Shown in pieces: positions 1 through 64,000 of a stretch of 64,000 nt of DNA. The first letter of the stretch is position 1. The number at the start of each line of letters is the position of its first letter. The notes beneath the pieces are model-generated. The model had not been told where the DNA came from. It saw nothing but the letters and a program-made list of their open reading frames with translations, and did no database searches. Position numbers and translations under genes: made by a program. Source of the DNA: a bacterium (GTDB taxonomy: Bacteria; UBA8248); the NCBI GenBank assembly GCA_965219955.1, contig OZ244799.1:1312001-1376000 (forward strand), written 5' to 3'.

Positions 1-973
1 AACTGATGCGCGAATCCCCCGCGAGATACTCGGCCACCTTCTGCGCGTTCTCGCAGTGGCGCCCCATGCGCAGGGGCAGGGTTTCCAGACCCAGGGCGAA
101 CAGGAAGCCGTTGAGCGGGCCCAGGCACGACCCGATGTCGCGCAGGCTCTCCGCGCGCGCCTTCATGAGGAAGCCCAGTTCCCCGAAAGTCTCGAAGAAG
201 CGCAGCCCGTGATAGCCCGGCGAGGGGTCGGTCATGCCGGGGAACTTTCCGTTCGCCCAGTCGAAGCGCCCCGAATCCACCATGACGCCGCCGATGCTCG
301 TGCCGTGCCCGTCGATGAATTTCGTGGCCGAATGCAAAACGATGTCCGCCCCCCATTCAATGGGGCGGCAGAGGTAGGGGGTGGCGAAGGTGTTGTCCAC
401 GACGAGGGGAACGCCCGCATCTTCCGCGATTTTCGCGAGGGCTTCCAGGTCGGCGATGTTGGTGGCCGGATTCCCTATCGTCTCACAGTAGATGACGCGC
501 GTTTTCTCCGTCACCGCGGCCCGAAAGTCCTCCGGCCGCGTCGGGTCGACGAACGTCGTGTGGATGCCGAGTTTTCTGAGCGTGATGTCGAACTGCGTGT
601 AGGTGCCCCCGTAGAGGGCGGCGGAGGAAACGATTTCATCCCCCGGGTTCGTCAGGGTGAACAGCGCGACGAACTGCGCGGCCTGGCCCGAGGCCGTCGC
701 CAGCCCGCCGACGCCTCCCTCCAGAGCGGCGATGCGCTCCTCGAAAACGCTCGTGGTGGGGTTTCCGATGCGCGTGTAGACGTACCCGTAATCCTGCAGG
801 GCGAAAAGGCCCGCGGCGTGCTCGTCGTCGTCGAAAACGAAACCGGTGGACTGGTAGATGGGCACCGCGCGCGCGCCGGTGGCGGGGTCGGGCCGCGCGC
901 CCGCATGGAGGGCGTTGGTGTCGAAGTGAAACGCTCTGGGCGCCGTTTCCTCGGGCCTGGATTCCTCGTTCAT
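1..973 (-). CDS. metY: O-acetylhomoserine aminocarboxypropyltransferase / sulfhydrylase (3' end runs off window)
   Basis: Manual translation from ATG 973 (GGAG upstream): [69 protein letters not shown] (PLP lysine). Not in the ORF track because it lacks a stop in the window. Confidence 0.9.
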
Positions 974-1100
974 GTGCACTCCTCGAAAAATGGCTTGGTT
1001 CCGGTTTTGTAATCTCTCGGATTCATTAAAGCAAGCGGCGACGCTGAAGGAAAGGCCTCCACAGGGGGGCTTGTTGAAAGCCGGAGAGGGGAAATTTATT

Positions 1101-1171
1101 TGTAGGGGACGCATACATGCGTCCCTGCTTTTTCGCCGCCCGCCACGGGCCGCATGTATGCGGCCCCTACA
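1101..1171. repeat. GTAG-family REP-like inverted doublet
   Basis: TGTAGGGGACGCATACATGCGTCCC ... GGGCCGCATGTATGCGGCCCCTACA. Confidence 0.8.
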
Positions 1172-1199
1172 TTCCCTCCGGCAAGGCGGTATCCCGCCA

Positions 1200-1340
1200 C
1201 CGTCATTCCGGCGAAAGCCGGAATCCATTTGCGGATGTGGGAGAATCAATGACGGCGTTTCATTCCCCACCCGATGCGCGGGAACCCTGACGAAAGGCAA
1301 AAGGCGTAAAAATGGATTCCGGCTTTCGCCGGAATGACGG
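1200..1340. repeat. CGTC-family palindromic doublet, subtype A
   Basis: CCGTCATTCCGGCGAAAGCCGGAATCCA ... TGGATTCCGGCTTTCGCCGGAATGACGG; near reverse complement of 3318-3456 including the spacer. Confidence 0.9.
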
Positions 1341-1511
1341 TCAAAACCCAAAACCAGTCGGAGGAGCAGGCGTCAATTCCTCCTCAATAGGCTTTCCAAA
1401 CCACCCCGCAAAGAGGCGAATTCTCATCAGGAGCGTTGATTTTCTCTCCCCGGCTGCACCATAATCCATACTCGTTGCGACGCGCCCGCCCCCCACGTTA
1501 TGTGAAAAGCC

Positions 1512-2267
1512 ATGGCTCGAATACTTCTTTGCAATGATGACGGCATCGATTCGGAAGGATTAAAGGCTCTGTACTCGGCTCTCGCCCCGCTGGGGGATTT
1601 GCTCGTCGTGGCGCCGGACAGGGAGCAGAGCGCTGCGGGACACTCCTTGAGCCTGCATCGCCCCCTGCGAATCAACGAATTGGAGCACAACTGGTTCGCC
1701 GTGGACGGCACGCCCACCGACTGCGTCAACCTCGCCTTGAACGGCCTGTTCAAGAACGAGCACCCCGACATGCTCGTCTCCGGCATCAACAAGGGTGGAA
1801 ACCTCGGCGACGACATCACCTATTCGGGAACCGTGGCCGCGGCGATGGAGGCCACCCTCCTGGGGCTGCCCGCGGTGGCGGTCTCACTCGCCCACGAGGA
1901 TGGGGAGACCCTCAATTTCGAGTTGGCGAAAAAAGTTGCGCGCGCCGGCGCGAGGGAAGTACTATCCCGGGGGCTGGAGCCGGGCGTTCTGCTGAACGTC
2001 AACGTCCCGAATATTTCTCCCAAAAAATGCCGGGGGGAGAGAATCACCCGGCAGGGCAAGCGCGTTTACGAGGAGGCCATCGTCGAGAAAATCGACCCGC
2101 GCGGACGCGAGTATTACTGGATAGGGGGAGGGAGCCTCCACTGGAAGGATGAACCCGACACGGACTTCGAGGCGGTTTCGAACCACCAGGTCTCCATCAC
2201 GCCCCTGAGGCTCGACCTGACGGACTATGACGCGATGAAAGGGCTGGAATCTTGGCGTTTTCATTAA
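1512..2267 (+). CDS. surE: 5'/3'-nucleotidase SurE
   Basis: ILLCNDDG, VAPDREQSAAGHS, GTPTDCV, SGINKGGNLG, YSGTVAAA. Confidence 0.97.
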   Translation: MARILLCNDDGIDSEGLKALYSALAPLGDLLVVAPDREQSAAGHSLSLHRPLRINELEHNWFAVDGTPTDCVNLALNGLFKNEHPDMLVSGINKGGNLGDDITYSGTVAAAMEATLLGLPAVAVSLAHEDGETLNFELAKKVARAGAREVLSRGLEPGVLLNVNVPNISPKKCRGERITRQGKRVYEEAIVEKIDPRGREYYWIGGGSLHWKDEPDTDFEAVSNHQVSITPLRLDLTDYDAMKGLESWRFH

Positions 2268-2932
2268 ACGGAAGAAAGGAAAACCGCTGGCGTCGCTCTC
2301 GCGACGAGATGGTGGATAAACAAATCATCGCCCGTGGAATCGCGGACGCCCGCGTCATCGAGGCCTTGCGCGAGGTGCCGAGGCATCATTTCGCGCCCGA
2401 GATATTTCGCGAAACCGCCTATGCGGACAAAGCGCTGCCCATCGGACACGGGCAGACGATCTCCCAGCCCTACATGGTGGCCGCCGCGCTCGAGGCCCTG
2501 GAACTCGAAGGCGGGGAGAAGGTGCTTGAGATCGGGGCGGGTTCGGGTTACCTTACCGCGCTTTTGGGGAGGCTCGCGGGCTCCGTCCGCGCGATCGAGC
2601 GGGTGCCCGAACTCGCGGTGAGAGCCAGGGAGCGGCTTGATTCTTTCGGCCTGACGAATTATATGCTCTGGACGGCGGACGGCACCTACGGCTGGCCGGA
2701 GGAGGCGCCCTTCGACGCCATCGTGAGCGCGGCGTCGGCGCCTCGCGTGCCGGAGCCATGGGTGCGGCAGATCGCTCCCGGCGGGCGAATCGTCATGCCC
2801 CTGGGCGAGGGGGAGAAGCAGACCCTCGTTCGGTTCCGCGCCTCCGGAACGGGTGAAGTGCTCCCGCCCGAGGAACTGGTGAACTGTGTTTTCGTGAAAC
2901 TTGTGGGAAAATACGGCTGGGAGAACCCGTAG
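2252..2932 (+). CDS. pcm: Protein-L-isoaspartate O-methyltransferase
   Basis: GQTISQPYMV, VLEIGAGSGY, GWPEEAPFDAI; follows surE. True start could be ATG 2309. Confidence 0.95.
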   Translation: MAFSLNGRKENRWRRSRDEMVDKQIIARGIADARVIEALREVPRHHFAPEIFRETAYADKALPIGHGQTISQPYMVAAALEALELEGGEKVLEIGAGSGYLTALLGRLAGSVRAIERVPELAVRARERLDSFGLTNYMLWTADGTYGWPEEAPFDAIVSAASAPRVPEPWVRQIAPGGRIVMPLGEGEKQTLVRFRASGTGEVLPPEELVNCVFVKLVGKYGWENP

Positions 2933-2966
2933 GCATACGGCGATTCCGCCGTCTCATGGCTTGTGT

Positions 2967-3043
<77 letters not shown>

Positions 3044-3317
3044 TTTCATATCACGCGGCAGAAACGGGTTCCCGGACTTTGATGCGCGTTGTCCCTGGTC
3101 AAGACTGCCTCAGCGATACCCGAGCAGCGAGCCATATCTCATGTAATGCTTTAATCCATTATTTTTATCCAATACTTTCAATTAGCTAAATAAAATACCT
3201 GATAATTCACTTTATATTGAATTTTGAGTTCCATCCGATCAGGAAGCAGAGAATACACTGCCGGATGGGCTGTTGAATAACCCGAATTCCGGCCCTTGGA
3301 GAGGGTGTGGTTTCGTT

Positions 3318-3456
3318 CGTCATTCCGGCGAAAGCCGGAATCCATTTTTACGTCTTTTGCCTTTCGTCAGGCTTCCCGCGCATCGATGGGGGATGAAGCG
3401 CCGTCGTTGATTCACCCGCATCCGCAAATGGATTCCGGCTTTCGCCGGAATGACGG
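3318..3456. repeat. CGTC-family palindromic doublet, subtype A (inverted copy of 1200-1340)
   Basis: Same arms, and the spacer is the near reverse complement of that at 1228-1312. Confidence 0.9.
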
Positions 3457-3457
3457 C

Positions 3458-3497
3458 GTCGTGCTCTCTCGGCAAATGTCGTGCTCTCTCGGCAAAT
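3458..3497 (+). repeat. 20-bp perfect tandem duplication
   Basis: GTCGTGCTCTCTCGGCAAAT x2. Confidence 0.9.
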
Positions 3498-3606
3498 AGA
3501 GAGAAAATCCACTCACCCCTTGAGGGGTTTGTTGAAAAAAACCTCTCCGGGAGCATCGCTTTTGCCGCCCGGAGAAGAGGGGAATTCCGATCATCGAATT
3601 GTTCCC

Positions 3607-3674
3607 CGTAGGGACAGGCCTCCGTGCCTGTCCGACAACTCGAAAAAGGACAACCACGGAGGGTTGTCCCTACG
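3607..3674. repeat. GTAG-family REP-like doublet
   Basis: CGTAGGGACAGGCCTCCGTGCCTGTCC ... GGACAACCACGGAGGGTTGTCCCTACG; close copy at 16582-16648. Confidence 0.85.
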
Positions 3675-3698
3675 CTACATCAAACCACAAACTCTCTT

Positions 3699-3870
3699 TC
3701 ATCCCGAGCAGGCGCGCCTGCGCGCCGTATCGAGGGACGGACGCGCACCCTTCGATACGCCGCCCTTCGACAAGCTCAGGACAGGCTCTTCGGCGGCTAC
3801 TCAGGATGAGGAAAATGGGGGGCGGAGCCCTGTCCCGAGCGAAGTCGAGGGGCCGCTACTCAGGGTGAGG
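3699..3870. repeat. TCATCCTGAG/CTTCGATACG-type palindromic repeat with nested inserts
   Basis: TCATCCCGAGCAGGCGCG..CGCCGTATCGAGGG..CCCTTCGATACGCCGCC..GGCGGCTACTCAGGATGAG; related copies at 6874-6987 and 9844-10041. Confidence 0.8.
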
Positions 3871-3956
3871 GGGGAGAGGTTTTTCAACAGCCCCCACAAG
3901 AGGCGAGCAAGAAAACTCCGGGGAAAAAGCCGTCGCCGGAATATATCTTTCCCCAC

Positions 3957-3991
3957 AAAAAAGAGGCGCCCCGTTTGGGACGCCTCCTTTT
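3957..3991 (-). terminator. Rho-independent terminator of the second metY
   Basis: Minus strand GAGGCGTCCC-AAAC-GGGGCGCCTC followed by TTTTTT, just after the stop at 4014. Confidence 0.8.
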
Positions 3992-4013
3992 CGTTTCTCT
4001 CTTGCGATGCGCG

Positions 4014-5318
4014 CTATGCGGCGTCCAGGGCCTGTTCGAGATCGGCGATGATGTCGTCGATGTGTTCGATGCCGATGGAAAGCCGCACGTAGCCCGGCGT
4101 CACGCCCGTCTGCTCCTGCTCCTCGGGGCTGAGCTGGGAGTGCGTGGTGCTGGCCGGATGGATGGCGAGGCTCCGCGCGTCGCCGATGTTCGCCACGTGG
4201 TAGAACATCTTGAGCGCGTTGATGAAGTTCTGGCCCGCCTCGTAGCCGCCGGTGAGGTCGATTCCGACCAGGCCGCCGTAGCCGCCCTTGAGATACGTGT
4301 CGGCGCGGCGGCGGAATTCCCCGTCCATGAGGCCCGGGAAAATCGTGGTGTTCACCTTGGGATGCGCATTCAGGTAGTCCGCCACGGCGGCGGCGTTTTC
4401 GCAGTGGCGCTCCATCCGCAGGGGCAGGGTTTCGAGGCCTTGCAGGAACAGGAAGGTGTTGAAGGGGCTCATCGCCTGGCCGGAGTCGCGCAGGAGCGTG
4501 ACGCGCGCCTTGATGATGTAGGCGATGGGGCCGAGCGGCTTGACGGCCTGGCTCCACACGGCGCCGTGGTAGCTCGGGTCGGGCTGGTTCAGGTAGGGCT
4601 GCCTCTCGGGGTGCGCCTCCCAGTCGAAGTTCCCGGCGTCGATGATGATGCCGCCGATGGAGTTGCCGTGCCCGCCGATGTATTTCGTGCAAGAAGAAGC
4701 GATGACGGCCGCGCCGTGCTCGAAGGGTTTGCACAGCCCGTGGGCCGCCGTGTTGTCCACGATGAGGGGAATCCCCAGCTCACGCCCGAGGTCGGAGACT
4801 TCCCGGATCGGGAACACGTGGAGTTTGGGATTCGGCAGCGTCTCGGCGTAGTAGGCGCGCGTCTTCTCGTCCGTCGCCCGGACGAAATTCTCCGGGTCTT
4901 CGGGGTCCACGAAGCGGCACTCGATGCCGATGTCGTCCAGCTGATTCGCGAAGAGGTTCCACGTGCCGCCGTAGAGGTCCGTCGAACTCACGATGTTGTC
5001 CCCTGCGCGCGCCACGTTCATCACCGCCATCATCGAGGCCGACTGGCCCGAGGATACGGCGAGGCCGCCGACGCCGCCCTCGAGAGCCGCCAGGCGTTTT
5101 TCGAGCACGTCGTTCGTGGGGTTCATGATGCGCGTATAGATGTTGCCGAGCTCCTTGAGCGCGAAAAGATCGGCCGCATGGTCCGTGCTGTCGAACTGGT
5201 AGGAGGACGTCTGGTAGATCGGCACGGCCACGGCGTTCGTGGCGGAGTCGTTGCGGTATCCGGCGTGCAGGACGATTGTTTCTTTGTTGCTGAGTTCCAA
5301 CTCTGTTTCCACTGTCAT
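4014..5318 (-). CDS. metY: O-acetylhomoserine aminocarboxypropyltransferase, second paralogue
   Basis: ETIVLHAG, AVPIYQTSSY, GNIYTRIMNPT, DLYGGT, SCTKYIGGHG, HVANIGDARSLAIHPASTTH, RLSIGIE. Confidence 0.93.
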   Translation of the reverse strand: MTVETELELSNKETIVLHAGYRNDSATNAVAVPIYQTSSYQFDSTDHAADLFALKELGNIYTRIMNPTNDVLEKRLAALEGGVGGLAVSSGQSASMMAVMNVARAGDNIVSSTDLYGGTWNLFANQLDDIGIECRFVDPEDPENFVRATDEKTRAYYAETLPNPKLHVFPIREVSDLGRELGIPLIVDNTAAHGLCKPFEHGAAVIASSCTKYIGGHGNSIGGIIIDAGNFDWEAHPERQPYLNQPDPSYHGAVWSQAVKPLGPIAYIIKARVTLLRDSGQAMSPFNTFLFLQGLETLPLRMERHCENAAAVADYLNAHPKVNTTIFPGLMDGEFRRRADTYLKGGYGGLVGIDLTGGYEAGQNFINALKMFYHVANIGDARSLAIHPASTTHSQLSPEEQEQTGVTPGYVRLSIGIEHIDDIIADLEQALDAA

Positions 5319-5611
5319 TCCAATCACCCTCTTTCTCGAAAAAGAAAAGATATCGGCAGGGGCGCGAGAGGTCTCGCATGAACATTCCCAACCCTGCTGT
5401 TCTGGAAAAACAAAACCGAGAATCTACACAAAATCAATGGATTCGGCAAATACAATCGCGGAAAAAACCGCATCGGCGGGAATCGCCTGAAGCGGTTGAC
5501 CCGGCGAGGCCCAAGGCCCGAAGATAGCCCGCTGAATCCGGCGTCATATCTGCTTGAAAACGGCGGGGACAGAACTCGCCCATCACCTATACGAAAGGAG
5601 AAGGTAGCGGC

Positions 5612-6799
5612 ATGAGAAGACAGGCGTCACGCGCGAACCAGAACTGGATTTTCGACAATTTCCTCAAACTCTCCGACAACGAGGACGTCCTCCACCCCGG
5701 CATCATGGGCACGCGCTATGAGCGGGGTTTCAGGCACCAGGACCTCGAAGCCGTCTACTCGAAGGTCTCGGGCAGGCGCTCCATCCCCCTCCTGTGGGGC
5801 AAGCAGGCCGCTCTGCAGGAAAGCAAGGCGAAAGCGGCCGAGGAGGCGGGCAACCTCGTGACCGCCGCCATGCACTACAACCGCGCGGGCCTTTGCTACG
5901 GGCGCGGCCAGCACCTCATCCCCGTCGATGGGCATCCGCGCAAGAAGGAATACTACGCGGGCGTCTCGCGCTGCTTCGACAAGATGCGCGAGGTGAGGGG
6001 CGGCGACATCCAGAAGCACCAGGTGGAGTTCGACCCCGGCAAGAACGCGTATTTCTATTACTGGCCCCAGGAGGGCGGTGAGCCCAGGCCCACCGTGCTT
6101 CTCATCCCCGGGATGGACATGATCAAGGAGGACGGCCTTCTGCCCTACAACAACTGGTTCCATTCGCGCGGCATGAACTTCGCCATCATGGACGGGCCGG
6201 GGCAGGGCGAGTGCAACATCAACCAGGTGTGGGTGGACCACCACAACTACGCGCGCGCGGGCAGCAGGGTCATCGACTGGCTCGCCGGACGCGACGAGGT
6301 GGATTCCTCTAAAATCGGCATCATGGGCATGAGCATGGGCAGCCGCTGGACGGTGGAGATCGCCGCCCAGGACGAGCGCGTCAACACCGTCGTCGGCCAG
6401 ATGGCGAACGTGGGGCCTTCGGACATCATTTTCGACCAGGCCCAGCCCAACTTCAAGCGCATCTACATGTACATGACGAACATCCTCGATGAGGACGCGT
6501 TCGACGAGTTCGTCGAGGAGCGCGACAGCATCTGGCTGCCCCTGGTGGGCAAGATGAAGTCGAACTACCTGCTCGTGGCGGGCGACATGGACGAACTCTG
6601 CACGCCGGACGACATCGACGTGTTCTTCGATCACCTGACGTGCCCGCGCGAGCTCTGGATGTATGAGGGCGTCTTCCACCCCATGGGCGAGGTCGCGGCG
6701 GACATGTACCCCGCCATCGCCGACTGGATGCTGCACTCGCTGAACAACGGCCTGCCGGCGGATCACAACAAGCGGGTGAACGTCCCCGAAGGGGGATAG
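5612..6799 (+). CDS. Alpha/beta hydrolase (FrsA / 2,6-dihydroxypseudooxynicotine hydrolase-like)
   Basis: IPGMDMIKE, DGPGQGE, nucleophile GMSMG, GDMDEL (Asp), GVFH (His); purine-rich RBS region AGGAGAAGG upstream. Confidence 0.75.
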   Translation: MRRQASRANQNWIFDNFLKLSDNEDVLHPGIMGTRYERGFRHQDLEAVYSKVSGRRSIPLLWGKQAALQESKAKAAEEAGNLVTAAMHYNRAGLCYGRGQHLIPVDGHPRKKEYYAGVSRCFDKMREVRGGDIQKHQVEFDPGKNAYFYYWPQEGGEPRPTVLLIPGMDMIKEDGLLPYNNWFHSRGMNFAIMDGPGQGECNINQVWVDHHNYARAGSRVIDWLAGRDEVDSSKIGIMGMSMGSRWTVEIAAQDERVNTVVGQMANVGPSDIIFDQAQPNFKRIYMYMTNILDEDAFDEFVEERDSIWLPLVGKMKSNYLLVAGDMDELCTPDDIDVFFDHLTCPRELWMYEGVFHPMGEVAADMYPAIADWMLHSLNNGLPADHNKRVNVPEGG

Positions 6800-6873
6800 G
6801 CGGACGCGCAGACCTTTTGAGGGGGTATTGAATAAGCCGATTTCGGGAGCGGGCGCGCAAGCACCACCAACCT

Positions 6874-6987
6874 CCTCATCCTGAGTAGGCGCGTCAGCGC
6901 CGTATCGAAGGAGGTGAGGAACATCCCTCGACGGATGCGGGGTCTCGCCCTTCGATACGCCGCCTTCGGCGGCTACTCAGGGTGAGG
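6874..6987. repeat. TCATCCTGAG-type palindromic doublet, preceded by a TIR-like sequence at ~6820
   Basis: CCTCATCCTGAGTAGGCGCG..CGCCGTATCGAAGG ... CCCTTCGATACGCCGCCTTCGGCGGCTACTCAGGGTGAGG; GGGGTATTGAATAAGCC upstream. Confidence 0.8.
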
Positions 6988-7061
6988 GGTGTTGGGGAGC
7001 GAGAACAAAAGACGGCGCGACCCGAGCGGGCCGTTTCGAGGCGGCATCGGCGCATCGCCAC

Positions 7062-7089
7062 TTGACGAGAGCCGCGCGCCCGATAAAAT
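7062..7089 (+). promoter_or_regulatory. Candidate sigma70 promoter
   Basis: TTGACG-16 bp-TAAAAT upstream of ATG 7123. Confidence 0.45.
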
Positions 7090-7122
7090 CATTAAGTATA
7101 AATTCCGCCCCGGGATTTTCTG

Positions 7123-7572
7123 ATGCAGACCATCATCGGCGTCATCGGCGATTCCGATCCGGCTCCCGAAACGGCCGCTCTGGCCGAGGAGGCGGGCGCC
7201 GAGATTGCGCGCGCGGGGGCCGTGCTCGTGTGCGGGGGCCTGGGCGGCGTCATGCAGGCCGCAGCGCGCGGGGCGAAAGAGGCGGGCGGCCTCACGGTGG
7301 GCGTCCTGCCCACCTATGATGCAAAGTCCGCCAACCCGTTCATCGACATTCCCGTCGTCACGGGCATGGGCCACGCCCGGAACGTCGTTATCGCGGCGAC
7401 GGCCCACGCGCTCATCGCCATGCCGGGCGCGCACGGCACCCTCTCCGAGATCGCCATCGGCCTCAAACTCGGCAAGCGGGTCGTCTCCCTGGGACGCGAC
7501 GCAAGCCCTGCGGGAGTCGTCCCGGCGTCCAGCGCGCGCGAGGCCGTGCGGATGGCGCTCGGATCTTCATGA
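7123..7572 (+). CDS. LOG/SLOG-family (TIGR00725-like) protein
   Basis: IGVIG, LVCGGLGGVMQAAARGA, TGMGHARN, GAHGTLSE. Confidence 0.88.
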   Translation: MQTIIGVIGDSDPAPETAALAEEAGAEIARAGAVLVCGGLGGVMQAAARGAKEAGGLTVGVLPTYDAKSANPFIDIPVVTGMGHARNVVIAATAHALIAMPGAHGTLSEIAIGLKLGKRVVSLGRDASPAGVVPASSAREAVRMALGSS

Positions 7573-8468
7573 GGGACGACGTGAGTCTGCCCATATCAGA
7601 CATTTCGCCCGCATCAGGGTCCCGGCGGTGGCGCGCGGTGCGGCGGAGGGGCTGCCTCCTCTTTCTCTGCCTGCTCACCGGTTGCGCGCTCGTGGCGCCT
7701 CCGCTGCCGGCGCCCAAGCGAACATACCGCGATGCGGGCGGGGTCCACCACACCGTAAAGCGCGGCGAGAACCTCTGGCGCATCGGGCGCGCATACGGGG
7801 TGGGGGTCGAGCAGATCGCCGTCCTGAACGGCATCGCCAATCCCGACCGCCTGGAAGTCGGGCAGCGGCTCTTCATACCGGGCGCGAGAGCGACGCGCCT
7901 CATTCGGAAGAACGTCAGTTCCAAACCGCCCGAACGCCGCCCGCGCTGGGCGGCTCCGCGCCCCCGGAAGGCGCCGCCGCGCCGGAAGGCTTCCGTAAAG
8001 CCGACCCGCCAATCCTCCAGAAAACCGAAAAGCGCCGCCCGGGCGCATCGCGTGAAGGAGAGGAGAGCGCCGTACCGCAGGGCGTACGGCAAAAGGCCCC
8101 GGTTCTCCTGGCCTATTCGGGGACGCCTGATCCGCGGCTTCAAGAGGAGCGGCAGCCGCAAGGCCGACGGCATCCTCATCGCCGCCCGTGAGCGCGACCA
8201 GGTTCGCGCCGCCGCGTCCGGCCGCGTCATTTATTCGGATTTCGGCCCCGGCAACCTGGGGCGCCTCATCATCCTGCGCCACCACGGCGGCGAGTACCAC
8301 TCCATCTACGCCCACGTCGCCGAGAATCTCGTTCGCAAGGGGCAGAACGTCTCACGCGGGGCGCCCATTGCGCTCACGGGCCGGACGCCGCGCTTCAAGA
8401 CCGCGCGCCTTCATTTCGAGATCCGCCATCGCACGCGGCCGAAGAACCCGCTCTCCTACCTGCCGTAG
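7569..8468 (+). CDS. LysM + degenerate M23 lipoprotein (NlpD-like)
   Basis: Lipobox LLTGC, LysM HTVKRGENLWRIGRAYG, FSWP, AAASGRV, SIYAH, LHFEIR. Confidence 0.85.
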   Translation: MRDDVSLPISDISPASGSRRWRAVRRRGCLLFLCLLTGCALVAPPLPAPKRTYRDAGGVHHTVKRGENLWRIGRAYGVGVEQIAVLNGIANPDRLEVGQRLFIPGARATRLIRKNVSSKPPERRPRWAAPRPRKAPPRRKASVKPTRQSSRKPKSAARAHRVKERRAPYRRAYGKRPRFSWPIRGRLIRGFKRSGSRKADGILIAARERDQVRAAASGRVIYSDFGPGNLGRLIILRHHGGEYHSIYAHVAENLVRKGQNVSRGAPIALTGRTPRFKTARLHFEIRHRTRPKNPLSYLP

Positions 8469-8640
8469 GGCCGGTTGCGGACAGGCGGCGGCTCGGCGAC
8501 AGTCCGCTCATCCGCCTGAGAGAATTTTATGCGCGCGCCGTGGTGACACGCCCGCAAGAGAATGCTATCTAGATTTCCTGTCTTGTCACAGATGAACGCC
8601 ATACGAGGCCAAACTTCATCGTCCACGCGAGGTAGATCTC

Positions 8641-9168
8641 ATGTCCGACATCAGCCGTCTTCTGGAGCACATTCGGGACGTCCCCGATTTCCCCAAAGAA
8701 GGAATCCTGTTCAAGGACATCACGCCCATGTTCCAGAACCCCGAAGCCTTTCAGGCGGCGGTGGACCTGGCGGCGGAGCCTTTGGCGGGCGAGGGCATCG
8801 ACGTCGTGCTGGGCGTCGAGGCGCGCGGCTTCATCATCGGCGCGCCCATCGCCTACAAGCTCGGCGCGGGCTTCGCTCTGGTGAGGAAAGCGGGGAAACT
8901 CCCCTGGGAGAAGACCCAGGCGACCTACGACCTCGAATACGGCACGGACACGCTCGAAATCCACAAGGACGCCGTCGCACCCGGCGCCAAGGTGCTCATC
9001 GCCGACGACGTTCTCGCCACCGGCGGCACCGCCTCCGCCTGCGTCTCGCTCGTGGAATCCCTGGGCGGGAGCATCCACGGCTTTTCTTTCCTCATCGAAC
9101 TCGCGTTCCTGAACGGGCGCGAGCGCCTCGCTCCACACGCCGTGCGCTCTTTGATAACATACGACTGA
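8641..9168 (+). CDS. apt: Adenine phosphoribosyltransferase
   Basis: PDFPKEGILFKDITP, EARGF, RKAGKLP, DDVLATGGT. Confidence 0.97.
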   Translation: MSDISRLLEHIRDVPDFPKEGILFKDITPMFQNPEAFQAAVDLAAEPLAGEGIDVVLGVEARGFIIGAPIAYKLGAGFALVRKAGKLPWEKTQATYDLEYGTDTLEIHKDAVAPGAKVLIADDVLATGGTASACVSLVESLGGSIHGFSFLIELAFLNGRERLAPHAVRSLITYD

Positions 9169-9197
9169 CGCGCGCCTTACCGGGCGCGAATCATCAT

Positions 9198-9274
9198 GCC
9201 CCCGTAGCTCAGCAGGATAGAGCGCCGGATTCCTAATCCGTAGGCCGCAGGTTCGAGTCCTGCCGGGGGTACCA
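9198..9274 (+). tRNA. tRNA-Arg (CCT)
   Basis: GCCCCCG acceptor stem, CGGA-TTCCTAA-TCCG anticodon arm, GGTTCGAGTCC T-loop, CCA. Confidence 0.95.
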
Positions 9275-9442
9275 AACCGAAATGCTGTCCGTTTGTCGTG
9301 TCATGGGCGGAGTTGATGTCGCTGCACGGCGGGCTTGTTGAATAACCGGCACATGACCCCTACGAAAATCGTTCTCTACCGAGGAGAATTCCAATTCTTC
9401 TTTGCCTTGAAGGGTTGTCACCTCCTGCAGAAGTAAAAGGAA

Positions 9443-9799
9443 TCACTCCCCCCTTGAGGGGGAGTCGAAGAGCTAAGGGCGTAAGCCCGCAAGCGATTCG
9501 GTGGGGGGTATAAGTCGGAATGGCGATAAAACGCATTTTACCCCCCACCGCATCAGCCTTCGCAAAAAACGCTCGACTTCTGCGACTCCCCCTCAAGAGT
9601 CTGTTGAATAAGCCCCCTGACAAGGGGGATTGGGAGTTTGGGAGGGAGACGTGTTTTCCCGTAGGGGCGGGCCTCCGTGCCCGCCCGTTGTTGGTATACG
9701 ATCCGGAGACGCAGGACAGGCACGGAAGCCTGTCCCTACGGTGAACAATCTCGAAGGTCGGATAGGGCTTTTTCAACAGCCCCCTCAAGGGGGGAGTGA
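9443..9799. repeat. CACTCCCCCCTTGAGGGGGAG-family doublet, interrupted by a MITE
   Basis: Near reverse complement of 14064-14227 once 9597-9788 is removed; TIR-like GGGCTTGTTGAATAACC at 9330. Confidence 0.85.
9597..9783. mobile_element. MITE with TIRs and a 4-5 bp target-site duplication
   Basis: GAGTCTGTTGAATAAGCC ... GGCTTTTTCAACAGCCCC flanked by CTCAA at 9592-9596 and 9784-9788; carries a GTAG doublet at 9660-9740. Confidence 0.85.
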
Positions 9800-9843
9800 A
9801 TTTACTCTCTCCTCGGTCGGGCTCGACCCGTGCGAAACCTCCC

Positions 9844-10041
9844 CCTCATCCTGAGTAGGCGCGCAAGCGCCGTCTCGAAGGATGAGAAGCGCAAACACTC
9901 CTCTCTCAATCGCCTTTCACCCCCGCCATGCGCGAACCTCGTCCCCTTCGATACGCCGCCTTCGGCGGCTACTCAGGATGAGGAAAGTGGGGAGCGGAGC
10001 CTGTCCCGAGCGAAGTCGAGGGGCCGCTACTCAGGGTGAGG
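9844..10041. repeat. TCATCCTGAG-type palindromic repeat
   Basis: Same modules as 3699-3870, including CCTGTCCCGAGCGAAGTCGAGGGG. Confidence 0.8.
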
Positions 10042-10056
10042 CGGTGCGGTTCTGCT

Positions 10057-10220
10057 CGTCATTCCGGTGTCGGAGCCGACTGCGAAGGAAGGGTTCGACG
10101 GAATCCATCTTGCCTTTGTTTTTTATTTTCTGATTGCTTCTCGCCAATGAAAAGGAAATGAAAAGCCGGCGTATTGTCATTCTGCTTTACAATGGATTCC
10201 GGCTTTCGCCGGAATGACGG
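10057..10220. repeat. CGTC-family doublet, subtype B
   Basis: Arms CGTCATTCCG..GGAATCCA / TGGATTCCGGCTTTCGCCGGAATGACGG; spacer resembles the reverse complement of 16681-16825. Confidence 0.8.
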
Positions 10221-10508
10221 TTAGTAATCTCAACGGTCGGCCAACACACCTCAAGGGGGAGTGAATTTCCTCTCTCTTCGGTCTGCAACAAATCGAGTTA
10301 CAATTCAACCCTAATCCTGCAGGGGTGCCAGTCTCAAACCACTTGCCCATTCGCCTTTCCCTCAACAATCAGAATCTCTCCCCTTGAATTGTCAATGTAA
10401 TCGATATCAGGCTGCTTGACTTTAATGCGGTTTCCTCAATATGTTCCGACCGACCCAGGAATTAAATTTCCTTTCATTTTTTCACACCTTTACACGAGGT
10501 AAGGTCTA

Positions 10509-11003
10509 ATGCGTATTTTGATCACTGCTTTCTTCCTACTATTCGCGTCCGGCTGTGCGACTTTGGTTTCCGGCACCTCCCAATCCATTCTGGTTGATGT
10601 CATCAATGCACAAGGAGCTACATGCACGGGTATCGACAAGCGGGGAAGGAGATATTACTGGCCCAACACCCCAAGCGCGGCGACAGTTCACAAGGGAGAT
10701 GGGCCGATGGTTTTAACGTGCGAGAAAAAAGGTTTCAAAAAAACAACCCACTCCTTCGATGAAACTTTAGTCTCTGCCACCCTCGGAAACATTATTCTCG
10801 GCGGAGGTATCGGGATTTTGGTTGATGCCGCAAGCGGTGCGGCACAAGAATATCCAACCAAAGTAAGCGTCCTGATGGAGCCTGAGGATTCGGCCCCCGA
10901 TGCTCTCCAGAAAAAATATCAGGAGTTGAAGAAAGAATTGGCAGAAAAGATGAAAAGAGAAAAAGAAGCCGAGAAGAAAGAAATTTCAGAGTCAGCCAAA
11001 TAG
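10509..11003 (+). CDS. Hypothetical lipoprotein
   Basis: GAGGT upstream; lipobox FASGC; GNIILGGGIGILVDAASGA glycine-zipper-like segment; charged C-terminal tail; candidate TTGACT-18-TATGTT promoter at 10416-10445. Confidence 0.75.
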   Translation: MRILITAFFLLFASGCATLVSGTSQSILVDVINAQGATCTGIDKRGRRYYWPNTPSAATVHKGDGPMVLTCEKKGFKKTTHSFDETLVSATLGNIILGGGIGILVDAASGAAQEYPTKVSVLMEPEDSAPDALQKKYQELKKELAEKMKREKEAEKKEISESAK

Positions 11004-11047
11004 GGACCGGGTATCCTGATTCATGACAAGAAGATATTGTTGATATC

Positions 11048-11329
11048 TCAAGTCCACCAGTCCACCGCGTAGGAGCCGGCGAAGAGGAGACCGCCGAGGC
11101 CGAGCAAACCGACGGCCGGTTTCGTTGCGCCGATGGAGAGTGCGCCCAGGCCGCCGCAGAGCATCAGCGCGCCCGTGCCCCACATGACTTTTACAACGAT
11201 CGCCTTGGCGTCGATGACGTTCAGGGGCCGCTCGTCTGCGGGCTTTTCCACCAGCGCTTCGTCGCACTCGGGACAGGGATCGGCGCCGGAAGTTTCGGCC
11301 CCGCACTCAGGGCATTTGCTTTCGGTCAT
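11048..11329 (-). CDS. Small zinc-ribbon membrane protein
   Basis: MTESKCPECG..CPEC plus two hydrophobic segments; AAGGA RBS. Confidence 0.65.
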   Translation of the reverse strand: MTESKCPECGAETSGADPCPECDEALVEKPADERPLNVIDAKAIVVKVMWGTGALMLCGGLGALSIGATKPAVGLLGLGGLLFAGSYAVDWWT

Positions 11330-11511
11330 GTTCGTTCCTTCGCAAGGTAACGGTGAGCGGAAAAACGATTTTCTCACATCGCGGGAGAAGGGGAAACGCG
11401 GCGGATATCTTTCGCCGAACGAAGCCCGCGCTTTCCGCCCGCGCGCATCGTGTGGGATGATTGGCCGGAATTCATCCGCAACGCCCCGGAAATGAATGAG
11501 GAGAAACTCTC

Positions 11512-12429
11512 GTGCAACATGAAATCGACCCCGAGCGCGTCGTCGTCACGGAGCCCGTGGCGGGTTCGGAATACCCGGTCCACCTGACCTACGTCGAACT
11601 GCTCGACGGCGTATATGCGCCGATAGGGATCAGGATGCCCGACGGCTCGGGGCCGCACCCCACCGTGCTGCTCGGGCGGGGGAACGGGGGCGGCGGCATG
11701 GCCTGGGTGCGCGAGGCGACCCGCAACATGGGCTACATCCAGGAGCGTCTCCTCGAGGCGGGCTACGCCTGCGCCTGGCTGAGATACCGCGCCGAGGTGG
11801 AACTCGGCTACAACAACGGCGGCCGCCTCGTCGAGGACATCCGGCAGGGCCGCCAACTCCTGAACCGCTCACCACTCGAATACGAGGACGAGATCGCGAT
11901 CATCGAATACGTGAAGACGCTGCCCGAGGTGGATGCGGACCGGGTCGGCCTGATGGGCGTGAGCCACGCGGGCGAGATGATCTTGAAGATAACATCGGAA
12001 TACGGCGGCGCGCGCGCCTGCGTGGCCTGCGAGCCCGCCTCCCATGAATTCCTCGATCTCTCACCCGACGATACCGCCTTCGTGAACGAGGAGACCCGGC
12101 TCAGAAACATCGAGGGCATGATGATGGAAGAGGTCGAAAAAGTCCGGGCGCGCATCAACGAAGAATTGGCGCTCACGAGGATGAAGAGCATTCAAACGCC
12201 GATCCTCATCATGGGAAGGGAAGGGGACCACCTGCAGGGCATCTTCCGCGCCACGTATGACCTCATGGTCGAGGCCGGGAGGGACGTAGAGTGGGTCTCC
12301 TACGATCATCCGGTGCACGGCTATATCTTTCCCGAGCGGGGAGGGGACGGAGAATACGCCGTCGACGAGACGCAAACAGCGGCGATAGGGATGTGCATCG
12401 CCTATTTGGACAAACACATGAAGAACTGA
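11512..12429 (+). CDS. Alpha/beta hydrolase (S9/dienelactone hydrolase-like)
   Basis: VDADRVGLMGVSHAG elbow, ILIMGREGD, HGY; GAGGAG RBS. Confidence 0.75.
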   Translation: MQHEIDPERVVVTEPVAGSEYPVHLTYVELLDGVYAPIGIRMPDGSGPHPTVLLGRGNGGGGMAWVREATRNMGYIQERLLEAGYACAWLRYRAEVELGYNNGGRLVEDIRQGRQLLNRSPLEYEDEIAIIEYVKTLPEVDADRVGLMGVSHAGEMILKITSEYGGARACVACEPASHEFLDLSPDDTAFVNEETRLRNIEGMMMEEVEKVRARINEELALTRMKSIQTPILIMGREGDHLQGIFRATYDLMVEAGRDVEWVSYDHPVHGYIFPERGGDGEYAVDETQTAAIGMCIAYLDKHMKN

Positions 12430-12504
12430 GCTATACTGTGCTCTTGAGGCGCCTGAGCCCGAGGCGTCAACGGCCCCCCGCCGCAACGAGGGGATCTTAA
12501 GTTC

Positions 12505-13965
12505 ATGAAATCCCAGACGAGAATTTTCTCCTGCCTTGTGGATGATTTCCTGAAACCCGATTCGCTCATTTTCCCGGCATCGGAGAGTCTCCGGAACGTC
12601 ATCTCCCGGATGGCGGAGAAGAATGCGACCTGCGTTCTCGTGACGGATGAGGAGAACACCCTCACAGGCATTTTTACGGAAAAAGACGTGACGCGCCGCG
12701 TCGCCCTGCGGTGCGGCGGTTCGGAGACGATAGAGCAGCTGATGACGCCCCGCGTATACTCCGCGAAGCAGGGGGATTACCTCTATCACACCATCGCGCG
12801 CATGCGCCGCCTCGGCCACCGCCACATGCCGGTGGTGGATGAGGGGAACCGCCCCCTGGGTCTGCTCGACCTGGAGGACGCCATGGCCGTGGCGGCCGCG
12901 CATGTGGTGGATCACATCGACGCGCTCACGCAGGTACCGGAACTCTACGGCTTGCAGGAGGTGAAGGCCGTACAGGCGGTCGTGGCGCAGGAGCTTCTCG
13001 AAGACAACCTCCCCGCGCCGGAGATTCAGGCGCTGCTCACGCACGTGAACAACGACATCTACAGCCGCGTGGCCGAAAAAGTCACGGCGACCATCGAGAA
13101 GGCGGGCGGCGGCGCGCCGCCCGTTCGGTACGCCGTGATCGTCATGGGCTCGAGCGGCCGGGGGGAGAATTTCATCAACCCGGATCAGGACAACGGCATC
13201 ATCCTGGAAGACTATCCCGTGGAGCGGCACAACGAGGTCAACGACTACTTCATGCAGTTCTCGGAGCTGCTGATCTGGAATCTCGAAGCCATCGGCTTTC
13301 CTCTGTGCGACGGCAACGTGATGGCCACGAACCCGCTTTGGCGCAAATCGATCTCCGAGTGGAAACACCAGACCCTGCGCTGGTTCCAGAAGAGGAGCAC
13401 GTTCCAGGTCCAGTTGAGCGACGTCTTCTTCGACTTCGACACCGCCTGCGGGGATTTGAGCCTGGGGCGGGAATTGCGCAGCCACATCACGACGTTCGTG
13501 CAGAAAGAACCCGCCGTGCTCCAGGCGATGTTCCAGACGGAGGCCGACAGGCACGTCGCCCTCGGCCTGTTCGGCATGCTGCGAACGGAAAGAGTGGGAG
13601 AGGGCATGCCGCAGGCGGTCAACCTGAAGCACGGGGGCATCCTCCCCCTCGTCGGGGCCGTCCGTCTGCTCGCGCTGAAAGAGGGCATGGAGGCGACCTC
13701 CACCTACGAGCGCATCCGTCTGCTGCACGAGGCGGGGGTTTTCAGCGACGATGAGTTCGATGATTACAACGCAGCACTGGAGCATCTGACCTATCTGCTG
13801 CTGCGCCAGCAACTCAGGGATTTCGGGCGCATCAAGAAAGCGACGCGCTACGTGAGGAAGTCGGCCATCTCGCGAAGGGAGAAACAGGTCCTCAAGATGT
13901 CGCTCAAGGCGGTCCGCTCGCTCAAGGAGCGAGTGCGAACGGATTTCACCGGCGAGATTCTCTAA
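12505..13965 (+). CDS. CBS-pair + DUF294 putative nucleotidyltransferase
   Basis: GIFTEKD and RHMPVVD (CBS); GSSGRGE..DQDNG, CDGNVMATNPLW, FFDF, NLKHGG. Confidence 0.88.
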   Translation: MKSQTRIFSCLVDDFLKPDSLIFPASESLRNVISRMAEKNATCVLVTDEENTLTGIFTEKDVTRRVALRCGGSETIEQLMTPRVYSAKQGDYLYHTIARMRRLGHRHMPVVDEGNRPLGLLDLEDAMAVAAAHVVDHIDALTQVPELYGLQEVKAVQAVVAQELLEDNLPAPEIQALLTHVNNDIYSRVAEKVTATIEKAGGGAPPVRYAVIVMGSSGRGENFINPDQDNGIILEDYPVERHNEVNDYFMQFSELLIWNLEAIGFPLCDGNVMATNPLWRKSISEWKHQTLRWFQKRSTFQVQLSDVFFDFDTACGDLSLGRELRSHITTFVQKEPAVLQAMFQTEADRHVALGLFGMLRTERVGEGMPQAVNLKHGGILPLVGAVRLLALKEGMEATSTYERIRLLHEAGVFSDDEFDDYNAALEHLTYLLLRQQLRDFGRIKKATRYVRKSAISRREKQVLKMSLKAVRSLKERVRTDFTGEIL

Positions 13966-14030
13966 AAATTACGATACGGGGTGGGTGAAAAGGCCTCCCT
14001 CCTCAGGGGATAAAGGCACCCCCCCTTGTC

Positions 14031-14283
14031 AGGGCTGTTGGAAAAAGCCCGAGGAGAGAGAAATCACTCCCCCCTTGAGGGGGAGTCGATGAAGCCGAGC
14101 GGTTTGTGCGAAGGCTGAATCGGTGGGGGGAGAATCGCGTTTACCGCCATTCCGGATTATACCCCCCACCGAATCGCTTGCGGGCTTACGCCCTTAGCTC
14201 TTCGACTCCCCCTCAAGGGGGGAGTGAAATTCAAAAACTTGCGCTCAACCAAAATCGCTCCACGGGGCCCCTTCGACACCCTC
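14031..14283. mobile_element. MITE-like element carrying a CACTCCCCC doublet (14064-14227)
   Basis: AGGGCTGTTGGAAAAAGCCC left end; degenerate right end GGGGCCCCTTCGACACCCTC. Confidence 0.65.
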
Positions 14284-14893
14284 ACGCGGTCGACTTGAAT
14301 CTGTCGAACACCCGCCCGAAGCGCCAGGCGTAGAACTCCACGCTCTCATACAGGCCCGCGCGGCTGTAGGGCTCCTCCGCCCAGAACGCACGCGCCGCCT
14401 CGATGCCGGGAAAATCGAGCAGCAGCACGCTTCCGTTTCTGGTCTCGCCGTCATCGGTGACCAGGGGGCCGCGCACCATCACCGAATCGCCGTGCTCGGT
14501 CAGGTAGGCCACGTGCTCTTCATGCAGGGTCTTGCGGATTTCGCTGCCCGCCTTGTCCAGCGCATGGACGTAGAACTGGAGGTTCCCCTCCCGCCGCGGG
14601 CAGTCGCGCCAGGAGTGGGGCACGGTTGCGCGCCAGCGGTGAACCGAGGGCCGCTCCTGAATCCCCTCGATGATGAAGGGCTCGTTCGCCACGTGTTCTT
14701 CGGCGGCGGCGCGGTCGGGCAGGTCCAGGATGCGGAAGCTGCCCAGTTCGAGCTCCCCGTCGTCGGTCAGGAACGGACCGGCGAAGCGGGTGGCGTCGTC
14801 GAAGCTCTTGAGGTAATCGAGGTGCGCCTTGCGGTGAACGTCCCTCAATTCGGCCGCTTCGGGCCTGTCGTAAATCTTGATGACGAATTCCAT
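14282..14893 (-). CDS. Tandem-domain YciI family protein
   Basis: Two repeats of R..H..H..YL..GP..TDDGE..GS..LD..EP[FY]. Confidence 0.85.
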   Translation of the reverse strand: MEFVIKIYDRPEAAELRDVHRKAHLDYLKSFDDATRFAGPFLTDDGELELGSFRILDLPDRAAAEEHVANEPFIIEGIQERPSVHRWRATVPHSWRDCPRREGNLQFYVHALDKAGSEIRKTLHEEHVAYLTEHGDSVMVRGPLVTDDGETRNGSVLLLDFPGIEAARAFWAEEPYSRAGLYESVEFYAWRFGRVFDRFKSTA

Positions 14894-14933
14894 GAATGAT
14901 TTCCTTTTTCTTGGGAGTGAAAATGAATTTCTT

Positions 14934-15234
14934 GAGGGTTCTTGGAAAGCCCTGTGAAGCAATTTTGGTTGAGCGCGCGCTTTTGAATTTCACTCCCCCC
15001 TTGAGGGTCGGGCTTCCCGAGGGGAAAGCCCGACGAGGAAGCCGAACCGACAGGTGAAGGCTGACTCGGTGGGGGGGTGAATCCTAATTTGTGGCACAAT
15101 TCGAATTATACCCCCCACCAACTCACTTGCGGGCTACGCCCTTAGCTCATTGACTCCCCCTCAAGGGGGGAGTGATTCTTCCTCTTCCATCAGTCGCGTC
15201 GAATCCTCATTCATAAGGCCTTTTCAACAACCCC
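14934..15234. mobile_element. MITE-like element carrying a CACTCCCCC doublet (14990-15175)
   Basis: GAGGGTTCTTGGAAAGCCC ... GGCCTTTTCAACAACCCC. Confidence 0.65.
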
Positions 15235-15396
15235 TAAAGAAAAGAATTGCTTGCCGTCCAAGACGCCCGGATTCTATGCGCGGATGCGTCAGGCCGCAAC
15301 GGAGGCAGCGGGTGGCGCGATCCCGCAGCCATCGTTACATTAAGCGCATCCAGGAGTGAGGCAAAAGTTTTACGTTTTCAGAGAAAGGAGAAAGGC

Positions 15397-15840
15397 ATGA
15401 GTCGTCAGGAAGGAGACAACGCCCACGCCGTGAAGGCGGGAGCGGGGCGCTACGTCTATGACCTCGCCGGTATGGAGCAACTGCCCATCGGCGGGCACTA
15501 CTCATCCGGCCACGGCGGCATCGTGGAGGGCGAGCGCGTGCAGGTGGCCCTCGTTCGGAAAAAGCCGGGCACCGGGTCGAGGCTTCACACCCATCCGAAC
15601 GAGCAGTTCAACTTCGTCATCAAGGGCGAACTGCAGGTCAGGGTGGGCGACGTGGAGGGCCTGGCCGGCCCCGGAACCCTGATCCACATCCCGGCGAACG
15701 TCGAGCACTACACCTACGCCACGGCGAAGGGGGACGCGGAATACTACGCCGTCAAGGACACCTCGCACGCCATGTACGGGGAGCCCGCGGACGGTGAGAA
15801 CTCGGGTCCTCATTTCGAAGCGGGCCACGGGCCAATCTAG
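15397..15840 (+). CDS. Cupin-domain protein
   Basis: LHTHPNEQFNFVIKG and IHIPANVEH; AGGAG RBS before ATG 15397. Confidence 0.85.
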   Translation: MSRQEGDNAHAVKAGAGRYVYDLAGMEQLPIGGHYSSGHGGIVEGERVQVALVRKKPGTGSRLHTHPNEQFNFVIKGELQVRVGDVEGLAGPGTLIHIPANVEHYTYATAKGDAEYYAVKDTSHAMYGEPADGENSGPHFEAGHGPI

Positions 15841-15881
15841 CGATAATCAGATCGTTATTTTTACGGATCAGGAGTTGCGCG

Positions 15882-16346
15882 ATGAGCGAAGCAGCGGAAA
15901 ACGAAAAGCAATATGCGAACATCCACGAGGAAACCCATGAGAAGGTGGTGAAGGCGACGCCGGGAAACTGCCTGTTCAACATGCAAGAGATGGACCAGTT
16001 CATGATCGGCCCGCATTATTCCTCCTCCATCGGCAGCGCCGTGCGGGGAGAGAAGCTCCAGGTGGTGCTGGTCAACAAGCCCAGGGGCACCGGGTCGAGG
16101 CTCCACACCCACGCGAACGAGCAGTTCAACTATGTGATCAAAGGCAAGCTGAAATACCGGGTGCGCGACGTGGAGGGGGTCGCCGAAGCAGGGCAGGTGA
16201 TCCACATTCCCGCCGGCGCGGAGCACTATTGCGTCACCACGGGTGAGGAGGATTGCCTGTACTTCGCATCGAAGGACACGACCTACTTCGTGGCCGGCGA
16301 TGCGGTGGACGGCACCAGAAGCGGGGCGTATTACGAGGAAGATTGA
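15882..16346 (+). CDS. Cupin-domain protein (paralogue of upstream gene)
   Basis: LHTHANEQFNYVIKG and IHIPAGAEH; AGGAG RBS. Confidence 0.85.
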   Translation: MSEAAENEKQYANIHEETHEKVVKATPGNCLFNMQEMDQFMIGPHYSSSIGSAVRGEKLQVVLVNKPRGTGSRLHTHANEQFNYVIKGKLKYRVRDVEGVAEAGQVIHIPAGAEHYCVTTGEEDCLYFASKDTTYFVAGDAVDGTRSGAYYEED

Positions 16347-16368
16347 AGAGCGGCCTTCCGCAACTGAT

Positions 16369-16950
16369 GGGGTTGTTGGAAAAGCCCTTGAAAGGGAAAT
16401 CCCATAAAGCAACCCCCCTACCCCCCCTTCTCAGGGGTCAAAACCGACCGAAGAGGGAGGTTTTGCAAGACGATGTGTTTCTCGTCAATGGCTTATGCAA
16501 ACGCTCGTTCATCACTCGCGTTTGACCCCTGACAAGGGGGGTAGGGGGGTTGCCTTTCAAGGCGAGGCTGCGAACGGAGTCCGTAGGGACAGGCCTCCGT
16601 GCCTGTCCGGCACCTCGACCAAGGACAACCACGGAGGGTTGTCCCTACAGGTCCCCCGCCGTCGCGCCCGACCTGAAACGCCGTCATTCCGGCGAAAGCC
16701 GGAATCCATTTTCAAGCAGAATGACTATACTCCGGCTTTCCATCTCCTCGTCATTTGCGGGAACCAATCAAAAAAGGAAAAACAAAGGCAAAAACAAATG
16801 GATTCCGGCTTCCGCCGGAATGACGAACAAAACCGCACTCGTTGTAGGGGCGGTTCGCGAACCGCCCCTACGGTCGGTAGCACTTCCATGAAGATGGCCC
16901 TGACTGGCTACATACGCCAAATCACGAATTCAGGCGTTTTCCAACAGTCT
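16369..16950. mobile_element. TIR-bounded mosaic element with four palindromic modules
   Basis: GGGGTTGTTGGAAAAGCC ... GGCGTTTTCCAACAGTCT; cargo 16409-16553, 16582-16648, 16681-16825, 16844-16871. Confidence 0.75.
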
Positions 16951-16966
16951 TTCGGGCGAAGCGTCC

Positions 16967-18157
16967 TCACCCGTCGCACCGGAACGCCTTCATGGGGAAG
17001 GTGTGCAGGGAGCGGAACCCTTCGCTGGTGACGATACCCATGTCGCCCATCTGCACGCCGCGGCCTTCGGCGTCCATGGGGTTCGGCTGGATCACCATCA
17101 CCATGTTCTCGCGGTACTTGAAATCGGCGGGCGGCGCGAGATAGTTCGAACCCCGAATGCCGATGGAGGGCTGGAGCAGGTCCGTGCCGAAGCCATGCGC
17201 GAGCGAGTCGTAGATCTGAAAGCCCCGCTCGGGCAACGGGTCGGTGGCCTCGAAGACGGCCTGGGCGGAATTGCCCGCCTTCATCGTTCTGCCCACGCCC
17301 TCGTAGACCTCGACGGCGGCGTCGAGCAGCGCCTGGTACGGCGGCGTGGGGTCCGCCCCGATGGTGAAGGTGCGCAGGCTCTGGCCCGCATAGCCGTAAT
17401 ACGCAGCGCTGATCTCCATGATGAGCACGTCGCCCGCCTCGAGCTTTCTCCGCGTGGGGTTCTGCCAGGGGACGGGCGTGCGGGGGTTCGCCATCGGAGT
17501 GGCCGTCACGAACTGCACCATCTGCTCGCCGCCCTGCTCCCTGAATGCGGCGGCCATCCGGCCCGACAGCTCGATCTCGGGAATACCCGGCTTCGCGTGA
17601 ACTCGGGCCGCTTCCATGGCGAGGTCCGTGAGCCGCGCCGCCTCGGTCAGCCACTCGATTTCCTCGTCGCTCTTTATCAGCCTGAGGTCCCTGAATCTGG
17701 CGCTCACGTCCACCCACTCCGCCTCCGGGAAGCGATTCGAAAGATAGTCCATGTGCTCGAAGGGCAGCAGAATCCTGAAGCGGGGGTTGATGCCCACCAG
17801 GCCGACCCGCGCGTTCCCCAGCCCCAGGGCGTCGAGCTGATCCGCCATGCGTTCGGGGTTGCCGTACGCCCCGTGGCGCACGTCCTCGAAGATGCACTGC
17901 ATCTGCGCGTTGTGCAGGTGGTTGTAGAGACCCGTGAAGAGGGAAGGGGGGCCATCTTTCGGGAATATCAGGTAGCAGTGGTTGAAATCCCGGTAGCACG
18001 AAAGCCAGTAGATGTTCGCCTGGGCGTTTCGGTTCGTGCCGCCCATACCGAAAAACAAAAAAGCGTCCAGCCCTTCTTCTTCCATCAAATCTTTGGCCAT
18101 TCCATGACGCCTGCTCATTTCTGATTCCGAGAAACGCGGATACCATTCTTCAGACAT
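16967..18157 (-). CDS. M24 (pita-bread fold) creatinase/Xaa-Pro peptidase-like protein
   Basis: RLIKSDEEI, KPGIPEIEL, RKLEAGD, HGFG, VIQPN; AGGAGG RBS before ATG 18157. Confidence 0.85.
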   Translation of the reverse strand: MSEEWYPRFSESEMSRRHGMAKDLMEEEGLDAFLFFGMGGTNRNAQANIYWLSCYRDFNHCYLIFPKDGPPSLFTGLYNHLHNAQMQCIFEDVRHGAYGNPERMADQLDALGLGNARVGLVGINPRFRILLPFEHMDYLSNRFPEAEWVDVSARFRDLRLIKSDEEIEWLTEAARLTDLAMEAARVHAKPGIPEIELSGRMAAAFREQGGEQMVQFVTATPMANPRTPVPWQNPTRRKLEAGDVLIMEISAAYYGYAGQSLRTFTIGADPTPPYQALLDAAVEVYEGVGRTMKAGNSAQAVFEATDPLPERGFQIYDSLAHGFGTDLLQPSIGIRGSNYLAPPADFKYRENMVMVIQPNPMDAEGRGVQMGDMGIVTSEGFRSLHTFPMKAFRCDG

Positions 18158-18275
18158 ATCGCCTCCTTGCGCGATGACTCTTCGTGGGGGAGAATAATGC
18201 AGCCAACGGAAATTCATAGTTTGCGCGGCGCATTATAGCGGGCGCATCGAGAATATACGACCGGGGAGGAAGCGT

Positions 18276-19370
18276 ATGAGCATCATCGGCCATGGCGTGA
18301 TTTCAAGAACAGCGGGCGAACGCACGGAAGTGGAGGAAATCGAACTGGCCTCCCCGGGCCCGGGCGAGGTGCTGGTGAAAATCCAGGCCAGCGGCGTCTG
18401 CCACACGGACTTGCACTACAAACTCGGAAAAATCGGGGATGAATTTCCCTACCTCCTCGGCCACGAGGGCTCCGGCATCATTCAGGAAGTGGGGGAGGGC
18501 GTCTCCGACCTGGCCGTGGGCGATTACGTCGTTCTGGCCTGGCGCGCCCCCTGCGGACTCTGCCGCTTCTGCTCCATCGGCCAGCCCAGCCTATGCGCCG
18601 CCAGTTTGAACGCGGCCTCTAAGATGTACGCGAAAAAAGACGGCCGGCCCATGAGTCCTTCTCTCGGCATCGGCACGTTCTGCACGCACACCCTCGTCGC
18701 CGCGAAACAGGCGGTGAAAGTGCCCGTTTCCTGTAAGCCGGAGCAGGCCTGCCTCATCGGCTGCGGCGTCATGACGGGCGTGGGCGCCTGTCTCTATACG
18801 GCGCAGGTCAGGCGCGGGAGCACCGTGGCGGTGTATGGATGCGGCGGCGTGGGCATCAGCGTCATCATGGGCGCCAAAATGTCGCGCGCCTCTAAGATCA
18901 TCGGCGTCGACATCGCCGATAACAAGCTGGACTGGGCCAGGCAGTTCGGTGCGACCGACGTCGTCAACGCGTCTGAAACCGACCCGGTGGAGGCGATCAA
19001 GGAACTGACCGGCGGGAACGGCGTCGATTATTCCTTCGAGGCCGTGGGAACGCCGCAGACGCTCCTGCAGGCGATGTGGTCGCGCGATCTGGCGGGCACC
19101 TGCACCCTCATCGGCGTGCCCGCCCCCGACATGATGATGGAATTGCCCATGCTCCAGTTCTTCGGCCTGGGCGGCGCGCTGCGCGTATCGTGGTACGGGG
19201 ACTGCCTGCCTTCGCGGGATTTCCCGCTTCTCGCCGACTGGTACGAGAAGGGAGAGTTGGATCTGGACCGCATGGTCACGAAAATCATCGGTCTGGAAGA
19301 CGTGGAGCCCGCATTCGAGGCGATGGAACGCGGCGAAACCCTGCGATCCGTCATCCGGAACCCGGATTAA
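18276..19370 (+). CDS. Zn-dependent dehydrogenase, S-(hydroxymethyl)mycothiol dehydrogenase (MscR)-like
   Basis: GVCHTD, LLGHEG, CGLCRFC..C, GCGGVG, RDLAGT, SWYGDCLPSRDFP. Confidence 0.85.
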   Translation: MSIIGHGVISRTAGERTEVEEIELASPGPGEVLVKIQASGVCHTDLHYKLGKIGDEFPYLLGHEGSGIIQEVGEGVSDLAVGDYVVLAWRAPCGLCRFCSIGQPSLCAASLNAASKMYAKKDGRPMSPSLGIGTFCTHTLVAAKQAVKVPVSCKPEQACLIGCGVMTGVGACLYTAQVRRGSTVAVYGCGGVGISVIMGAKMSRASKIIGVDIADNKLDWARQFGATDVVNASETDPVEAIKELTGGNGVDYSFEAVGTPQTLLQAMWSRDLAGTCTLIGVPAPDMMMELPMLQFFGLGGALRVSWYGDCLPSRDFPLLADWYEKGELDLDRMVTKIIGLEDVEPAFEAMERGETLRSVIRNPD

Positions 19371-19440
19371 GATACATAAACAACAACTTGAAGATATTCT
19401 TTCATCTTGTTGTTTAGAATTCAGTTTTATTACTTCATCT

Positions 19441-22329
19441 TTAATCGTCCAGCGCGTCGGCCAGCACCTCGGCGATGTGGAGCGCCTTCTTCCCGACGCC
19501 GGTTGCGATTTGCTGCCGGCAGGAGACGCCGTTGGCGATGGTCGCCGCGTCTTCGCCGCCTGCTCTCAGGGCGGGAAAAAGCTTCGTCTCGCCGATGGCG
19601 AGCGAGATGTCAAAATGTTCCTTCTCGTAGCCGAACGAACCGGCCATCCCGCAGCAGCCAGAAGGAATCTGCGTCACCTCCAAACCGGGGATCATGCCCA
19701 GTATCCCGAGGGAAGGGCCTGTGCCCACCAGGGCTTTCTGGTGGCAATGGCCGTGAAACAGGGCTTTTTGCTGTTTCGGGGCCTTGAATTTGAGGTCGAG
19801 TTCGCCCTTGTCATGCAGGCTCTGGAGAAATTCCTCGAGCATCCAGGAATTCTCCGCCAGGCGACCCGCCGCATCGCCCGCCACGAGGTCCGGGTATTCG
19901 TCTCTGAAAGTGAGCAGGCAGCTCGGCTCGACACCGATGATCGGAAGCCCCGCCTCTATGGCGGGGGAGAGCCTCGCGATGTTCTCCTCCGCCAGCTTCT
20001 GGCCCTCGCGCAAGAGGCCGTGCGATATCATGGGCCGTCCGCAGCAGCCCGTCTCGGCGAGTCCAACTTCGAAGCCGGCCGCTTCGAGCACCTTCACCGC
20101 GGCTTTTCCGATCTCAGGGTAATTGAAGTTCGTGAACGTATCGTTCAGGAACAAAACCTTTCCGCGCGCGCCGGCCCCGTTTCGTGCGGAAGGCCGGCCC
20201 GTAAACCACTCCTCGAAGGTGGGCGTCACGAGGGGAGGGAGCCTTCTCCGCTTGTCGACCCCCAGGAACCTGTCCAGAAGCGCGCGCACGAGGCCGTTCC
20301 CCAGCGTCCAGTTCACGACCGGCGCCACGGGGACGCTCAGGCGGTTGATGCGCGCGATGCGCCCCATCACCTGAACGCGCAGGGGCACGCCGTTCTTGTC
20401 GTAGTAGGCCTGAAGCACCTCCGCCTTGATCTTCGCCATGTCCACGCTGGAGGGGCACTCCGCCTTGCAGCCTTTGCAGGAGATACAAAGGTCCATCACC
20501 TCATAGAGGCGCTCGCTGCCCATATCCTCTCCGGGGATTCCGTTCGCGATGACCTCTCTCAGCGCGTTCGCCCGCCCGCGCGTGGAGTGTTCCTCCTCCA
20601 TCGTCGCCTGGTAGGAGGGGCACATCGTGCCGTCGCGCTTGCGGCACGCGCCCACGCCGTTGCAAAGCTCAACCGCGCGCGCGAAGCCGCCGTCGCTCGA
20701 GAAATCCATGATGGTCGGAATCTCGGGCGTCTTGTAGGAGCCGTCGAAGCGCAGGTTTTGGGTGAAGGGGAGGGCGTTCACGATTTTCCCGGGGTTCATC
20801 CGGTTCTCGGGGTCGAAGAGCCGCTTCACCTCGACGAACACCCCATAGAGTTTCTCGCCGAAGAACTTTGGCACCCACTGGCTTCTCGCCAGGCCGTCGC
20901 CGTGCTCTCCGCTCATGGCGCCACCGTATTCGAGCACGAGGTCCGCGACCTCCCCGGCGATGGCGGCCATTTTTTCGATCTCCTCGTCTTCCTTGAGGTT
21001 GATGAGCGGGCGCAGGTGCAGCAGGCCCACGCTCGTGTGGCCGTAGTAGGAGGTTTCCGTGTCGTATTTCTTCATGATGGCTTCGAAATGCCGGTAATAA
21101 TCCAGGAGGTGTTCGGGGGCCACCGCGCAGTCCTCCACGAAGGCGCAGGGCTTCCAGTCGCCCCGGCGTCCGAGGAGAAAGCCCAGGCCCGCCTTCCGCA
21201 TGTTCAGGCAGTCCTGCTTGTGGGCGGGGTCGTCGAGCGGAACGCGCGCGTAGCCGATGTTCTTCGCTTCGAGTTCATCGTGGAGACGCCTGACCTTCTC
21301 TTTGGCCTCATCGTCGTTTTCGGCGAAAAACTCGATCGTCAGGAAAGAATCCGGGTCGCCCACGACGAAACTATCCATCAGACGCTGGGCTTCTAAATTC
21401 TGCTTGGCGAGTTCGATGATCACCCGGTCGATGATCTCAATCGCCGCCACGTCGTGGGCCAGAATGGTCGTGCTCGCGGCGAGGGCCTCTTCGATGCTGT
21501 GGAAATGCACCACCAGGACGCCGAGCGCCCTGGGCTTGGGGCACACGCGCACCTTGGCCTCCGTGACCACGGCCAGCGTGCCCTCGGCGCCCACCATGAG
21601 CTTGGCGAGGTTGAAGGGCTGTGATTCCCTGGCGAGTTCATCGAGGTTGTATCCGCTCACACGGCGCATGATGTCGGGGTAGCGGTCCTCAATCTCCACG
21701 CGCTGCTCATCCACGATGTCTTTCAGCGCCTTGTGCAGCCTGCCCGAGTGTGAATCCTCGCGCATGAGGTCTTCGAGAGACGCCGCATCCAGAGGCCCGA
21801 AGGAGAAGGGCTCGCCGTCTGCGAAATAGCCTGAAACTTCGATGACGTGATCCACCGTCTTTCCGTAAACGATGGAGCGCGAACCCGAGGAGTTGTTGCC
21901 CAGCATGCCGCCGATGGTGGCGCGGCTGCTCGTCGAGGTGTTCGGGCCGAAGACGAATCCGCGCGGGCTTAAGAAATCGTTGAAGTGATCCTGCACCAGC
22001 CCCGGCTGGACGCGCGCCCATTCTTCTTCGGCATTTAACTCGATCACCTGGTTCATATATTTGGAAAAATCCAGCACCAGCGCTTCTCCCACCGTCTGGC
22101 CGGCGAGGCTGGTGCCGCCGCCCCGGGGGAGGATGGCGACGTTGTGTTTCTGGGCGATTCGAAGCGTTTTTTGCACGTCGGCGTTCGTTTTCGGCAGCAC
22201 GAGGCCCACGGGCTCTATCTCGTACATGCTCGCATCGGTGCTGTATATCTTTCTCGTGAAGGCATCGAAACGCACTTCGCCTTCAATGGCTACGCGCAAA
22301 TCTTCTTCAAGTGCAGTAGCAACTACCAT
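19441..22329 (-). CDS. FAD-binding / Fe-S oxidoreductase (GlcD-GlcF fusion, YdiJ-like)
   Basis: YSTDAS, RGGGTSLAGQ, ATIGGMLGNNSSG, SGEHGDG, CNGVGAC, CISCKGCKAECP, CCG domains. Confidence 0.9.
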   Translation of the reverse strand: MVVATALEEDLRVAIEGEVRFDAFTRKIYSTDASMYEIEPVGLVLPKTNADVQKTLRIAQKHNVAILPRGGGTSLAGQTVGEALVLDFSKYMNQVIELNAEEEWARVQPGLVQDHFNDFLSPRGFVFGPNTSTSSRATIGGMLGNNSSGSRSIVYGKTVDHVIEVSGYFADGEPFSFGPLDAASLEDLMREDSHSGRLHKALKDIVDEQRVEIEDRYPDIMRRVSGYNLDELARESQPFNLAKLMVGAEGTLAVVTEAKVRVCPKPRALGVLVVHFHSIEEALAASTTILAHDVAAIEIIDRVIIELAKQNLEAQRLMDSFVVGDPDSFLTIEFFAENDDEAKEKVRRLHDELEAKNIGYARVPLDDPAHKQDCLNMRKAGLGFLLGRRGDWKPCAFVEDCAVAPEHLLDYYRHFEAIMKKYDTETSYYGHTSVGLLHLRPLINLKEDEEIEKMAAIAGEVADLVLEYGGAMSGEHGDGLARSQWVPKFFGEKLYGVFVEVKRLFDPENRMNPGKIVNALPFTQNLRFDGSYKTPEIPTIMDFSSDGGFARAVELCNGVGACRKRDGTMCPSYQATMEEEHSTRGRANALREVIANGIPGEDMGSERLYEVMDLCISCKGCKAECPSSVDMAKIKAEVLQAYYDKNGVPLRVQVMGRIARINRLSVPVAPVVNWTLGNGLVRALLDRFLGVDKRRRLPPLVTPTFEEWFTGRPSARNGAGARGKVLFLNDTFTNFNYPEIGKAAVKVLEAAGFEVGLAETGCCGRPMISHGLLREGQKLAEENIARLSPAIEAGLPIIGVEPSCLLTFRDEYPDLVAGDAAGRLAENSWMLEEFLQSLHDKGELDLKFKAPKQQKALFHGHCHQKALVGTGPSLGILGMIPGLEVTQIPSGCCGMAGSFGYEKEHFDISLAIGETKLFPALRAGGEDAATIANGVSCRQQIATGVGKKALHIAEVLADALDD

Positions 22330-22533
22330 CAGATACCTCTTTGATTATTAAAGATAAAATAATGAATTATTATAAATTACTTTAAGTTTGGAAAACCAGA
22401 TTTATCATAGGTTACGCGAGCACCGGAGACAAGGGAAGTATCGTCCCTTTTCGCCATCTCCGCCACACGCGTTTGCCAAAGAACAAGTGGCGCGTTAAGT
22501 TTCTGGCAGACGCTCAAGAGAAGGAACGATGTC

Positions 22534-23535
22534 TTGAACTACCACGAACTGGCGCAGCGCGCCCTGGAAGATGCAAGTCCCGGACGAGAAGAGGCGTTAT
22601 CCGTCATCAATGCGCCCGACGACGAGATTCTTCAGCTTCTGGACGCCGCCTTTTCGGTGCGGCGCGCCTATTTCGGAAAAAAAGTGCAGATCCATTACCT
22701 CATCAACGCCAAGAGCGGCATCTGTCCGGAGGATTGCGGCTATTGCTCTCAATCCGCCGTGTCCAGCGCTCAGATCGACAGATACGAGCTGGTGGACGAG
22801 GAGCAACTCCTCGAGGGCGCCTCACGGGCCGAGGCGGCCGGTTCGAGGCGCTACTGCATCGTCATCAGCGCGCGGGGGCCGTCGGACGCGGAAATCGAAA
22901 AACTCTGCCGCGCCGTCTCCGAGATAAAATCGCGCCACCGCCTTTCCGTGTGCTGTTCTCTCGGCTTGCTGGAAGCCTCCCAGGCCGCCAGACTCAGCGA
23001 GGCGGGCGTCGATCGCTTCAACCACAACCTGAACACGAGCGAGAATTATTATCCTCAAATCTGCTCCACGCACACCTATGACGACCGGGTGGACACCCTG
23101 GGCGCGGCGCGCGGGGCAGGCCTCGAATTATGCTCGGGCGTCATTTTCGGGCAAGGGGAGAGCACTGGGGACGTCATCGACGTATGTGAGGCGCTGAGCG
23201 CGCTCGCGCCCGAGTCGATACCCGTCAACTTCCTCAATCCGATCGGCGGAACGCCGCTTGAGGGGAAGCCGCTGCTCGGGCCGATCTTCTGCCTCAAGCT
23301 GCTGTGCTTGATGCGCTTCTATAATCCCCGCTCAGAGATCCGCGTCGCCGGGGGAAGGGAAGTCCAACTGAGAGAAATGCAGCCTCTGGCACTCTATCCG
23401 GCCAACTCGATTTTCGTGGACGGCTATCTCACCACATCCGGCCAGGAGTCGGCCGCCGCTCATCGCATGATCCATGACGCGGGATTCGAGCTCGACGTCA
23501 CAGGCCATGCCGACCCGGTTTTATCTGAGCGATAA
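22534..23535 (+). CDS. bioB: Biotin synthase
   Basis: NAKSGICPEDCGYCSQS, FNHNLNTS, SIPVNFL, RVAGGRE, ANSIF..YLTT. Confidence 0.95.
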   Translation: MNYHELAQRALEDASPGREEALSVINAPDDEILQLLDAAFSVRRAYFGKKVQIHYLINAKSGICPEDCGYCSQSAVSSAQIDRYELVDEEQLLEGASRAEAAGSRRYCIVISARGPSDAEIEKLCRAVSEIKSRHRLSVCCSLGLLEASQAARLSEAGVDRFNHNLNTSENYYPQICSTHTYDDRVDTLGAARGAGLELCSGVIFGQGESTGDVIDVCEALSALAPESIPVNFLNPIGGTPLEGKPLLGPIFCLKLLCLMRFYNPRSEIRVAGGREVQLREMQPLALYPANSIFVDGYLTTSGQESAAAHRMIHDAGFELDVTGHADPVLSER

Positions 23536-23727
23536 TCCAGAATTTCATCTGTTGTTCCGCCGTTCAGGGGAACCCGTTTTCAAGTGAATAGTTTTCGGCC
23601 GCCAACGAGAAGCTTATCTTTCAGGTTTTTTGATTTGAAGAAAAGAACTAAGAATCAGTCATATAAATTTAATTACCAGGCATTTAACCTACGATATCTG
23701 ATAATCTACATTAAGATATAATCCACG

Positions 23728-24951
23728 CTAATCCCTGTATTTGTCTCGCACTTCCGCTCCCGCCATCGCCACTCCGATGGGCCTGAGCACGTGTAAAATG
23801 CGAAGCGCGTCGTCATGCAGTTTCAATACCTCTTCAAGTCGTTTGTACGCCTGCGGCGCCTCATCGGTATCCGCTCCGCGAAGCACGACCCCCATCCTCT
23901 CAATCCATTCATTCATTTGCTCACGCGTGATTGCGCCGCCCTTGCGAATCAGACGGCCCTTGCGCCATCTTTTCCTTCCGGCCGCCCTGGTTCTGCTCAT
24001 CACGCGGCCCGCGCCGTGAATCGTGGAGTAGAGGAGAGATTTCGACCCCGGCGTCTCCACGCCCTCGGCGATGACGGAAATATCCCCCATGCTTCCGCCG
24101 ATAAAACATTTCTGGCCGGGCCAGGCCGGCGTGGCGCCCTTGCGAACCACGATACAGCGGATGCCGTCGTGCTCTTCCTCCCACGCGAAATTGTGGTGGT
24201 TGTGCACTTCCCATTCTGAGCGGGCTCCCAGGATATCGAGAACACGGGCCCCCACGTAATCCCTGCCGGCATAGGCGTAGCGCCCGGCCAGCTCCATGGC
24301 GGCGAAATAGTCGCTCCCCAGCGAAGAGGCGAGAGAGAATACGGTGGCCCTGGCGTGCATTTCCTCCCGGGCAGGGGAGTCATGGAACTTTCGGTTCTTC
24401 GCCAGATTCAGAAAACCGGTGCATGTTTTGTGGCCAAAGCCCCTGGAGCCGAAATGAATCCCGAGCCAGAGCGAGTCGTCCGCCTCCTCGACGAATAAAT
24501 CGACATAATGATTGCCCGCGCCGATGGTGCCCAACTGCGAGCGGGCCAGCGGCTTCAAATCCTCGAATTCGGGCATTACCCTCCAGGCGGGGTCATCGAA
24601 AAGCGGGTCGTCTATGGGTTCGGGATTTTTCCGGCCCATGCCGAATTCCAGGTTCTGAAATATCTCATCCATGATGCCGGAGAGTTCAGGGCGCACGTCC
24701 GAGGCTTTCAAATTCGTCCTGATGGCTTTATTCCCACAGGCGATGTCATAGCCCACGCCACTCGGCGATACGGCGTTTTCATAGGCGATAATGCCCCCGA
24801 TGGGCATGGAATAGCCCAGATGGTGATCCGCGCACAAAGCGCCTGCCCGCGCTTCAAGGTCGTCGAGGCAGCACTCTATCTGGCGAAGAGCGCCTTCATC
24901 CACGGGATGACCACGTACGGCAAGGGGTTTTCCTTCAGGGTGTGGCTTCAT
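23728..24951 (-). CDS. rtcB: RtcB family RNA ligase
   Basis: ADHHLGY, GVGYDIACG, LGTIGAGNHY, HFGSRG, HNHHN, RKGAT, HGAGR, DEAPQAYK. Confidence 0.93.
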   Translation of the reverse strand: MKPHPEGKPLAVRGHPVDEGALRQIECCLDDLEARAGALCADHHLGYSMPIGGIIAYENAVSPSGVGYDIACGNKAIRTNLKASDVRPELSGIMDEIFQNLEFGMGRKNPEPIDDPLFDDPAWRVMPEFEDLKPLARSQLGTIGAGNHYVDLFVEEADDSLWLGIHFGSRGFGHKTCTGFLNLAKNRKFHDSPAREEMHARATVFSLASSLGSDYFAAMELAGRYAYAGRDYVGARVLDILGARSEWEVHNHHNFAWEEEHDGIRCIVVRKGATPAWPGQKCFIGGSMGDISVIAEGVETPGSKSLLYSTIHGAGRVMSRTRAAGRKRWRKGRLIRKGGAITREQMNEWIERMGVVLRGADTDEAPQAYKRLEEVLKLHDDALRILHVLRPIGVAMAGAEVRDKYRD

Positions 24952-25068
24952 GACTCGGTCTATCAGCAGGGGAGTTCAAGGAATGGGCCTGAAAAGACGC
25001 CGGGATGTTATTTTACATAACATATCTTATCATCGAATTGCCTTGCGGTGAATTTCCGGCCAGGCTTT

Positions 25069-25740
25069 TTATTTGACGGGCTTTTCGCCGCCCAATTTCG
25101 CGCGGATTCGGGCGGTCAGAAACGGACTCTCGGGGTGTTTTTTGCTTAACTCTTCATAAGTCTTGCGCGCATCCTCGAACCGGCCAAGCCTCTCCTGGCA
25201 ATCGGCAATGGAAAGATACAGGTCTTCAGACGTCAAGAGGCTCCCTTTCTTGAGGATTGACTCCCAAACCGGGATGGCCTCGGCGCAGGCGCCCTCCAGC
25301 ATCAAGACAGTGGCTGTTCCGCGTCTCGCCAGTTCTTTGTCGGTTTCAGAGGAAACGCTGCTCTTCAGCACGAGTTCATATTGCGCCCGTGCGCCTTGAT
25401 ATTGTTTTCTGTCGCGCAGCAAGGCCGCCAGGTGCAATCTCGCCAGAAGACCGGGGCGCGAGCGTGGATAATCGTTGGCCACCTTCTGAAACGCCGCTTC
25501 CGCCGCTTCTCCCTTGCCGTCCGGAGAAGCGATTTTAGCCAACCCATAAGCCATTGACGCTTTTTCTCTCGCACGCTCATCCCACATGCGGTAGCCCACA
25601 AAGCCAGCCGCCACCAAAACAACGACGCCCAAAGCCACGTAAAGAATCTTCTGGTTCTCGACAAACCAGAAAACCAGCTTTCTTCCATACGTCTGTAATG
25701 CATCCGGTTGCCGGATTTCTTTTCTGAAAGTCCTGGCCAT
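25069..25740 (-). CDS. YfgM-like membrane-anchored TPR protein
   Basis: KEIRQPD N-terminus, one TM helix, TPR-like helices (YPRS..A..L, YEEL..HPES). Confidence 0.75.
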   Translation of the reverse strand: MARTFRKEIRQPDALQTYGRKLVFWFVENQKILYVALGVVVLVAAGFVGYRMWDERAREKASMAYGLAKIASPDGKGEAAEAAFQKVANDYPRSRPGLLARLHLAALLRDRKQYQGARAQYELVLKSSVSSETDKELARRGTATVLMLEGACAEAIPVWESILKKGSLLTSEDLYLSIADCQERLGRFEDARKTYEELSKKHPESPFLTARIRAKLGGEKPVK

Positions 25741-25957
25741 CTCACCATGATCCTTTTGCGTTAAAACCCATATCAGCGACAATGATTCCATCGGAAATGT
25801 ATGGCCACTGGCGCATCAGTCATCCAGATTCAAAGCTGCTTCGCGGTTTCCGTCCTCGGGAATAAGCGGCTGGCACAATAAGCGGAACGGACCGATCCGT
25901 CAATCGCTTCTCGAAATGCGGACCCGGCGGAGTTGGCGAATCAAATCCAGGCAAGCC

Positions 25958-26380
25958 TCAACGGCCCTTATCAAGAATATCGAGTATTTCTTCGAGTTCT
26001 TTTCGAACCCAGGCCAGATCGATGTTTTCCCGGCTTGGACTCTCGAGCGGCAACACGGGGGCAACGTCCGTCCCGGCTTCGGCAGGCTTCTTCGCCTTGT
26101 TTGCTTCGGCTCTCGCTGCCCTTTGCTTTTGAAGCTGTTTCTTGGCCCCGGCAATGGTGAAGTTCTCTTCATACAGCAGTTGCTTGATCGAAAAAACGAG
26201 TTCAACGTCTTTGCGGCGGTAAATCCGTTGCCCGGAATCACCTTTCGCCGGCCGGAGCATCCGGAATTCGCTCTCCCAGTAACGCAGGACATGGGGCTTC
26301 GTGCCCGTTAATTCCGCCACCTCACCGATCTTGAAGAACAACTTGTCGGGTATGTGCTGATTCCGGGAGGTCTGGGCCAT
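25958..26380 (-). CDS. MerR family transcriptional regulator
   Basis: [34 protein letters not shown]. Confidence 0.92.
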
Positions 26381-26390
26381 AATATACTCC

Positions 26391-27608
26391 CTATTTTCTC
26401 GACCTTCGGCGAACTACGATGGCGTCCGAAAATCCGGCAAGGCGGATTTTTTTTCTGAATGCCAAAGCATCACGAAGGCTCTCGAATTTGCCGGTTCTTA
26501 TTCTGTAAAGTCGCCTTGTCCCGCCACGTTGAAGCCGGGAGGCAAGCTCACCACGAAAACCAGAATCTTCCGCGCGATCCAGAAGAAGGGCAGCATCTTC
26601 CAGATTCCTGAAACTTCCCGCAGCCACTGTCCACCGATTATTATATCGGTACACTCTGGCTCCGATTCTTTTCTTCCTCGCCTCGTTCGCCAAAGCCCGA
26701 GCCTCGGCAAGACTCGAAAACGAGCCGAGGCGCACCTCCGTCATGCGGCTGCTGCTCCTTCGCGCGCGGCTGACGCCTGACACCTTGAAGACGGAAAATC
26801 CTTTGCCCTTCAAGCGTTTCGAGAATGCTTCCGCGCAACGCCCGGTACGACAGGAAGCCACCTGAACGCTATAGTAAAAACCCCGAGAGGGCTTGCGGAT
26901 GCCTGCTCCGCCTCGAATTTTCGCTTTTGGCTTTTCGGTCTTTTTCTCAGCGTCCGGTTTTCTCCTGGGGCTCGGGCGAACGGGCGCCGGCGTTACAGGC
27001 GGAACTTTTTTCTCGGGCACCACAGCGGCCACCACCATTTGCTGTTTCGGCTTGGCTTTCTCTCTCGACGCCATGGCGGGCTTTTTTATCGGAGCAGCGG
27101 CGAGCGGCGCTTTTTCAGCCGGACTCCGCGGCGCGGCTTTGCGTTCCATCTTCGACGCAACGGGGGATATGGGTTTTTCGGCCGATCCCGGAGCCGCCGG
27201 GCGCTCGGGCTGCATGTTTTGCTCCGCTCCCCCGAGACCTCTTTTTTGCTCCTGTTGGTCCTGGTTTTGTCGAAATTGGCCGGAGGCGCCGGGCGCCTGC
27301 TGCGGACGTTCCGTTGCGCCTCTCAGTTTCGCCAAGCGCATTTTTCTTTGTTGTTCTTCCTTCATGCGGGCTTTTTCGAGCTGTTCCGTTTTTTTCACTT
27401 TGGGAAGCCACCAAAACTGATATCCCGCCCAGGCTACTCCACCCAGCATGACGCATACGAACAGGATGACCATCAAGACATCGACGAAACCGCCTCTTCG
27501 ACGCTCGTAACTTCCTCCGTCGTCTCCGTCGTCTCCGGAGTCTCCGCCTGAATCCCCTTCCCTTTCCTCATCATCGCCTTCGAGAAGATTCACCCCTTTT
27601 CTCGCCAT
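26391..27608 (-). CDS. Membrane-anchored SPOR-domain protein
   Basis: Acidic N-terminus, TM helix, Pro/Lys linker, [29 protein letters not shown]. Confidence 0.75.
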
Positions 27609-27633
27609 GATATGAACCCTCTATATGCGAAAA

Positions 27634-29721
27634 TTATTCGCTCTCACGGGCCATCTCCGCTTCAGAGATGATTTTTTCGGAAATCTGGCCCGGCACTTCC
27701 TCGTAATGAGAAAATTCCATGGAGAAATCCCCCCGATCTGCGGTCAGCGATCGCAGCGCGGGCGCATAGTTCAACACCTCAGACATGGGAACCTGGGACT
27801 TGATGACCTGTTTTCCGCTGGTGCTCGGGTCCATGCCGAGCACTCTGCCCCTGCGCGAATTCATGTCTCCGATGATGTCGCCCATATACTCTTCCGGAAC
27901 GACGATTTGCATGTTCATGATGGGTTCGAGGAGAGTCGGCCTGCAATCCTGAACGCCTTTCTTGAAACCGAGCGAACCGGCTATTTTGAACGCCATTTCA
28001 GAACTGTCGACGTTGTGAAAACTGCCGTCATAAAGCGTGATTTTCAGATCGGTCACGGGATAACCCGCCAGGGTTCCAGAGTCCATCGCCTCCACGATCC
28101 CCTTCTGCACGGCCGGAATGAAGGTTTTGGGAATCGCTCCACCCACGATCTTGTCCACGAACTCGAACCCGCCGCCGCGCTGCAGCGGCTCAATCTCGAG
28201 CCAGGTGTCTCCAAACTGCCCACGTCCGCCGGTTTGTTTCTTGTAGCGGCCCTGAACCTTGGTTCTGCCCTTGATCGTTTCCTTATAGGGCACGCGGGGG
28301 GTCTGCATCTCCACTTCCACACCGTATTTCCGCTTGATTCGTTCTACTATCACCTCGATGTGCAGAACGCCCAGGCCCGAAAGAAGCATCTCTTTGGTTT
28401 GGGGGTCACGGCTGATGGTCAGCGCAGGGTCCTCATCGCGCAAACGCGCGAGGGCCGTGCTGAGCTTCTCCTCATCCCCCTTGCTCTTGGGCGCTACGGC
28501 GTAGGAGATGACGGGCGACGGGAAGTTGATGGGCTCGAACACGACGGCGCCGGACTCGTCGCAAAGCGTGTCCCCCGTTCTGGTGGTTTTCAGCTTTGCG
28601 AGCGCGGCGATATCTCCCGGCACAAGCCTGTCGGAGACGGGAGACTGCCCTTTCCCCTGGATGAAGAGCAAAGAACCGATTCTTTCTTTCTCCGATTGCG
28701 ATGTGTTGAGGACGCCGGTATCGGAAGAAATCTCGCCCGAGACCACACGGAAATAATTCAGTTTGCCGGCAAAAGCGTCCACCACCGTCTTGAATACCAG
28801 GGCGCGGAAAGGCTCACCGGCTTCCGCCTTGATGCTCACCACTTCGTCGCTCGCGTTTTTCGCCTTGAATTCATGCGCCGAAGGCGAGGCGCCGAACTGC
28901 TCAATCGCTCGAAGCAAAAGGTCCGTGCCTACGTTTTTCAATCCGCACCCGCACAAAACCGGCATGAAGGAACCTTCCTGAATCCCCTGGCGCAGTCCCT
29001 GAACGATCTCGTCAGATGAGAGTTCCTCTCCCTCCAGATATTTCTCGAGCACTTCCTCGTTCGTCTCGGCCGCAAACTCGATGAGCTGCCCGCGATACTC
29101 TTCATAGGAATCGGCAAGTTCCGCCGGAATGTCGCTCTCCACACCCTTTCCGTCACCCTCCAACTGGTAGGTGTAAGCCTTTCCCGTAATGAGATCGACG
29201 ATCCCGTTGAAGTCGGCGCCCGGGTTTATGGGCAAATGCAATACCGCGAGACGTTTGTTGATTGTCTTTTCCGCATATTCCATCGCGCGGCTCAAATCGG
29301 CCTGTTCGTGGTCCATCTGGTTCAGATATATGAATGTCGACAAGCCTTCTTCCTCGGCCCAGCCCAGAACCTTCTCGGTAATCACCTTTGGCTCTGAATG
29401 AGAATTCAGGACGACGAGGGCGTTGTCACATGCACGAATAGCCGCGAGGGTATCCGATATGAAATTCGAATACCCCGGCGTATCGAGAAGGTTGATCCGG
29501 TGCCTGTCCCAATCGGCGAAGGCCACCGCCCCCAGGATGGAGGAGTTTCTCTTCACCTCTTCGGGTTCCGAATCGAGTATCGTGTTGCCCGCATCGACCT
29601 TCCCTTGCCTGTCGGTGCTTCCTGCGGTGAAGAGGCAGGCTTCCACGAGAGAAGTTTTTCCGTTTCCTCCCTCTCCCACAAAAGCAACGTTACGGATTTT
29701 GTCTGTTTCATGAGCCGCCAT
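27634..29721 (-). CDS. fusA: Elongation factor G paralogue (EF-G2-like)
   Basis: IRNVAFVGEGGNGKTS, DTPGY, VPYKETI, KKQTGGRGQFG, SFHNVDSSEMAF; located outside the str operon. Confidence 0.9.
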   Translation of the reverse strand: MAAHETDKIRNVAFVGEGGNGKTSLVEACLFTAGSTDRQGKVDAGNTILDSEPEEVKRNSSILGAVAFADWDRHRINLLDTPGYSNFISDTLAAIRACDNALVVLNSHSEPKVITEKVLGWAEEEGLSTFIYLNQMDHEQADLSRAMEYAEKTINKRLAVLHLPINPGADFNGIVDLITGKAYTYQLEGDGKGVESDIPAELADSYEEYRGQLIEFAAETNEEVLEKYLEGEELSSDEIVQGLRQGIQEGSFMPVLCGCGLKNVGTDLLLRAIEQFGASPSAHEFKAKNASDEVVSIKAEAGEPFRALVFKTVVDAFAGKLNYFRVVSGEISSDTGVLNTSQSEKERIGSLLFIQGKGQSPVSDRLVPGDIAALAKLKTTRTGDTLCDESGAVVFEPINFPSPVISYAVAPKSKGDEEKLSTALARLRDEDPALTISRDPQTKEMLLSGLGVLHIEVIVERIKRKYGVEVEMQTPRVPYKETIKGRTKVQGRYKKQTGGRGQFGDTWLEIEPLQRGGGFEFVDKIVGGAIPKTFIPAVQKGIVEAMDSGTLAGYPVTDLKITLYDGSFHNVDSSEMAFKIAGSLGFKKGVQDCRPTLLEPIMNMQIVVPEEYMGDIIGDMNSRRGRVLGMDPSTSGKQVIKSQVPMSEVLNYAPALRSLTADRGDFSMEFSHYEEVPGQISEKIISEAEMARESE

Positions 29722-29937
29722 CTACCTCAACTCCTCTGAAATCAGCCCTTTGGCAACATGACGTTTACAAAGGGCCTCGCGCCCGCCCAGATGATAAGTG
29801 CGAAAATATGTATTCCCGAATCCTGCCATTCAAGGTTCGCTTTGTCAATCAGAATGAATTACTTGCAGGGCAACATTAAAGCTGGGTGTGAACTATAAAA
29901 TTGTGCGATCGCCCCAAACTCTCGAAAATCCTTGAGG

Positions 29938-31305
29938 TTATGGCCTTGCTCGTCCACTTCGTCTTCGGGGTGTGCTCGCCCCTCTCTGGCGGAAACTCAC
30001 CCGAAGCGGCGTACCCTCGAAATCAAACCGCTCCCTCAACCTGTTTTCCACGTACCTCCCGTATTGCTGCACGGGGATCTGGCTCGCGAGACTCGCGAAG
30101 AGGATGACATGAGGCGGAGCAACGCCGCTCTGCGTGGCGTAATACACCTTGGGACGCCGCCCTCCCGTGACGGTGGGCGGAGGATGCGCCTGAACGATTT
30201 CCGATATCGCGCGATTCAACTGCCCGGTGGGAACGCGCCTGAGATGGGACTCATGGAGCTTCTCCACCACGTCGAACACACGCTCGCACCTTTGCCCCGT
30301 CAGAGCGGAGACCGAAAGAACCGGCGCGAAGTGGATGTGGACCAGCTTGTCCCTGATCTCTCGTACTTTCTCGTCAAACGTTTTGCTCTCCTTCGCCAGG
30401 AGATCCCATTTATTCAACAATATCGCGCAGGCGCGGCCGGATTCCTTGATGTGGCGGGCAATCTGCGCATCCATCGTCTTCGGGCCTTGCGTGGCGTCGA
30501 TGAGAAGCAAAGCAATCTGGGAGCGCTCGATACTGCGATAGGCCATAATCATGCTCACCGCCTCCACCTGGCGCTTGCCGATTTTCCCTCTTCTCCTGAT
30601 GCCCGCCGTATCCACGAGACGATACCGCTTCTCCTCTCTTACGCACAGGGAATCCACCGGGTCCCGCGTCGTCCCCGGCACGGGACTCACCAGAGTCCGC
30701 TCACTTCCCAGAATCTGATTCACAAAAGAGGATTTCCCCACATTCGGACGGCCAACGACGGCGATACGACGCTCATCCGCATCTTCGGCTTCCTCGTCCC
30801 CGGCTTCATGCGAAGCAATGCGTATCGCCTCATCCATCACATCGGATACGCCCGAGCCATGCTCCGCCGAAACGAGCCAAACCTCCCCAAGACCCAGTTG
30901 GTAAAAATCCCATTCCGTCTCACGCGTGCGCTTGGAATCCGATTTGTTCACAATGAGCAAAACCGGTTTCTCCGAGACGCGGACCATTTGCGCAACTTCG
31001 AGGTCTCCGGGAAGAAGACCTTCGATGCCATCGACAAGAAATAAAACGACGTCGCTTTCCTCGATGGCGGCCGCCGCCTGCTCCTGGATTTTCGGCAGGA
31101 ACGGATCGCCTTCCGATGCCGCGATGCCGCCCGTATCGACGGCGAGAAACGTCCGGCCCTCCCATTCCCCCTCGCCGTAGCGCCTGTCCCGCGTCACACC
31201 CGGCTCCGCCTGCACAATCGCGTCCCGTCTGCCGATGAGACGATTGAAGAACGTGGATTTCCCCACATTCGGACGCCCTACGATTACGAATACGGGAGAA
31301 GGCAT
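29938..31305 (-). CDS. der: Ribosome biogenesis GTPase Der
   Basis: Two GRPNVGKS motifs, GVTRD/GTTRD, DTGG/DTAG, FEGTP. Confidence 0.97.
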   Translation of the reverse strand: MPSPVFVIVGRPNVGKSTFFNRLIGRRDAIVQAEPGVTRDRRYGEGEWEGRTFLAVDTGGIAASEGDPFLPKIQEQAAAAIEESDVVLFLVDGIEGLLPGDLEVAQMVRVSEKPVLLIVNKSDSKRTRETEWDFYQLGLGEVWLVSAEHGSGVSDVMDEAIRIASHEAGDEEAEDADERRIAVVGRPNVGKSSFVNQILGSERTLVSPVPGTTRDPVDSLCVREEKRYRLVDTAGIRRRGKIGKRQVEAVSMIMAYRSIERSQIALLLIDATQGPKTMDAQIARHIKESGRACAILLNKWDLLAKESKTFDEKVREIRDKLVHIHFAPVLSVSALTGQRCERVFDVVEKLHESHLRRVPTGQLNRAISEIVQAHPPPTVTGGRRPKVYYATQSGVAPPHVILFASLASQIPVQQYGRYVENRLRERFDFEGTPLRVSFRQRGASTPRRRSGRARP

Positions 31306-31332
31306 GGAGGCGTTTCCAGATGAATACGGGAT

Positions 31333-32646
31333 TCAGCGTCTCAGGGCTCTCTTGCCGGCTTTTCTGGAGCCGACGCCCACAAACTTCATAATACCTCTTG
31401 CAATTCCTTCCGCAAGCGCCTGGCGATACTTGGGGCTGCGCATCCGGCTCGCTTCCCGCCGGTTCGAGATGAATGCGACCTCGACCAGAATGCTCGGCAT
31501 CCGGGCGCCGAGCAGCACGTAGAACGGGCCACGCTTCACGCCCAGATCGCGGATGCCGCGATAGCCCGGCCGCAGACGTGAAAGCATCGCCTGCTGAACC
31601 CGCTGCGCCAACTGCTGAGACTCCGTAACCTTAGACCTCAATCCAAGGTCGTTCAGTATCTTTTGCAAATCGGTCATGCGCGCGAGCGTCGTCCCGCTTT
31701 CCCTGGCCGCCAACCTGAGCGCCCTGCCCGATGAAGCCTCGCTCAACAGATAGGTTTCGATTCCGTGTATGTGCCGTGACCTCGCGCTGTTCGCATGTAT
31801 CGACACAAAAATATCCGCGTCATGTTCATTGGCGAACGACGTCCTGTAGGCAAGAGAAATATATCTATCAGAAGTCCGGGTGAGATATATCCGGTTGCCG
31901 CGCCAGGCGCGCCTCAGCACCCGTCTGGTTCTAAGAGCGATGTCGAGAGCGACGCGTTTCTCTCTCAAGCCGGACAAGCCGACCGCGCCCGGATCCTTGC
32001 CCCCATGCCCCGGGTCAAGGACGATTCGGCCCAGACCACGGCGAAATCTTTGAGTCAAATTCATATCACGCCGCTCCAGCGTTTTTCGTCGAACGGGCGC
32101 TCTGAGCGCGTGGTCGGATGTTTCGGGTTCGGGGCGCTTGCCCCCTCCCCTTTGGGAGGGTTTCGAGATGCTCGTGCTTTTGGCCCATACGTCAACCACG
32201 ATGCGCTGCGGACCCGGGAGGGTGAATATCCGGTATTTGACGTCATCTTTTTTCGCGATATCAATCACGAGGCGCAGACTGTTCTTGCGCGGCTTGCCGA
32301 ACCTGAGCCGGGATACGATGCTTTTTTCCGGAGAAAATTTCGGAATCCGAGCGCCCCTTCCGAGGCGCCCGCGAGGGATGTCAATGAAAATTCGCGTGGG
32401 CTTCTTCAAGTCGCCCGATTTGAAATCAAACGTTTCGCGGTCCAGTATGAAGACGACCCGCGCATAATCCGGGGTGGAGAATTCCCGAATCCCGAGAACG
32501 CTGGCGCCCGAACCCCGCGCGCCAGAAGCGCTCCCCTCACCCTGCGCCCAGAAAACAAGCGAAAGAGCGAGAATGAGAAGTGAATTCCCCGGCAGTCTTC
32601 CTGTCCTGCTTATCCTGCGCGGCGTGGCGAACGGATTTCCGACCAC
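31333..32646 (-). CDS. N-acetylmuramoyl-L-alanine amidase (AMIN + Amidase_3)
   Basis: LRLVID AMIN segment, LDPGHGGKDPGA, EK, FVSIHAN, PSILVE. Confidence 0.92.
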   Translation of the reverse strand: MVGNPFATPRRISRTGRLPGNSLLILALSLVFWAQGEGSASGARGSGASVLGIREFSTPDYARVVFILDRETFDFKSGDLKKPTRIFIDIPRGRLGRGARIPKFSPEKSIVSRLRFGKPRKNSLRLVIDIAKKDDVKYRIFTLPGPQRIVVDVWAKSTSISKPSQRGGGKRPEPETSDHALRAPVRRKTLERRDMNLTQRFRRGLGRIVLDPGHGGKDPGAVGLSGLREKRVALDIALRTRRVLRRAWRGNRIYLTRTSDRYISLAYRTSFANEHDADIFVSIHANSARSRHIHGIETYLLSEASSGRALRLAARESGTTLARMTDLQKILNDLGLRSKVTESQQLAQRVQQAMLSRLRPGYRGIRDLGVKRGPFYVLLGARMPSILVEVAFISNRREASRMRSPKYRQALAEGIARGIMKFVGVGSRKAGKRALRR

Positions 32647-32691
32647 AGATACTTCTCCCGTGGCGGGCGGCGTATGTGATGCGGAAATGCC

Positions 32692-33981
<1,290 letters not shown>

Positions 33982-34001
33982 TCATTCTGCGCTACGATGT
34001 C

Positions 34002-35180
34002 TTACGCCCCGACGGCCGTCTTCAAATCGGCTGTCTTGTCTGTTTTCTCCCAGGTAAACTCAGGTTCACTCCGGCCGAAGTGTCCATAAGCCGCCGTGTT
34101 CTTGAAGATGGGTCGGCGCAAGTCGAGGTGTTCGATAATCTCCCTGGGCTTGAGACCGAAAACTTCGCGGATGGCCCCCGAGAGGGCATCCGGGTCCACA
34201 TGACTCGTTCCAAAATCCTCGACCAATACGGAAACGGGGTCCGCCACGCCGATGGCGTAGGCGAGTTGCACTTCCGCTGTATCCGCAAGCCCTGCAGCAA
34301 CGATGTTTTTGGCAATATATCGCCCCATATAGGCGGCTGAGCGGTCCACCTTCGAGGGGTCTTTGCCGGAAAATGCGCCGCCACCGTGCCTGCTGTATCC
34401 TCCATAAGTATCCACAATGATTTTCCGGCCCGTGAGTCCCGTGTCGCACATGGGGCCCCCGATGACGAAAAGCCCCGTCGGATTCACATAAAATTCAGTC
34501 TCCTCCGTCGTCATATCTTGCGGGAGTACGGGGCGTATGACTTCACGGATGATGTCTTCACGGATCTGCTCAAGCCCCACATCCTCGGAATGCTGAGCGG
34601 AAATGACCACATTGTCGATCGCCACGGGCTTGCCATCTTCATAACGAACGGATACCTGGCTTTTGCTGTCGGGGCGCAGGTAGTCCAAAACCCCATTTCG
34701 CCTCATATCCGTGGTCCTGCGAACCAGCTTGTGGGCCAACATGATGGGCAGAGGCATCAACTCTTCGGATTCGCGGCAGGCGAATCCAAACATCATCCCC
34801 TGATCTCCCGCCCCTTGTTCCTGGAAAAGTCCTTGCCCCTCCGAGACCCCCAGATCGATGTTGGGCGATTGCCTGTCTATCGCCGTAACGACCGAACATG
34901 TATCGCAATCAAAACCATATGCCGAATTGTCGTAGCCGATGTGCCGAATCGTCTCGCGCGCAATCTCACGCGCATCGTATTGGGCCGCCGTCGTAATCTC
35001 GCCGGCGACGAACACGATACCCGTCGTGATAAGCGTTTCACAAGCAACACGACCGTTGGGGTCTTCTTGAAAAATGGCGTCCAAAACGGAATCGCTTATC
35101 TGATCGGCAATTTTGTCAGGATGTCCCTCCGAAACAGACTCGGAAGTAAAAATATAGTTTTTCACATGATTGGAACCCAT
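34002..35180 (-). CDS. metK: S-adenosylmethionine synthetase
   Basis: [42 protein letters not shown]. Confidence 0.98.
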
Positions 35181-35399
35181 CTACAATCTCCCAGAAATTG
35201 GAGGTCGCCATCGAGTCAAGAAAAGAAGGCCTCGCTGGACGATATTCATTTTCCGGCGTCTTTTATCATTTCTTGAAATTGGACGGAAGCGCACGGGAAA
35301 AATGTTGATTTTTCGTAAAGACTACCTTTGAGAAAGTTCCTGCATCCAGGGCGGAAAGGAACAATTTTCTTCTCGATATATTTGCATTAAATATATAAT

Positions 35400-35412
35400 T
35401 ATCAATGCGTTA
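35400..35412 (+). promoter_or_regulatory. Candidate IHF-binding site in the AT-rich metK upstream region
   Basis: TATCAATGCGTTA matches WATCAANNNNTTR, with an AT-rich tract 5' of it. Confidence 0.35.
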
Positions 35413-35479
35413 AATAGTATTTACCACGATACGCTCGAATATCCTACACTTTTAATATTCGGTGCATTCTTATTGAACG

Positions 35480-35761
35480 CTACCCCGTTTCTCCAAAGCC
35501 GGTTCGAATCAAATCCGCCAATTCCGCCACCGCTGCCTCTTCATCCGAACCATAAGCGCTTATCAGGAGTTCCGAGCCGGGGGTCGCGGCAAGCATCATG
35601 ACGCCCATGATGCTCTTTCCGTCCACCTCCATATCCCGGAATCGCACGAGAATTTCGCTATCGAATTTGCTCGACAGCCTCACGAATTTAGCCGCTGCCC
35701 TGGCGTGAAGCCCCATTTGATTGCTGATGCTGACTCTTTGTTCCGCCATGACGGCGCTCAT
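35480..35761 (-). CDS. ptsH: Phosphocarrier protein HPr
   Basis: GLHARAAA (His15) and DGKSIMGVM (Ser46). Confidence 0.93.
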   Translation of the reverse strand: MSAVMAEQRVSISNQMGLHARAAAKFVRLSSKFDSEILVRFRDMEVDGKSIMGVMMLAATPGSELLISAYGSDEEAAVAELADLIRTGFGETG

Positions 35762-36180
35762 TCCTCCTTGGCTGGGCGTTGTTTTGCTGAATTGATCATT
35801 TCACTCGGCTGGGCCAGGTTCCGCCTCCCATACTCTACTAAAAAACGCGCCGCCTCGGAGACAGTCTTCCCCTCAATAAACGACAGCTTCAAGAGCATCG
35901 GTAAATTCACTCCCGTCACCACCTCCACTCCGGGGTGATTCAGCATGGCGATAGCCGCATTCGTTGGAGCGCCTCCCATCATATCCGTCATGATAATCAC
36001 CCCCTCACCCGTTTCCACCTCTGCAACCGCTTTTTCTATCTTTTCCGTAAAACCGGCGGGGTCGGCGTCTGGCTGCAACGAGAGCGCCTTCATTTGAGTT
36101 GCGCCTGACAAGACGGACTCGGCTGCATGCAGCAACGCATCCGGATAATCTCCATGGCCAACAATCACCAAACCAATCAT
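35758..36180 (-). CDS. PTS EIIA, mannose/fructose family
   Basis: MIGLVIVGHG, TDMMGGAPTN, VTGVNLPML. Confidence 0.9.
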   Translation of the reverse strand: MIGLVIVGHGDYPDALLHAAESVLSGATQMKALSLQPDADPAGFTEKIEKAVAEVETGEGVIIMTDMMGGAPTNAAIAMLNHPGVEVVTGVNLPMLLKLSFIEGKTVSEAARFLVEYGRRNLAQPSEMINSAKQRPAKEE

Positions 36181-36206
36181 GCGAGACCTCTTGTTCCCTT
36201 CGCTTT

Positions 36207-37145
36207 CTAGCCCGTCGACTCGAGTGCAATCCGGGCGGAGAGCGTGCGGCTGAATTCTTCTGCCGAGAAATACCCCATACGCTGCAATAACAGGTTCCTG
36301 GCGGCCACTTCGATCAGCGTGGGGATATTCCTCCCGGGCGCAACCGGGATTTTCACGTGCGGCAGGTCTTTGTCCAGGATATTCTGGGTCTCGATGTCGA
36401 TTCCGAGGCGCTCGAAAGGCAAATCCGGGCTCCAGGGAATCAACTCCACGACAATATCGACATTTTTTTCATATCGAATCGCAACGACCCCAAAAAGGTC
36501 TTTCAGATTCAGTATTCCAAGACCCCTCACCTCGATATGATGCTTGAGCAATTCCGTGCTTTTTCCGACCAACTCATTCCCACGCAGCTGGATATCCACC
36601 ACATCGTCGGCGACGAGTCGATGTCCCCGCGTGACGAGATGCAGCGCGCACTCGCTCTTTCCGATGCCGCTTTTCCCCTGAATCAGCACACCGACGCCGT
36701 ACAAGTCGACAAGGACGCCGTGCAACCTGGCATGCTGGGAGAGATGCTCTTCGAGATATCCCGATAATTTCGGCATCAGATCCTTACCAGGCAGGCCCGA
36801 GAGTATAATCGGCACACCGGACTGCTCGGATGCTTCTCTGATATCCGGGAAGATATACTTGCCTCCCGTAACCAGTACGGCGCACAGCGGCATACGAAAA
36901 TATTTGCGCACCGCCTCTATTCTCTCCTCCTCCACCAGGTCTTCCAGAAAACCGACCTCGGTGCTCCCCCATACCTGAATCCTCTCCGGGTGCACAGCTT
37001 TCAGGAATCCGGCAAGAGGCAAGCCGTTTTTCTGGAAATGCGTATGGTTGATCCAGCGCCCCATGCCGGATTCGCCCGAGAGGATGGATAACTTCAACTC
37101 CTCCCGCAGATCTTCATACAATTGAGATACCGAGAGCTTGCTCAT
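36207..37145 (-). CDS. hprK: HPr kinase/phosphorylase
   Basis: HGVLVDLYGVGVLIQGKSGIGKSE, LVADD, EVRGLGI, PVAPGRN. Confidence 0.96.
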   Translation of the reverse strand: MSKLSVSQLYEDLREELKLSILSGESGMGRWINHTHFQKNGLPLAGFLKAVHPERIQVWGSTEVGFLEDLVEEERIEAVRKYFRMPLCAVLVTGGKYIFPDIREASEQSGVPIILSGLPGKDLMPKLSGYLEEHLSQHARLHGVLVDLYGVGVLIQGKSGIGKSECALHLVTRGHRLVADDVVDIQLRGNELVGKSTELLKHHIEVRGLGILNLKDLFGVVAIRYEKNVDIVVELIPWSPDLPFERLGIDIETQNILDKDLPHVKIPVAPGRNIPTLIEVAARNLLLQRMGYFSAEEFSRTLSARIALESTG

Positions 37146-37399
37146 CACGTTCCTCGACACTGAATACATCCAAGAGATTCAGAGTCCGATCTCGGAGATG
37201 CGAGTGAACAACCGGCACGAAACCTCAACGACGCCATACCGCGTACCGGGAAATGGAACGGCCAATTTCTTTGGATGATAACAAACATTCCTGATATTTT
37301 CAGAAATCCGCATGTCCCTGGAGACTCTTGCCCACTCCCGTGAACCACGGTTGTGGATAGATACGAAATACGAGTCAATACATCAGCCGCTTCAGAGTG

Positions 37400-38842
37400 T
37401 CACTGGCGCATTTTGCGTCTTTTGCTGGCGGGAGAGATGCGCAGCGCCTTGCGGTATTTCGTCACCGTCCGCCTCGCTATCGCCACGTTGTCCTGCTCGA
37501 GCCTCTCCACGATTTGCTGGTCGGTGAGCGGCTTCTCGGGGTTTTCCTGTTCCACGATTTTCCTGATTGTTTCTTTCACGGCCACCGAAGAGGCGCTCTT
37601 CCCCAAACCAGATTCCAGTCCGCTGTGGAAAAAATACTTGAAGCTTAAAACACCCTGCGGCGTATCCATATATTTGCCCGTCGTGGCACGACTCACGGTT
37701 GATTCGTGCATCCCGATATCCATCGCCACATCTCTCAAAACCAGGGGCCTCAGGCGACTCACGCCATGGTCCAGAAAATCTCTCTGGAAACGCACGATGC
37801 TTCGGCAGATTTTGAGAATCGTCTGCCTTCTCTGCTCTATGCTCTTGACGAACCAGGCAGCCGCCCTGAGGCGCTCATCCAAATATTTCCTTGTATCGGG
37901 GGCGGTTCCCGCTTTGTCGGCCGCCATGGCCGCATAAAGAGAATTCACACGCAGGAGCGGCAGACCATCGTCATTGAGCGTCACCTCATAATCATCTCCC
38001 CTTCTGGTGACGCTCACGTCCGGGGCCACTACCTCCACTCTTTGTTCGGAAAAACGCAAGCCCGGGCAAGGGTCCAGACTTCGAATGATGTGGACGGCCC
38101 GGATGATGTCGTCCACATCGACACCGTTAACCCTGGCGAGTTTCGCATATTGACGCTCACCTATCTTCTCAATGTCCTCAAGCACCAGGACCCGCGCCAA
38201 ATCCACGAAAGCGGTGTTCCCGTTTATGGATAAGTCAATATTCTTCAATTGGATAAGAAGGCATTCCTGAAGTGTTCTCGCAGCAATGCCCGGCGGGCTG
38301 AAGCCTTGCACCAAAGCCAATGCCTTATCAGCCTCAAGCGGCCCCAGACCCACGCCCGCCGCCAGCTCCTCCGCATCAGCGTCCAGATAACCCTCGTCAT
38401 TCACATTCCAGATAATTTGCCCGGCAACCCTTGCTACCGGTTCAGGGACCACCGAAAGACTCAATTGCCATTCCAGGTGCTCATGCAGCGTATCGGACCG
38501 CGCCAGGGTCTGTTCATGAGAGGAGAATTCGTCTTCGAAGGCCGGAGGCGAGAAATCATCATAATTGTCCTGCACGATGTTTTCCCAATCGATTTCCACT
38601 TCGCCTCTTTCATCATTTTGACTCTCGGGAACATCGTCTCTCAATTCCGGCATCTCGCCATCGGCCACTTCCTGCGCTTCATCCTGAATTTCTTCCAGCA
38701 AGGGATTGTCCAACATTTCCTGCTGAACAGCTTGCTGCATTTCCGTGCGGTTCAGAGGCAAAAGGCCAATCGCCTGCCGCAACATGGCGGTCATGACGAG
38801 GCGTTGCTCCCCCCTCATCGCCATCTTGTGCTGCAAAGCCAT
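37400..38842 (-). CDS. rpoN: RNA polymerase sigma-54 factor
   Basis: NPLLE, HESTVSRA, RpoN box ARRTVTKYR. Confidence 0.97.
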   Translation of the reverse strand: MALQHKMAMRGEQRLVMTAMLRQAIGLLPLNRTEMQQAVQQEMLDNPLLEEIQDEAQEVADGEMPELRDDVPESQNDERGEVEIDWENIVQDNYDDFSPPAFEDEFSSHEQTLARSDTLHEHLEWQLSLSVVPEPVARVAGQIIWNVNDEGYLDADAEELAAGVGLGPLEADKALALVQGFSPPGIAARTLQECLLIQLKNIDLSINGNTAFVDLARVLVLEDIEKIGERQYAKLARVNGVDVDDIIRAVHIIRSLDPCPGLRFSEQRVEVVAPDVSVTRRGDDYEVTLNDDGLPLLRVNSLYAAMAADKAGTAPDTRKYLDERLRAAAWFVKSIEQRRQTILKICRSIVRFQRDFLDHGVSRLRPLVLRDVAMDIGMHESTVSRATTGKYMDTPQGVLSFKYFFHSGLESGLGKSASSVAVKETIRKIVEQENPEKPLTDQQIVERLEQDNVAIARRTVTKYRKALRISPASKRRKMRQ

Positions 38843-38859
38843 GTCTGTTCCCCTTGCCT

Positions 38860-39624
38860 TCAAAGACGAAATTTTTCGCCCAGATAAACGTCCCGCGCCT
38901 TGTCGCTCGAAGCGATGTCCTCCGGGACACCGGACTCCAGTATCCGCCCCTCATTGATGATGTATATCCTGTCGGATATCTGAAAGGCCTCGCGCACATT
39001 GTGGTCCGTGATGATGACCCCGATCCCACGAGCCTTCAGGCCCGCTACAATTTCCTGGATATCGTGAACCACAATGGGATCAATGCCGGCGAAAGGCTCA
39101 TCAAGGAGCATGAAAGCGGGATTCGTGGCCAGTGCCCGGGCAATTTCCACACGCCTTCTTTCACCGCCGGAGAGAGCGTAGCCCTTCACGGATTCAATGT
39201 GCCTGATATCCAGATCCTCCAGGATCTCGTTCAATCGACTCTCGCGATGGCTTGAATCACGGGAAACCAATTCAAGCACCGCCATGATGTTTTGCCTCAC
39301 CGAAAGGCGACGAAACACAGACGCCTCTTGCGGCAAATAACTGATTCCCTGCTTGGCGCGCATATACATGGGCTGGCCGGTGATTTCCCTGCCATTCAAA
39401 AATATTTCCCCCGCATCCGGAACGACCAGCCCTACAATCATATTAAATATCGTCGTCTTGCCGGCCCCGTTGGGCCCAAGCAAACCCACGATTTCGCCGG
39501 GCTGCACTTCGAGTTCCACACCGGAGACAACCTCTCGGCCGGAATAGCTTTTCGTCAATCCGGTCGCGCGAACGGAAACAGCACCCGTGCGTCGTATCGC
39601 ATTGCCGTCGGTTCGCGTAGCCAT
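38860..39624 (-). CDS. lptB: LPS export ABC ATPase LptB
   Basis: [45 protein letters not shown]. Confidence 0.96.
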
Positions 39625-39628
39625 GAGC

Positions 39629-40222
39629 CTAGTTGGATTTTTTGCGGCGGGGGGTCTCGCTGGAAGGAAAAAGGGTGACACTGACTCTCCGGCGAGGCGA
39701 GCCATGAACTATCGTTTTATCTTCTTTCAAATTCAACTCTATTTTGGAGCCGACCAACTGATTCTTTCCTTCCCAGACACGAGGACTGCCCGTCAAAACA
39801 GCGATGCCGGTGGAATCCCGATATTCAAGCCGGGCGGCAGTGGCGAACCTCCTCTTCGCCTGATCCATCATCACGTTCCCGGTGGCCACGATCCTGTCGA
39901 CCTCCCCCGCATCGTCTTTGGAAGCCGGCCCGCGCTTCGAGCCCGGTCGTTTGGCTTTCAGTGTATATACTTCGAGGCGATTCGCCTTTATGTGCATGTT
40001 CCCCTGGTTCGCCTTTACATCTCCGATGAACACGATGAGATTCTTCCGGCTGTTCACTTCCATCTTGTCGGAGGTAATGTGGATGGGGGCCTTGCGGTTT
40101 AATCGGCTCTGCTTATTTTGCTGCTGTGCAAATGAGTTAGCGCCGCTCCATAATAAAAAAACCAGGCAAGACCCCAAAACAATGGGGCCGAGGCGCTTCA
40201 GGCGGTAGGTTTTCGGTTTCAA
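39629..40222 (-). CDS. lptA: LPS transport periplasmic protein LptA
   Basis: Signal peptide, [37 protein letters not shown]; synteny. Confidence 0.9.
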
Positions 40223-40276
40223 AACAGCCCTCCATTGGGGATCGGCCGTATATTCCCTCAGTTGGCACGAATTGAC

Positions 40277-40870
40277 TTATCTCCTCTTTGCTTGCTTGAG
40301 GAAACCCTCGCTCGCACCGTATATCGTAGCGCTGACTTTCTCCTTCAGCTTATAATTCCCCAGATCGGTTCGCCCTTGCAGGCCGGTGCCAACCAGACGA
40401 AAACGAGACCCCTCCATCAAAACCCGCGAATCCGTATCAATACGTTTTTCTTTCGAGCGAAAATACAGAGAGTCTGTTTTCATTGAAACGCCATTCGACG
40501 CCAGGATGGTGACATTGCCGCTGATCCTGATGTTTCGACTCTCGTTCTGCATCGTGCCTTCCTGAGCAATCACATGCGACGGTTCACCTTCTTTCGGATA
40601 AAAACGAAGCTTCAGGTTCTTCAGAATGGTCAAACCTTTCTGACGGTAGACCTTTGCGGAATCCGCCCATAACTCCCATTCCCTGACGCCTTTCGTGTTT
40701 TGAACAACATGCACTTTGTCTATGTTAAAGTCTGCATCCGAGTCGGTGAACGAAATTTTTCCTGCATCGAGATAATGACTCGAAGTACCCACGATGAAAT
40801 AGGCAATAGTACCGCCAACCGCGAGCAGAAAGCCCAGCAATCCCACTCTCAGCATCTTACGGAAAAGCAT
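40277..40870 (-). CDS. lptC: LPS export protein LptC
   Basis: N-terminal TM, WELWADSA, GNV, KTDSL beta-jellyroll pattern; upstream of lptA. Confidence 0.85.
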   Translation of the reverse strand: MLFRKMLRVGLLGFLLAVGGTIAYFIVGTSSHYLDAGKISFTDSDADFNIDKVHVVQNTKGVREWELWADSAKVYRQKGLTILKNLKLRFYPKEGEPSHVIAQEGTMQNESRNIRISGNVTILASNGVSMKTDSLYFRSKEKRIDTDSRVLMEGSRFRLVGTGLQGRTDLGNYKLKEKVSATIYGASEGFLKQAKRR

Positions 40871-40999
40871 CGCAAACCTTCTGAAGCACAGGCGGTATTC
40901 AACGTCAAAATATGCTATGTCTGCGATAAGAGATTCATCCCCCCAGAACCACGAAATTTATCTTCCTGCTCCGGTTACCCTCTTATTTCAAAGTGCATA

Positions 41000-41015
41000 T
41001 GCAAAAATAATGCCC
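41000..41015 (-). promoter_or_regulatory. Candidate sigma54 -24/-12 element upstream of lptCAB-rpoN
   Basis: Minus strand GGGCATTATTTTTGCA has exact GG-N10-GC spacing with TTGCA. Confidence 0.45.
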
Positions 41016-41059
41016 TGGTAGATTGCCACCCTTTCCTTTTTTTGTAAAGAAGAATTATT

Positions 41060-41473
41060 TCATGGCCGGAAAATGGATAAGCGTCGACTGCTGTCTCCCA
41101 CAATCTCAAATTTGACGTGAGTCAGTAAAGAGAAACGCCATTTCTCCACATGGTTAGGCCACTCGATCAACACAAAATCGCTATCGCCGATATGATCCCA
41201 CAAACCCATTTCCTTGAGGTCTGAACCCTTCGGGAGTCGATACAGGTCGATATGGTGTACGGGTGGTATTGTCGGATAGTGGTGAATGTAAACAAAAGTG
41301 GGACTTCTGACAGTTCGCCCTTCTCCGCCGGACATCGATTCGATAAAACCTTTGGCAAACACCGTCTTTCCGGCGCCTAGATCACCATCGAGCAGAATGA
41401 CCTCGCCGGGCCTCGATACTTTTGCCAAACGAGCACCCAACCCGGCCGTTTGCTCAACCGAGTCGCTTTGCAT
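41060..41473 (-). CDS. tsaE: tRNA t6A biosynthesis ATPase TsaE
   Basis: GDLGAGKT, SPTF, HIDLYRL, LIEW; start uncertain (41473 or near 41494). Confidence 0.92.
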   Translation of the reverse strand: MQSDSVEQTAGLGARLAKVSRPGEVILLDGDLGAGKTVFAKGFIESMSGGEGRTVRSPTFVYIHHYPTIPPVHHIDLYRLPKGSDLKEMGLWDHIGDSDFVLIEWPNHVEKWRFSLLTHVKFEIVGDSSRRLSIFRP

Positions 41474-41486
41474 CTGAAAAGGGAGT

Positions 41487-43061
41487 TCAAGCAGTTTTGG
41501 AACCTCCTGCTTCCATGAGCACTTCCCTCCTCGCCCTGGGAAGGGCCTGTATGATATCGGTTGCCGTGATTCCGAGCCCGCCCACTTCCAGGGACGCCAA
41601 TTCGCCTGACAAGCCATGCAGATAAACCCCGCAAGCCAAAGCCCATTTTCGGGAAAGCCCCTGGGCGAGCAAGGCGCCGATGACGCCCGCCAATACATCT
41701 CCACTTCCGGCGGTGGCCATATTGGAATTTCCCGTGGGGTTGTACCAGATTTCCCCATCCGATGTGGCGACAATCGTTCCCCAGCCCTTCAAGGCGACAT
41801 CAAGATGGTGTTGCGCAGCAAACGAGCTTGCATGCGTAACGCGATCTTCTTGCACTTCCCTCGTCGAGATTCCGAGAAGCCTCGCCATTTCTCCAGGATG
41901 AGGCGTCAGGATCAGCTGAGCCAGTCTGCCATCCAGGATGGTCAAATCCTGCGCAAGCGCATTCAGGCCATCGGCATCGAGGACGATGGGAGCATCAACG
42001 TGCTGGATGAGGCGGTGAACAAGCTCCATCGTTCTCGGATTCGTCATCAGCCCGGGTCCAACGACCAGGGCACTCATGTCTTCTGAACGCTCGACGATAA
42101 AATCGAACGCCGATGCATCCACAGATCCGGATTCCGTCGCCGGCAAAGATAGCGCCATGACTTCGGGATACATGCTCTCTACCAGGGGATAAATACTTTC
42201 CGGCACAGCAAGCGTCACCCGGCCAGCGCCCGAACGAAGAGCCGACATGGCCGCCATCAAAGCGGCTCCCGACATACCGGGCGCTCCAGCTATCAACAAA
42301 AGGTGGCCGGCGTCCCCTTTGTGCGCATCGGGGCGCCTTTCCGGCAAATTTTCAGCCACATCAAAAGGTTCCGTAACGTGGAGTGAAATATTCTCTTCTT
42401 TCAGACACTCCTGCGGGATCCCGATGTCGAGAGATATGACCTCTCCTGCATGCTCGGCGGCAGGCATGAGAAGATGGCCCCGTTTGAGGGCGCCCAAAGC
42501 CAAAGTGATCTCTGCATCGATATACGGAAGTTCAGCCCTGCCCGTAGTGGCGTCGAGCCCGGACGGCATATCAATGGCCACTACCGGGGTCTCGCCGGCG
42601 GAAAGGATGCGGACGGCCTCCTCCGGAAGGCCCCGGGCAGGCGGCCGGAACCCGGTTCCCAGAATGGCGTCTATTATCAGATCCGCATTCTTCCCCATCT
42701 CCTCCAGCAGCGAGGCGTTATCCTCCGCCACCTCCAGGATGGGAATTCGCATCTTCTCGAGCGATTTCAAAAAAATGGCCGGGTCGCCCGCGGCTTCTCT
42801 CAGAGGAAACAAAGCCGCGACATCGACGTCGGCTCCGGCATTGCGTAAATGCCTGGCAACAACGAAGCCATCCCCACCGTTGTTCCCTTTTCCGCAAACG
42901 ACCAGAACACGGAGACCGGCTCTGCCGTATTTTTCCCAGATCGCTTGAGCGGATTTTGCCCCTGCCGTCTCCATCAGGCATGTGGAGGGAATTCCATAAT
43001 CCTGAATCGCCCGGTTGTCGATATTCGACATTTCCTGGGCTGTTGCGACGGGAATCGGCAT
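41487..43061 (-). CDS. nnr: Bifunctional NAD(P)HX epimerase/dehydratase
   Basis: LMETAG, GKGNNGGDG, DAILGTG, HKGDAG, LDADGL, LTPHPGEM, TAGSGDVLAG. Confidence 0.95.
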   Translation of the reverse strand: MPIPVATAQEMSNIDNRAIQDYGIPSTCLMETAGAKSAQAIWEKYGRAGLRVLVVCGKGNNGGDGFVVARHLRNAGADVDVAALFPLREAAGDPAIFLKSLEKMRIPILEVAEDNASLLEEMGKNADLIIDAILGTGFRPPARGLPEEAVRILSAGETPVVAIDMPSGLDATTGRAELPYIDAEITLALGALKRGHLLMPAAEHAGEVISLDIGIPQECLKEENISLHVTEPFDVAENLPERRPDAHKGDAGHLLLIAGAPGMSGAALMAAMSALRSGAGRVTLAVPESIYPLVESMYPEVMALSLPATESGSVDASAFDFIVERSEDMSALVVGPGLMTNPRTMELVHRLIQHVDAPIVLDADGLNALAQDLTILDGRLAQLILTPHPGEMARLLGISTREVQEDRVTHASSFAAQHHLDVALKGWGTIVATSDGEIWYNPTGNSNMATAGSGDVLAGVIGALLAQGLSRKWALACGVYLHGLSGELASLEVGGLGITATDIIQALPRARREVLMEAGGSKTA

Positions 43062-43063
43062 GC

Positions 43064-43792
43064 TCAGGCGGGGCCTGCCCGCTCGATGATATTCGACATC
43101 TCGCGCACGGCTCTCTCAAAACCGACGAAAACGGAATGCGAGACAATGCTGTGGCCGATGTTCAGTTCCTGCAGGTGGGGAAGAGAGGCCACGGCTTCCA
43201 CATTGAGGTAAGTGAGGCCGTGGCCGGCGTGTACGCCGATGCCGAGTCCGTGGGCCCGTAAAGAAGCGTTGCGGAGTGATGCCAACTCCTTTTCCTGAAA
43301 CACATGACCTTTGGCTTCAGAATAGGCAGCCGTGTTCAACTCCACGAAATCTGCGTCCAACTCCTTTGCGGCTTCGATTTGTTCGGGATGCGGGTCGATG
43401 AAAAGGCTCAAGAGGAGCCCGGCATCTCGCATGGGCTTCATCAGACCGGCTATCTGCTCGATGTTGCCCGCCACATCCAGGCCGCCCTCTGTCGTTATCT
43501 CCTCGCGCCGCTCCGGAACCAGGGTGACCTGCTCCGGCTTCACATCGAGGGCAATGCCTTGCATTTCCGGTACAGGCGCCATCTCCAGGTTGAGCTTGCC
43601 CCGAACCACCTGGCGCATCAACCTCAAGTCCCTGTCCTGGATATGCCTTCGGTCTTCACGCAGGTGAATGGTGATGCCCATCGCTCCCGCACGTTCAGCG
43701 ATGAGCGCCGCCGCCACCGGATCGGGCTCATTCGTCTTTCTCGCTTCACGGATGGTGGCGACGTGGTCCACATTCACACAAAGTTCAGGCAT
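43064..43792 (-). CDS. pdxJ: Pyridoxine 5'-phosphate synthase
   Basis: [38 protein letters not shown]. Confidence 0.97.
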
Positions 43793-43905
43793 CGTTCCCC
43801 TCAACACCACAAATGCAACACCATGTTATATGGACGTTCTCGTCCACAGCGCCGGAAACCAGAGGCACTCCAGCCCTCAACCATAAATCGAAATACAGGG
43901 AGAGA

Positions 43906-45825
43906 CTAGGCTTGGCCGGGCGCCAAGTCAGTCGGCGATGACTGCGGATCCTCACGAGGTTTTCCCTCCGGGTGTGGTGAAGCCGAAGTGTTTTCTTCGC
44001 CAACCTCGTCTTTTCGCTTTGGACTCCTGGAAATTTGTCCGGTTTCCATCAAAGACTCGATATCTTTGAGATCGATGGTTTCATACTCGAGCAACGCATT
44101 GGCGAGCAAATCGAGCTTGTCCCGATTTTCCTCGAGCAATTTATACGCTCTCTCATAACTCGACGAAACCATATCCTTCACTTCATTATCGATTTCAAGT
44201 GCCACCTGGTCGCTATAGTCCCTGTGCTGGGAGATTTCACGCCCCAGGAAGATCTGCTCATGTTTTTTCCCGTATGCCAAAGGACCGAGTTTCTCGCTCA
44301 TCCCCCATTCACAAACCATGCTTCTCGCCAGGTCGGTCGATGTCTGGATGTCGGCTTTCGCGCCTGTCGTCAGTTCTTCAAAAACCAACATCTCCGCAGC
44401 ACGTCCACCCATCAGGCAGGCAAGCTGGTTCGTCAAAAACGTTTTATCGTTGCTGTAGCGATCCTCAAGAGGGGAAGACCATGTGCTTCCCAACGAAAAA
44501 CCCCGCGGGATGATCGTCACCTTCTCGACGGGATCCGTCCCGGGTATCAGCAAGGAAACAAGGGCGTGCCCCGCTTCGTGGTAGGCTGTATTTCTCTTCT
44601 CCTTTTCGCTGAGCGCCATGCTGCGCCGCTCCTTGCCCATCAAGACTTTATCCTTCGCTTCCATCAGGTCTTCATTTTCAACAGAGCTTTTTCCCCGGCG
44701 CGCCGCAAGGAGTGCGGATTCGTTCAAAAGGTTCGCCAGATCAGCGCCCGCAAATCGCGGGGTGCCACGCGCTATGAGATTCAAATCGACGGTTTCATCG
44801 AGCGGCACCTTCTCCGCATGCACTTTCAAAATCGCCAGACGGCCTTTAATGTCAGGCAAGGAAACAACAATCTGGCGGTCAAAGCGGCCCGGGCGGAGGA
44901 GAGCCGGGTCCAACACGTCCGGCCGGTTCGTCGCCGCCATCAGGATGACCCCGTCATTCGACTCAAAACCATCCATCTCGACGAGGAGCTGATTGAGCGT
45001 CTGCTCACGTTCATCGTGGCCGCCACCGAGGCCGGCGCCCCTGTGCCGCCCGACAGCATCAATCTCATCAATGAAAATGATGCACGGCGCATTTGCTTTG
45101 CCCTGCTCGAACAAATCCCGGACTCTCGACGCCCCGACCCCGACAAACATCTCCACAAAACTGGAGCCGCTTATCGAGAAAAACGGCACATCCGCTTCGC
45201 CCGCGATGGCGCGCGCCAGCAGGGTTTTGCCCGTGCCCGGAGGGCCGACCATAAGGACACCCTTGGGAATGCGTGCGCCCAGGCGCGTGAACTTTTGCGG
45301 ATCGCGGAGAAAATCAACGAGTTCTTCGAGTTCTTCCTTCGCTTCCTCGATGCCGGCCACATCCGCGAACGTGATCTTTTTCTTCGCGGATTCGGGCATC
45401 ATTCGCGCTTTGCTTTTTCCAAACGACAGCGCTTTGGAGCCGCCCATCTGCATCTGGCGCATGAAGAAAATCCAAACGCCCAGCATCACCAGCATGGGCA
45501 GCCAACTCAACAGCATGTTCATATACCAGGAGTTTTGTTCTACGGGCTGCGCCGTGATGCGAACGCCCTTGGCTCTGAGGGTGTCGATCAGTTTCGGGTC
45601 CTTGGGAGCGTGGGTATGGAAGGATCTGCCGCTCAGGTAGCGGCCCCGGATGTTGTCACCCTGGACGATCACTTCGCTCACCTGTCCTTCAGATACCGCT
45701 TGCAGAAAATCGCTATAAACAACCGTTCTGTCCGTCGAGCGCGGGCTATTGAAGGCCTGGAACAAGCCCACCATTATCAACCCGATAATCAGCCAGAGCG
45801 CCAAATTCTTGTAAAATTGATTCAA
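43906..45825 (-). CDS. ftsH: ATP-dependent zinc metalloprotease FtsH
   Basis: Two TMs, [28 protein letters not shown]. Confidence 0.98.
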
Positions 45826-45921
45826 AATGCCTTCCTTCTCTTTCCGGTGAGCGGCTCTTTAAACCCTGAAAACAAGTTATCAGGATTTTTCTCATCCGTC
45901 TACGAGTGAAACTTCAAATCA

Positions 45922-47406
45922 CTAAGCCAACGAACTTAAGAACTTACTATCTCCATTCTCCAGCAACGCTTTAAGGATAACCCCCTGCTTTCCGCTCCCG
46001 TCAAGCAGGAAATCCGCTGAAACCTGATGGCCTATGATCCATGCCACCTTGTCTCCGGCGGTCAGGAGAGGTATCCGGTTCCTGAAGGCTCTCGGTATTT
46101 TTCGTTCTATGAGGTAATCCTTGAGTTTCCTCTCTTTCGTTCGCCCCAAGGGACGGAATCGGTCTCCATCGCGCCGGGTCCGGATACAGGCGTCCGCCCC
46201 CAGCTTTTCCAGATCAAACCGCGCCTCCCATGCCCCATTTGTTTGAGGGGTGAAATCGCATGAAGCTTCTATTTCCAGACACAGCGAATGATGAACCGTC
46301 TTTCCTGGAACCCGCAGCCTTTGCTCCTCAAGCAGCCTGGATTCCATGCGGGAACAACCGAAGATCAGACGGCCATATTCCCTTCTCGCCACCAGGCCGC
46401 CCGGCAAACTCAACACTCCCGAGGGCTTATCCCCCATCGCCAGGCCATCCAGGTCTTCAATCCATTTTCGCAGAGCACGCCTGCGGGCGTGAGCAGGCGA
46501 TTCGTCCCTGAGCATGTCCAGCACCGAGCGCCAAAGCTCGGCTCTATGCAACGGAGAGAGTTCTTTCACCTCGCGTAATGGGAAGACAATGAGTTCCTCA
46601 TCATCCTCACGGATGAATTTCGCACTCAAATCCCTGGACATTTTATCCATGAGAGAGACAAGCGGGGCGGATATCTCCGCACTCCTGGCGATTCCGCTGA
46701 CAGCCGCATCGCCTATATGTTCCCGTACGGCCGGCATGATTTTTTTGCGTATCCGGTTTCTGAGGCGGCTCTCGTCCGCATTCATTTCATCCTCGACCCA
46801 GGAGATGCTCTGCGCCTCCAGATACTCCACAATCTCCTTGCGCGACACGTTCAGCAAGGGCCGGATGATGTGGAACCCCTCTTCTCCTTTCGACGAAAAC
46901 GGGGTCCGCCACTTCATGCCTGAAATCCCTCTCACGCCTGCTCCTTCAAACAAGCGCATGAGCACGGTTTCAGCCTGGTCATCCATGTTGTGGGCCAACG
47001 CGAGGGTATCGGCGCCAATCTCCCTGGCGGCCGTCAGAAAAGCCGAACGCCTCGATTCGCGAGCAGCTCCTTCGAGTCCCAATTGCGCTATTCGAGACAC
47101 ACGAACATGCTCGCAACGGAAATCAATGCCGTACAGCTGACACACGTGCCTGGCATGTTCAGCGTCTTTTTTCGACAGGCTCCCGCGGAGCCCGTGTTCG
47201 ACATGAACGGCACAAAGGGGCTGTGATTCCGGCAGAAGCGACTTTAAGGACATCAAGAGAGCCGTGGAATCCGCGCCACCGGAAAAACCAACGAGCAAAG
47301 GGGCAGACCTGGCCTTATAAGCCGATTTTCTGAGGCCCTTTCTCACCTTGGCCTCGAATATTTTTTTTGCTTTCAAGGAAGTTCCTTGCGAGGCGCCTGC
47401 CATCAC
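45922..47406 (-). CDS. tilS: tRNA(Ile)-lysidine synthetase
   Basis: SGGADS, HVEHGLR, AHNMDDQAET, RPLL, RNRIR, KLKDYLI. Confidence 0.95.
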   Translation of the reverse strand: MMAGASQGTSLKAKKIFEAKVRKGLRKSAYKARSAPLLVGFSGGADSTALLMSLKSLLPESQPLCAVHVEHGLRGSLSKKDAEHARHVCQLYGIDFRCEHVRVSRIAQLGLEGAARESRRSAFLTAAREIGADTLALAHNMDDQAETVLMRLFEGAGVRGISGMKWRTPFSSKGEEGFHIIRPLLNVSRKEIVEYLEAQSISWVEDEMNADESRLRNRIRKKIMPAVREHIGDAAVSGIARSAEISAPLVSLMDKMSRDLSAKFIREDDEELIVFPLREVKELSPLHRAELWRSVLDMLRDESPAHARRRALRKWIEDLDGLAMGDKPSGVLSLPGGLVARREYGRLIFGCSRMESRLLEEQRLRVPGKTVHHSLCLEIEASCDFTPQTNGAWEARFDLEKLGADACIRTRRDGDRFRPLGRTKERKLKDYLIERKIPRAFRNRIPLLTAGDKVAWIIGHQVSADFLLDGSGKQGVILKALLENGDSKFLSSLA

Positions 47407-47437
47407 CTGAGATATCCTCCCCTGAGCGGCGAGGAAT

Positions 47438-47514
47438 TGGTAGCGGCGGAGGGACTTGAACCCCCAACACTACGGATATGAGCCGTATGCTCTAACCGGT
47501 TGAGCTACGCCGCC
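47438..47514 (-). tRNA. tRNA-Met (CAT), elongator type
   Basis: GGCGGCG acceptor stem, TACGG-CTCATAT-CCGTA anticodon arm, GTTCAAGTCC T-loop, CCA. Confidence 0.93.
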
Positions 47515-47527
47515 AGAATGCACCCCG

Positions 47528-47683
47528 TCAGGGAGACTGCTTGGGTCGGAATATGGCGAAAACAAACATGGCAGAGAGAATATAGAAAAAAACCTGCATA
47601 CCAATGTCTTCCATGCGAAAGCCTACCATCAAGCACAAATATCCCAAAAAGAGCAAGATCAGAATTTCGATTTCACGCCTCAT
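47528..47683 (-). CDS. 51-aa membrane microprotein with two predicted TM helices
   Basis: MRREIEILILLFLGYLCLMVGF..VFFYILSAMFVFAIFRPK; GGAG RBS; ATGA overlap with the upstream ORF. Confidence 0.6.
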   Translation of the reverse strand: MRREIEILILLFLGYLCLMVGFRMEDIGMQVFFYILSAMFVFAIFRPKQSP

Positions 47684-47877
47684 TTGTCGTTTGCTCCCCG
47701 TTCTAGGCCTTCGGATGAAGACGGAATTTCCTTCGATTGCGTTTGCTGTAACCTCAAGTCCGGTGAAAATTCCGGACAAAAAATCGCCCCGTTCGGTTCA
47801 TTACGATACTTCAGGCGGCAACCCTCTCGCCAAGCGCAAACAACACACTCGCGAACTCCCTGGTAGGCCACGCTCAA
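47680..47877 (-). CDS. Small four-cysteine protein (CxxCAWRxxC..CPEF)
   Basis: AAGGAG RBS + TTG 47877; CVVCAWREGC..FCPEFSPD; TTGACG..TATATT promoter-like sequence at 47916-47945. Confidence 0.65.
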   Translation of the reverse strand: MSVAYQGVRECVVCAWREGCRLKYRNEPNGAIFCPEFSPDLRLQQTQSKEIPSSSEGLERGANDK

Positions 47878-48052
47878 ATATCTCCTTCCAAAATTCCGCC
47901 TCACTACAGGAGCAGAATATAAATGCCCGGAACCGAAAACGTCAAGTTTTCTATTTTTTCCGGCCTCCCCTTCCCATAAACCCCGGAGCCGGACAACACT
48001 TTATGGAAAATTCCACAAACCGCTTCAAAACAAAACCTGAAAACCATCTGAA

Positions 48053-49765
48053 TTAACTGCCGGATTTCATTTCTTCGGAAACCAGATTTTCCAAAAAAGC
48101 CGCCGACTCGCCAATCGCTACAAGTTGTGTTTCTCCCGTCCTTCTCGATTTTATCTCGATTTTACCTTCCTTGAGACCTCTGGGTCCGATGACCGCTTTG
48201 TAAGGGAACCCGATGAGATCGGCATCCTTGAATTTCACGCCCGGGCGCTCATCCCTGTCATCAAGCGCGACATCCAGCCCTGCGGCCTCGAGCGAGTCGT
48301 AGAGGTGCTCGCAAACTTTCATGGTTTCATCATCCACTCTCACCGGAATGATGTCCACATGATACGGAGCGATGGGAGTCGGCCAGATGATGCCGTCCTC
48401 ATCATGGTTCTGCTCAATGGCCGCCGCGACTGTTCGGCCTACGCCGATGCCATAACAGCCCATGACGATAGAGTGCGTCTCGCCATTCTCGTCCTGATAG
48501 GTAGCGTCTAAAGATTCAGAATACTTGCAACCCAGCTTGAAGACATGCCCCACTTCGATGCCTCGCCGGATGCTGAGCCCAGCCTCGCATTTTGGGCAGG
48601 CGTCTCCTGCCTGGGCAACCGTGAGGTCGGCAAATATGCCTGCGGTAAAGTCACGACCCTCGCGAGCGCCTGTGTAGTGATAGTCCGTTTGATTTGCCCC
48701 GACAATCAGCCCTTCGCTATTTTCAAGGGCGCAATCCGCCACGAGCCGAACATCAGACAAGCCTACAGGCCCTGCAAAGCCCACTTCGGAGTTGGTCAGC
48801 TTCTCTACCGTCTCGGCGTCGGCAAGTTCGATATCCACCGCATCAAGCGCATTTTTCAGTTTGATCTCGTTCAATTCCCTGTGGCCTGGAATCATAGCGG
48901 CCACCGGCTCATCGTCTGCGATATACAAAAGAGTCTTGACCATGCGATACGGAGGCAGAGAGAAAAATTCCGCCACTTCTTCTATGGAATGAGCGTCGGG
49001 AGTATGGACTTTTTCAAGTTCGCCTCCCTCATTCCCGGGCAACTTCAAGGATACCGGCGATTTTTCCACATTCGCCGCGTACCCACACGAATCACAAACC
49101 GTGATCGCCTCCTCGCCCGTATCGGCCATGACCATGAACTCATGCGAAAAACTCCCGCCGATGGCCCCTGAATCCGCCTCCACGGCGCTGAACTTCAGTC
49201 CACAGCGCTGAAATATCCGGGTATAGGCCTGCACCATTTCTTCATAACTTCGCTCCGCGCCCGCCTCGTCTCTATCAAAGCTGTAGCCGTCCTTCATCGT
49301 GAACTCCCGCCCACGCATCACGCCGAAACGGGGCCTGATCTCGTCCCTGAATTTCGTTTGAATCTGATAGAGATTGAGCGGCAGGTCCCGATAACTCCTT
49401 ACCTCGCGCGCCACCAGATCGGTGATTACCTCCTCATGCGTGGGTCCCAGACAAAAATCGCGCTCATGGCGATCTTTCAAGCGGATCAATTCTTTGCCGT
49501 ATACTTCCCACCGTCCCGTCTTTCGCCAAAGCTCGGCCGGGTTCAGCGCAGGAAGGAAAACTTCTTGCGCGTCTGCGCGATTCAACTCCTCACGCAATAT
49601 CTGCTCGACCTTGCGCTGCACGCGCACGCCGATGGGCAAAAGCGTATACACGCCTGCCGCCAATCGGCGGATCATGCCTGAGCGCACCATCAGTTTATGG
49701 CTGACGACTTCCGCTTCGGCGGGCGCTTCTTTTAATGTGGGCAAAAAACCTCGTGAGAATCGCAT
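48053..49765 (-). CDS. proS: Proline--tRNA ligase
   Basis: LGPTHEE, QTKFRDEIRPRFG, INS editing domain, GIEVGHVF, MGCYGIG. Confidence 0.98.
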   Translation of the reverse strand: MRFSRGFLPTLKEAPAEAEVVSHKLMVRSGMIRRLAAGVYTLLPIGVRVQRKVEQILREELNRADAQEVFLPALNPAELWRKTGRWEVYGKELIRLKDRHERDFCLGPTHEEVITDLVAREVRSYRDLPLNLYQIQTKFRDEIRPRFGVMRGREFTMKDGYSFDRDEAGAERSYEEMVQAYTRIFQRCGLKFSAVEADSGAIGGSFSHEFMVMADTGEEAITVCDSCGYAANVEKSPVSLKLPGNEGGELEKVHTPDAHSIEEVAEFFSLPPYRMVKTLLYIADDEPVAAMIPGHRELNEIKLKNALDAVDIELADAETVEKLTNSEVGFAGPVGLSDVRLVADCALENSEGLIVGANQTDYHYTGAREGRDFTAGIFADLTVAQAGDACPKCEAGLSIRRGIEVGHVFKLGCKYSESLDATYQDENGETHSIVMGCYGIGVGRTVAAAIEQNHDEDGIIWPTPIAPYHVDIIPVRVDDETMKVCEHLYDSLEAAGLDVALDDRDERPGVKFKDADLIGFPYKAVIGPRGLKEGKIEIKSRRTGETQLVAIGESAAFLENLVSEEMKSGS

Positions 49766-49778
49766 CTATCAGATTTTC

Positions 49779-51023
49779 TTAGGAGTGAGTTACCTCAAAT
49801 TGGCCTTTTTCGTATTGCTCCGCAAGTTGCTCTACGCGCTCCACCAGGTTTTTCTTGATGTCCTCATAGGATACCAGACCTGACTTCTCGCCTTTCATGA
49901 AAATCAGAGCGCGCTTATGGCCGCCGGCCACGCCGATGTCGGCATCTTTCGCCTCACCAGGACCGTTCACCTCACAACCCATGACGGCCACCGTAATAGG
50001 CGCGTCAATATGGGCAAGCTCCTGCTCCACTTCCATGGTGAGCTTATCCACGTCAATTTGAACACGCCCGCACGATGGACACGCGACGACATTCACGCCC
50101 TTCTGGCGCAACTTCAGGCTTTTTAGAATTTCGTAGCCCACGCGCACCTCTTCCACCGGGTCCGCCGCCAGGGAAACGCGAATCGTGTCACCGATACCTT
50201 CCGAGAGCAGAATACCCAGGCCGACAGAACTTTTTACGCTGCCCGTCTGGAGGCTCCCGCTCTCCGTGATGCCCAGATGGAGAGGGTACTCGACGCGTTT
50301 CGCCATCAACCGATAGGCTTTTACCGTCCTCGCGACATCGGAGGCCTTCAAGGAGATCTTCGTGTCATAAAAGCTTCGCTTCTCCAGCATGGCGACATGG
50401 CGCAGTCCACTCTCCACCATCGCCTCGGGCGTTGCGCCGCCGAAACGATCGAGCAGGTGCTTTTCCAGGGACCCGGCGTTCACGCCAACGCGGATGGGCA
50501 GGCCATTGCCTTTCGCCGCATCGACCACTTCGCTCACCCTCTCTTCCCCGTTGATGTTGCCGGGGTTGATGCGCAGGCAATCGATCCCCGCATCCGCAGC
50601 CATCAAGGCATAGCGATAGTCGAAGTGAATATCCGCCACCAGGGGCATCTCGGTGCGTTTCCTGATTTCACAGAGCGCATTGGCCGACTTCTCGTCAGGA
50701 ACAGCCAGACGAACAATTTCACAGCCCGCAGCTTCCAGCCGCTCTATTTGGTCTACGGTCCCCTCCACATCATGCGTGTAGGTGTTGCACATCGATTGCA
50801 CCACGATGGGAGCACCGCCACCAATTTTGACGCCCCGCACTTCAACCTGAGAACTTCTTCGTCGATTGAGAGGGAACAAGGAAGGATCCGCACAAGGCAA
50901 CGCTTCGCCGGCCTCTTCCGCTCCAAGCATCGGCAAAGCGGCGCCGCTCTGCTCTTTAGGCGGGAGGCCAACCCCCGGTATGGGTTTGGCGTAAAAAACG
51001 TCGTCCGTAAATGGCTCAAACAA
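49779..51023 (-). CDS. ispG: HMBPP synthase IspG
   Basis: VQSM, ADIHFD, RINPGN, GIGDTIRVSL, CPSCGR, VMGCEVNGPGE; N-terminal extension, start uncertain. Confidence 0.96.
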   Translation of the reverse strand: MFEPFTDDVFYAKPIPGVGLPPKEQSGAALPMLGAEEAGEALPCADPSLFPLNRRRSSQVEVRGVKIGGGAPIVVQSMCNTYTHDVEGTVDQIERLEAAGCEIVRLAVPDEKSANALCEIRKRTEMPLVADIHFDYRYALMAADAGIDCLRINPGNINGEERVSEVVDAAKGNGLPIRVGVNAGSLEKHLLDRFGGATPEAMVESGLRHVAMLEKRSFYDTKISLKASDVARTVKAYRLMAKRVEYPLHLGITESGSLQTGSVKSSVGLGILLSEGIGDTIRVSLAADPVEEVRVGYEILKSLKLRQKGVNVVACPSCGRVQIDVDKLTMEVEQELAHIDAPITVAVMGCEVNGPGEAKDADIGVAGGHKRALIFMKGEKSGLVSYEDIKKNLVERVEQLAEQYEKGQFEVTHS

Positions 51024-51034
51024 TGCCCAATCCC

Positions 51035-52231
51035 CTATTCGCCTTTTCTGCTCTCAGGAGATGACTTCGTAACGTCCTTCATTTTCTCCACTTGCTTCTC
51101 TTTTTTCGTTATCGTTGACGGTTCATTACCGAAAAGATAATACACGCTGTCCTTATAGGTGGCAAAGATCATCAAACCGATGAGTAGAACGGTGCCGACC
51201 TGCATGGCCAACTCCCGGACTCTCAGGCTAATAGGTTTGCCACGCAAGCCTTCAATAAGCAAGAAAAAAATATGCCCGCCATCGAGAACCGGAATCGGCA
51301 GCAAGTTCAAAATCGCCAGATTGATGCTGAGCAAAATCGTAAACATGACAAGGTAGCGGAACCCGCGCTGCGCCTGCTCTGCGGCCACCACGGAGATACG
51401 AATCGGCCCTCCGATGTCCGCAGGAATGGTCTTCGTGAGCATCGAATACAACGTAACGACCGTTAAGCTGGCGATGCGGTAATTTTGCTCAAAACCCTTT
51501 CCCAGAGACTCCAGAAAGCCAAAACGCTCGGTGTAGGTGCCTTGTCCGATACTGATCCCGATCCGGCCGTAGCCCAACTCTTTCCCCGTCGTGCTCTTCG
51601 ATGTCGGAACGATGGGAGTCTCAAAGGATTTGCGGCCGCGCTCCACCGTCAACACAAGTTCTTTACCGGCATTTCTTCGTACGATTTCGACAAGCTCGGA
51701 CCACTTTTGAATTCGCGTCCCATCAATAGCCACGATGTGATCGCCGGTTTGAAGGTTCGCATTTTGCGCAGGCGTATCAGGCAATACACCACCGACCCAG
51801 GTTCCGGGTACTGGAATACCACCAAGGTGCAACCCCCAGCTGAGGAGTATGGCCAGGGCGACGTTAAACAAGGGTCCTGCAGAAATGACGGCCAATCGGT
51901 GGCTCACAGGGCGCAAGTAGAAAGATTTCTCCGGCTCTTCCGGCTCTTTGGGCGCATCGGGATTATCAGGTTGCGCTTCCGGGTCTTCTCCCACGAGCTT
52001 CACATAGCCGCCCAGGGGAATCAGTGACACGCGATATTCCGTCTCTCCCCGCTGAAAACCCCAGATGCGGCGGCCGAAGCCCAAAGAGAATGTGGAAACC
52101 CCGATTTTGAGCCATTTCGCAACGAGATGATGGCCCAACTCATGGATAAAAATGAGCAACCCGAGAACCAGCACTGCCCAGAAAATCGTTTGCCCAAACC
52201 CCATCACCCAGTTGATGATTTGCATCGCCAT
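51035..52231 (-). CDS. rseP: RIP metalloprotease RseP
   Basis: HELGH, FSLGFG, PLGGYV, PDZ domain, NLLPIPVLDGG. Confidence 0.96.
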   Translation of the reverse strand: MAMQIINWVMGFGQTIFWAVLVLGLLIFIHELGHHLVAKWLKIGVSTFSLGFGRRIWGFQRGETEYRVSLIPLGGYVKLVGEDPEAQPDNPDAPKEPEEPEKSFYLRPVSHRLAVISAGPLFNVALAILLSWGLHLGGIPVPGTWVGGVLPDTPAQNANLQTGDHIVAIDGTRIQKWSELVEIVRRNAGKELVLTVERGRKSFETPIVPTSKSTTGKELGYGRIGISIGQGTYTERFGFLESLGKGFEQNYRIASLTVVTLYSMLTKTIPADIGGPIRISVVAAEQAQRGFRYLVMFTILLSINLAILNLLPIPVLDGGHIFFLLIEGLRGKPISLRVRELAMQVGTVLLIGLMIFATYKDSVYYLFGNEPSTITKKEKQVEKMKDVTKSSPESRKGE

Positions 52232-52249
52232 TCTCGATTCAATCCTTAT

Positions 52250-52990
52250 TTATCGCTGGCCGTTATGAGCCGGCATTTGTATAACTTCGACATTCGGCGG
52301 CACGACAAACTGAAATTTCTCTCCTGCAATTCTGACGTTTTCTTCGACATCAGAAAACCGCAGGTGGCTTTTATTGCCGATGTTGTCAATATAGGCCAAG
52401 GTGAGGATTCTGAAATTCTCAGGGTCCACCTCGACCCACATTCGGCGAAACGAGGCGCCCGCGGCCTTAGGCTCCAAACGAATGCGATGAGGCTGACCAG
52501 CCTTCCAGATTCCCCCGCTTCGCCTGGCAACGCCAATTTCTTCTACGGTTACATGAAAATTCTTTTTCAAATTCCCCTTGCCCGACAAGAATAACAAAGG
52601 AGTCGCACCAAACCCAGAGCCTCCGGTTTCGGAAACAATCACCTGCTTGAAGCGGACCGTGTAGAGCCAATACTTGCGGCCATCAGAGACCAGAACCTGC
52701 TTTTCAGGCTTGACGTACTCCATGCGCAATTTGCCGGGCTTCTTCCACGCGAAAAGCCCGCTCGACGTCGTTGTTCGTCCAAGGGATTTCAATTCATTTT
52801 TCTGCTCGAAAGAGGCTTGCAGGGATTCCAGGGCCTCATATTTTTCCTGGAGCGTCGTGACTATTTTCTCCATTTTCAGACGCGATTCTTCCGCCACAGG
52901 CGCGCCAGATGCGCGCCCTTGCGAATACGCGAGAAACGAAAAAAGAAATACCAGTATCAGGAAACTCGATTTGCGCAAAACTCTCTTCAT
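52250..52990 (-). CDS. lolA: Outer-membrane lipoprotein carrier LolA
   Basis: Signal peptide, ASFEQ, KKPGKLRMEY, VSDG..W.Y, FQFVVPPNVEVI. Confidence 0.88.
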   Translation of the reverse strand: MKRVLRKSSFLILVFLFSFLAYSQGRASGAPVAEESRLKMEKIVTTLQEKYEALESLQASFEQKNELKSLGRTTTSSGLFAWKKPGKLRMEYVKPEKQVLVSDGRKYWLYTVRFKQVIVSETGGSGFGATPLLFLSGKGNLKKNFHVTVEEIGVARRSGGIWKAGQPHRIRLEPKAAGASFRRMWVEVDPENFRILTLAYIDNIGNKSHLRFSDVEENVRIAGEKFQFVVPPNVEVIQMPAHNGQR

Positions 52991-53003
52991 CCTCTGTGGA
53001 TAA

Positions 53004-53657
53004 CTACTCCGAAACGGGCGAGATGAAACCGCGCTGTTCCGCAAGAGCGTCTCCTGCATATTGCACAGTGCCATCAATACAGCGAACACTTCCCTCGGCG
53101 ATGAGCCGCACCGCCAACGGGTATATGCGGTGCTCATAAACGAGAATCCTCTCCGAAAGGGTATTCTCATCGTCATGAGGCAGCACCGGCACAGCGGCTT
53201 GTAAAATGATCGGCCCCGTATCCACCCCCTCGTCCACGAAGTGGACCGTGCAGCCGGCCACCCTCACGCCGGCGTCCAGCGCTTTTTTCTGTGCATGCAG
53301 GCCCGGGAAACTCGGCAGAAGCGAGGGGTGAATGTTGATGATTCTCCCTGCAAAACGGCTCACGAAATCCGGCGGCAAAATACGCATAAAACCAGCGCAA
53401 CAGATGAGGTCGATTTCGCAATTTTCGATTTCATCTCCCATCCGCAGAAAAAAAGCATCGTCCTTGGGCGCGAAGTGTCTGTGTCTTATTCCAGCCTTCG
53501 AGGCGCGCTCGAGAGCATACGCATTTCTTCTGTCACTCAGCACCAGCACAACTTCCGCCGGAAAACCCGTTTTCCGCCCGGCATCGATGAGGGCCTGCAG
53601 ATTCGACCCGCGCCCCGAGGCCAAAACACCCACCCGTAATTGTGCTCTTGCGTTCAC
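53004..53657 (-). CDS. purN: Phosphoribosylglycinamide formyltransferase
   Basis: SGRGSNLQA, AGFMRIL, NIHPSLLP, GCTVHFV, DTGPII. Confidence 0.97.
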   Translation of the reverse strand: MNARAQLRVGVLASGRGSNLQALIDAGRKTGFPAEVVLVLSDRRNAYALERASKAGIRHRHFAPKDDAFFLRMGDEIENCEIDLICCAGFMRILPPDFVSRFAGRIINIHPSLLPSFPGLHAQKKALDAGVRVAGCTVHFVDEGVDTGPIILQAAVPVLPHDDENTLSERILVYEHRIYPLAVRLIAEGSVRCIDGTVQYAGDALAEQRGFISPVSE

Positions 53658-53660
53658 GAT

Positions 53661-54713
53661 TTATATGCTTTCAATGACGACGGAATGACCATCCTTTGTT
53701 CTTGGGGCGACTTCGCCGACAACCATGGCCTGTTCTCCGGCATTTCTCAAACATTCGAGCAAATATCCCGCTCGCTCGGCCCTCGCGAGGAAGACAAAAC
53801 CCAGGCCCATATTAAAAGTGCGATACATCTCCGCGCTCTCAACCGGACCGAGCTCTTGAATCAACGGAAATATCTCCGGCATCTCCCACTTTTCCGGATA
53901 GAATTTCGCCTGCAATCCATCCGGCACCACACGGCTCACATTTCCCGGAATGCCGCCTCCCGTGATGTGCGCGGCGCCGCTTATCCCCTCTTCTCCTCGA
54001 ACAGAGCCAGCTCCATTGGCGTAAATCCGGGTCGGCTCCAATAAGACATTTTCAACAGGAACACCCAGCCTTTCCGCCGCAAAATCCCGTTTTCCTTCTG
54101 ACTCGAATATCTTCCGCACCAGAGAATACCCGTTGCTATGAATTCCTGAAGAAGGCAGTGCGAGTATGGCGTCGCCGGCTTTCACAGGCGGCCTGTCGTC
54201 CAATTTCCTGCGTTCAACCACCCCTACCGCAAAACCAGCGAGATCGTAAACGCCCGGTCCATACATGTCGGGCATCTCCGCCGTCTCACCACCGATGAGG
54301 GCGCAACCTGCCTCCCGGCAACCCTGGGCGATTCCGGATACGGCTGCCTTCAATACGTTTTGATCGATCCTGCCCGTCGCGATGTAGTCGAGAAAAAAAA
54401 GGGGTTCTGCTCCCGTGGTCAGGATGTCGTTGACGCACATGGCCACCAGGTCAATCCCAACGGAATCATGGCGCTCGAACTCCTGGGCCAGGAGCAACTT
54501 CGTGCCGACGCCGTCGGTGCCTGAAACGAGTACGGGATCCTCATATTCGCCACCCAGGCGGAACAAACCCGCAAAATCAGCCGACCCCTTCAGGATACGA
54601 CCGCTTTGGCTGTCATGGGTAGATGCAACAGCCTGGGCGATGGCGTGAACGAAGTCATCTCCCGAGTGCACATCGACACCTGCGTCGCGGTATGTCAGAC
54701 GATCCTCATTCAA
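53661..54713 (-). CDS. purM: Phosphoribosylformylglycinamidine cyclo-ligase
   Basis: YRDAGVD, TDGVGTK, GGETAEMP, SSGIHSNGYSL, HITGGG, TFNMG. Confidence 0.97.
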   Translation of the reverse strand: MNEDRLTYRDAGVDVHSGDDFVHAIAQAVASTHDSQSGRILKGSADFAGLFRLGGEYEDPVLVSGTDGVGTKLLLAQEFERHDSVGIDLVAMCVNDILTTGAEPLFFLDYIATGRIDQNVLKAAVSGIAQGCREAGCALIGGETAEMPDMYGPGVYDLAGFAVGVVERRKLDDRPPVKAGDAILALPSSGIHSNGYSLVRKIFESEGKRDFAAERLGVPVENVLLEPTRIYANGAGSVRGEEGISGAAHITGGGIPGNVSRVVPDGLQAKFYPEKWEMPEIFPLIQELGPVESAEMYRTFNMGLGFVFLARAERAGYLLECLRNAGEQAMVVGEVAPRTKDGHSVVIESI

Positions 54714-54764
54714 AAGTGATGTTCCATGATTTAGCAGGCGGAATCGCTCGGGATGAACTCAAAA

Positions 54765-56897
54765 TCAGCCGTGGACTTCCATCAGCTTCTTGACCAAAGC
54801 CACATTGTGCCGGTGACCACTTCTCTCGGCGGTCACTTTCCCCCGGATAGGACGACCGGTTAAATACAGGTCTCCGATAACGTCAAGAATTTTATGTCGA
54901 ACGAACTCATTGGGAAATCGCAGTTGGGTATTCACGACACGCGCCTTGTCCACAAGAATCACGTTATCCCAACGCCCCCCCTCGGCCAGGCCCATTTTCT
55001 CGAGCGACTCCAGCTCAGAAACAAAACCAAACGTACGAGCGGGCGCGATTTCTTCCTGGAAACTCAAGGCATTCTTATGTTCGTAGAGGTAGGATTGTTT
55101 TCCAATCGGCTCAGGATAATCGATGAGGTAGGAAACCGAAAAAGAATCCGCCGGCTCTATACGAATATACCCCTTCTCGTCGGCCGGCTCGCCGATTTCG
55201 TAAACCTTGTCAACCCACAAGTCTTCGCGTTTTTCCTTTTGATCCTCGATACCCGCTTCTTCGAGCAAGCGGCAAAACTCGACTGCCGATCCATCCATGA
55301 CGGGCACTTCCTCGCTCATCTTGATGAGTATATTGCTAATCTTATACGCGTGCAGCGCGCTCATGAGATGCTCTATCGTTCGAGCCGTCACGGCCCCATT
55401 GCGCAAGTTCGTCGCATGGTTGGTGCCATCCACGGAATCGACATTCGCCCTCACAATATCGGGGCTCGTCAGGCTGCCGAACTGAATCCCGCTCCCCGGC
55501 GACAAGGGTTCAATGATCAATCCCGTTTTCAGCCCCGAGTGAAGCCCCCGGCCATACAACACGACACTCTTCGAAATACTCCTTTGACTTGTTTCCCTAA
55601 GCGTCGCTGAAGCCGGCAATACGGGCTCTATATCGTATGCTTTTATTTTTCGCTTTAAGGCAGGCTTCGTCATGCCTACAGCCTGGGCGGTTTTGTTGAT
55701 ATCCCAACCGTGCTCTTCCAAATGGAAGGACAGGTACTTTCTCTCCCATTGGGTTCTGGCCACATTGAAATGAGACGGGACGTCGTCTCTCGATGTGTCC
55801 GCTTCGAAATCAGAAGCTTCGCGTATCGCGTACGGCAAGTGGGCGATTTGAATCTCCGCTCCTTGTGATGCATATGCCGCTTTGGTCACTGCGCCTTTCA
55901 GTTCAGCTATATTGCCCGGCCAGTCATAGTCTTCAAGTAATGCAATGACATCCTCTGAAAATTTCTTCTCATACCTGCCAATTTCCGTGCATTCATTCAA
56001 AAATCTGTTGGCTAACGGGAGAATGTCCTCTTTTCGTTCGCGCAAAGAGGGCAAATTTATTACATCGGCGCCTATCTGGGTGGACAAGGCCCGTACGTAA
56101 GCCTTGTCTTTCGGGGTCCCCATGTGATCAAGAGATACCACCAAACGTATTGAATCCGTTGCATGCCCAAGGAACCGAGCGAGAAACCCCTCACGCTCGG
56201 CCATGGGCAACTGCTCCAGACCATCAAGATATACCGTCCCCTGAAAGGTGCCGGGCACCAGCCGCTCCAGCGTCTCTTCCCATTCGCCTGCCTCAGCCAC
56301 CGGAAACAGCGAGCGGCAATGAACCGGCCTGAAGCCTTCCTCTTCACTGATGCCGTTCTTATGAATCATCCTCGCTATAAAACGCTTGCCGGTTCCCCTT
56401 TCGCCCGCGATCAGCAAGGGGCCAATATCTTTCGCCGCTCTCCTGATAGCTCTTCGAACCCTTTGGATACCCTTGCTGGCGCCGTCAAGCATTACATCAA
56501 AGACATCACTTACCTTGGGCTCCTTGGCCCTTCGCGCTTGAACAGCGGAATCGACTATACGCAAAACCGCATCGATGGACAGGGGTTTTTCAATGAAATT
56601 GAAAGCTCCCAACTTGGTTGCGGCCACGGCGGTTTCAATATTGCCGTGGCCCGACATCACGACGACTTCGATATCCGCGTTCGACTCTTTCACCGCTTGC
56701 AGGGTCTTGATTCCATCAATGCCCGGCATCCACACGTCGACCAAAACCACATCAGGAGTTTCAGTTCGAACCAGCTTCAGGGCAGTTTCTCCAGACTCGG
56801 CCCGCTCTACACGATACCCTTCATCGTGCAAAACGTCTTCCAGGCTGGCGAGTATCTCGCGCTCATCATCGACGATGAGGACATGTCCCTTATCCAA
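54765..56897 (-). CDS. lpxC: Fusion: NtrX-like receiver + degenerate AAA+ + Fis-type HTH + UDP-3-O-acyl-GlcNAc deacetylase LpxC
   Basis: Receiver LIVDDE / LVDVWMP / MSGHG / FIEKP; GERGTGK, WPGNIAEL; HTH; then QRSI..GRGLHSG, TIEHLMSAL, PVMDGSA, ARTFGF, EFVRHKILDVIGDL, SGHRHN. Confidence 0.92.
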   Translation of the reverse strand: MDKGHVLIVDDEREILASLEDVLHDEGYRVERAESGETALKLVRTETPDVVLVDVWMPGIDGIKTLQAVKESNADIEVVVMSGHGNIETAVAATKLGAFNFIEKPLSIDAVLRIVDSAVQARRAKEPKVSDVFDVMLDGASKGIQRVRRAIRRAAKDIGPLLIAGERGTGKRFIARMIHKNGISEEEGFRPVHCRSLFPVAEAGEWEETLERLVPGTFQGTVYLDGLEQLPMAEREGFLARFLGHATDSIRLVVSLDHMGTPKDKAYVRALSTQIGADVINLPSLRERKEDILPLANRFLNECTEIGRYEKKFSEDVIALLEDYDWPGNIAELKGAVTKAAYASQGAEIQIAHLPYAIREASDFEADTSRDDVPSHFNVARTQWERKYLSFHLEEHGWDINKTAQAVGMTKPALKRKIKAYDIEPVLPASATLRETSQRSISKSVVLYGRGLHSGLKTGLIIEPLSPGSGIQFGSLTSPDIVRANVDSVDGTNHATNLRNGAVTARTIEHLMSALHAYKISNILIKMSEEVPVMDGSAVEFCRLLEEAGIEDQKEKREDLWVDKVYEIGEPADEKGYIRIEPADSFSVSYLIDYPEPIGKQSYLYEHKNALSFQEEIAPARTFGFVSELESLEKMGLAEGGRWDNVILVDKARVVNTQLRFPNEFVRHKILDVIGDLYLTGRPIRGKVTAERSGHRHNVALVKKLMEVHG

Positions 56898-59154
56898 TGG
56901 AAGCCGTCCTTTGCTTTTCAGGCGTGATGTCCGCAGCAGGCGCCAATGGCAACGTTACGCGAAAAACAGAACCCGCGGGATAGTTGTCTCGCACGCCTAT
57001 CGTTCCATTATGGTCCGCCACGATGCGATGACATATAGCCAAACCCAACCCCGAGCCTCTGTCTTTCGTAGAAAAATAAGGAGAGAATATATGGCCTTTC
57101 ACATCTTCCGATATACCCTGCCCCTGGTCGGCAACTTCAATAACTATCATATTTCTGTCCGTATCGCTCCATGCCTGCAAATTTATCTCGCCTTCGACCT
57201 CCTGGGATTCAAAGGCGTTTTCCAGCAAATTGATGAACACGCGCTGCAACTGCTCGGGATCCGCCATGATCGCTGCATTCCCTGCAGTGATTTGAATGGA
57301 AAATTTCACATTCCCTTTTCTGCCGCGATATAAATTCGCAACATCTTCGATGAGGGGAGCAAACCCGCAAAGCCTCAGTCTCGGCTCCGGCATTCGCGCG
57401 AATCGGCTGAATTCATTCACCATTTCAATCAGACTCGTTACCTGGTTGATAATGGTGTCCGTGCAAGATTCAAATACTTCCGCAAAATCATAGGCTTCAC
57501 TTTCAAATTTTCTTCTCATTCTCTGGGCAGAGAGTTGAATCGGCGTAAGCGGATTTTTGATCTCATGCGCGATGCCGCGAGCCACTTCCTGCCATGCGGC
57601 CACTTTCTGAGCCCGTATCAAAGCCGTCATATCATCAAACACAATGACTGCTCCGAGCCTGCCACCATCCGCGCTTTTGAGCAGGGTCAAACTCGCGCGC
57701 AGCGTCAGTACGCGGCCATCAATCATGATCTCCACTTGCTCCGAAGCGCTCTGGTGTTTTCGATCCCTCATGGAACGCATCAGATGACGGACGGGTTCGA
57801 GATGCGCGCTTTCGAAAACCTCGCTGAACATTCGACCCACGGCATCTTGAGGCTCAATGCTCAGCAACTCCCCGGCCGCTTTGTTGAGAATGGTAACGCG
57901 CCCCCGGCGATTGATTGATATCACACCAGCTCCGATATTTTCGAGCATCGCTTCCATATACCTGCGTCTTCTGTCGATTTCCAGGTTGGAATGGCTCAAG
58001 ATTTCAGAGGATTCTTCGATTTTCTCTTTATTGGCCAACAATTCTTCCGTCATGCTGTTGAATGCGTTGACCAGAATCCCCACTTCCCCGTCTGCCTGCG
58101 CATCCACGCGATGTTCGAGATCGCCATCCGACACCGCCCTTGTGGCTTCCGCCAATTTCTCGATGGGAACCGTAATCCCGCGCGCGAGGTAGAAGCCAAA
58201 CCATATGGCCGCAAAGAGAATGAGCAAAGTGACCACCAAAAAGGTGATGATGTAGTTTGCCTTGATTGGATCCTTGGACAGTTCCAACTCCTTATAACTC
58301 ACGAAGGAGTCCGATATGTCTTTGATCTTCTCCACGAGCCTGTCCGAAACATATTTGGATACGACGACAAACCCCACTACTTTCTTTTGAACCTTCAAAG
58401 GCGCCACGCCATAGATGACATCACCCTTTTCCCAATTCTCTATACTTGAGCGCGCCCCCCCATCAATCACCTGATCCACGTATCCCGCCAGTGGGGAGAA
58501 TGTCGCGGCTCGTTCCAACCCCGGACGTTTGACCGATACGATCTCTTTTCGGTCTCTATCGTAGAGTTGGATGAAGTCTACCCCTAAGCTCTTTCTCTCG
58601 GATTCCAGTTTTTTTTCAATCGCCTCAGGGTTCGCTAACGTGTCGGAGTGCGACTTCTCCAACACAAGCGCCAGTCGACTCGCACTGAACAGCGCGTTTC
58701 GCTCCACCTCCCGATAATACGTCTGAGCCACCTCGAACGACCCTTTGAGCGCTCTCTCCACATTCATGTTGAACAAGGCGTTAAAGCTCTGGTTTATCAA
58801 GCCGCTGGCGACCACAAAAAGAGCCACCACAGGGATGAGCGTGAATCCCACAAAAGCCAACACAAGCTTCAATTGCAAGCGTGAACGGCCGGCGCCCGTT
58901 CTCCCCTCGTAGTAAAGACGCACCAGGTGCTTTGCCACCAAAAGAAGAACCACCATGAGCAGAATGATGCTCAGGTTCACAAGCGCAAATACAACGACGT
59001 TGTTAAGCAGGGGGACTCCCGGCTCAAGCTCCTTGAAGTAAATCCAGGCCGTGAACGAGAGAGTCGCAATGACGATCAAAGCGATGAAAGAGCGCAGAAG
59101 CGTTCTTCGTCGACGGGAAGAGATTTCCAGGTTTTTCAGTCGCTTTGGATACAA
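56890..59154 (-). CDS. ntrY: NtrY-like membrane sensor histidine kinase (TMs, HAMP, PAS, HisKA, HATPase)
   Basis: ARGITVPI HAMP, AWQEVARGIAHEIKNPLTPIQLSAQR H-box, NLLENA, DQGQG, GSGLGL. Confidence 0.9.
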   Translation of the reverse strand: MYPKRLKNLEISSRRRRTLLRSFIALIVIATLSFTAWIYFKELEPGVPLLNNVVVFALVNLSIILLMVVLLLVAKHLVRLYYEGRTGAGRSRLQLKLVLAFVGFTLIPVVALFVVASGLINQSFNALFNMNVERALKGSFEVAQTYYREVERNALFSASRLALVLEKSHSDTLANPEAIEKKLESERKSLGVDFIQLYDRDRKEIVSVKRPGLERAATFSPLAGYVDQVIDGGARSSIENWEKGDVIYGVAPLKVQKKVVGFVVVSKYVSDRLVEKIKDISDSFVSYKELELSKDPIKANYIITFLVVTLLILFAAIWFGFYLARGITVPIEKLAEATRAVSDGDLEHRVDAQADGEVGILVNAFNSMTEELLANKEKIEESSEILSHSNLEIDRRRRYMEAMLENIGAGVISINRRGRVTILNKAAGELLSIEPQDAVGRMFSEVFESAHLEPVRHLMRSMRDRKHQSASEQVEIMIDGRVLTLRASLTLLKSADGGRLGAVIVFDDMTALIRAQKVAAWQEVARGIAHEIKNPLTPIQLSAQRMRRKFESEAYDFAEVFESCTDTIINQVTSLIEMVNEFSRFARMPEPRLRLCGFAPLIEDVANLYRGRKGNVKFSIQITAGNAAIMADPEQLQRVFINLLENAFESQEVEGEINLQAWSDTDRNMIVIEVADQGQGISEDVKGHIFSPYFSTKDRGSGLGLAICHRIVADHNGTIGVRDNYPAGSVFRVTLPLAPAADITPEKQRTASIG

Positions 59155-59157
59155 AAT

Positions 59158-59763
59158 TCACATTCCTTTAGAACTGAACGTCCGGGAATAGCTCCAATCA
59201 GAATTCTTCCCCCAAAAAGCGAGCAAATAATTAAAGGGAAAAACAAAATCCACCTGATTCAATCGCGCCCTGATTTTGACATAATATCGACCATTGAGGG
59301 ACAGGGCCTCGCCAGACAGAATGGGCGCGCCATTCAATTCACGCATCCAGTCCATCATTTCGTCCTGGCTTTTCGTCACTTTTCTTTCAATGTCTTTCGC
59401 GCCTTCTTTGAGATGAAAGGTGTATGTTTTTTTCAAGGCGCTATATTTCACCTGATGATGCAATTGCCGCGCAGCGACTTCCAGATCATAGATTAGCTTG
59501 CGAGAGCGGAGGAGACTGACATCAAAGATAAACTTCGTGGTCACACCGCTATGGATGGCTTCCAGGAGCTTTGGCGAAAACGCGCCCAAAAGAGAACCAA
59601 AAACGAGCAACTCCCCTTTCTTTTCAACGACGACGATATCCCGTATTCGAATTCCGCCCTGGTCATCCGTTGCGGACAGCGCCGGCCCCGCCAGAAAGAA
59701 GAGCACACAAATGGCCATGCTCAGTTTTCTCAGAACAAATGTTTTCTGGAAGTTAGACAACAT
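59158..59763 (-). CDS. DUF4390-like exported protein
   Basis: Signal peptide, EAIHSGV..F, KYSALKKTY, YYVKIRA; usual position upstream of ntrY. Confidence 0.75.
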   Translation of the reverse strand: MLSNFQKTFVLRKLSMAICVLFFLAGPALSATDDQGGIRIRDIVVVEKKGELLVFGSLLGAFSPKLLEAIHSGVTTKFIFDVSLLRSRKLIYDLEVAARQLHHQVKYSALKKTYTFHLKEGAKDIERKVTKSQDEMMDWMRELNGAPILSGEALSLNGRYYVKIRARLNQVDFVFPFNYLLAFWGKNSDWSYSRTFSSKGM

Positions 59764-59881
59764 ATGTTCTCCTTGGCCCTTAAGTTCAATGCTACCGCAT
59801 ACAACAAAAGCTCTCAATCCCCTTGTTTGGCCTCTCTGCCCTCAAGGCTTCATAAAACACATCCAGATGGCGCGCCGTGGT

Positions 59882-62578
59882 CTACGTCCATTTTTTCCCC
59901 TGTTCAACGTTTTCCATGCTCTTTCGGAGTTCATACAGGGTTTCGAGTGCCTGGCGAGGGGTAATGGAATCCAGATCCAGGCCTTTCAACACCTCCTCGA
60001 CTTGCGATTCCGCACGTGAAAACAATGGCAGTTGCCCGTTTTCCCGGCGATTTTCCAGAAAAGATTCTTGTCCTCCGGAGCACGACATGGCCTCCGCACT
60101 CTCGAACCTGGAGAGCAAAGCCTTCGCCCGGTCGATAACCTCTTCCGGAAGTCCCGCCAACCTGCCTACATGAATGCCGTAGCTTCTGTCGCAACTGCCA
60201 TCGGTTACTTTTCGTAAAAAAACGATTTCATCACCCCATTCCCGCACTTCGACCGTTAAGTTTTTCACACAGGCGAGTTCTTTCGAGAGTTCGGCCAACT
60301 CATGATAATGGGTTGCGAACAAGGTCCTCGCCCTGTGGCGGACCTCATTATGCAGATACTCTACGATTGACCAGGCGATGCTCACGCCATCGTAGGTGCT
60401 CGTGCCTCGCCCGACTTCGTCGAGAACGATGAAACTCCGCTGCGTCGACTCTCTCAATATGGTGGCCGTCTCCACCATCTCGACCATGAAGGTGCTTTGC
60501 CCTTCCATAAGTCGATCATGCGCGCCGACGCGAGTGAACACCCTGTCAACCAAACCGATTTCCGCACTCCTGGCGGGTACGAAGCTGCCGATTTGCGCCA
60601 TCAGAATGATGAGCGCCGATTGACGCAGATACGTGGATTTCCCGGCCATATTCGGCCCTGTGACGATAAGTATTCGGCGGTCATCGCGAATCGACAAATC
60701 GTTCGGCACGAAAGAGACACCAGGATTCTCCGCCTCCATGACGGGATGCCTGCCCTCGATGATTTCAAGATTCGTGGAATCCGTAATTCGGGGCCTCACG
60801 TATCCATTTTTGCGCGCGACGAGCGCCAGGGACAAAACAGCGTCAAGAATCGCTATTCTCTCCGCGGCGGCGAGTATGCGCCTGGCCTGTTGAGATATTT
60901 GCGTTCGCAAGCGCCCGAAGAGCATGAACTCGAGATGATGGGCTTTCTCCTCTGCGCCAAGGATGTCCTCTTCCATCTTCTTCAACTCGGAAGTGATATA
61001 GCGCTCGGCAGAAACCAACGTCTGCTTGCGCGTATATTCTGTCGGCACCTGCTCGCTGAAGCGTTTGGCAATTTCGAGATAATACCCAAAAACACGATTA
61101 AACCCGATTTTCAAAGGCAGCCCCGTTCGTTGCTTTTCCTTGCTTTCATAATTTTTCAGCCAGGTATCGCCCTCTTGCTGCGCCCTTCTCAATGTAGAGA
61201 GTTCCTGATCGTGCTCAGCGCGAAACATTCCTCCTTCACGAATCGAAACAGGCGGATCGTCCACAATCGCGTTCTTCAGTTCCAATGCCACGTCCTCGAG
61301 AGAATCCCACCCCGACAAGACGGTATGAAACAACCCGGAATCCGCCTCCTTTATTGCCTCACAAACCTCTGGCAACATTCCCAGGGAAGCGCCGAGCCCC
61401 GCCAGGTCCCGGGCGTTCGCCGTTTGAGAACCCACGCGACCCAGGAGCCTTTCGATATCCTGAATGGGTTCAAGGGCATTTTTGAGCATATTCAGGGTTT
61501 CGGACTTATCCACGAGTTCCTGTACCGATTCGGCGCGATAATCGATGGCTTTTTTTTCAATCAAGGGTGAAAGGACCCATTTTTTCAACAGGCGTCCCCC
61601 CATGCCTGTCTGCGTCTCATCCAGCAAGCCAAGCAAAGTGCCTTTTTTCCCACGGTCCACAGCGGAACGAGTGAGTTCCAGATTTCGTAACGTGGCGGCA
61701 TCGAGAATCATGGTGTCAGAGAGCCGGGAGAAAAACACGGGTTTGATGTGGGGAAAATCACCAGGCTGGTTTTCTTTGAGATACGCCAAAACACCTACCG
61801 CGGTGTTCACCGCCACCGGATTCGCCAGAACATCCGCTTCATCCGGAAAGACGGCGTCCAGGCTTTTGAAATCAAGCGGCTCATCAAAGGTGGCGGCCGG
61901 TCTTTTCTCAACATGAACATTCAGTTCACCGATTTTGCTTTTCAACTCACCAGGCGGAGAAAAACCATCCGGCAAGATGACTTCACGAGGAGAGAGCCTC
62001 TCCAACTGGTTGCAAACAAGCGTCTCGGCGGCATCGCCTTCCACCTGTGTCGCGCAAAACTCACCGGTCGAGCTATCGAGCCATGCCATTCCCCAAGCCG
62101 TCTTTCCTTCTCCGGCCGACAGGGTGATCCCCGCCAGGTATTGAGACTCCTTGCTATCCAGTAACTCGAGGCCGGCAATCGAGGTGCCCGGAGTGAGGAC
62201 GCGGGTCACTTCGCGTCTCACAACTCCACTGCTTTCTCCCGCATCTTCCACCTGCTCGCATATGGCGACTTTATAACCTGCCTCCAGCAATCGCCCGCAA
62301 TAGGAGGATGCCGAATGACAAGGCACGCCACACATCGGGATAGGCCCCTTGTCGTCACTCTGGCGCGACGTCAACGTGAGTTCCAGCACTTTCGCCCCGA
62401 GTTTCGCGTCTTCATAAAACATCTCGAAAAAATCACCCAGCTGAAAAAACAGCATCGCGTCCGGATAGCGTCTTTTCATTTCCAGGTATTGGCGCATCGC
62501 AGGTGATGGACCACGTCTTTTATTACCCGATGTATTTTTCGCTTTCCTGGCATGCAGAGTGCTTTTTGGGGGAGGCAT
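59882..62578 (-). CDS. mutS: DNA mismatch repair protein MutS
   Basis: GDFFEMF, PMCGVP, GRHPV, TGPNMAGKSTY, STFMVEM, DEVGRGT, ATHYHEL. Confidence 0.98.
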   Translation of the reverse strand: MPPPKSTLHARKAKNTSGNKRRGPSPAMRQYLEMKRRYPDAMLFFQLGDFFEMFYEDAKLGAKVLELTLTSRQSDDKGPIPMCGVPCHSASSYCGRLLEAGYKVAICEQVEDAGESSGVVRREVTRVLTPGTSIAGLELLDSKESQYLAGITLSAGEGKTAWGMAWLDSSTGEFCATQVEGDAAETLVCNQLERLSPREVILPDGFSPPGELKSKIGELNVHVEKRPAATFDEPLDFKSLDAVFPDEADVLANPVAVNTAVGVLAYLKENQPGDFPHIKPVFFSRLSDTMILDAATLRNLELTRSAVDRGKKGTLLGLLDETQTGMGGRLLKKWVLSPLIEKKAIDYRAESVQELVDKSETLNMLKNALEPIQDIERLLGRVGSQTANARDLAGLGASLGMLPEVCEAIKEADSGLFHTVLSGWDSLEDVALELKNAIVDDPPVSIREGGMFRAEHDQELSTLRRAQQEGDTWLKNYESKEKQRTGLPLKIGFNRVFGYYLEIAKRFSEQVPTEYTRKQTLVSAERYITSELKKMEEDILGAEEKAHHLEFMLFGRLRTQISQQARRILAAAERIAILDAVLSLALVARKNGYVRPRITDSTNLEIIEGRHPVMEAENPGVSFVPNDLSIRDDRRILIVTGPNMAGKSTYLRQSALIILMAQIGSFVPARSAEIGLVDRVFTRVGAHDRLMEGQSTFMVEMVETATILRESTQRSFIVLDEVGRGTSTYDGVSIAWSIVEYLHNEVRHRARTLFATHYHELAELSKELACVKNLTVEVREWGDEIVFLRKVTDGSCDRSYGIHVGRLAGLPEEVIDRAKALLSRFESAEAMSCSGGQESFLENRRENGQLPLFSRAESQVEEVLKGLDLDSITPRQALETLYELRKSMENVEQGKKWT

Positions 62579-62580
62579 AC

Positions 62581-62979
62581 TTACTCTGCCTTCGATTCAC
62601 GGGGGGACAGGCTCATCCGGGACTTGGGATCGGATTGCGAGGCAAGTTCATTCCGTGCAGTTCTGGATTCTTCGGTTGCAGGATTTCCCATGGGGAGGAG
62701 CTTGCCACTTTGCTCCCGCGCCTCATCCAGATTACTCTCCAGCGACTTGACTTCCCGCTTCAATTTTCCGATTTGGGCCCTGAACTTCAACCTGTCGAAT
62801 GCACCGCCAAGCCATGCCACCATGAACCCGCATGCAAACACGGCCAACAGAACATAAAAAAGAGGCAAGTTGATGCTGCCTTGATAATAGGCAACAGTCA
62901 CCGGCTTCATGTTGATGACACCGAAGCTGACAATCGCCAATGACAGGATCAAACCGATGATGAGTCGAAGGCTACCCAT
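62581..62979 (-). CDS. lapA: LapA (DUF1049)-family membrane protein
   Basis: TM-N..V-(Y)..LPL-TM followed by a coiled coil (KLKREVKSLE). Confidence 0.75.
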   Translation of the reverse strand: MGSLRLIIGLILSLAIVSFGVINMKPVTVAYYQGSINLPLFYVLLAVFACGFMVAWLGGAFDRLKFRAQIGKLKREVKSLESNLDEAREQSGKLLPMGNPATEESRTARNELASQSDPKSRMSLSPRESKAE

Positions 62980-63002
62980 ATCACTACCAAGTCCAACGGG
63001 TT

Positions 63003-63170
63003 TTAGATTTCAAAATCAGGGCGGAATTGATTATAGGTCGTCTTTAAATCCTCGGGAATCACCCGCATGCCACCGGGGACAGGAACAAGATGATACTCCC
63101 CTTCCCGATGAGAACAGTGTGCATATGCAAAAGGCCGGCTGTTCCTGCGGGCGTCACCCGCAATCTTACC
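63003..63170 (-). pseudogene. Frameshifted 3' remnant of a HIT-family hydrolase
   Basis: GKIAG (frame 1) / AGTAGLLHMHTV (frame +1) / REGEYHLVPV..RVIPEDLKTTYNQFRPDF (frame 1). Confidence 0.6.
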
Positions 63171-63172
63171 AC

Positions 63173-63652
63173 TCAAGGATTCCCCGGTGTTTGTCGAGAC
63201 AGCCACTCCCCCTCAAGCAGACAGGCTATCCTTTTTTCTTCCTGACGCATGCGCGCGGATTCCGATTTCGTGTAATGATCATATCCCTTGAGATGCAAAA
63301 GGCCATGCACGAGCAGACGATCCGCCAGGACGCCGTAATCAACCGACTCCACTTGCGCCTGGCGAAGCACTTCATCCACGCAGATGACCACTTCTCCCAA
63401 AAATGTCTCCCTCTCTTTTTGCTCACCCGGGGCCGGAAAGAAATCCGCCGGCGGAAAAGCCAGCACGTCCGTTGTTTCGTCCTCTCCCCGATACCGGGAA
63501 TTCAACGCTCGCATCCTCTCGTCTCGAATGAATGCGATGCTGAACTGATCATCTTCGGACCGGAGAACTTTCCGTATGACCTCCAAGCGTTGCCTCAGCG
63601 CCTTGTGATCCAGCGTGAACAGCTTTTGCTCGTTTTTGACGAGGACTTCCAT
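63173..63652 (-). CDS. ybeY: rRNA maturation endonuclease YbeY
   Basis: MRALNSRYRG..TDVLAFP, LGEVVI, HGLLHLKGYDH. Confidence 0.93.
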   Translation of the reverse strand: MEVLVKNEQKLFTLDHKALRQRLEVIRKVLRSEDDQFSIAFIRDERMRALNSRYRGEDETTDVLAFPPADFFPAPGEQKERETFLGEVVICVDEVLRQAQVESVDYGVLADRLLVHGLLHLKGYDHYTKSESARMRQEEKRIACLLEGEWLSRQTPGNP

Positions 63653-64000
63653 TCGCAGCCCCTTTCCTGGGAGCATCTTCTTGTCCTGGGTAGTGAATCC
63701 GGTGATGATGAATGCCAACCAGAACGCGCATGAATGCGTCCTGAATGTTGCTCAAATCCCTGAACGTGAGGCTGCAATTATCCAATTGCCCCTCCATGAA
63801 TGCACTCTGGACGATTCTGTCCACCAGGGCGCTGAGGCGCCCGAGAGAATGATCCGAAAGCGAATGCGACGATGCCTCCACCATATCCGCCAACATCAGG
63901 ATGCCCGCCTCCCTCGTCTGCGGCCTCGGCCCTGGATAGCGGAAAAATTCCTCTGTGACGTCATCTCCATTCAGCGTCTTCGCTTTTTCGTAAAAAAATC
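63549..64000 (-). CDS. 7TM-HD family phosphohydrolase (PgpH-like), C-terminal part
   Basis: FYEKA..FRYPGPRPQTREAGILMLADMVEA..GQLDNC..HHRIHYP; upstream of ybeY; 5' part outside the window. Confidence 0.85.
   Translation of the reverse strand, partial: FFYEKAKTLNGDDVTEEFFRYPGPRPQTREAGILMLADMVEASSHSLSDHSLGRLSALVDRIVQSAFMEGQLDNCSLTFRDLSNIQDAFMRVLVGIHHHRIHYPGQEDAPRKGAANGSPRQKRAKAVHAGSQGAEATLGGHTESSPVRR

Follow-up and report, generated by a model that had tools for sequence, protein, structure and literature searches.

The sole lpxC gene of a Nitrospina-group bacterium of the UBA8248 lineage is fused in frame to a gene for an NtrX-type response regulator, and genes for a DUF4390 protein and an NtrY-like sensor kinase precede it in the 64,000-nucleotide stretch of DNA analyzed here, hereafter the window. 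The fusion is real and intact and is no artefact. LpxC is an essential enzyme that catalyzes the committing, flux-setting step of lipid A synthesis and has long been an antibiotic target. Its control is well understood mainly in enterobacteria, through FtsH and LapB, and for most other lineages a review of 2025 leaves the question open in its available text (PMC12444477). Because the only LpxC of this cell is the tail of a two-component protein, direct control of the enzyme by a membrane sensor kinase is probable on the sequence evidence. We lean, by a small measure, toward a three-part envelope-signalling system in which the regulator is joined to LpxC and the phosphorylated receiver would set LpxC output. 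Such a chain of sensor kinase, phospho-receiver and enzyme would allow signal-controlled LPS synthesis to be tested directly in diderms outside the proteobacteria, and it would give the NtrYX/DUF4390 systems, which are poorly understood, one concrete output in the envelope.

Table 1. Features of the fused gene and its operon; positions are counted from the first letter of the window.
Feature	Position	Strand	Details and basis
Fused gene, REC-degenerate AAA+-HTH-linker-LpxC	54765..56897	(-)	710 aa + stop, TTG start; Pfam
Receiver, residues 6-114, phospho-acceptor D54	56556..56882	(-)	Pfam Response_reg, 104 bits
Degenerate AAA+ core and lid, residues 139-367	55797..56483	(-)	Pfam, motif alignment
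Fis-type HTH, residues 383-421	55635..55751	(-)	Pfam HTH_8, 22.9 bits (cut-off 22)
16-residue linker, residues 422-437	55587..55634	(-)	Between HTH and LpxC
LpxC domain, residues 438-706	54780..55586	(-)	Pfam, 278.5 bits; TIGR00325
NtrY-like sensor histidine kinase	56890..59154	(-)	Pfam NtrY_N, HAMP, PAS, HisKA, HATPase_c
DUF4390 gene, PlrP-like, probable periplasmic third component	59158..59763	(-)	Pfam DUF4390, 97 bits
Sigma-70-type promoter-like site TTGAGA-17-TAGCAT, before the DUF4390 gene	59789..59817	(-)	Consensus scan and conservation

A preliminary description of this DNA had placed a receiver, an AAA+ region, a Fis-like HTH and LpxC in one open reading frame of 710 codons, and Pfam found all four parts (Table 1). 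Sigma54_activ_2 matches residues 139-285 and AAA_lid_14 residues 286-367, and the Sigma54_activat profile is covered solely at positions 3-61 of 168. The PF03331 match far exceeds its cut-off of 27 bits and spans positions 1-267 of the 268-position profile; the NCBIfam lpxC model TIGR00325 scores 238.8 bits against a cut-off of 187.25. Each motif named earlier (DDE, LVDVWMP, MSGHG and EKP in the receiver; TIEH, HKILD..GD and SGH in LpxC) is there, and across 98 full-length fused homologues these motifs vary little or not at all. ORF coordinates and Pfam also agree with the gene order first described: the fused frame overlaps the stop of the kinase gene, by 8 nt, and the DUF4390 gene before the kinase stops 3 nt ahead of the kinase ORF.

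The linker between HTH and LpxC is free of stops, as had been claimed, and its continuity is borne out by contigs from two further studies, which run through the fused gene free of gaps and of listed indels, with 6 and 87 differences. Neither these independent assemblies nor relatives carry a stop or frameshift at the HTH-LpxC junction. A profile search of the 4.28-Mb genome returned the fused gene as its single LpxC match, which settles the question raised earlier of whether this is the only lpxC, and 50 of the 51 genomes of the phylum likewise have one LpxC locus and no free frame of about 300 aa. By dN/dS within the genus, all four modules are under purifying selection (receiver 0.004-0.08, AAA+ 0.13-0.22, HTH 0.04-0.17), and the sequence of the linker drifts (0.2-2 over 16 codons). 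We give virtually no credence to an artefact of assembly or annotation, or to accidental read-through of recent date, against which stand the gap-free contigs of the two other studies, the presence of the fusion in 50 of 51 phylum genomes and the purifying selection on every module.

The LpxC domain aligns to the solved LpxC structures of P. aeruginosa and Aquifex, and its TIEH, RTFGF, HKILDxIGDLYL and SGH motifs match P. aeruginosa LpxC column for column. Residues E509, H510, T622, H668, K669, D672, D676 and H695 are invariant in 98/98 fused homologues, and all of these except T622 are invariant in 76/76 rows of an alignment of long, short and other-phylum forms. We take these residues to comprise the catalytic Glu-His pair, the His/His/Asp zinc ligands, a second Asp, the general-acid His and the active-site Thr and Lys. 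Since the domain stops at about residue 280 of P. aeruginosa LpxC, it has no C-terminal tail of its own. As the sole LpxC of a genome that encodes LpxD and LpxB elsewhere, the fused protein is predicted to serve the lipid A pathway of the cell.

The receiver pocket is equally well kept, with D10 and D11 present in 96 of 98 fused homologues and D54, S/T82 and K104 in all 98; the pocket is also invariant in the 76-row alignment. The AAA+ region was first described as NtrC-type, and as an active ATPase it does not stand. Walker A residues G165, G168, G170 and K171 are retained in 98/98 fused homologues, but the Walker B glutamate is found in only 6/98 (the window protein reads LDGL against LDEV in NtrX), and a GAFTGA-like motif occurs in 0/98 fused proteins and in 0/6 further long ORFs. 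Two deletions separate the AAA+ from that of NtrX, and the source genus has lost the L1-loop region. Other residues stand at both arginine-finger positions (YVRALSTQI in the fused protein, FREDLYYRL in NtrC1), and these positions vary among the fused homologues. The window protein thus differs from NtrC-type enhancer-binding proteins in GAFTGA, in the Walker B glutamate and in the arginine fingers, and these losses make ATP-driven oligomerisation an unlikely gate for LpxC; the oligomerisation proposed in the preliminary description is, if ATP-driven, unlikely for the same reason. Judged by its motifs, the AAA+ is a decayed remnant, unable to contact sigma-54 and probably also unable to hydrolyze ATP. 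The whole module has been deleted in 11 of the phylum's 50 fused genomes and, repeatedly, outside the phylum.

Among solved structures, the regulator half (residues 5-421) is closest to Brucella NtrX (5m7n, E 2e-46), to whose C-terminus the HTH region aligns. NtrX also lacks GAFTGA and is described, in the available text, as an atypical, sigma-54-independent enhancer-binding protein (PMC6158489). The window regulator departs from NtrX in bearing a whole C-terminal LpxC and in an AAA+ that is more decayed (DG in Walker B), and it scores 244.1 bits against a cut-off of 600 with the NtrX equivalog NF051870; no other named family scores better on the N-terminal half.

An AlphaFold2 monomer model (mean pLDDT 81.9, pTM 0.58) consists of four folded modules on low-confidence linkers, with low confidence at residues 427-433 of the linker before LpxC, and this layout fits movable domains; at this pTM the monomer model holds no confident receiver-LpxC contact. 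Across the 98 homologues the length of that linker is near-constant (gap fraction 0.11). Separately, two contigs of a metatranscriptome library overlap the linker; DNA carry-over is possible in such a library, and contigs cannot show transcript ends.

The kinase gene accompanies the fusion closely within the phylum. NtrY lies directly 5′ of the fused gene in 13/13 phylum loci, five short-form genomes included, and DUF4390 lies upstream of the kinase in nine of these, with the contig ending inside the kinase gene in two of the other four. Among fused loci of other lineages NtrY is upstream in 7/27. In the fused loci of Acidobacteriota the 4 kb upstream yielded no kinase, and metH is the upstream gene in the one acidobacterial locus where the neighbour was identified. 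The DUF4390 protein begins with a hydrophobic stretch ending in ALSA, a putative signal peptide judged by eye from the translation. Its start is most likely the ATG at 59763, as the end coordinate first given implied, and not the TTG at 59817: AAGGAG stands before the ATG and orthologues align from there, and the TTG is part of the first hexamer of the promoter-like site. This site is supported by conservation, because the consensus scan overall was not above chance (3 found, 3.7 expected): when seven upstream regions from different genera are aligned, five show a TTGAG...TA(G/C)AAT pair at the matching position. No match of 9 or more of 11 bases to a sigma-54 -24/-12 site was found before the DUF4390 gene.

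Across 51 genomes of the phylum we found 34 full long forms, five long forms truncated by a frameshift or the end of a contig, 11 short forms consisting of receiver and LpxC, and one genome with no match. Fused LpxC also occurs in about 27 of 121 sampled Desulfobacterota, in 9-10 of 121 Acidobacteriota, and in Binatia and Thermodesulfovibrionia MAGs. The earlier surmise that the architecture may already lie unannotated in databases was right and understated, the fusion being phylum-wide and present in at least four other lineages. Two further frames, of 1378 and 1007 aa, were considered as kinase-receiver-LpxC triple fusions and rejected, since Pfam finds only receiver and LpxC in them, within the last ~430 aa. 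In Desulfopila sp. IMCC35006 (G051) and in genome G209 a free lpxC exists alongside the fused one; the fused enzyme may thus not bear the entire flux in every genome.

Among known response regulators that act through an attached enzyme, the nearest parallel is CheB, in which a receiver is joined by a flexible linker to a methylesterase, and further examples are PleD/WspR and RpfG. The fused protein resembles CheB in its N-terminal receiver, flexible linker, C-terminal enzyme and cognate kinase, and the short forms have exactly the two-domain layout; it differs in that the attached enzyme is not one of signalling but a zinc amidase of biosynthesis, working at a committed step. We suggest that the periplasmic DUF4390 protein, the NtrY-type membrane kinase and the NtrX-type regulator would act together, with NtrY phosphorylating D54 of the fused receiver, and that the phosphorylation state of the receiver would act on the protein itself to fix LpxC output. 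This would most probably happen in a CheB-like manner, with the receiver altering self-association or covering and uncovering LpxC across the flexible linkers. For the long forms, the HTH would probably add DNA binding, perhaps in autoregulation of the operon. The short receiver-LpxC forms keep the kinase without the DNA-binding part, which shows that the link between receiver and enzyme is what selection keeps.

Other readings of the same architecture can be weighed against this one. LpxC might be constitutively active with its amount tied to an autoregulated operon, or an LpxC ligand might tune the HTH, in the manner of bifunctional enzyme-repressors such as PutA and BirA. We regard this logic as unlikely, though it has points in its favour: the purifying selection on the HTH within the genus (dN/dS 0.04-0.17), the conserved sigma-70-type promoter ahead of the operon, the repression by Brucella NtrX of its own promoter (PMC6158489, available text), and the transcriptional control of lpxC described in the consulted portions of work on NtrYX systems and DVU2934. 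Yet the HTH is absent from 11/50 fused genomes of the phylum and from most other-phylum forms while the phospho-acceptor pocket is invariant, the HTH-less Nitrospinota forms also retain the adjacent kinase, and inspection by eye of one alignment of seven upstream regions revealed no evident conserved palindrome for the HTH. Distinctly unlikely, in our estimate, is phosphorylation-controlled stability, with the receiver serving as an adaptor site or a degradation signal that can be switched, and the kinase thereby setting the amount of LpxC through proteolysis; such control would achieve what FtsH/LapB achieve in E. coli, but by other means. Proteolysis is the established way in which enterobacteria control the amount of LpxC, and in some alphaproteobacteria a role of Lon is indicated, according to the accessible parts of two sources (PMC12444477, PMC3333781); an FtsH gene lies 9 kb downstream on the same strand, and the LpxC domain lacks a C-terminal tail of its own. 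However, no degron or adaptor was identified in the fused protein, and tilS-ftsH pairs commonly sit near housekeeping genes, which gives no evidence of a link. A search of the genome for LapB (PF18073) gave no match, with a short, unspecific 28-position model that also matches 10/14 control genomes, Gram-positives included.

We consider it very improbable that a free LpxC, made from an internal start or released by linker cleavage, is the working enzyme and that the fusion is mere gene packing. Low pLDDT at 427-433 marks the linker as flexible, its sequence drifts, and in-frame GTG and TTG codons lie near the LpxC start in the window, but these fall inside the first LpxC strand and the upstream AAGGAG is at least 17 nt away. 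The preliminary description had named an internal start yielding free LpxC as a concern, and no conserved one emerged from the 20 loci scored (23 were tried, and in three the junction was not located by motif search): a start codon with a Shine-Dalgarno sequence stands at a conserved position in 0/20, an SD-like motif of any kind is present in 2/20, and one locus has no start codon in 32 codons. The near-constant length of the linker and the retention of the fusion across the phylum, and across phyla in one clade, also argue against a free enzyme.

Control of LpxC by a phosphorylated receiver, the reading we prefer, has partial parallels among known systems. Bordetella PlrP, a DUF4390-type protein, is the periplasmic third component of PlrP-PlrS-PlrR (PMC13001219, available text), and the window has the same order of DUF4390, NtrY-like kinase and regulator genes, here overlapping. 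The survey of PlrP covers proteobacteria only, and its available text mentions neither LpxC nor lipid A (PMC13001219). Loss of ntrYX in R. sphaeroides raised the lpxC transcript about 9-fold and LPS about 2-fold, as the accessible parts of two sources report (PMC7240162, PMC12444477). The D. vulgaris pair DVU2931/DVU2934, in which lpxC is the single mapped target of the regulator DVU2934 (PMC3333781, in the part consulted), is a dedicated two-component link to lpxC, to which we compare the fused system by target and gene order; there, in contrast, the regulator acts on transcription and is not joined to LpxC. The FtsH/LapB (YciM) control of E. coli acts at the same point, the flux-setting enzyme of lipid A synthesis (PMC12444477, available text), whereas the signal in the window system would arrive by phosphotransfer onto the enzyme's own chain and not by adaptor-guided degradation. 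A natural LpxC fusion is already known in LpxC-FabZ (NF009667, PRK13188), against which the LpxC part of the window protein scores 211 bits with a cut-off of 465; that fusion joins a pathway-related dehydratase to the C-terminus of LpxC, and the one described here a signalling protein to its N-terminus. Our literature search found no paper on a response regulator-LpxC fusion or on such a control logic, and the main text of the LpxC-control review, as far as available, contains neither 'fusion' nor 'fused' (PMC12444477).

Unfused relatives bear on how the fusion may have arisen. The order lpxC-DUF4390-NtrY-NtrX is present in 6/6 unfused acidobacterial loci fetched, in at least 15 of the 50 loci taken from named genomes and in 16 or more genomes of Desulfobacterota, and the lpxC of S. 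fumaroxidans, directly upstream of the orthologous regulator operon in the accessible part of the study (PMC3333781), matches this order. A sigma-54 site (10 of 11 bases) precedes the free lpxC in only two of six unfused loci, so that descent from a regulator acting on lpxC is plausible rather than proven. Plausibly, then, an lpxC regulator captured its own target and control moved from transcription to the protein. More tentatively, at just under even confidence, we suggest that the switch arose once, when an NtrX-type lpxC regulator captured its target and then shed its transcription machinery stepwise; sigma-54 contact would have been lost, the ATPase would have decayed, and the AAA+ and HTH would have been deleted. 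The comparative series, which begins with unfused lpxC-DUF4390-NtrY-NtrX, passes through long fusions whose AAA+ has decayed and ends in a protein of receiver and LpxC alone, would document how a regulator can capture its target, with control passing from transcription to protein. Receiver identity was tried as a marker of descent and rejected, because unfused NtrX-like receivers have a median identity of 52% to the window receiver and fused ones 47-57%. A tree of LpxC domains that included 30 free LpxCs for comparison points to a single origin of the fusion, with 54 fused domains and one ambiguous row forming one clade on one side of a branch of length 0.76 (SH-aLRT 100). Short forms are scattered among the long forms in this tree, and one of the short forms keeps a relic of the last HTH helix.

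The gene organization given in the preliminary description was correct in every item that could be checked, namely the ORF, the overlap, the Pfam domains and the neighbors. The fused ORF opens with a TTG, and this start overlaps the stop of the preceding kinase ORF by 8 nt. A DUF4390 gene, recognized by Pfam, precedes the kinase gene. The LpxC part also passed TIGR00325, the NCBIfam lpxC equivalog (238.8 against a cut-off of 187.25). For the N-terminal half the NtrX equivalog was the best NCBIfam name, yet its score of 244 fell far short of the cut-off of 600, and only the first 61 of the 168 positions of the classical Pfam Sigma54_activat model matched the fused protein. Downstream on the same strand (43906-53657, minus) lie purM, purN, lolA, an RseP-type M50/PDZ protease gene, ispG, proS, tilS and ftsH, several of which are envelope-related. 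E. coli LpxC is degraded by FtsH; since the purM-to-ftsH stretch is also a common housekeeping neighborhood, we draw no link from it to the fused gene.

Features of the fused operon, in window coordinates or in residues of the fused protein
Feature	Position	Strand	Description
Fused ORF	54765..56897	-	710 aa, TTG start
NtrY-like kinase ORF	56890..59154	-	NtrY_N, HAMP, PAS, HisKA, HATPase_c (Pfam)
Response_reg	residues 6-114		Pfam, 104 bits
Sigma54_activ_2	residues 139-285		Pfam
AAA_lid_14	residues 286-367		Pfam
HTH_8	residues 383-421		Pfam, 22.9 bits, barely over the cut-off of 22
LpxC	residues 438-706		Pfam, 278.5 bits, profile complete
Sigma-70-type promoter-like site	59817-59789	-	TTGAGA-17-TAGCAT, conserved in 5/7 aligned genera

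We considered whether the fusion could be an assembly artefact, or whether the gene could release free LpxC through internal initiation. The junction sequence was present in sequencing runs from 8 studies, and contigs from sequencing studies were aligned onto window 54700-57000. The whole interval was spanned by a 69,657-base sponge-metagenome contig with 4 differences, which may be the window's own source, and by a 7,373-base contig from a second study with 6 differences, while a third study supplied a 3,576-base contig covering 54700-56692 with 87 differences. All three had 0 gaps, with no insertions or deletions listed; the linker is stop-free, as the preliminary description reported. Because the contigs from the further studies cross the gene in this way an artefact was rejected. 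Overlap with the linker was also seen for two contigs from an RNA library; given possible carry-over of DNA, this evidence is weak. Internal initiation, raised earlier as a potential source of free LpxC, was scanned for in 23 fused loci, 20 of which were scored. In none of the 20 did a Shine-Dalgarno motif accompany an in-frame start codon at a conserved position close to the junction; any such motif near the junction occurred in only 2, at differing positions, and one locus had not one start codon within the 32 codons. The length of the linker is near-constant over 98 homologs (gap fraction 0.11). With a start codon and Shine-Dalgarno motif nowhere conserved among the scored loci, this source of free LpxC was rejected as well.

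The fusion is intact, under selection and phylum-wide, and it is the sole LpxC. The window genome is a single contig of 4.28 Mb, estimated to be 94% complete, and its one LpxC match is the fused one, which answers the question of whether this is the only lpxC in the genome; LpxD and LpxB are encoded elsewhere on the chromosome. A protein search with the fused protein as query was performed on all 51 genomes of the phylum, whose organisms carry the labels Nitrospinae, Nitrospinota or Nitrospina. The whole query was matched in one open frame without stops in 34 genomes, long forms were cut by contig ends or frameshifts in 5 (G009, G011, G013, G019 and G029), and 11 had a short form, in which the receiver (about 1-128) and LpxC (about 432-707) share one frame of 430-540 aa. 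Each of these 50 genomes had one LpxC locus and no free lpxC gene of ~300 aa by the Pfam LpxC model. The remaining genome (G003, 93% complete) matched neither the query nor that model. In one 8-Mb genome of the window's genus (locus L026, G029:C19), the matches to the NtrY, purM and LpxC genes are split, probably because of misassembly or a mixed bin rather than because the genes are true pseudogenes.

In twelve short proteins of the phylum the receiver is joined to LpxC by a basic, low-complexity stretch of ~45-60 residues; in the short forms P0053-P0063 the stretch of 45-60 residues replacing the AAA+/HTH part is lysine-/arginine-rich and may bind membrane or nucleic acid or serve only as a spacer. 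The short form P0043 retains 'KIKAYDIE', the end of the HTH, indicating that it arose from a long form by internal deletion. In 13/13 phylum loci, those of the five examined short-form genomes among them, NtrY immediately precedes the fused gene. The complete order mutS - DUF4390 - NtrY - [receiver...LpxC] - purM - purN was found in 8 of them, and in the other 5 mutS or DUF4390 was undetected or the contig ended. The cognate kinase thus persists even where the HTH is lost, and its retention beside a receiver-LpxC protein lacking any DNA-binding part argues more strongly than any other finding that the output is the enzyme itself.

Residues were counted in an alignment of 98 full-length fused homologs, the 680-760-aa proteins among 120 listed. 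The phospho-acceptor pocket and the catalytic site are both invariant: D54, S/T82 and K104 of the receiver were kept in 98/98 (D10 and D11 in 96/98), as were E509, H510, T622, F623, H668, K669, D672, D676, H695 and N698 of LpxC, and in the solved P. aeruginosa enzyme the conserved LpxC columns correspond to the motifs TVEH, RTFGF, HKILDAIGDLYL and SGH. The AAA+ module has decayed. Walker A was kept in 98/98, whereas the Walker B glutamate was kept in only 6/98; the window has LDGL where Brucella NtrX, whose structure was reportedly described by Fernandez 2017 (PDB entry 5m7n), has LDEV, and YVRALSTQI at the arginine-finger positions where NtrC1 has FREDLYYRL. No GAFTGA-like motif was found in the 98 homologs or in 6 further long ORFs, and in the window's genus the sigma-54 contact loop region is deleted. 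Judged from these motifs, the module may still bind nucleotide, is unlikely to hydrolyze ATP and cannot contact sigma-54. A fused protein from a Thermodesulfobacteriota-labeled MAG (L030:3813-6017) is a less decayed stage of this module: the Sigma54_activat model matches it almost completely (130 bits, profile 1-167 of 168), yet it has no GAFTGA.

Selection was estimated as dN/dS by NG86 in 7 within-genus pairs, some of them near dS saturation, giving 0.004-0.08 for the receiver, 0.02-0.10 for LpxC, 0.04-0.17 for the HTH, 0.13-0.22 for AAA+ and 0.2-2 for the 16-codon linker. As all four modules are constrained, the HTH is probably still in use in the window's lineage. AF2 on a 73-row alignment returned four folded modules (mean pLDDT 81.9, pTM 0.58), with low confidence at residues 128-135, 363-376 and 427-433, a model that describes domains tethered flexibly.

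Outside the phylum, the family alignment was scanned against one genome per species (185,579 species). The match extended into LpxC in 30 of the 80 loci kept, and all 18 of those tested with Pfam encoded a receiver, with or without AAA+, and LpxC in one ORF. Long forms came from Thermodesulfobacteriota- and Desulfomonile-labeled MAGs, and short forms from MAGs labeled 'Deltaproteobacteria', Binatia, Thermoanaerobaculia, Holophagae, Thermodesulfovibrionia and Desulfocapsaceae and from the isolate Desulfopila sp. IMCC35006. An even sample of 121 Acidobacteriota genomes gave 9 fused matches and 1 ambiguous genome, free LpxC only in 107 and no match in 4; the 107 include the two unpublished genomes G079 and G104, which enter no other result presented here. 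In 121 evenly sampled Desulfobacterota genomes about 27 were fused among the matches listed (15 short, 8 in 690-837-aa frames and 4 in 450-488-aa frames); three long forms were confirmed by Pfam. In 7/27 fused loci of other lineages, an NtrY-like kinase was directly upstream. For the Acidobacteriota fused loci the 4 kb upstream yielded no kinase match, and the one locus with an identified upstream gene had metH. Of 5 further genomes tested, 4 (Binatia, a 1.1-Mb deltaproteobacterial bin, Holophagales and Desulfomonile) had no LpxC besides the fused one; Desulfopila, like G209, has a free lpxC alongside.

In a maximum-likelihood tree (IQ-TREE quick, LG+C20+F+G4) built from 85 LpxC domains, of which 54 were fused, 30 free and 1 ambiguous, all fused rows and the ambiguous row, which is the Acidobacteriota genome, lay on one side of a branch 0.76 long with SH-aLRT 100; 9 of the 27 Desulfobacterota cases were included, and all fell inside this clade. 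We conclude that fused LpxC has a single origin relative to a free set from Acidobacteriota and Desulfobacterota only, under an arbitrary root. Short forms were scattered among long forms, which indicates that the AAA+/HTH part was lost several times. Eight LpxC positions (458, 459, 516, 526, 542, 595, 657 and 678) were at least 90% conserved among the 55 LpxCs of the fused clade but shared to at most 10% with the 30 free ones; at 526 the charge is reversed, from E in free to K in fused LpxC. These positions may mark a contact surface or a changed regulatory surface. L101 (Desulfopila sp. IMCC35006), L068, L100 and L129 form a subclade whose branch is long (0.86). Free lpxC is retained in two of its genomes (G051 and G209), where the fused copy is a paralog whose role may differ or be accessory; as a cultured organism, Desulfopila could be used for genetics.

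Free lpxC and the same signaling system also form a conserved neighborhood. The order lpxC - DUF4390 - NtrY-like kinase - NtrC/NtrX-type regulator on one strand was found in 6/6 acidobacterial free-lpxC loci. Among 50 unfused-regulator loci from the species scan, the kinase was directly upstream in 41, and in at least 15 lpxC, in the same order, lay at the outer limit of the 4-kb flank, with labels including Syntrophales, Smithellaceae, Desulfotignum, Desulfobacteraceae, Ca. Acidoferrum and Ca. Rokubacteria; the same spacing recurred in at least 16 Desulfobacterota genomes. According to published work, NtrYX represses lpxC transcription in R. sphaeroides and Caulobacter (PMC12444477), a strain lacking ntrYX has an 8.8-fold higher lpxC transcript and increased LPS (PMC7240162), lpxC is the single target of D. 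vulgaris DVU2934 and, in S. fumaroxidans, lpxC adjoins the operon orthologous to that of DVU2934 (both PMC3333781). Brucella NtrX is presented as an atypical EBP and a repressor of its own promoter (PMC6158489), and genetic evidence makes the DUF4390 protein PlrP a periplasmic third component restraining PlrS phosphatase activity, in a paper whose excerpts make no mention of LpxC (PMC13001219). No published description of a receiver- or NtrX-LpxC fusion was found among the matches listed in the LpxC literature, and excerpts from the main text of the 2025 review on lipid A regulation do not contain 'fusion' or 'fused' (PMC12444477). We suggest that the fusion descended from a regulator acting on lpxC, and that NtrY would phosphorylate D54 and thereby set LpxC output at the protein level, with dimerization, active-site occlusion, stability and localization as candidate coupling routes.

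A sigma-54 -24/-12 site (10/11 specified bases) preceded free lpxC in 2/6 acidobacterial loci, the two in which the regulator's sigma-54 interaction domain is intact (about 240 bits), and none at this threshold preceded the window's three genes, where the sigma-70-type site is present instead. The DUF4390 ORF is listed from a TTG at 59817, and an ATG at 59763, behind AAGGAG, is the likely start; as this TTG is the -35 hexamer of the promoter-like site, automatic calls may add 18 residues to the DUF4390 protein.
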